A stretch of DNA of 32,000 nucleotides from Opitutales bacterium (GTDB lineage Bacteria > Verrucomicrobiota > Verrucomicrobiia > Opitutales > UBA9783): NCBI GenBank assembly GCA_046881885.1, contig JBKSMP010000024.1, positions 1-32,000 on the forward strand, read 5' to 3'. The position numbers and the translations under genes are program-made. Below, piece after piece: positions 1-32,000 of the stretch. The notes under the pieces were generated by a model, which saw only the letters and a program-made list of their open reading frames with translations, had not been told where the DNA came from and did not search any database. Position 1 is the first letter of the stretch, and each line of letters opens with the position of its first letter.

Positions 1-362
1 GGGGCGACTCGAAGCCTCCCTAGTTTTTAGTGTTTTTCGCACCTTCATTTTGAGTGTCATCACTATTTTAATTCTATTAAAATTAAAATTGCTTGTAAAG
101 AAATTTTCCATGCAAGAACGCAATTATTTTATGCAAAAGAACTCATGGATCATCCATTTTTTCTTTTTATTGTTTTTTAAGTTTTTAACACTTAATAGCC
201 TTTACACGCCTTTACGGAAAGGCTTTCAATAATTTATAAAAATCTCTAAAGTACTCTATTAGATATCCTGAAAAAATCAGAGCAAAAAAGCATAAGGAGC
301 AAAGTTAATCCATTCAGCATAATAAAAAAGGTTATAAATTCCAGCAATTGTTCAGAAAATCT

Positions 363-479
363 TTATATAAAAATTGTAAGATGGCCACGGTAGGACGTAC
401 CATTTTTGAGATAGGTGAAAGTGTATTCAATGGCAATTTTGAAGTGAGCAAGTTTGATTTTTTCGGGATTGTTTCGAAG
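363..479 (-). mobile_element. Relic of a DDE-type (IS4/IS5-superfamily-like) transposase C-terminus, copy A
   Basis: The minus-strand frame reads LRNNPEKIKLAHFKIAIEYTFTYLKNGTSYRGHLTIFI*, bounded upstream by a stop at 480-482. The IEYTFxYLK core (E-x6-K spacing, as in the YREK signature of IS4/IS5 transposases) recurs at 16.45-16.5 kb. Hand alignment of the DNA cores (atttttgag.ta.g.gaa.gt.tattcaat) gives about 27/35 identical nt. Confidence 0.35.
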
Positions 480-1156
480 CTAACAAAGAATTTTTTTTGT
501 TTTTCTTTTGCAATACTACAAAAGTTCTATTTACAATTGCTGAAATCAACATATCCGCTAAATCAGATGCTTCCTTGTCTATTGTTTCTAATCCCTAAAA
601 TGTAAGATACGTGGTTTCTTTCAAACAATGGAAATTTTCTCGCTTTATTTCCTCAATCATATTTTACTTCATTAAAACATAATTTCCAAAGGCAAGTTGT
701 TATTCAAAACCAACGTCACAAATGTGACACGGAAGACATATATCTTCTGTTTTAAAGCCTGCTTCATTAAAAATACATTTGATAGGAATGGATATCGTTA
801 TACATTTTGGCATGATTCCACGTTCTTCTTCGCACCTCAAATAACGATGCGCAATTCAACAAACTTACTCAACCGACGCATACATTCCTTCTTGTAAAAT
901 TGCTCGAAAACGTAGTAATTTCGTCCACGATTTCACCAGATCATCCAGTGGTATTTTTTTACTTTGACAGCTTGTGATATCTCATAAGCTTATTTAAGCA
1001 TTTGCTAAAAAAATCCTCATATTCTTGTAAGCTTAATTGTGCATTAAATGAAAAGGTTTTGTCTTGCACCCCTTTTTAATATTGAAATTAAAAGTGTGTA
1101 AAAAAGACTTGCATTATTAAAAAAAATAGTGTTTCGTAAATTTATAGATTTTTGAA

Positions 1157-1233
1157 GGACGGTTAGCTCAGTTGGTTAGAGCTACTGGTTTACACCCAGT
1201 GGGTCGTAGGTTCGAGTCCTACACCGTCCACCA
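1157..1233 (+). tRNA. tRNA-Val, anticodon TAC, with genomically encoded CCA
   Basis: Cloverleaf read by hand. Acceptor GGACGGT/ACCGTCC, D-arm GCTC-AGTTGGTTA-GAGC, anticodon arm ACTGG-TTTACAC-CCAGT (anticodon TAC), variable GGGTC, T-arm GTAGG-TTCGAGT-CCTAC, discriminator A, then CCA. Confidence 0.95.
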
Positions 1234-1298
1234 GTTTGTTTAAGTTTTTCCTATTATAGTTTTACATGAAGGGTAAGTTTTTATCAGCAATCTGTACC

Positions 1299-3095
1299 TT
1301 ATTGGCGAAACAACTCTTCCAAAGAAAGCTTTCGCCAAAGAAGGTTTCCGTTTGGATCTGTAATATGATTTTCACAAGATTCGAGTGTTTGGCGCAATAA
1401 TTCGACTTGTGATTGGTTTTCAATTGTTTCAAAGCGTTTGTAAGGAAGAAGTTTCTTAATCAGAGGTTCAAAAACTTGTTCAAGTGTTTGATTTTGACCA
1501 AATTCCATGAGGTTTTCCACTAATTGTTTTACAAAGAGATCAACTTGTTCTACGGGCAACCATTGTGGAACGGCTTCCAAGACAAATGTATCTTCCGCAG
1601 TAGCTTGCAAACGACACAGCTTTCTTCGATGTAAATGATCGATAGATTCATTCAAACACGCTGCCTGCAAGTGATCTAACTTAAAGGTATGTGGGAACAG
1701 CAAGGTTTGCAAATTCTCTAAACTGCCTTTTTTTAGAGTTTTAAGGATACCGTCATACCAAATACGCATTTGGGCACCTTTACAATTGAGTACAAGTAGG
1801 CTACTTTTTTCGTCAAATAAGGCGTAAGTATTTTGCCAAAGTCCGAAGAATTTCAATTGGATTTTTACAGATTGATTGGCAATTGTATCAGGTGTTTTGG
1901 GTGTAAAACGAAAAGGTGATTTTGAAGGTATAAAAGAGGCTTGTGGACTTGCTTGCTTAAAGTGAATAGAAATGCCACCAGGCGCTTTAGATTGCTTACA
2001 AACCCAATTATCCAAATTTTTAAAATCGTCTTTAGAATTCGTATAAGTAGGATAAGATATGGGTTGCGAAAACGATTGAGCAGATGTAGTGGGATTATTT
2101 CCTGCAGCTTTTTGCAAACATTTTTGGAGGGCTTCTCCAAATACTTGTCGCAATTTGAGCTCATGTTTAAAACGTACCTCACGCTTTGTTGGATGTACAT
2201 TGATATCTACTTCATTTTCTGGAAGTTCCAAAAAGATAAAAACCGAAGGATGGGTTTTAGGGGGTAAATAGGATCGATAACATTCTCGTAAAGTTGATAA
2301 GAAGAATGTACTTGCAATGGGACGCTTATTTAAAAAAATATGGATATCTTGACTACTTGCATATCCAACTCCCGGCGGACAAATAAGCCCCGTAAAGGTT
2401 ATGTTTTCTTGCGTATAATTCAAGGATAACCAATTTTTACAAGCTCTCTTCGGCCAAAGTTCATCAATACGTGCTTCCAATTGTTGACAGCTTGGAGATG
2501 AAAAAATAAGCCGTTCTTCTTGCTTTAGCGTAAAATGGACGTGAGGATAGGCCAATGCGTACAAGCGTACTTGATTTACAATATGCGCACTTTCAGTGGC
2601 TTCCGACTTGAGGAATTTACGACGAACCGGAATGTTGTAAAAAAGTTGTTCGATGGTAAAACTTGTTCCAGGAGGGCATGCACAAGGCTTTTTTTGAACA
2701 ATTTGCCCAGCTTCACTTTCAATTTCAATCCCTAAGTCTTGATCTTTAGCGCGTGTACATAAATGAATTTTAGACACACTTGCAATCGATGGCAAAGCTT
2801 CTCCACGAAATCCAAAGGAATGGAGTGATTGTAAATCTTCTATATGTAGCAATTTGCTGGTTGCATGGCGCTTAAAACAAAGTTCTGCATCAGTTGCATC
2901 CATACCACGACCATTATCACTTACGCGTATAAAAGAAGTTCCTCCCGAACGAAATTGAATATCAATCCGCGTTGCACCTGCATCTAAACTATTCTCTAAT
3001 AACTCTTTGACAACATTCGCGGGTCGCTCAATTACTTCGCCTGCAGCAATCTGATTCGCAACCTTTTCTGGAAGAACAACAATCTTCGCTACCAT
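1299..3095 (-). CDS. mutL: DNA mismatch repair protein MutL (GHKL ATPase N-terminus; C-terminal domain lacks the endonuclease motifs)
   Basis: N-terminus MVAKIVVLPEKVANQIAAGEVIERPANVVKELLENSLDAGATRIDI, DNGRGM and GFRGEAL are classic MutL motifs. The start is placed at the Met at 3095; the ORF extension to 3158 (MSLCKTKILF...) looks spurious. Confidence 0.93.
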   Translation of the reverse strand: MVAKIVVLPEKVANQIAAGEVIERPANVVKELLENSLDAGATRIDIQFRSGGTSFIRVSDNGRGMDATDAELCFKRHATSKLLHIEDLQSLHSFGFRGEALPSIASVSKIHLCTRAKDQDLGIEIESEAGQIVQKKPCACPPGTSFTIEQLFYNIPVRRKFLKSEATESAHIVNQVRLYALAYPHVHFTLKQEERLIFSSPSCQQLEARIDELWPKRACKNWLSLNYTQENITFTGLICPPGVGYASSQDIHIFLNKRPIASTFFLSTLRECYRSYLPPKTHPSVFIFLELPENEVDINVHPTKREVRFKHELKLRQVFGEALQKCLQKAAGNNPTTSAQSFSQPISYPTYTNSKDDFKNLDNWVCKQSKAPGGISIHFKQASPQASFIPSKSPFRFTPKTPDTIANQSVKIQLKFFGLWQNTYALFDEKSSLLVLNCKGAQMRIWYDGILKTLKKGSLENLQTLLFPHTFKLDHLQAACLNESIDHLHRRKLCRLQATAEDTFVLEAVPQWLPVEQVDLFVKQLVENLMEFGQNQTLEQVFEPLIKKLLPYKRFETIENQSQVELLRQTLESCENHITDPNGNLLWRKLSLEELFRQ

Positions 3096-3220
3096 ACTTC
3101 TTAGACAATAGCTTTTTACAAGAAATGCAAATAAAATCTTAGTTTTGCACAAAGACAAAACTCAAACTTCGAAACATCAACGAAAAAGAAAGCCTTACAA
3201 AACTTTCCCTCTAACAAACC

Positions 3221-4066
3221 TCAAAATAAGGCGCTAGCAGCAGCTCCAACAGCTGTAACAGGGCCTGAATTGGAGAGGTTATCAACGGCTTTTTCGACTT
3301 TACCAAGAGCTGATTCTGCTTTCTTATAGAGACCATCCTCAGAAATAATACGTCCTAAAGTACTCTTTTCGTTATTTAACTTTTCAGAAAAGTCTTCGAT
3401 GTTTTTCATGATATTTTCGAAAGATTGTGCTATTTCTGGATCTGAAATAAGTTTTCCAATCAAACCTTTGCTGGCTTTAATGTCGTCAAACAATGCGTCC
3501 ACCTTATTAGCAGCTGCTTTAATTGATTGCACCATTTCAACAAATTCTGTATAAGCTTGATCTTCACTCATGAGACGTCCTAAAGTACCTTTACCTGCTG
3601 CAAGTCCTGCCAACAATTGATCAAGACGATCACCGATATTACTAAATTTTTGCACAACAACCGAAACATCATTGGCTTGTTTCGTATTCAAAAACGCAGA
3701 ATCTTGAACTGGTTTAGTAGAATCTCCTGGCACAATAGAAACATAGTTAGCACCTAGCAATCCTGCCATCAAAATCGTAGCAGTAGAATCCTCGGGTATA
3801 GCATACTTTTTTTCAATACTGAGAACAGCAACCGCCAAATCCTTATTAAGATAGGTTTGCACAACACTACCTACACGGACACCCGCCACACGAACATCGT
3901 CCCCAACTTGCAACTGTTTTAAGTCTGTAAACAAAGCTTTTATATGATAACTATCGTGTCTCGCTACCGATAAGCGCGTGAGCGATGAGTACACAATGTA
4001 CATTAAGAAAAAACCAAAAAAGGTAAATAAAGCAACACGGATACTGTCAGAATATTTTATTTTCAT
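3221..4066 (-). CDS. mlaD: MlaD/MCE-family substrate-binding component of the Mla-type ABC lipid transporter
   Basis: N-terminal TM helix followed by an MCE core (LQVGDDVRVAGVRVGSV). The C-terminus repeats a (G/S)TLGRL(M/I)SED / GLIGKLISDPE motif. There is a 4-nt ATGA overlap with the upstream ATPase gene. Confidence 0.8.
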   Translation of the reverse strand: MKIKYSDSIRVALFTFFGFFLMYIVYSSLTRLSVARHDSYHIKALFTDLKQLQVGDDVRVAGVRVGSVVQTYLNKDLAVAVLSIEKKYAIPEDSTATILMAGLLGANYVSIVPGDSTKPVQDSAFLNTKQANDVSVVVQKFSNIGDRLDQLLAGLAAGKGTLGRLMSEDQAYTEFVEMVQSIKAAANKVDALFDDIKASKGLIGKLISDPEIAQSFENIMKNIEDFSEKLNNEKSTLGRIISEDGLYKKAESALGKVEKAVDNLSNSGPVTAVGAAASALF

Positions 4067-4854
4067 GATAATAACGAAATAAATTGTGGATGTTGAATGT
4101 TAATGGTGGGATTCAAAAAGTTTTGCACAAATGGATTTTGCGACTTTAACAAAGATTCCGGAGTATAAATTTCCTTCAAACTCCCGTCTTGGAGCACACC
4201 GATGTGGTTACCAATGGAACGAGCAAGTATAATATCGTGAGAAACTGCCAAAGTCGTAATCCCAAGCTTTTTATTGACATAACCAATAATCTCGATGATA
4301 GAAGCTGCCGTAATGGGATCTAATTCTGAAGTGGGTTCATCAAATAAGAGAATATCAGGCTCCATTAACAAACCACGCGCTAAAGCTACACGCTTTTTCA
4401 TACCACCCGATAAACTCGAAGGCATCAAATCAGCCGTATTATTAAGTCCCAACAAATCTAGCACCTTGGCAATACGCTTACCAATTTCTGCTTCATCATA
4501 AAGTGCATGTTCTCTAAAATAAAGAGCTAAATTATCGAAAACAGTCATGGAATTGAAGAGCGCACCTGCCTGAAAAACCAAACCAATGACAAAGCGATTT
4601 TCTTTTTTAACTTGTTGTAAAGGGATTCCATTAATCGTAATACTTCCAGACGATAACGAGTCTAAACCTGCTAACAACTTTAAAAACACACTTTTACCCG
4701 TTCCACTAGGCCCCATAAGGACGAAGACCTCACCTGCTTCAACGCTTAAATTAAGATCTTTGAGAACTTCATGCGTTCCAAACTGCTTCCCCACATGAGC
4801 AACTTCGATAGAAACCGCCGACTTTTTTAAATGATTTTTTTCGAAAAGCGTCAT
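4063..4854 (-). CDS. mlaF: ABC transporter ATP-binding protein, MlaF-like
   Basis: Walker A GPSGTGKS, signature LSGGMKKRVALA, Walker B ILLFDEPTSELD. Lies between the MlaE-like and MlaD-like genes. Confidence 0.9.
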   Translation of the reverse strand: MTLFEKNHLKKSAVSIEVAHVGKQFGTHEVLKDLNLSVEAGEVFVLMGPSGTGKSVFLKLLAGLDSLSSGSITINGIPLQQVKKENRFVIGLVFQAGALFNSMTVFDNLALYFREHALYDEAEIGKRIAKVLDLLGLNNTADLMPSSLSGGMKKRVALARGLLMEPDILLFDEPTSELDPITAASIIEIIGYVNKKLGITTLAVSHDIILARSIGNHIGVLQDGSLKEIYTPESLLKSQNPFVQNFLNPTINIQHPQFISLLS

Positions 4855-4859
4855 GATAA

Positions 4860-5603
4860 TTATAGAAGAAGTTTAGTTACAAAATAATCCAAGGTTAAAA
4901 TAGCCACCATCGTTTGCACAAGCGTACTCGTTACAGAAGCACCAATTTCGCGAGGTCCACCTTGGGTTCTCATCCCAATTGAACAGCTCATCAAAATAAT
5001 CGTTAGCGCAAAAATTTCCGATTTTATAAGCCCATCGGTAATACTGTCAATATCCACATACTGCTTTAAACTGCGCCAATAAATTCCTCCGTCGATTGAA
5101 ATAACATCCACCGTTTTTACCACAAACCAACCACCAATCCAGCCAAGAACATTAGAAAACATCGTTAAGAATGGCATCATCAGTAAACCGCCAACAATGC
5201 GAGGCATAACCAAAAGACGTACGGGTGACAAATTCATGGTACGCAAGGCATCAATTTCTTGATAAACAGACATCGAAGCTAACTCTGCAGTAATGGCAGA
5301 TCCTACACGTCCTGTTAGTAAAAACGCCGTCATTAAAGGCCCTAATTCGCGACACATTGAAAGTCCAACAATGCTTCCTAAAAATGTTTGAGCTCCAGGT
5401 AGTTTACTTAGGCTATATCCCGTTTGCAAGGCCAAAATACCACCGATAAACAAACTTAAAATGCCAACAATTGGAAACGTTTTATACCCCATATTACAGC
5501 TATGATCCAAACAGCGCGAAAGTTGACGTGGCAAATAGCTCAATTCCTTCAAGGAATGCCAAAACAAGCTAAATGCATAATGCCAATCTTTTAATATCTT
5601 CAT
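4860..5603 (-). CDS. mlaE: ABC transporter permease, MlaE-like
   Basis: Polytopic membrane protein with the MlaE-family stretch RELGPLMTAFLLTGRVGSAITAELASM..YQEIDALRTM. There is a 4-nt overlap with the upstream 470-aa gene. Confidence 0.88.
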   Translation of the reverse strand: MKILKDWHYAFSLFWHSLKELSYLPRQLSRCLDHSCNMGYKTFPIVGILSLFIGGILALQTGYSLSKLPGAQTFLGSIVGLSMCRELGPLMTAFLLTGRVGSAITAELASMSVYQEIDALRTMNLSPVRLLVMPRIVGGLLMMPFLTMFSNVLGWIGGWFVVKTVDVISIDGGIYWRSLKQYVDIDSITDGLIKSEIFALTIILMSCSIGMRTQGGPREIGASVTSTLVQTMVAILTLDYFVTKLLL

Positions 5604-7012
5604 AATACTTTCAAATCTTTCCTAGGTCTATCCTTTTTCTTTAATGTAAACCAAAAGACACGAAAAGACTTTTCTTCCTTTATTCTCTTATATTCCAATA
5701 ATCCTTTCAATAAAGAAAAATACTTTTCTTGGGGTTTATTCTTATATTCTAGAAAAATAGAATACTTCAAATGTTGCCCTAAAGGATCTTGTTTTTCGTA
5801 AAAAAGCTTGAAAAGAAAACTTTGACGAATCGTATTTCCGTCTTTTTCGTAACGATACAAGCTAAATAATGGCGTATAAATCTCTCTTATCATCTTATTA
5901 TTTGGAAAAAACACTTCGAAAGGACTCAAGGCTTGCACCTGTTCGTGTCCTTTACCATTGTTCCAATAACTATAGAACGGCCAAAAGTGAGTTTTATTTC
6001 CTAAAAATTCACCTGTTTGTGCATTTTTTTGTTCTTGATGCCAAAATAAAAAGTAGAGAAACTGCTCTTGATGAATCGCTACTGATTGTTCAATCCAATT
6101 CTGTTGCTTGATAAATGGCCACAAAAACCATTCTTTATTAGATTTATGCGCTTTGTTTTCAGAATAGGTATGAAATGGAGCCCAACGATTGATTAAACGA
6201 GTATCCCCTCTTCCTTGGACCCATAAAGGCCATAAAATACGATGTTCTTCATAATGCGGATGCTTTTCCCAGCGATGTCCCCATATAGGCCAAATAATCG
6301 ATAGATCTTTTACATTTGCAGTTTTTTCATAAGCGTAAAGCGGTAAAAATCCAGTCTTTAAGCTTTCTTCAGGCTGCCAATATTGGTGTCTATAAAATAG
6401 AGGCCATATCGCGTAACGCTCGTCATAAGCATTTTCTTTATAAAAATGTCCTCCCAAAGGCCACAAAGCAAAACCTTGACTATCACCTTTGCGAACCGTA
6501 ACAAAGGGCCAAGGAGTCCAATAATTCACTTGTTCTCCCTTGTACGTTTTAATCCATAAAGGCCATAAAAACCAATCCGATCGATCTTTACCTAAAAAGT
6601 TCTTAACGGTTCCACCTAAAGGCCATACAGCTGCGTAATCGCTTTCAAGCCCATAACCTTTTCTAAAAAAACCAAAAGGCAAAAACTGACCTTCTCGATA
6701 TTGTTTTTCAGAAGAAAAACGCCAATCATAATTGAACAATCCAAAAAAATTACTCCAACAAATACGTTCTTTTTCTCGATAATCTCGCCCGAAAGGATAT
6801 AAAAAATAACTTTCAGTTCGTTCTTCTCCTACAGACTTGTATTGAACACCAAACGGCCTTAAAAATTGTACTGTTTCGGCATTATTTGATTTTTTTTCAA
6901 CAATGGGATAAAAACAATTTTCAGTTTGTTCTTCACATTTATTGGCCAATAAATACCCAACAGACATCCCTAAATAATAAAAAAGGATTCTGTTTTTTTT
7001 TAAGAAGAACAT
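5600..7012 (-). CDS. Uncharacterised Trp-Pro repeat protein (470 aa), first gene of the mlaE-F-D operon
   Basis: Long uninterrupted ORF whose composition matches the neighbouring core genes. It has a hydrophobic N-terminus (ILFYYLGMSVGYLLA) and about 20 repeats of an aromatic-W/L-P-(L/F/I)-(W/G/F) motif. Its stop overlaps the mlaE start. I recognise no known family. Confidence 0.8.
   Translation of the reverse strand: MFFLKKNRILFYYLGMSVGYLLANKCEEQTENCFYPIVEKKSNNAETVQFLRPFGVQYKSVGEERTESYFLYPFGRDYREKERICWSNFFGLFNYDWRFSSEKQYREGQFLPFGFFRKGYGLESDYAAVWPLGGTVKNFLGKDRSDWFLWPLWIKTYKGEQVNYWTPWPFVTVRKGDSQGFALWPLGGHFYKENAYDERYAIWPLFYRHQYWQPEESLKTGFLPLYAYEKTANVKDLSIIWPIWGHRWEKHPHYEEHRILWPLWVQGRGDTRLINRWAPFHTYSENKAHKSNKEWFLWPFIKQQNWIEQSVAIHQEQFLYFLFWHQEQKNAQTGEFLGNKTHFWPFYSYWNNGKGHEQVQALSPFEVFFPNNKMIREIYTPLFSLYRYEKDGNTIRQSFLFKLFYEKQDPLGQHLKYSIFLEYKNKPQEKYFSLLKGLLEYKRIKEEKSFRVFWFTLKKKDRPRKDLKVL
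5639..6865 (-). repeat. Coding array of about 20 degenerate ~20-aa repeats (FLYPFG, FLPFG, VWPLGG, LWPLW, PWPF, LWPLGG, IWPLF, FLPLY, IWPIWG, LWPLW, WAPF, LWPF, FWPF, LSPF, YTPLF ...)
   Basis: The motifs recur every 17-24 residues through residues 50-458. At DNA level the identical 17-mer ccataaaggccataaaa occurs at 6221-6237 and 6554-6570, both encoding LWPLW. Confidence 0.8.
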
Positions 7013-7018
7013 TTATAA

Positions 7019-7047
7019 ACTATACCTCATAAAAAACTTAGGGTCAA
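7019..7047 (-). promoter_or_regulatory. Predicted sigma70-type promoter TTGACC-N17-TATAGT directly abutting the start codon of the repeat-protein/mla operon
   Basis: On the minus strand: ttgacc (7047-7042), a 17-nt spacer, tatagt (7024-7019), then ttataa and the ATG (7012-7010). The A of the ATG lies 7 nt after the -10 hexamer, and there is no Shine-Dalgarno sequence. Confidence 0.45.
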
Positions 7048-7195
7048 GCATTATTTCCTTTCTCAAACTTTTATAACAACACTCGTTGTAAAAATTAACA
7101 AAAGAAGCATTACCTGCCCAAACGATCACTACGAGATCTAAAAAAAATTGATCGAAAATTGTTCCGATCTAAGCTCTAGAGTGAAATTCTATTAT

Positions 7196-7496
7196 TAGGA
7201 AGGTGGTATGATCGTTGGCAATGACGTTTGGATCGGTCACAACGCTGTCATTATACCAGGGGTTACCATCGGTGATGGAGCCATTATTGCCGCAGAATCA
7301 ATTGTAACTTCTACGGTACCTCCCTACTCCATCTATGGTGGCAATCCCGCTAAATGCATCCGTAAGCGTTTCGACGAAGACACGATTCAGCTTCTCTTAG
7401 ATCTCCAAATGATGGGATTGGCCTTACGAAAAACTTACGCAATACCTTCCGGTCATCTTTTGGACCGATACAAAAGCTCTTAGGAAGCTTTTGTAG
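7196..7496 (+). pseudogene. Decayed xenobiotic acetyltransferase (XAT; Vat/CatB-type hexapeptide-repeat) gene: 5'-truncated, frameshifted and carrying an internal TGA
   Basis: [66 protein letters not shown] matches the C-terminal half of Vat/CatB enzymes. An in-frame stop lies at 7196-7198 and no N-terminal half precedes it. The expected WWDWP motif appears only in the +1 frame as [18 protein letters not shown] (TGA at 7410-7412), running to a stop at 7494-7496. Confidence 0.75.
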
Positions 7497-7533
7497 ATCT
7501 ATAGCTACCTCTGTAAGTTTATTATTTTAAAAA

Positions 7534-8235
7534 TCAAGGTAATGGCATTGGGTACATTTCTTGTTCTCCACATAAGACTTTGTATGCAATTCCACAATCT
7601 CCTAATTTTATAATCATGTTAGCCATATGCTTTAATGTCCATTTGTGATCAATAAAATTTGTAAAATTATAAAATAATAATTGCATATCTACTAAAATAG
7701 ACCTATGCCTAACATAAAATAATGCTAAACGAGATTTAATGGGGCGACATCGAGTAAAATAAGCATCATATGGATCTTCATAGTTAGCTAAGAAATTTTC
7801 CATTTTTGACAAAAACAAAGATGCAAAATCTGATATACCCGGGCTAACATCAACAATATGCTTTTCATTTTCTGTAAAACTTTCATACTCAGATATTAAT
7901 TGAGGTCTAGGACCAATTAACAAAATATCTCCTTTAATTACGTTTATAAGCTGAAAAAACTCATCCAATTTTAAAGTTCTTACAAATTTTCCAATAGGTG
8001 TAATTCTTTTATCATTTACTGCAGTTGCAACTATATTTATCGAATCAGCTTGATAAACCATAGATCTTAATTTAATCATTCGAAATAATTTTCCATTTTT
8101 TCCAACTCTATACGGAGTATAAAAAGGATTTTTACCGTCATATACCCAAACTAAAATAGTTATTAGCAACAAAATCGGACTTAAAATTATAAAAATTATA
8201 AGCGCAAGTATTCTTTGAAAAAAACTCCAAATCAT
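7534..8235 (-). CDS. Small monotopic phosphoglycosyl transferase (bacterial sugar transferase family; PglC/EpsL/WbaP-C-terminal type)
   Basis: A single N-terminal hydrophobic helix (ILALIIFIILSPILLLITILVWV) followed by FRMIKLRSM, LKLDEFFQLINVIKGDILLIGPRP. It is the last gene of the cassette and overlaps the aminotransferase gene by 4 nt. Confidence 0.85.
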   Translation of the reverse strand: MIWSFFQRILALIIFIILSPILLLITILVWVYDGKNPFYTPYRVGKNGKLFRMIKLRSMVYQADSINIVATAVNDKRITPIGKFVRTLKLDEFFQLINVIKGDILLIGPRPQLISEYESFTENEKHIVDVSPGISDFASLFLSKMENFLANYEDPYDAYFTRCRPIKSRLALFYVRHRSILVDMQLLFYNFTNFIDHKWTLKHMANMIIKLGDCGIAYKVLCGEQEMYPMPLP

Positions 8236-9362
8236 GCCAATTCCTCAATGATTATTTTACAAATAAATTCTTGTTGTTCTTCTGTTAATCGTGTTCCAGA
8301 GGGTAAACACAAACCATTTGCAAATAATTTTTCACCAACATTACCACCATAATAGCGATTATTTTTAAATATCGGTTGCAAATGCATAGGCTTCCAAACA
8401 GGTCGTGATTCAATGTTGTGGTTTCCCAAGGTTGTCCATAAATCTTTCCAGGTTTTAGAGTTTTTCTTTGAATCTATTTGTACAACGGTTAACCAATGAT
8501 TGGGATTGCCATAGTCAGCCACCGGCATGAAAGATATTTTATCTCCCAAAGAGGTCAATAATTTTTTGTAATTTTCAAAAATTTGTCGTTTTTTATTTAG
8601 TTTTTTATCGATATTTTCTAATTGTCCCAAGCCAATGGCCGCACAGATATTGCTCATTCGATAATTAAATCCAACTTCTTTATGCTCATAATAAGGGACT
8701 AATTCTCGAGCTTGCGTGGATAATTTACGTGCATGATCAATTAAATCTTTATTGTGTGAAAGCAAAGCACCTCCGCCTGAAGTTGTGATAATTTTATTGC
8801 CATTAAAAGACAATGCACACGCATCTCCCAAATTACCAGCATGCTTACTTTTGTAAGTAGCACCTAAAGCTTCTGCAGAATCTACGATTAATGGAATTCC
8901 TAAAGGATTGCAAAGACTTCTTATCGCATCATAATCAGCACATTGGCCATAAAGATCAGTTACAATCACTGCCTTCGGAAGCTTGCCTTCTTTTTTGCAA
9001 TCATTTATAGCTTCTTCTAATAAATTAGGATCCATATTCCACGTTTCATTAGAACAATCAATGAAACGAAGTTCTGCTCCCATGTGATATGAATTTGATA
9101 CACTTGCTATAAAAGTTAAATCAGAAGCAATAATAACATCACCAGACAAAATACCTAAATGTTTTAATGCTAAATGTAAAGCAGATGTACAGCTATTCGT
9201 GACTAAACAGTAAGGGATTCCAGTATAAATTGAAAGCGCTTCCTCAAAAGCTTCTGTTGCTGGTCCTAAAGGAGCAATATAATTGGAAGAAAAAGCATCC
9301 TGGACATAACGAAGTTCGTTACCATCTATATCAGGAGGAGATAAAAAAATTCTATCATTCAT
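8232..9362 (-). CDS. PLP-dependent sugar aminotransferase, DegT/DnrJ/EryC1 family (EpsN/PglE-like)
   Basis: FLSPPDI.GNELRYV..AF.SNYIAPLGP, DSAEALGATYK, and the PLP-lysine context SFNGNKIITTSGGGALLS typical of EpsN/PglE-type enzymes. Confidence 0.9.
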   Translation of the reverse strand: MNDRIFLSPPDIDGNELRYVQDAFSSNYIAPLGPATEAFEEALSIYTGIPYCLVTNSCTSALHLALKHLGILSGDVIIASDLTFIASVSNSYHMGAELRFIDCSNETWNMDPNLLEEAINDCKKEGKLPKAVIVTDLYGQCADYDAIRSLCNPLGIPLIVDSAEALGATYKSKHAGNLGDACALSFNGNKIITTSGGGALLSHNKDLIDHARKLSTQARELVPYYEHKEVGFNYRMSNICAAIGLGQLENIDKKLNKKRQIFENYKKLLTSLGDKISFMPVADYGNPNHWLTVVQIDSKKNSKTWKDLWTTLGNHNIESRPVWKPMHLQPIFKNNRYYGGNVGEKLFANGLCLPSGTRLTEEQQEFICKIIIEELA

Positions 9363-10476
9363 TGGCTAAAAATTTAAATTTATGTCCATGTAATATTATT
9401 TGTGGTCCATAATTTTTATAAATAGTTGCTCGTATTTTTTGTTCTAAGTCTTCTTGTGAACTATTTGCATCAATCGTCATTAATTTATCAAAATCTTTTC
9501 GTGTAAATGCTTTTCTAGACCATTTTTCGTTTGAAATTGGTAATTCTTTACCCAGTAAAATAAAATCCATAATTTCGTAAAACAAAAACAATAAAGCATT
9601 ATAAGTTCTTTGCAACAATGATTCAACATTATCCGTCGGATAGAGTGGAAATTTTTTTGTAGCAATGATTTGTCCTGCATCTACTGAAGCTAACATATGA
9701 TGACAAGTCACTCCATAAGAAGTTGCATTTTCATATAAAGCAAAATTATTACAACCAATTCCAGGATAATCAGGCGAAGCTGGATGAAAATTTATAGCTG
9801 CTTTGTTTGCAAGTTTTAAAACTTTTTCAGGAAAAATCCAACGTGACAAAAAATTGATAAGATAATCACAAGATTTAGTATTTAAATCTTCAGGAAAAGG
9901 ATCGCCCCAAGCACTCAGAAAAAACTCTATGTTTGCAAAATGCATCTTACAATAATTCATTGCTTCTTGTGTAAAATAGTCATCTTTTTTACCACAAAAA
10001 ATAATTTTTTCAGTACATTTAACCCTTGATCCATAACCCTTGATCCATTCTACACGCGGATTTGCCCATTGACCGCGTTTGTTTTTAATTTTTATGATTT
10101 TTGCTGGGCATCCAACAGCAATACAATTTGCTGGTAAAGATTTGTTTACGAAACTGTTTGCTCCTACGATTGTATTTTCACCAATCGTAACATTGGGCAT
10201 AAGCGTAGAGTGACTTCCAATACAACAATTTTTTTTCAGAATAACAGATCCTGTTTTCTTATCGATAGTAGAAATTGAGTATATAGAACAATGCGAGCCT
10301 AATTGAACATTATCTTCGAGAATTACACCATTTTTAGCATTTATATAAGAAAAGGCACCTATATCCGTTTTATAACCTAATTTTAAATTTTTCACATGGC
10401 GAACCACCCAACCATACTCAGTAGGTTTCCCATCCTCCATTGTTGGATAGTGCCAACTATCAAAGCGATTATTCAT
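9355..10476 (-). CDS. Two-domain fusion: N-terminal left-handed beta-helix (hexapeptide) acetyltransferase and C-terminal formyltransferase-like domain
   Basis: Residues ~25-128 carry hexapeptide repeats (ILEDNVQLGSHCSIYS..ILKKNCCIGSHSTLMPNVTIGENTIVGANSFV). Residues ~155-300 resemble the formyltransferase N-domain (AINFHPASPDYPGIG..YGVTCHHM..VDAGQIIA), with candidate Asn229/His231/Asp266. Confidence 0.75.
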   Translation of the reverse strand: MNNRFDSWHYPTMEDGKPTEYGWVVRHVKNLKLGYKTDIGAFSYINAKNGVILEDNVQLGSHCSIYSISTIDKKTGSVILKKNCCIGSHSTLMPNVTIGENTIVGANSFVNKSLPANCIAVGCPAKIIKIKNKRGQWANPRVEWIKGYGSRVKCTEKIIFCGKKDDYFTQEAMNYCKMHFANIEFFLSAWGDPFPEDLNTKSCDYLINFLSRWIFPEKVLKLANKAAINFHPASPDYPGIGCNNFALYENATSYGVTCHHMLASVDAGQIIATKKFPLYPTDNVESLLQRTYNALLFLFYEIMDFILLGKELPISNEKWSRKAFTRKDFDKLMTIDANSSQEDLEQKIRATIYKNYGPQIILHGHKFKFLANE

Positions 10477-10583
10477 ACAAACCTTTTCAAGTTCACCAAC
10501 TTTTTACATTAAAGTAAATATTTTTCTTAAAAAATATTGTATTTTTTGAAAAATGTTCATAACATTCGTTTTTTAGATCTAAT

Positions 10584-11552
10584 ATGGCAAAAATTGTAAA
10601 ACACACGCTTGATTTCGAAAAGCCGCTGCTAGCCTTAGAAGAGCAGCTAGAACAGCTCAAAAAGATTTCCTTGGAAAATGAAGTTTCTATGGATGCAGAA
10701 ATCCAAGCCATTGAATTGAAAATCCAAGAAACAAAGGAGCGTATTTATAAAAACTTAACGGCTTGGCAAAAGATCAAGATTGCACGTCATCCGCAACGTC
10801 CTTACGCGTTGGATTACATTCAAAGCATTTTTACAGATTTTCAAGAACTCCATGGCGATCGTCGATTTGGCGATGATCAAGCACTTATTGGGGGTACAGC
10901 TTACTTTAATGGCCAACCAGTAATGGTATTAGGCCAGCAAAAAGGACGCGATTTAAAGGAAAATATCAAACGTAATTTTGGTTCACCCAATCCTGAAGGT
11001 TATCGCAAGGCTTTACGTCTTATGCAAATAGCCGAAAAGTTTTCTCTACCCGTTATTTCGTTCATCGATACCCCTGGTGCTTATCCAGGAATTGGTGCTG
11101 AAGAACGTCATATTGCAGAAGCCATTGCGGTTAATTTGCGCGAAATGAGTGTGTTGAAGGTACCTTGCATTGCGGTTGTTATTGGCGAAGGTGGTTCCGG
11201 TGGTGCGCTGGGGATCGGTGTCTCAGATCGCGTCTTAGTGCTTGAAAACGCCTATTATTCAGTTATTTCTCCAGAAGGTTGTGCCGCCATTTTATGGAAA
11301 GATCGCGCAAAAGTTTCGGAAGCTGCCAATGCCTTGAAACTTTCTGCAGAAGACTTAAAGGTATTAAATATTATTGATGGTATTATTCCAGAACCTTTGG
11401 GAGGCGCTCATACAAATCCTGAGGCTTGTGCACAAGCGATCAAAACAGCGCTTGAGGAACATCTAAAAGCCTTATTGCCACTTTCTGAAGCTGATCTATT
11501 GCAGCAACGTTACGAAAAATATAGAGCCATGGGCTTGTTTGAAGAAAAATGA
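10584..11552 (+). CDS. accA: Acetyl-CoA carboxylase carboxyltransferase subunit alpha
   Basis: ARHPQRPY..DY, RNFG.PNPEGYRKALRLMQ.AEKF..P.I.FIDTPGAYPGIGAEERH.AEAIA.NLREM, VIGEGGSGGALGIGV and IIPEPLGGAH together give near-colinear similarity to AccA. Confidence 0.95.
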   Translation: MAKIVKHTLDFEKPLLALEEQLEQLKKISLENEVSMDAEIQAIELKIQETKERIYKNLTAWQKIKIARHPQRPYALDYIQSIFTDFQELHGDRRFGDDQALIGGTAYFNGQPVMVLGQQKGRDLKENIKRNFGSPNPEGYRKALRLMQIAEKFSLPVISFIDTPGAYPGIGAEERHIAEAIAVNLREMSVLKVPCIAVVIGEGGSGGALGIGVSDRVLVLENAYYSVISPEGCAAILWKDRAKVSEAANALKLSAEDLKVLNIIDGIIPEPLGGAHTNPEACAQAIKTALEEHLKALLPLSEADLLQQRYEKYRAMGLFEEK

Positions 11553-12880
11553 GTTCTATTAGATTCGGAACAGATGGTATTCGTGGAAAAGTTGGACAAA
11601 GTCCTATTACGGTTGAAGATTTCAATCGATTGGGGCAAGCCTGTTGCGATTGGTTGCAACAACACCAATTGCCTTTAAGTGTCGTAATAGGATGGGATAC
11701 ACGAGCTTCTGGACCTGAATTAGCGCAGGCATTTGCAAGAGGTTTTTTATATAATCGACCACATGCTTCCGTATGCAGTTTAGGGATAATGCCAACACCT
11801 GGAGTTTCATTTTTTGTAAGCGATCAAAAAGCTTCTTTAGGTGTTTCCATTACCGCTTCACATAATCCTTATACCGATAATGGTCTAAAGTTATTTAACG
11901 CGAATGGTAACAAATTGTTGCGTACGGAAGAAGCCGTCATCGAACAATTATGCGAAAAGAAGCTAACGCTTTCTGAAGCTTCTCTCGATTCTGTCCAAGA
12001 AATTTCTGGAAAAGATTATTATCTAAATCACCTGAAAAAAACCTATTCAAAAGATCTTCTTAAGGGTAAACAGATTGTTTTAGATACCGCTAATGGCGCA
12101 ACAAGGTACACAACATTGCCCTTATTAAGGGAACTAGGTGCAGAAGTGATTGCTTTAGGGGATCAGCCAAACGGTATCAATATCAACGAACATTGTGGCA
12201 GTGAATATCCGGAACAAGTAGCACAAAAAATTAAAGAAACGCAGTCTTGGCTTGGATTCGCCCATGATGGTGATGGCGATCGATTGGTCGTTATTGATGA
12301 AAAGGGAGAGCGTGTAGATGGCGATAAAATCCTTGGGCTATTGGCCATCGATCTTTATCAACAAAATTGCTTAAAAAATAATAAAATCGTCGTAACCGAA
12401 CAAAGTAATTCGGGCTTAAAAGAAAGCTTGGCTGCTTATGGGATCCAAACAATTACTTGTGGTATCGGCGATCGCGAGGTTTTTTATGCCTTAGAACGAG
12501 AACAGAGTAATTTTGGAGGTGAAAATTCAGGTCATATTATTTTACGTGACGAAGCTCCAACGGGCGATGGCCTTAGGGTCCTTTTAAAACTTTTACAATT
12601 AGCGCAAGTTCAACCGATTTGTGAACGTAAAAAAGCGATTAAACTGTTACCTAAATGCGAAGGTTCGATGCTTGTAAGTCACAAAATCCCCTTAGAAGAA
12701 TTGCAACAATTTCAAAAGATTAAACAACAATTACAACATTTGCCTGGACGCATTCTTGTGCGGTATTCGGGCACGGAAAACAAATTACGGTTTTTGGTAG
12801 AAGCCGAAACAGAAGCACTTTGCCAAGAACGCATGGACTTATTACAAACTGCAGCTAAACTCGATTTTAAAATCCCCTAA
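11549..12880 (+). CDS. glmM: Phosphoglucosamine mutase (alpha-D-phosphohexomutase family)
   Basis: FGTDGIRG, the active-site Ser loop SITASHNPYTDNGLK, the Mg site AHDGDGDRLVVID, GGENSGH, and a C-terminal RYSGTE motif. The start overlaps the accA stop (ATGA). Confidence 0.9.
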   Translation: MSSIRFGTDGIRGKVGQSPITVEDFNRLGQACCDWLQQHQLPLSVVIGWDTRASGPELAQAFARGFLYNRPHASVCSLGIMPTPGVSFFVSDQKASLGVSITASHNPYTDNGLKLFNANGNKLLRTEEAVIEQLCEKKLTLSEASLDSVQEISGKDYYLNHLKKTYSKDLLKGKQIVLDTANGATRYTTLPLLRELGAEVIALGDQPNGININEHCGSEYPEQVAQKIKETQSWLGFAHDGDGDRLVVIDEKGERVDGDKILGLLAIDLYQQNCLKNNKIVVTEQSNSGLKESLAAYGIQTITCGIGDREVFYALEREQSNFGGENSGHIILRDEAPTGDGLRVLLKLLQLAQVQPICERKKAIKLLPKCEGSMLVSHKIPLEELQQFQKIKQQLQHLPGRILVRYSGTENKLRFLVEAETEALCQERMDLLQTAAKLDFKIP

Positions 12881-12884
12881 TCTC

Positions 12885-15287
12885 GTGCCACTCGAAAAAT
12901 CGTATACTTTAAAAGCTTTAGAAATTTGGTTTCAATCCTACCGTAAACAATGGTGGGATTTTTTTTCAAAAACAGAACAAGAACAAGGGAAATTGCTTTT
13001 AGAGCGTGGGATTTCTTCCATTGAGATTGATCCGCACTACCTATTAATCAGTGGTAAAAAAGATCAAAAAACATACTTCGCCACTTTGGATTTGCCTAAA
13101 CAAGACCCTTTTGCTTTACAAATTTCAGACAAACTGGAAGCTTTTGGACGGACTTTATTGGCCTCGGGTTTGCTGTGTTTAGAAAAACTTTTCCAGGATC
13201 ATCTCGATACCTTATCCCTTGCAATACCCAAACAGGATGCACAGACTGAAAATGAAACTGAAAAACGGAAATCCAATCCCCGCGCTAATGCAACCACACA
13301 GCTTGTTTTCTTCAAAAAAGACCAGTCGCTTGCATTTGAAGTATCTTTTAAGCGTGGCGAACAGTTTGAGAAGTTAACGTCTCTTAAGCAGAGTTTAAAA
13401 CCTCATGAACGGGAACATCTGCTGTCTATTATGCTGCAAACGCAAAAGTATGGATTTCGTTGGAGCAAATCCTGTTTTGTGAATTCCAGCCTCGAATTAT
13501 TGCCTAATTTCGTTCAAAATGTCTTACCCAAGTTATCCCAAAAGTATTTTGTCGAAGTTCCACAAACCGTTTGCGATCTGTGTCGAGGCTTAAATAATAT
13601 CCAAGTTCAATTGTCTACGAATAGGACCGGGCATTTGCTTCAGCACTTTTTAATCACTTCTGGCGAAATTGAACAGGATTTAGTACAACATTCGATTAAG
13701 GCTAAAAATCACATTTATTGGTCAGAACAACATGGCCTTATTCGTTGCCAAGAAAATACGCTTGAATGGGTTCAACGCTCGAATGATTGGAAACATCGTC
13801 TTAATAAAAAAGGTGAAGATTTACCGGCCTATATGCTGTTGTCGCTCTTCAACATTCACACCATTTCTCAAGAAGCTAAAACCTGGCTGCAGGAACTTCA
13901 AAAAGCCATTAATCCCATTAATAGCGATTTTCCGCTATTAAGATCGTATCAACGTGATGGGGTTGTTTGGCTAAAGCATATCCTGGATAATCATTGTCAT
14001 CCTTTATTGGCAGATGAAATGGGCTTGGGAAAGACGAGACAGTTATTAACGCTTCTGGAGCTTTTAAAAGGCGATTCTGATGAGGAACAACCGTCTTTGG
14101 TAGTTTGTCCAGCAAGCGTAATTAGCGCATGGATCAATGAGCGCAATCTTTATTATCCACACTTAAATTTACAGGTTTTAAACCAGGAATCACTTGCAGC
14201 TTATGAAAAAGCTCCCCATACGATCTTTGTCGCGAGTTATTCGCAATTGTTAGTCAACTTTCATGCATTAAAAACTCTATCCTTCAAATGCATTATTTTA
14301 GATGAAGCGCAATGTATTAAAAATCCGAAATCCAAGACGGCGCATGCTTGTTTTAACTTAAAAGCGAAGTATCGGATCGCAGCAACTGGAACCCCCGTTG
14401 AGAATAACGTCATTGATTTGTGGACTATTTTCCATTTTTTGATGCCAGGATTTTTAGGAAACTTCAAGGAATTCCAAAAGTTTACCCAAACCCAAGAAGC
14501 TTCCGATCGCCTTAAGAAACAAATAGCTCCCTTTGTTTTGCGTCGCACACAAGCAGAAGTTTTGCAGGAATTGCCGGAAAAACAAGAACGTATTATTTAT
14601 TGCCCAATGACTGAAAGGCAGCGTGAATTGTACGAATCTACGCGCGATTTACGTCAAAACTTACAACAAGGTCAATGGGAACGTCTCTTTACACTTATCT
14701 TACGCTTACGGCAAATTTGCTGCGATCCAGGCTTATTACCTACTTATAAGGACTTGTCTATAGAAACGAGCGGGAAACTGGCTTGGTTACTCAAGAAATT
14801 AAAGGATCCGACTCATAAAAAAATCATTATCTTCAGTCAATTTAAACAGCTTTTAGACCGTCTAGAACCGTCTATAAAAGCTTTGTACCCGCAAATCTAT
14901 GTCCTAACAGGCCACACACCCACATCTAAGCGTGCGCAACTGATCGCCAATTTTCAGAAAACAAAAGATCGGGCAGCCTTTCTTATTAGCTTAAAAGCAG
15001 GCGGAACCGGTATCACGCTTCATACGGCCGATACGCTCTTTATTCTCGATCCTTGGTGGAACCCAGCCGTTGAAGAACAAGCCATTGCACGCGCTCATCG
15101 CTTGGGCCAAAAGCAATCTCTTAAGGTTTATCGCCTCCTTATCGAAAACTCTATTGAAGCCAATATTCAACAATTACAGCAGCATAAACAACAACTTTTC
15201 TCGCAACTCTTTAACGATCCTACCCATCAACTCCCATCTGAACGCTGGCAACAACTTTATCAGCTGCTTGTGGATAAAAAAACTTGA
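12885..15287 (+). CDS. SNF2/RapA-family helicase-like ATPase with a ~340-aa N-terminal accessory region
   Basis: LRSYQRDGV.WL, motif I ADEMGLGKT, motif II ILDEAQCIKN, motif III ATGTPVEN, helicase-C SLKAGGTGITL and WWNPAVEEQAIARAHRLGQ. It starts with GTG 4 nt after the glmM stop. Confidence 0.9.
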   Translation: MPLEKSYTLKALEIWFQSYRKQWWDFFSKTEQEQGKLLLERGISSIEIDPHYLLISGKKDQKTYFATLDLPKQDPFALQISDKLEAFGRTLLASGLLCLEKLFQDHLDTLSLAIPKQDAQTENETEKRKSNPRANATTQLVFFKKDQSLAFEVSFKRGEQFEKLTSLKQSLKPHEREHLLSIMLQTQKYGFRWSKSCFVNSSLELLPNFVQNVLPKLSQKYFVEVPQTVCDLCRGLNNIQVQLSTNRTGHLLQHFLITSGEIEQDLVQHSIKAKNHIYWSEQHGLIRCQENTLEWVQRSNDWKHRLNKKGEDLPAYMLLSLFNIHTISQEAKTWLQELQKAINPINSDFPLLRSYQRDGVVWLKHILDNHCHPLLADEMGLGKTRQLLTLLELLKGDSDEEQPSLVVCPASVISAWINERNLYYPHLNLQVLNQESLAAYEKAPHTIFVASYSQLLVNFHALKTLSFKCIILDEAQCIKNPKSKTAHACFNLKAKYRIAATGTPVENNVIDLWTIFHFLMPGFLGNFKEFQKFTQTQEASDRLKKQIAPFVLRRTQAEVLQELPEKQERIIYCPMTERQRELYESTRDLRQNLQQGQWERLFTLILRLRQICCDPGLLPTYKDLSIETSGKLAWLLKKLKDPTHKKIIIFSQFKQLLDRLEPSIKALYPQIYVLTGHTPTSKRAQLIANFQKTKDRAAFLISLKAGGTGITLHTADTLFILDPWWNPAVEEQAIARAHRLGQKQSLKVYRLLIENSIEANIQQLQQHKQQLFSQLFNDPTHQLPSERWQQLYQLLVDKKT

Positions 15288-15312
15288 AAAGAAGTCTATA
15301 TTTCTTTATAAT
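15284..15312 (+). promoter_or_regulatory. Predicted sigma70-type promoter TTGAAA-N17-TATAAT abutting the start codon of the orphan gene
   Basis: ttgaaa (15284-15289, which contains the SNF2 TGA stop), an exact 17-nt spacer, a perfect tataat (15307-15312), then tttcct and the ATG at 15319. The A of the ATG is 7 nt after the -10 hexamer, and there is no SD. Confidence 0.45.
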
Positions 15313-15318
15313 TTTCCT

Positions 15319-16398
15319 ATGACTGGGGTAGGTAATATTAATTCTAATTCAAACACTCAAAATATAAATACTATTGAGACAAAATCTCAAGTCAATCAAC
15401 CCTCTAAGGAGTATTCTTATGGATTTCGAGCGATCTTAAAGAGTATTGGGCGTTATTTGACTTGCGGATTCAGTTCAACCAAAAGACGAGCGATTGTTAT
15501 AAAAGAATTCGCAAATACAAGTATACCAGATATTAGCAAATTAAAAAATCGGTCTGCAGAAGTTAAAACAGCTTTACTCACCTCCAATAACTTATCTGAT
15601 CAACAAAAATCAACAATATATAACGAATATAAAACTGAAATAGATACTTACATCCAAAAACACAAATTAGAACATCCAATAGGTAAAAAAATAAATGAAA
15701 AATTAATCTCCAATAACTTATCTAATCAAGAAAAATTAGAATTTTATGCTCAAAATATGACAGAAATAGATTCTTATTGTCAAACATCAGGCATAAAAAA
15801 TCCATTACTAGGCAATTCTTCATTTAATGATTTAGAAAAAATAACAGCACAAGGTATTTACACAGTCAACTTTCCTACTGCAAGCAATATTGAAATATTT
15901 ATGAATGGTTTGGAGGCTTATGTAAATAAAGAATTTTCGGCTATTGAGAAAGTTGACAATTTGGATGAAAAAAAATCAAAAATTGAAAAATTATACACAA
16001 GCATACAGGAAATGATAATGATATTAAATAAAACTAATCTTAAGCTTGATCCAATATCACTCGAACAACCTTTAAAAAAACAACAAGAACTATTTTTAGG
16101 AAATTTTTTCCAACAAGCAATTGCTAACCAAAAACTCACACGTATGGTTATGCCAATGAAAGGATGGTTAGACCTTGTTAATAAATCTAATGCGAAACCT
16201 GGAGAAATTAAGGGCGCTTGGAATGAAATTAAAAAACAAATAGACTTTTCAGACCAAAAACTTATTTTAAACAAAACTAACACATTAAAAAATTTCAAAA
16301 CTACTTTAGATTCTTTTAACAAAAACTACAACTTGAATGATGAGATGGGGGGGATAAAAGCAATGCAACGCTTTAATGGTCCTGAATTTAAAGACTAG
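15319..16398 (+). CDS. Orphan hypothetical protein (359 aa); candidate T3SS substrate
   Basis: 15319 is the first ATG after the SNF2 stop; the track ORF from 15070 merely reads through the SNF2 3' end. The gene is very AT-rich (hand count ~22% GC on line 15661 versus ~45% on an SNF2 line). The N-terminus MTGVGNINSNSNTQNINTIETKSQV is Ser/Asn/Thr-rich and lacks a signal peptide. I recognise no family. Confidence 0.7.
   Translation: MTGVGNINSNSNTQNINTIETKSQVNQPSKEYSYGFRAILKSIGRYLTCGFSSTKRRAIVIKEFANTSIPDISKLKNRSAEVKTALLTSNNLSDQQKSTIYNEYKTEIDTYIQKHKLEHPIGKKINEKLISNNLSNQEKLEFYAQNMTEIDSYCQTSGIKNPLLGNSSFNDLEKITAQGIYTVNFPTASNIEIFMNGLEAYVNKEFSAIEKVDNLDEKKSKIEKLYTSIQEMIMILNKTNLKLDPISLEQPLKKQQELFLGNFFQQAIANQKLTRMVMPMKGWLDLVNKSNAKPGEIKGAWNEIKKQIDFSDQKLILNKTNTLKNFKTTLDSFNKNYNLNDEMGGIKAMQRFNGPEFKD
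15574..15816 (+). repeat. Internal tandem duplication (two ~39-aa units, offset 42 aa) within the orphan gene
   Basis: LLTSNNLSDQQKSTIYNEYKTEIDTYIQKHKLEHPIGKK (res 86-124) versus KLISNNLSNQEKLEFYAQNMTEIDSYCQTSGIKNPLLGN (res 128-166). Hand alignment gives 16/39 identical residues. Confidence 0.6.
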
Positions 16399-16419
16399 TA
16401 ATAGTGGAAATTTTGGGAT

Positions 16420-16569
16420 AGATATCGTGTTGGCCGTGGTAATGCGCGGCCAACACATATTATTTTTGAGGTAAGCGAAGGTATATTCAATAATAAAGAT
16501 TCTGTAATTTAGAGGATGAAAATTTTTGAAGCTCGATAGACAGTATTTGCAAAAATTTTTACAGAACAT
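16420..16569 (-). mobile_element. Relic of a DDE-type transposase C-terminus, copy B
   Basis: The minus-strand frame reads ..FKNFHPLNYRIFIIEYTFAYLKNNMCWPRITTANT. It shares IEYTF(A/T)YLKN and the DNA core with copy A at 363-479, in the same orientation. No intact transposase or terminal inverted repeats are visible. Confidence 0.35.
16427..16468 (+). terminator. Rho-independent terminator-like hairpin downstream of the orphan gene
   Basis: gtgttggccg (16427-16436) pairs perfectly with cggccaacac (16447-16456), extendable by a G-U pair and a G-C pair to leave a 6-nt loop. It is followed by atattattttt. The hairpin lies inside transposase-relic copy B. Confidence 0.5.
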
Positions 16570-16782
16570 CTAATAATCACGTTGATTTTGAAGCCACGCA
16601 ACAAATAATTCGCTTTGATTTTTCCAGCAATTCCTATAAAATTTTAACAATCAAGCTTGTAGAGTAAATTTCATTTAAGAATTTTATGTCACATCATGCT
16701 ACCGAGCAGTATATTCTATAGAAATCAGCGAAAATTGGCTTGATTACTAAAAAAATTAGAAAATCCAATTCGCATTCATTCA

Positions 16783-17580
16783 TCAACGGTACGTAAGTGC
16801 CAAGGCTTCGACGATTTTATCCCAACCGTTGACGAGCACAAAGAGCATCAATTTAAACGGAAGTGAAATCGTCATTGGCGAGACCATCATCATACCCATT
16901 GCGAGGAGGATATTGGAGATAATAAGGTCGATTGCGATAAAGGGTAAATAAATGAGAAATCCGATTTCAAAGGCAGCTGTTAATTCGGTTAAAACGAATG
17001 CCGGGACACAGATAATAAGATCGGAATCTTTAATGTCTTTTACAAAGGATTTTGGCCATAAACGCTTCGCTACATGGATCAAAAAAGCACGATGTTTGGG
17101 CGTTGAATGCTTCATGAGAAAGTCCACAAAAGGTTGTTTGGTGTAACCAAAGATCGCTTTTAGATCCTCTGTTTGATTTTTTAGTTGTTCTGTTTTACTT
17201 TCCTCTCCAGAAACCAGGTTGTTTAAGAAATTAGCTTCGTTCGATTGTTCTTTACGATAAGGTTTCATTGCTTCTGGAAGCTCAAATGTTGTGTTATTGC
17301 CCTTGCGCTGATTGAGGACATCGCGCGACTGTACCATACGATAAATCCCTTCTTGTAAGGTCGGAGCCATGATATAAAGCGTTAAAATCAATGCAAGGCC
17401 ATTGACAACCATATTGGGTGGAACTTGCTGCAAACCCATTGCCTGTCGCAACAGGTTTATAACAACGACCAACTTCATAAAAGAAGTGATCATCATGGCA
17501 ACAAAAGGTCCTAAGGATAATACAATGAGGAGAATAATAATCCCCATTGGATCGTAAATAAACGAATCGTTAAATGGCAT
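16783..17580 (-). CDS. sctR: T3SS export-apparatus protein SctR (YscR/FliP family)
   Basis: SLGPFVAMMITSFMKLVVVINLLRQAMGLQQVPPNMVVNGLALILTLYIMAP and the C-terminal AFEIGFLIYLPFIAIDLIISNILLAMGMMMVSPMTISLPFKLMLFVLVNGW are hallmark SctR/FliP sequences. Confidence 0.93.
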   Translation of the reverse strand: MPFNDSFIYDPMGIIILLIVLSLGPFVAMMITSFMKLVVVINLLRQAMGLQQVPPNMVVNGLALILTLYIMAPTLQEGIYRMVQSRDVLNQRKGNNTTFELPEAMKPYRKEQSNEANFLNNLVSGEESKTEQLKNQTEDLKAIFGYTKQPFVDFLMKHSTPKHRAFLIHVAKRLWPKSFVKDIKDSDLIICVPAFVLTELTAAFEIGFLIYLPFIAIDLIISNILLAMGMMMVSPMTISLPFKLMLFVLVNGWDKIVEALALTYR

Positions 17581-17581
17581 C

Positions 17582-17965
17582 TTATTTTAAATTGAGTTGA
17601 GTGATACGGACACCTAAATGTTCGTTGATTTGTACCCATTCGCCTTCACCAATACAACGACCATTAGCAAGGATTTGAAGCGTATCACTAGGTGTTTTAT
17701 CGAGTTCAAAAGCATAACCTTCGTGTAACTGCTTAACTTGTTCAAGTGATAGGGTCTGCTCACCTGCCATAAAAGTAATCGTTACGGGCATGGTCTGCAG
17801 TGCATCTTGCCCGGTAACCGAAACCGGTTCACTAGTCTCCTCTTCTTCCGGAGGCTGAGGCGTCTCTTCAATTTCTTCTGAAACTTCTTCCGTTTCTGGT
17901 GGTGTTTCTTCAGGTATAATACCCGCTGGTAAATCGTTATTTTCGTCCATAATCATCGTCCACAA
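17582..17965 (-). CDS. sctQ: T3SS sorting-platform protein SctQ, C-terminal SpoA (FliN-like) module encoded as a separate ORF
   Basis: The C-terminus TLSLEQVKQLHEGYAFELDK...LQILANGRCIGEGEWVQINEHLGVRITQL has the SpoA/FliN signature. It is preceded by an acidic Pro/Glu linker. The track start is TTG at 17965; in-frame ATGs lie at 17956 and 17950. The upstream ORF stops at 17937-17939, so the two overlap in different frames. Confidence 0.8.
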   Translation of the reverse strand: MWTMIMDENNDLPAGIIPEETPPETEEVSEEIEETPQPPEEEETSEPVSVTGQDALQTMPVTITFMAGEQTLSLEQVKQLHEGYAFELDKTPSDTLQILANGRCIGEGEWVQINEHLGVRITQLNLK

Positions 17966-18656
17966 TTAAAGATTTTACAGTTATTGTTTGACCTTCGCAA
18001 TCCGCTTGAAATGCAAAGTTTTTCCATCGAAAATTAAAATACGTTTGTCCGTCTTTAACCAATAAGACATCACCCAAATTTAAAGTTTTAACGTCTTGCA
18101 ACAAAAGCTGTGTTTGTGCACGTTCGATTGTAAAAGGAAAAACTAAACCTTCTGCTTCATTTGCAGGTTCAATGCTCTTAAAAAGGCCATCAAAAGTATT
18201 TAACGGCAGATTATCTGCGTTTATATAAAGCGAATAAATCGGTGTATCTTCGCGATTTATGATACATTGTACAAGGTTAGAACAGGGTTTCTCTTCTTCC
18301 CATAATTCCACTTTTTTAGGCGTTAAAACAAGCTGCCACTGCGCAAAAATGCTCGCAATATTCGTCTGTAAGGTATTTAACAAGATCGTCTTTAGATCTC
18401 CAGAAAGATCTTTTAAATCCATGCTTTCAAGTTGCGGATCCAGAAAAGTACATAAACCATTGCTTGGAACGAAAAATTGTACTTCGGTCTCTTGAAACGT
18501 ATACGTTAAACAGGCAATACATTGGGCTTGTTGCTCTCGTCCTAAATTAAGCGTATGAACTAGGTCTATGTGCGAAAACGGTAACGAATTGCACCAGTTT
18601 CGACTAAGGTGCGCATACAAAGGCAATAAAGTGCAACTCGGTTTAAAGGCCTCCAT
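17937..18656 (-). CDS. sctQ: T3SS sorting-platform protein SctQ, N-terminal part including a first SpoA-like segment
   Basis: Sits between sctP and the SpoA ORF. Its C-terminal region (FPFTIERAQTQLLLQDVKTLNLGDVLLVKDGQ..FAFQADCEGQTITVKSL) resembles the first SpoA repeat of YscQ/SpaO. Confidence 0.7.
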   Translation of the reverse strand: MEAFKPSCTLLPLYAHLSRNWCNSLPFSHIDLVHTLNLGREQQAQCIACLTYTFQETEVQFFVPSNGLCTFLDPQLESMDLKDLSGDLKTILLNTLQTNIASIFAQWQLVLTPKKVELWEEEKPCSNLVQCIINREDTPIYSLYINADNLPLNTFDGLFKSIEPANEAEGLVFPFTIERAQTQLLLQDVKTLNLGDVLLVKDGQTYFNFRWKNFAFQADCEGQTITVKSLIVDDDYGRK

Positions 18657-18658
18657 CG

Positions 18659-19813
18659 TTATTGCTCATCCTCATCATCTTCCAAGGACTGATATTCGTT
18701 GCGATTACGTGACCGACCGTCCTTGGGTTGATCTAGGTCATTATCCATTTCCTTCAAAGATACGTGCACCTCTTCAAATTGCTTTAAATTGCTTTGTAAA
18801 TAGCCTTGTAGATCCAACTGATTCGATTGAATAAAAGCAATACTTTTTACATCAGACGAAACAAATTGCACCTGTAATGCTTGGCCTAACTTTTGAATAT
18901 TAACTTCTGTTTCCGCCAAAACCGTAGGTGAAAAAACCACTTTAACCGATTGATTCGCATTTAAACTCGCTGTTGAGACCAAAATACGATCGACAATTTG
19001 ATCCTTAATTTGTTGTGCAATCGAAGTATTACTTGCTTGCAAACCTGTTGTTTCGCTTGCTTTAGAATCGACCGTTGTAGATACATTCGCTCCTGAAGAC
19101 TCGGTTGCTGTTGTCCCTACTCCTCCAACTGGTAACGTTTCTGTCAATTGCGGCATGTTACCTTTGGAATCTTCGGAAAAGATTTTGGTTGGAAAATTAT
19201 CATTAATTAAAAAGTCTTTATTCAAATCATCCTTAAGAGATTTTTCTAAATTTTTAATTAAATACGAAGTTTCTATTTTTTCATGTTTATTTTTACTAAC
19301 ATCTAAAGGAATAAAGTCTTTATTGAAATTATTGCTTGGAAGTTTTGTTTTTGTAGAAGTTTTTATTAAGGGTTGATTCAAACTATCTTTTTGAGCTTTT
19401 GTTGTATTCTCATTTAACTTAGTAGAAATTTGAGGTAGTTTTTTATCTGGAACATCACTTTCTTTCTTAGGAGTTTTCAAATAAAAAGATTGTTGAGGGT
19501 TTTCCTGTGAATCCGTATCATTAGATTGATTTTGAGATTGTTCTTTTTCGTCCGACAACTTTAACCTACGAAATAAACTTCCCAAATCTTGTACGGAGTC
19601 TTCAGAACTGTCAGAAAGACCTGTAGATACATCATCTTTGTGTTCATCCGACACATGCTTCTTAAAAATACGAACATCTTGATCATTAGCCGAATTTGTA
19701 GGCGTATTTTTTTGATTTTCCGATGAAAAATTATCGTTAACTGCAATTTTATCCACTTCCATCTTTTTCTTTCGTTTTAAAGTCTTCGAGTTCCTTGTCC
19801 TGTTCTCGCTCAT
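18659..19813 (-). CDS. sctP: T3SS needle-length regulator / substrate-specificity switch SctP (YscP/FliK-like)
   Basis: A low-complexity Ser/Asn/Lys/Asp-rich ruler region is followed by a T3S4-like C-terminal domain (IAQQIKDQIVDRILVS..NQSVKVVFSPTVLAETEVNIQKLGQALQVQFVS). Lies between sctO and sctQ. The start could instead be the Met at 19762. Confidence 0.7.
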   Translation of the reverse strand: MSENRTRNSKTLKRKKKMEVDKIAVNDNFSSENQKNTPTNSANDQDVRIFKKHVSDEHKDDVSTGLSDSSEDSVQDLGSLFRRLKLSDEKEQSQNQSNDTDSQENPQQSFYLKTPKKESDVPDKKLPQISTKLNENTTKAQKDSLNQPLIKTSTKTKLPSNNFNKDFIPLDVSKNKHEKIETSYLIKNLEKSLKDDLNKDFLINDNFPTKIFSEDSKGNMPQLTETLPVGGVGTTATESSGANVSTTVDSKASETTGLQASNTSIAQQIKDQIVDRILVSTASLNANQSVKVVFSPTVLAETEVNIQKLGQALQVQFVSSDVKSIAFIQSNQLDLQGYLQSNLKQFEEVHVSLKEMDNDLDQPKDGRSRNRNEYQSLEDDEDEQ

Positions 19814-20231
19814 CCAAAATTCTTACTTCTTCCTTCCAAATCTTTTTATGCTCTTCGATTTTATCCTTTTCGAGCATTGCCTGCTTTAAAGCTTCGGAAG
19901 CTTCCGTAACTTTTTGTTGAGCCTCTTTATAATTATTATGTGCTTTTTCTAGATCGATTGCAAGCTTCAATTGATGTTCTTCTAATTTATTAACTTTTAA
20001 GTTAATCACATCCATATAATTGCGCTTGAATTGCACTTTTTGCATTACCTTTGTATAAATAATATCGATAAAGTCAGGTTTTTTTTGAATAAAGGCATCC
20101 AGTTTTTCTTGGCAAAGTTGTATATGTTTTAGAGCTTCTTCGAGAGCTTGCTTTGCTTTCATAAGAACTTCTTGAGCATGATCTTTACGATGATCGCGTA
20201 CACGTAACAAATCCTGTAGTTCATACTGCAT
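19749..20231 (-). CDS. sctO: T3SS stalk protein SctO (YscO/FliJ-like coiled coil)
   Basis: 160-aa all-helical, charged coiled-coil protein immediately downstream of the ATPase gene, which is the canonical sctO position. Confidence 0.7.
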   Translation of the reverse strand: MQYELQDLLRVRDHRKDHAQEVLMKAKQALEEALKHIQLCQEKLDAFIQKKPDFIDIIYTKVMQKVQFKRNYMDVINLKVNKLEEHQLKLAIDLEKAHNNYKEAQQKVTEASEALKQAMLEKDKIEEHKKIWKEEVRILDEREQDKELEDFKTKEKDGSG

Positions 20232-20235
20232 TTAT

Positions 20236-21561
20236 TTAAGCATTAACAACCTTTATCAATTGCTCTACAGTTTCTTGGTAGGTGTTTTTTTCACTTAAAC
20301 CTTGTCGTAAGAATGCATTTATTTGCGGCATTTTTTCAATAGCTTCATCCACTTCAGCATCATTACCTTTTTTATATTCACCGATACGCAGCAACAATTC
20401 TACTTCTTGATATTTCGCCATCATATTACGCAGTTTACCGGCTGCCGTTAGGTGATCCTTATCGACAATTGCATTCATAACACGACTGATACTGGCAAGA
20501 ATATCAATCGCAGGATAATGGTTGGCACTCCCTAATTTACGCGAAAGAATGATGTGGCCGTCTAAAATCGAACGTGTTTCGTCAGCAATCGGTTCGGTCA
20601 TGTCATCACCTTCCACTAAAACGGTATACAAAGCTGTAATCGATCCTTTTGCTGATTGCCCTGCACGTTCCATCAATTTAGGAAGGGTTGAAAACACGGA
20701 AGGTGGAAATCCGCGTCGTGTCGGTGGCTCTCCTGCAGCCAATCCAATTTCACGCTGAGCACGCCCGAAACGTGTTACGGAATCCATAAGGAGCAACACT
20801 TTCCTTCCTTGATCACGAAAATACTCGGCAACACTTGTAGCAACATAAGCAGCCTTAAGACGCTCTGTTGAAGACCTATCAGACGTTGCAATAACAAGCA
20901 CAGAACGTTTCATTCCTTCCTCTCCTAGGTCTCGTTCTACGAATTCTCGAACTTCACGACCACGTTCCCCAATCAAAGCCAAAACAGAAATTTCTGCTTC
21001 AGTATTACGAATAATTTGCGCTAATAGCGTACTTTTACCACCACCAGCTGCCGCAAAAATTCCCAAACGTTGACCTTCGCCACACGTCAACAGCCCATCG
21101 AGTGCACGCACACCTAAGGACATTGGCTTATTAATCGGATTTCGTGACATAGGAGGCGGTGGATCGGCATAAACAGGATAATAGGTTTCTGGCGTAAAGG
21201 GGCCTTTCGTGTCCGCATCTGAAACATTCCCCAAACCATCCAGCACACGTCCTAAAAGCCCTGGACCAACGGGTACGCTATGGGTTCTACCAGAAGGAAT
21301 GACTTGTGTAGAAGAAGAAACACCATTGACCTCTCCTAAAGGGGTCAACAAGGCAGCTTCTTGGACAAATCCGACTACCTCTGCTAAGCTTTCGGTCTTA
21401 TCATTTGGATTAAAAAGCGTACACAACTCCCCTACCCTTACGCCAGGAACAAAGGCTTTGATCATGCTTCCAACTACCTGCAAAACCTTTCCGCGAGCAA
21501 CCATAGGATTAGCTGTTTGTATAGCCCGATTCAAAAAATCCTTTAAAACAAGATCGTCCAT
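20236..21561 (-). CDS. sctN: T3SS ATPase SctN
   Basis: Walker [25 protein letters not shown], Walker [54 protein letters not shown] and [13 protein letters not shown] are diagnostic of YscN/FliI-class ATPases. Confidence 0.97.
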
Positions 21562-21563
21562 AG

Positions 21564-22199
21564 TTATCGTAATGCCTCTTGTATTGCCTTCATAATTGTT
21601 TCCAATTGCATAGAAACACTTGCTTCTAGGATGCCAGTTTCAGTTTCAAGCGTACATTCATCCAAGTTCAAATCCTTATTAATGACAACCTCGACACGTT
21701 CCAAATTAGGCTTTAACTCTATCAATTCATTAACTTTTTCTTGCAACAAAGTCGCTTGGTCAGGATGTACCGCAATCGACAAACATTTACCTTCTGGAAG
21801 CAGCTTAATCGCATTTTTTACAACTGAACAAATTCGTTCTTCTGGTGGAATTTCACCTAAAATCTTCAAAAACATCGATTGCAGGGTGCTTACAAAGGTT
21901 GCATTTAAATTTGAAAAAAATTGAATTCCATGATCCATTTGCTCAAAAATCTTTGCCAAACGCTCTTGTTCCATTTGCTGACGACATTCTTCTTCCGACT
22001 TTGCACGATCGGCTGCTATGCTTTTCTGAGCATCCTCTTTCATCAATTGGATTTGCGCCTCTGCTTGCTCAAACATTTTTTGACGCTTCAACTTCGCATT
22101 AGCAATAATGTCTTCAGATTGAGCAAATACCGCATATTCCTCGCATTTTACGATACGGCTTTCTGGACATATTTTTTTAGAACTCTGCAAGATTAACAT
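21564..22199 (-). CDS. sctL: T3SS stator / ATPase regulator SctL (YscL/FliH family)
   Basis: 211 aa with a charged coiled-coil N-half ([36 protein letters not shown]) and a globular C-half. Lies immediately upstream of sctN. Confidence 0.8.
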
Positions 22200-22825
22200 A
22201 CTGTTACCTCCAATTCTTGCTGAAATAGTTTCTTTACAAGGGAAAACAGATTTACTTGAACCTGCGGATCGATTACATGTCTAAAATTCCAAGTTGTATT
22301 AAGATCAAATTGCATCATAAAACGCTGTTGTAGCGGCTCTGCGATTTGCGTCCAAAGGTATTCTAGAGCAAAATGCCCCATAGTGGCCACCTTCATAAGA
22401 ATAGGCATATTCCTTTCAGGTGCAGCTAAATTTGCCAAAGTAGGTTTATATAAACTACCCCGTTTTAGGACACATTCATAAATAGGTTGCGACAAAAAAT
22501 TTTGCAAAGACGTACGCGTAGAGCCATCAATAACATGCTTAATCTCGTCTGTATAATAGAGCGATCCAAGAAACTTTTCCATAACCAACCAAGATTCTGT
22601 TGGAATATTCAAAAGTTTACAATAGGGATCCTTTAAAGTGGATAAGGTTAAATGTTTATGCGTACACTTTTTTTGGATAAAAAAATAGATTTTATTGGCT
22701 AAAACGGTATTGTTGAGCTTTGAAAAATTAAAGAAAGATTGGGGCAAAAAAGAAGTTAAACGCGATGGATGAATCGGTAAGGATTCATCAAAACGAATGC
22801 AATCTAACACCCCAGTTAAACTCAT
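22193..22825 (-). CDS. sctK: T3SS sorting-platform protein SctK (YscK-like)
   Basis: 210 aa, lying between sctJ and sctL. The N-terminal IRFDESLPIHPS resembles the YscK-family RF.P..Y.H start. The call rests mainly on position and size. Confidence 0.6.
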   Translation of the reverse strand: MSLTGVLDCIRFDESLPIHPSRLTSFLPQSFFNFSKLNNTVLANKIYFFIQKKCTHKHLTLSTLKDPYCKLLNIPTESWLVMEKFLGSLYYTDEIKHVIDGSTRTSLQNFLSQPIYECVLKRGSLYKPTLANLAAPERNMPILMKVATMGHFALEYLWTQIAEPLQQRFMMQFDLNTTWNFRHVIDPQVQVNLFSLVKKLFQQELEVTVC

Positions 22826-22827
22826 TA

Positions 22828-23601
22828 TTATTCAGCCTCTACAGAAGGTTCTTGTTTTTTCTCTTTCTTCAAGAAGCGTGGCATAAGCATACCAACAGCC
22901 AATCCAATTGCTAACACGCCTATCAACATAAAAATAAACGAACTTACTGAAGAATTTCTTACGGATACACCGCAAATCGTTTTAAAAGGAGCTTCTGTAC
23001 GAATCGAACTTAAAGGCAAGCGTTCGTTCGGATTAGACGCTGGGAATAAGGAAACATTAACTTTATCGTAGGCTAATCCTTCGATACTATTCGTAATTAA
23101 TTGGCGAATATCACGAACGCAATCTTCTAAGTTAATTTGCGGTAAATACGAGATAAAGACAGACGCTGATGACGGTGTTATCTTCTCTGTATAAGGATCA
23201 TTGTCTGGCAAAACAATATGTACACGTGCGGTTACAACACCATGAATATGGGTTATCGTTTCGGATAATTCTTCCGATAATGCATACATAAAACGAATAC
23301 GTTCTTCAAGCGGTGAAGAAACCAAACCAGATTTCTTAAAGGCTTCACCTAAAGACGAAAATGAATCTCTTGGGTATCCAGCCTCATTAAGCAATAAGAC
23401 GGCTTCTGAAAATTCGTCTTTGCTAACAATCATATTCCAAAGACCTTCAGAACCTGAAACTTTGTCACAGGTAACATGATTGGACAGCAAAATAGCGACC
23501 ATTTCATTAACTTCTTTTTCAGGCAAATTCGTATATAACGTTTGTTGCCCACAACCTGCTAGCACTAATGCCAGCAAAGAGATTCCCCATTTCCAAAACA
23601 T
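22828..23601 (-). CDS. sctJ: T3SS inner-membrane ring lipoprotein SctJ (YscJ/PrgK family)
   Basis: Start placed at MFWKWGISLLALVLAGC (lipobox LAGC), 1 nt after the sctI stop. Also LPEKEVNEMVAILLSN, a C-terminal TM helix (FIFMLIGVLAIGLAVGMLM) and a charged tail. Confidence 0.9.
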   Translation of the reverse strand: MFWKWGISLLALVLAGCGQQTLYTNLPEKEVNEMVAILLSNHVTCDKVSGSEGLWNMIVSKDEFSEAVLLLNEAGYPRDSFSSLGEAFKKSGLVSSPLEERIRFMYALSEELSETITHIHGVVTARVHIVLPDNDPYTEKITPSSASVFISYLPQINLEDCVRDIRQLITNSIEGLAYDKVNVSLFPASNPNERLPLSSIRTEAPFKTICGVSVRNSSVSSFIFMLIGVLAIGLAVGMLMPRFLKKEKKQEPSVEAE

Positions 23602-23602
23602 T

Positions 23603-24016
23603 TTATTGATTTCTAAACATTGTTTGTGCACCTTGACTGACACGATCTGCACTTTTGGCAATCAGCTCATTTACGAGTTGAAATTCGTGTACTTTTGTTT
23701 GTAACCTTAAAGCATCCGCCATATTCATATTGCCTGGCGATTCAATCGCTTCAAATGCTTCCATAATGCCTTTAACCGAATCTGCTTGCTTATTCGACAT
23801 ACGTTGCAGAGAAGTAAGCACCTCATCAGTAACATTTTTAGGGTCTTGCGAAGCTACGTTTGCTGTTGGTGGAACATTGGCTAATTCTGCTTGAAATGCG
23901 CTTACATCGTCTGTTGTCAGGTTGCTTGTATCGCGCATTGACAAATTGTCATTGTAGGCATTTGAGGCCGCAGCATTTGCAAATGAATTCGCTAAAGAAG
24001 ATCCTTCTATCGACAT
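23603..24016 (-). CDS. sctI: T3SS inner-rod protein SctI (YscI/PrgJ-like)
   Basis: 137 aa, directly upstream of sctJ. The C-terminal helix ..EFQLVNELIAKSADRVSQGAQTMFRNQ resembles rod/needle-family termini. Confidence 0.65.
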   Translation of the reverse strand: MSIEGSSLANSFANAAASNAYNDNLSMRDTSNLTTDDVSAFQAELANVPPTANVASQDPKNVTDEVLTSLQRMSNKQADSVKGIMEAFEAIESPGNMNMADALRLQTKVHEFQLVNELIAKSADRVSQGAQTMFRNQ

Positions 24017-24025
24017 AAAAACCTC

Positions 24026-24469
24026 CTATTGTACTACACTTGCTAATTGTTCCTTTTGCAAATCTTGAAAGGGTAAAACCTTATCCTTTTGCATAGCAAT
24101 TACTTGTTGGGCAAATTGTTTTGCATTTTCATCTTTGCCTGATTTCAAAAGGCTTTGAGCCAAAGGTATCGCCTCTGAGTCTTGCTTCATACACATTAAA
24201 GAAAGCGCTAAAATACTTTTTGCTAATTCATTGTCCTTATGCTTTTCCAAAACCTTCGAAGCAAGTTTCCCACCTTGCACGAAATCGCCCATAAGTACTA
24301 AAGCCAAACTATGAACCAATTTAACTTCCATACTTTCAGGACGCGCTTGAGCAACCGCTTCAAAAATAGGTCTGGCGTCTTTAAAAATGTTTTTTTCAAT
24401 ACCAACAAGCCCAATATTGATTAAAAATTGCAACAAATCGGCATCCACTTTTTCTTTTAATTTTGCCAT
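24026..24469 (-). CDS. sctG: TPR-like T3SS chaperone, positionally SctG (YscG/PscG-type needle chaperone)
   Basis: 147-aa all-helical protein with TPR-like A/L spacing, lying between the needle gene and the rod gene. A class II translocator chaperone cannot be excluded. Confidence 0.55.
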   Translation of the reverse strand: MAKLKEKVDADLLQFLINIGLVGIEKNIFKDARPIFEAVAQARPESMEVKLVHSLALVLMGDFVQGGKLASKVLEKHKDNELAKSILALSLMCMKQDSEAIPLAQSLLKSGKDENAKQFAQQVIAMQKDKVLPFQDLQKEQLASVVQ

Positions 24470-24473
24470 AAAT

Positions 24474-24773
24474 TTACCTTATATTCTGTACTAATGATTT
24501 AAAAGTCGTATTAAAACAGGCCTGCAAAGTCGAAACAAGCGTTACAATAATACTATGCTTATTGACTTCATAACCTACCGACATAACGTCTGCTTGCGTA
24601 ATACTTCCCGGTTCTTTTTGTGCTAAGTCATTTATTTTTGCCTGAGCAGAACCTTCTGCTTTTTCAATAACCTCATTTAAATGCTCATGAACATTTTGTA
24701 TGTCATAATCGGATTGTCCAAGATTAGACCATAATGTTTGTGAGGTAGAATCTTTAGTAAAACTTGCACTCAT
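24474..24773 (-). CDS. sctF: T3SS needle filament protein SctF
   Basis: 99-aa two-helix protein. The C-terminus ..CFNTTFKSLVQNIR matches the conserved needle ending (..IIQNFR in YscF/MxiH). It occupies the ysc F position. Confidence 0.8.
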   Translation of the reverse strand: MSASFTKDSTSQTLWSNLGQSDYDIQNVHEHLNEVIEKAEGSAQAKINDLAQKEPGSITQADVMSVGYEVNKHSIIVTLVSTLQACFNTTFKSLVQNIR

Positions 24774-24776
24774 AAT

Positions 24777-24986
24777 TTATCCTTCCTGTAAAATAATTTT
24801 TCTTGCGTGTTTAATCGCTCCATTCAATGCTTGCAATGTCGTGCGTTCAGACGCAGGATATTGTGGAACTTTTAATTCACGTTCATACGCTAATAACTGC
24901 TCCAATAATTCTTTGCGATAGGCACCCGTTTTATCGGCCGATAATCGTTGCCCCTCTTCTGTTAATGTCATTTTTATTTTTTTCAT
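24777..24986 (-). CDS. sctE: Small T3SS needle co-chaperone, SctE-like (YscE/PscE)
   Basis: 69-aa helical protein between sctD and sctF. The pattern LL..LLAYERELKVPQYPASE..TLQALNGAIKHARKIIL resembles the PscE/YscE layout. Recalled from memory, not searched. Confidence 0.5.
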   Translation of the reverse strand: MKKIKMTLTEEGQRLSADKTGAYRKELLEQLLAYERELKVPQYPASERTTLQALNGAIKHARKIILQEG

Positions 24987-24989
24987 AAA

Positions 24990-32000: not shown

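Follow-up and report, generated by a model that had tools for sequence, protein, structure and literature searches.

A conserved aromatic-proline hairpin protein encoded with a needle-type MCE/Mla transporter in Opitutales: a candidate partner at the outer membrane

Introduction

The way in which MCE transporters are joined to the outer membrane is recognized as an unsolved problem. In 2026, a study described the insertion and extraction of lipids at this membrane as a step that "remains more obscure" and pointed to several systems for which an outer-membrane component is not known (PMC13631591). According to a phylogenomic survey from 2023, the system of most bacteria consists of MlaEFD alone and has a long MlaD, and unidentified helper proteins were speculated to exist; in this survey, Opitutus terrae lacked MlaA, MlaB, and MlaC, and the MlaD proteins of the PVC bacteria had no beta-barrel (PMC10665443). 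The locus analyzed here, which lies in a 32,000-nucleotide stretch of an Opitutales genome (contig JBKSMP010000024.1; hereafter "the window"), raises this question for a specific protein. The first gene of its mlaE-mlaF-mlaD operon encodes a protein of degenerate aromatic-Pro repeats, for which the initial annotation recognized no family and hypothesized a role as a periplasmic or outer-membrane partner of the transporter, for example a lipid-headgroup binder or an MlaA analogue. Here, we address whether this repeat protein is a genuine partner of the transporter, what its fold may be, and where in the cell envelope it could act.

Results and discussion

Operon structure and conserved linkage to mlaEFD

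The open reading frame, strand, and start codon of the repeat gene were as initially annotated (Table 1), and so was the overlap of its stop codon with the mlaE start: the junction reads ...AAA GTA TTA TGA with ATG AAG..., placing the stop of the repeat gene within the ATGA of the mlaE start. A promoter-like site lies immediately upstream of the gene, although the count of such sites across the region showed no excess over chance. The window was also described as devoid of genes for MlaA, MlaB, and MlaC, and indeed none of these families was matched among the ORFs scanned, which were mostly those of at least 110 aa.

Table 1 Features of the repeat gene and the mlaE-mlaF-mlaD operon in the window.
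Feature	Position	Strand	Evidence and remarks
Repeat-protein gene, 470 aa	5600..7012	minus	ATG start; first gene of the operon; ORF listing, 768 homologues
Stop/start overlap ATGA of repeat gene and mlaE	5600..5603	minus	Same 4-nt overlap in 45/85 related loci
Promoter-like site TTGACC-17-TATAGT, immediately 5' of the repeat-gene start codon	7019..7047	minus	Consensus match only
Terminator-like hairpin and T-run, 5' of the promoter-like site	7150..7169	minus	
MlaE-family permease, 247 aa	4860..5603	minus	PF02405, E 4e-67; below NCBIfam MlaE equivalog cut-offs
MlaF-like ABC ATPase, 263 aa	4063..4854	minus	PF00005, E 7e-34
MlaD/MCE protein, 281 aa	3221..4066	minus	PF02470, E 9e-18
Conserved hydrophobic C-terminal tail of MlaD, GPVTAVGAAASALF-COOH	3224..3265	minus	Candidate docking peptide
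Signal peptide, ~aa 1-23, MFFLKKNR-ILFYYLGMSVGYLLA	6944..7012	minus	Putative cleavage site; AlphaFold helix 2-22; family N-termini of SPase-I type
Aromatic-Pro hairpin array, aa 28-361, 35 strands	5930..6931	minus	Structure model, unit HMM, adjacent-strand coevolution
Conserved non-beta insert, aa 362-385, SPFEVFFPNN..IREIYTPLF	5858..5929	minus	Near-invariant residues; long-range couplings
C-terminal beta module, aa 386-457, 9 strands, without Pro motif	5642..5857	minus	AlphaFold model, couplings
Basic C-terminal tail, aa 458-470, KKKDRPRKDLKVL	5603..5641	minus	Low model confidence

The mlaE gene was located directly 3' of the repeat gene and on the same strand in 76 of 80 species loci, and all three mla genes were found in 73; of the remaining species loci, all but one end at a contig edge. 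The distance between the repeat gene and mlaE was at most 20 nt in 71 of 85 loci, in many of them as the same stop/start overlap (Table 1). One locus (L024) contains 8 kb of downstream sequence with no mla genes nearby. The linkage is near-universal in Opitutales and is kept in distant operons of the "Deltaproteobacteria"/Thermodesulfobacteriota type. Among these distant operons, the repeat gene is the first gene in loci L082–L085, and it follows mlaD (mlaE-mlaF-mlaD-rep) in L081 and L086–L088. The proposal that the repeat gene is a genuine and conserved operon partner of mlaEFD is thus well supported by synteny. Since this linkage spans two phyla, persists in differing gene orders, and includes translational coupling, it would be hard to explain without a shared function. 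For the same reasons we regard it as highly improbable that the gene encodes an envelope protein unrelated to lipid transport, such as a surface or structural protein, that merely shares the mlaEFD promoter, even though locus L024 and a giant protein with similar stretches encoded in a carbohydrate-use locus would fit such a function. The latter protein has 1767 aa with 11 similar stretches and sits among glycoside hydrolases, which indicates that the repeat also exists outside mla operons.

An apparently undescribed family under purifying selection

Homologues of the repeat protein were present in 448 or more species genomes and form approximately 2000 protein clusters; cultivable carriers include Opitutus terrae, Coraliomargarita, and Lacunisphaera. 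Searches with the protein against Pfam and NCBIfam (both at E ≤ 1) and against PDB sequences returned no match, the precomputed Pfam annotation was "-" for every one of the 768 homologues retrieved, and ten longer homologues carried no fused Pfam domains. Our literature search found no paper describing the family. These results are in line with the initial failure to recognize it, and the repeat protein appears to represent an undescribed family; together with the conserved linkage to mlaEFD, the suggested reading of the operon as an undescribed four-component module stands. A decaying, lineage-specific ORF, named at the outset as an outcome that would speak against this reading, was rejected based on a dN/dS of 0.13 relative to a 94%-identical relative and on the presence of relatives in 448 species. 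The repeat gene is real and under purifying selection.

Export and repeat architecture

The hydrophobic N-terminus seen in the initial annotation corresponds, in a signal peptide check, to a Sec signal peptide of the SPase-I type that is found family-wide, with a recognizable h-region in 208 of 234 family members. The repeat protein is therefore predicted to be exported via Sec and to have its signal peptide cleaved. No conserved lipobox or Cys was present across the N-termini of the family, and a lipoprotein was rejected for lack of this motif. The mature protein is basic (median net charge of +11 in the family). The repeat protein contains 21.6% aromatic residues and 5.1% Trp. In its C-terminal tail, the pattern ...KDxKxL is kept among close relatives.

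The initial count of about 20 repeat units was a fair estimate with respect to the structure model, which contains approximately 22 hairpins, but only 13 units are recognizable from sequence alone. These 13 significant aromatic-Pro units were found with a unit HMM, as opposed to 0.08 for a set of 50 shuffled sequences. Judged by prolines with a conservation of 90% or more, some of them invariant, there are 16 units, and a WP in the family consensus near residue 36 adds the 17th; the spacing is 16–20 residues.

A predicted beta meander with two chemically distinct edges

The AlphaFold model of the repeat protein (pLDDT 91.3, pTM 0.75) shows one continuous antiparallel beta meander of 44–46 short strands, each 5–8 residues long. 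Within the hairpin array, hydrophobic aromatic-Pro turns alternate with polar turns containing Gly, Asn, or charged residues. The resulting polarity of the edges is complete (17/17 versus 17/17 turns, p = 7e-7), with a hydrophobic aromatic-Pro edge on one side and a polar edge on the opposite side. The C-terminal beta module closes with the conserved strand SFRVFWFTL.

Coevolution backed every adjacent strand pairing, including those across the aromatic-Pro loops. The aromatic-Pro segments are thus true turns, because the strands flanking them pair with each other, and their interpretation as kinks in long strands was rejected; likewise, the sheet is probably continuous because every adjacent strand pair co-evolves. 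Long-range couplings were obtained for the insert (56-378, 72-372, 147/149/150-363/365, and 315-324 with 366-368) and for the C-terminal module (400-405 with 453-454, and 305-309 with 439-442) by mean-field DCA, which with only 264 effective sequences resolves local pairings plus a few clustered long-range contacts and cannot define a fold. The insert appears to tie distant aromatic-Pro turns together, and the coevolution pattern indicates a compact fold that would be held by this insert.

Two Foldseek searches with this confident model yielded no global match and only local resemblance to hairpin arrays of the MORN/OspA type; the modeled fold matches none of the solved structures searched. 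The comparison with a choline-binding-like solenoid, drawn in the initial annotation, did not hold: repeats of the choline-binding or cell-wall-binding type (PF01473) were rejected because there was no Pfam match and the sheet is continuous, whereas hairpins of that type are not hydrogen-bonded to one another. Beta-propellers (WD40, PQQ, Kelch, YWTD) were dismissed based on the lack of a Pfam match and query-normalized TM-scores of ≤0.19, and no coevolution enrichment was observed at a strand offset of 4, at which four-stranded blades would pack. A regular superhelix was rejected owing to the lack of a preferred strand offset and to low TM-scores. In its modeled topology, the repeat protein agrees with the MORN/OspA arrays in having a beta-hairpin unit of ~20 residues that is repeated into one continuous antiparallel sheet, and the Foldseek probability was as high as 1.0 with MORN proteins and 0.98 with OspA. 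However, the MORN profiles (PF02493/PF07661) gave no Pfam match, TM-scores to MORN models were only 0.13–0.25, the signature of the repeat protein is aromatic-Trp-Pro-Leu instead of YxGxW..G, and the compact fold suggested by coevolution, tied by the insert, sets it apart from both types of array.

MORN4 grips a helix of Myo3a and offers a model for how a concave beta-sheet may hold helices. By analogy, the repeat protein could be a periplasmic scaffold, assembly, or regulatory factor on the MCE ring or needle shaft, or could space the machine through the peptidoglycan, and would then not act at the outer membrane. Such a factor would account for the operon linkage and the translational coupling as well as our preferred reading (see below) does, it would suit the locally MORN-like array and the basic character of the protein, and the position of the gene at the start of the operon would favor co-translational assembly. 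Nevertheless, we consider it unlikely, as it explains neither the wholly hydrophobic aromatic-Pro edge nor the strong conservation of the MlaD tail at the far tip of the needle.

The same structural features bear on whether the protein could be an integral outer-membrane beta-barrel that is inserted by BAM and serves as the lipid portal itself, like barrels of the TGD4/LptD type or the MlaD barrel of Veillonella. Some MCE systems are known to have porin-like barrels as partners (PMC13631591), and the repeat protein resembles those proposed to link MlaEFD to the outer membrane, such as chloroplast TGD4/LptD-type proteins and the C-terminal barrel of Veillonella parvula MlaD, in being exported and all-beta (PMC10665443; PMC12096540). 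Furthermore, its last strand is conserved (...LKLLWISF, ...WRLFLFDF) and forms the exact C-terminus in ~20% of the 144 members that have the motif, 19 of 234 members end in F, and some distant members end in ...YQF or ...IQF. In most members, however, a polar tail of 11–15 residues extends beyond this strand. The predicted strands are too short to cross a membrane, for which about 9 residues or more are needed, the hydrophobicity is concentrated at alternate turns and does not alternate along the strands, the loops are short on both sides, and the Foldseek matches in the PDB include no outer-membrane barrel. A classical outer-membrane barrel was rejected for the short strands and the hydrophobic turns, and we judge a barrel portal in general to be very unlikely.

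A needle-type transporter with a conserved MlaD tail

The operon combines genes for an MlaE permease (PF02405), an ABC ATPase (PF00005), and an MCE-domain protein (PF02470). All three families expected from the initial assignment as an Mla-type transporter are thus present, but the NCBIfam scores remained below the cut-offs (166 versus 315 for MlaE and 91 versus 135 for MlaD), and the gene products are best classified as members of the Mla/MCE families other than the E. coli-type equivalogs. MlaD is predicted to consist of a TM helix, the MCE domain, and four helical modules separated by GxLGxL motifs, based on the secondary structure of a monomer model of low confidence (pLDDT 56). As the MlaD proteins of relatives carry the Helical_needle domain (PF28544), a helical needle being a constant feature of the linked MlaD, the transporter is a needle-type MCE system and not an Mla system of the E. 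coli type; PA3211–PA3214 and PqiC are a closer precedent for it than MlaA. The C-terminal tail of MlaD (...GPxTxxG...LF) was conserved in all 77 MlaD proteins from operons with the repeat gene, among them distant ones, and 120 additional relatives have it too. The searches for further MlaD proteins yielded close relatives only, each of them linked to the repeat gene. In PA3213 and PqiB, the MCE protein ends in a peptide that fits into a hydrophobic groove on the outer-membrane partner, at the tip of the needle (PMC13631591). Alternatively, the MlaD tail could form a six-stranded mini-barrel as in Mce1, which has been predicted for some long MlaD (PMC10665443).

The needle also weighs on the possibility that the repeat protein is a soluble periplasmic lipid carrier, which would shuttle between the outer membrane and MlaFED as an analogue of MlaC. 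The protein is exported and free of an anchor, it has a large aromatic hydrophobic region, and the published survey lists no MlaC for Opitutus terrae. Yet the linked MlaD has a long needle, an architecture believed to span the periplasm with no need for a shuttle (PMC13631591; PMC10665443). Pfam, Foldseek, and sequence searches recognized no lipid-binding fold, and 50 kDa is large for such a role. The mixed alpha/beta lipid-binding fold of MlaC does not correspond to the all-beta model of the repeat protein, and neither the MlaC (PF05494) nor the MlaA/VacJ (PF04333) profile was matched in the Pfam and NCBIfam searches at E ≤ 1. A carrier function is decidedly unlikely in our view.

A possible role at the outer-membrane end of the needle

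We tentatively propose, as a plausible reading that falls somewhat short of probable, that the repeat protein is an obligate accessory subunit of the needle-type MCE/Mla transporter and acts where the needle meets the outer membrane. The transporter core would be formed by MlaE as the permease, MlaF as the ATPase, and a hexamer of MlaD whose helical needle crosses the periplasm. At the distal end of this needle, the repeat protein would receive the MlaD tail and present its aromatic-Pro pole of 17 turns to the inner leaflet of the outer membrane. The lipid tunnel would thereby be coupled to the membrane, a role like that of the PqiC-like lipoproteins in PA3211–PA3214 and PqiABC. That the protein physically binds MlaD, lies close to the outer membrane, and takes part in lipid entry or exit is inferred. 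Several observations speak against this proposal: the repeat protein lacks a lipid anchor as well as strands that span the membrane and could hold it at the outer membrane, its gene is the first and not the last in most operons, locus L024 lacks mla genes, the repeat also occurs in the glycoside hydrolase locus, and the MlaD tail may form the mini-barrel mentioned above.

The proposed outer-membrane-end partner shares features with known systems. Like the PqiC-like lipoproteins (E. coli PqiC and P. aeruginosa PA3214), it is encoded by a fourth gene in an operon for MlaE-like, MlaF-like, and MCE-needle proteins. In PA3211–PA3214, the lipoprotein gene follows the MCE gene, which is the position of the repeat gene in L081 and L086–L088. 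In PqiC systems, too, a C-terminal peptide is conserved in the MCE partner (PMC13631591). In contrast to PqiC-like proteins, the repeat protein does not match PF03886, lacks a lipobox, and has a different predicted fold, and its gene is mostly the first in the operon. Moreover, PqiC-like proteins form an octameric ring of small subunits, whereas the repeat protein is one 50-kDa chain of ~22 hairpins. With MlaA/VacJ it shares the candidate position as the partner of an MlaFED-type transporter on the side of the outer membrane. However, MlaA is an alpha-helical lipoprotein whose gene lies at another locus and which cooperates with soluble MlaC, whereas the repeat protein is predicted to be all-beta, has no anchor, is encoded within the operon, and is paired with a needle-bearing MlaD. 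The short strands, the hydrophobic pattern, and the lack of a structural match distinguish it from the porin-like barrels. Heterologous expression of such a four-gene operon has a precedent in PA3211–PA3214.

Conclusions

Porin-like barrels, MlaA-like lipoproteins, and PqiC-like lipoproteins are the classes of outer-membrane-end partners that precede the one considered here. A more far-reaching and rather doubtful extension of our proposal is that the repeat protein represents a fourth structural class of MCE outer-membrane-end partner, a single-chain beta-hairpin array of a new fold, which would reach into the inner leaflet of the outer membrane with its Trp-Pro edge and would require neither a lipid anchor nor BAM-type barrel insertion. 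Such a protein would capture the six MlaD tails and together with them might form the lipid entry or exit portal in Opitutales and Thermodesulfobacteriota. Being present in two phyla, encoded within the operon, predicted to be exported, and endowed with a two-sided chemistry and an unmatched modeled fold, the repeat-protein family is a concrete candidate for a helper that may connect MCE transporters to the outer membrane.

Genomic context of the repeat gene

The repeat gene is the first gene of the mlaE-mlaF-mlaD operon. Its TGA stop and the ATG of mlaE share bases (ATGA), and a 4-nt overlap is also present between mlaF and mlaD. The initial annotation had correctly given the length and ATGA overlap of the ORF and the mlaE-F-D genes downstream, and its statement that the window contains no MlaA, MlaB or MlaC gene was borne out, as none of the window ORFs scanned matched these families. 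A promoter-like site and a terminator-like hairpin, both consensus matches only, are compatible with the repeat gene opening its own operon.

Features of the window and their coordinates
Feature	Position	Strand	Remarks
mutL	1299-3158		next after mlaD
MCE/MlaD protein	3221-4066	-	PF02470, E 9e-18
ABC ATPase (mlaF)	4063-4854	-	next after mlaE
MlaE-family permease	4860-5603	-	PF02405, E 4e-67
Repeat gene	5600-7012	-	ORF, 470 aa
Promoter-like site	7047-7019	-	TTGACC-17-TATAGT
Terminator-like hairpin	7169-7150	-
91-aa ORF	7208-7483	+	corresponds to just the C-terminal portion of a hexapeptide-repeat acetyltransferase
Sugar-modification cluster	7534-10476	-	bacterial sugar transferase, DegT-type aminotransferase, hexapeptide acetyltransferase/formyltransferase fusion
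442-aa ORF	15070-16398	+	no Pfam match
Injectisome cluster	16783-26546	-	SctR/FliP, SctQ/FliN, HpaP, YscO, SctN ATPase, SctL/FliH, SctJ/YscJ, SctI, HrpB1-like TPR protein, SctD (YscD/FHA)
1,188-aa ORF	28052-31618	-	no Pfam match

The sugar-modification cluster directly upstream of the lipid-transport operon probably serves surface glycan or LPS synthesis, and the 91-aa ORF on the opposite strand between this cluster and the repeat gene is probably a gene remnant. The window also carries an apparently complete non-flagellar type III secretion (injectisome) cluster, which is unusual for Verrucomicrobia.

Linkage to mlaEFD across phyla

All named organisms among the 80 species loci kept belong to Opitutales/Puniceicoccales lineages, the remainder being labelled just Verrucomicrobia. 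In 76 of these loci mlaE lies directly downstream of the repeat gene on the same strand, with all three mla genes visible in 73, and all but one of the remaining loci end at a contig edge. The 4-nt stop/start overlap of the window recurs in 45 of 85 loci, and the two genes are at most 20 nt apart in 71 of 85. The clear exception is the related locus L024, with mutS upstream of the repeat gene and unrelated genes downstream. In L024 (5097-7637), the one locus lacking mla genes, the repeat gene directly follows mutS, and in the window mutL directly follows mlaD; this may be coincidence.

The family also occurs in MAGs labelled Deltaproteobacteria or Thermodesulfobacteriota, still joined to mlaEFD. 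The gene order is rep-E-F-D in loci L082, L083/84 and L085, and E-F-D-rep in L081, L086, L087 and L088. These distant repeat proteins match the family profile with E-values of 1e-71 to 1e-96, and their aromatic-Pro positions are retained. Because the linkage persists between phyla and in a rearranged gene order, a shared function is strongly evidenced, and linkage across phyla argues against the reading that the repeat protein is unrelated to the transporter and merely co-transcribed with it. The neighbourhood survey suggested in the initial annotation thus found conserved synteny, and we consider it very probable, and well supported, that the repeat protein is a partner of the transporter. 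The repeat module is not exclusive to mla operons, since P0250, a 1,767-aa protein from a JGI metagenome contig, has 11 stretches matching the family profile and is encoded beside GH2- and GH92-type glycoside hydrolases, not near mla genes.

Reality and spread of the repeat family

Aromatic residues make up 21.6% of the repeat protein (Trp, 5.1%). With the aromatic-Pro motifs as seed, a repeat HMM recovered 13 significant units, compared with a mean of 0.08 in shuffled sequence, which substantiates the repeats noted initially. Across 63 aligned homologues, 13 prolines never vary and conservation of three more reaches at least 90%; these prolines are spaced 16-20 residues apart.

The repeat protein has 768 homologues among the 5.8 billion proteins searched, and for none of them was there a name beyond ‘hypothetical protein’ or a precomputed Pfam domain. 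The profile search of 1.84 billion cluster representatives yielded 2,024 proteins at E ≤ 0.001, of which 715 reached E ≤ 1e-30, and a scan of one genome per species placed relatives in 448 species, those closest to the window being host-associated MAGs (gut, termite and rumen samples). Neither the single sequence nor the profile matched Pfam, NCBIfam or PDB sequences, in agreement with the earlier impression of an unrecognized family, and no description was found in the literature searched. Against a 94%-identical relative, dN/dS was 0.13 for the repeat gene and 0.03, 0.08 and 0.04 for mlaE, mlaF and mlaD, respectively; because of the former value, a decayed ORF, which the initial annotation had considered, can be dismissed.

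Export, fold and edge chemistry

Family N-termini are classic cleavable Sec signal peptides (e.g. ...ALA|EE, ...AWA|EE), consistent with the hydrophobic N-terminus noted initially. A hydrophobic h-region was found in 208 of 234 members, and a permissive lipobox pattern in just 26 of 234, at no conserved position. The mature protein is basic, with a median net charge of +11 in the family and +14 in the window. In the L082 member (6001-7962; 653 aa) the signal peptide is followed by an extra acidic, Pro-rich extension of ~190 residues with a long internal duplication (...SPFAKPISDV.SPSDTEPDPPPASE...). Several deltaproteobacterial members (L081, L087, L088) end in a long low-complexity tail ...GPYQF, ...SPIQF or ...GGF, which recalls the aromatic C-terminal signature of outer-membrane proteins; unlike these, the window clade has a conserved C-terminus ...KDxK(V/M/L)L.

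AlphaFold2 (63 sequences; pLDDT 91.3, pTM 0.75) predicted a helix at residues 2-22 and then 44-46 short strands (5-8 residues each) that strictly alternate up and down. After the signal helix, the sole non-beta element is a conserved insert (residues 362-385). Coevolution analysis (264 effective sequences) supported every adjacent strand pairing (mean z = 4.8 versus a non-local background of 2.5 ± 0.5), and as strand pairs across them co-evolve, the aromatic-Pro loops are true turns. No other strand offset was enriched, which disfavours propeller blades or a regular superhelix. Long-range couplings above noise were clustered. Some join the insert with four distinct aromatic-Pro turns (56-378; 72-372; 147/149/150-363/365; 315-324 with 366-368), and others connect the C-terminal strands among themselves and with strand 305-309; this points to a compact fold with the insert as keystone. 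Foldseek found no global match among 350,542 PDB chains (best TM 0.19 query-normalised, 0.35 target-normalised), the hits being WD40/YWTD propellers, OspA, CPAP G-box, teneurin and ApoB100; among predicted viral structures, the recurring confident local match was to MORN-repeat proteins (probability 1.0, TM 0.13-0.25).

Each of the 17 odd-numbered turns is hydrophobic (mean Wimley-White +0.54, 36% aromatic, 5% charged) and each of the 17 even-numbered ones is polar (mean −1.19, 8% aromatic, 34% charged), with no overlap between the sets (U = 289, p = 7e-7). Since alternate turns of an up-and-down sheet sit on opposite edges, one edge forms a continuous Trp/Phe/Leu/Pro belt and the other is charged. 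Strand length and hydrophobic pattern speak against the protein being an integral barrel.

Transporter type and the MlaD tail

Wherever precomputed annotation exists, linked MlaD proteins bear the Pfam domain Helical_needle (PF28544); the exception is L085, where the third gene (433 aa) has no Pfam hit on record. The window MlaD was modelled with low confidence (pLDDT 56); its secondary structure comprises a TM helix, an MCE beta-domain and four predicted helical modules separated by GxLGxL motifs. Window MlaE and MlaD score under the NCBIfam cut-offs for the E. coli equivalogs. Together, these features indicate a needle-type MCE system, whose architecture resembles that of P. aeruginosa PA3211-PA3214 more than that of E. 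coli MlaFEDB-MlaC-MlaA, and this needle architecture makes an MlaC-like shuttle an unfavourable reading of the repeat protein.

Most Opitutales relatives of the window MlaD have 316-344 aa; the window protein, with 281 aa, is ~49 residues shorter than these and apparently lacks one helical module. Many MlaD proteins of the deltaproteobacterial clade have lengths that form a 7-residue ladder (329, 336, 343, 350, 357, 364 ... 377, 384, 391, 398), suggesting that needle length may vary by heptads.

A conserved uncharged C-terminal tail, ...GP(I/V)TAVG(V/A)xAxxLF-COOH, is present in every one of the 77 MlaD proteins with linkage to the repeat gene. Distant operons have recognisable variants (...GPLSVLGLAIGRLF, ...TPITVLGTIIGLFF, ...GSLTTLGIALQALF), and the 120 closest relatives of the L081 MlaD all end in ...TPI(T/S)VL...FF.

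A possible role at the needle tip

MCE systems are known to have porin-like barrels, MlaA-like lipoproteins or PqiC-like lipoproteins as outer-membrane partners, with no partner known for Let and Mce1 (PMC13631591). In PA3211-PA3214 an octameric lipoprotein ring sits at the tip of a ~170 Å MCE needle, and the last seven MCE-protein residues dock in a hydrophobic groove of the lipoprotein (PMC13631591). According to a phylogenomic survey, MlaA and MlaC are largely restricted to Proteobacteria and MlaD of the PVC group has no C-terminal barrel. The survey speculated on unidentified helper proteins; its table lists two mlaEFD sets without MlaA, MlaB or MlaC in Opitutus terrae, and one MlaA/MlaC-containing set plus a bare D-F-E set in Coraliomargarita (PMC10665443).

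An MCE ABC transporter with an accessory protein is an already known type of system; no database or paper searchable here describes this accessory family, the fold it adopts or its two-sided chemistry. The central idea in the initial annotation, a novel partner of the Mla machine, is partly supported: the partnership itself is well supported. The distal location and tail docking are what we infer from the known MCE partners, tail docking in PA3211-PA3214, the survey record and the family features taken together. A shaft or ring scaffold or regulator is another rival reading. We tentatively propose that the repeat protein may be the distal partner of the MlaD needle, where it would take up the hydrophobic tail conserved in MlaD and turn its aromatic-Pro edge, along with its basic surface, towards the inner leaflet of the outer membrane.
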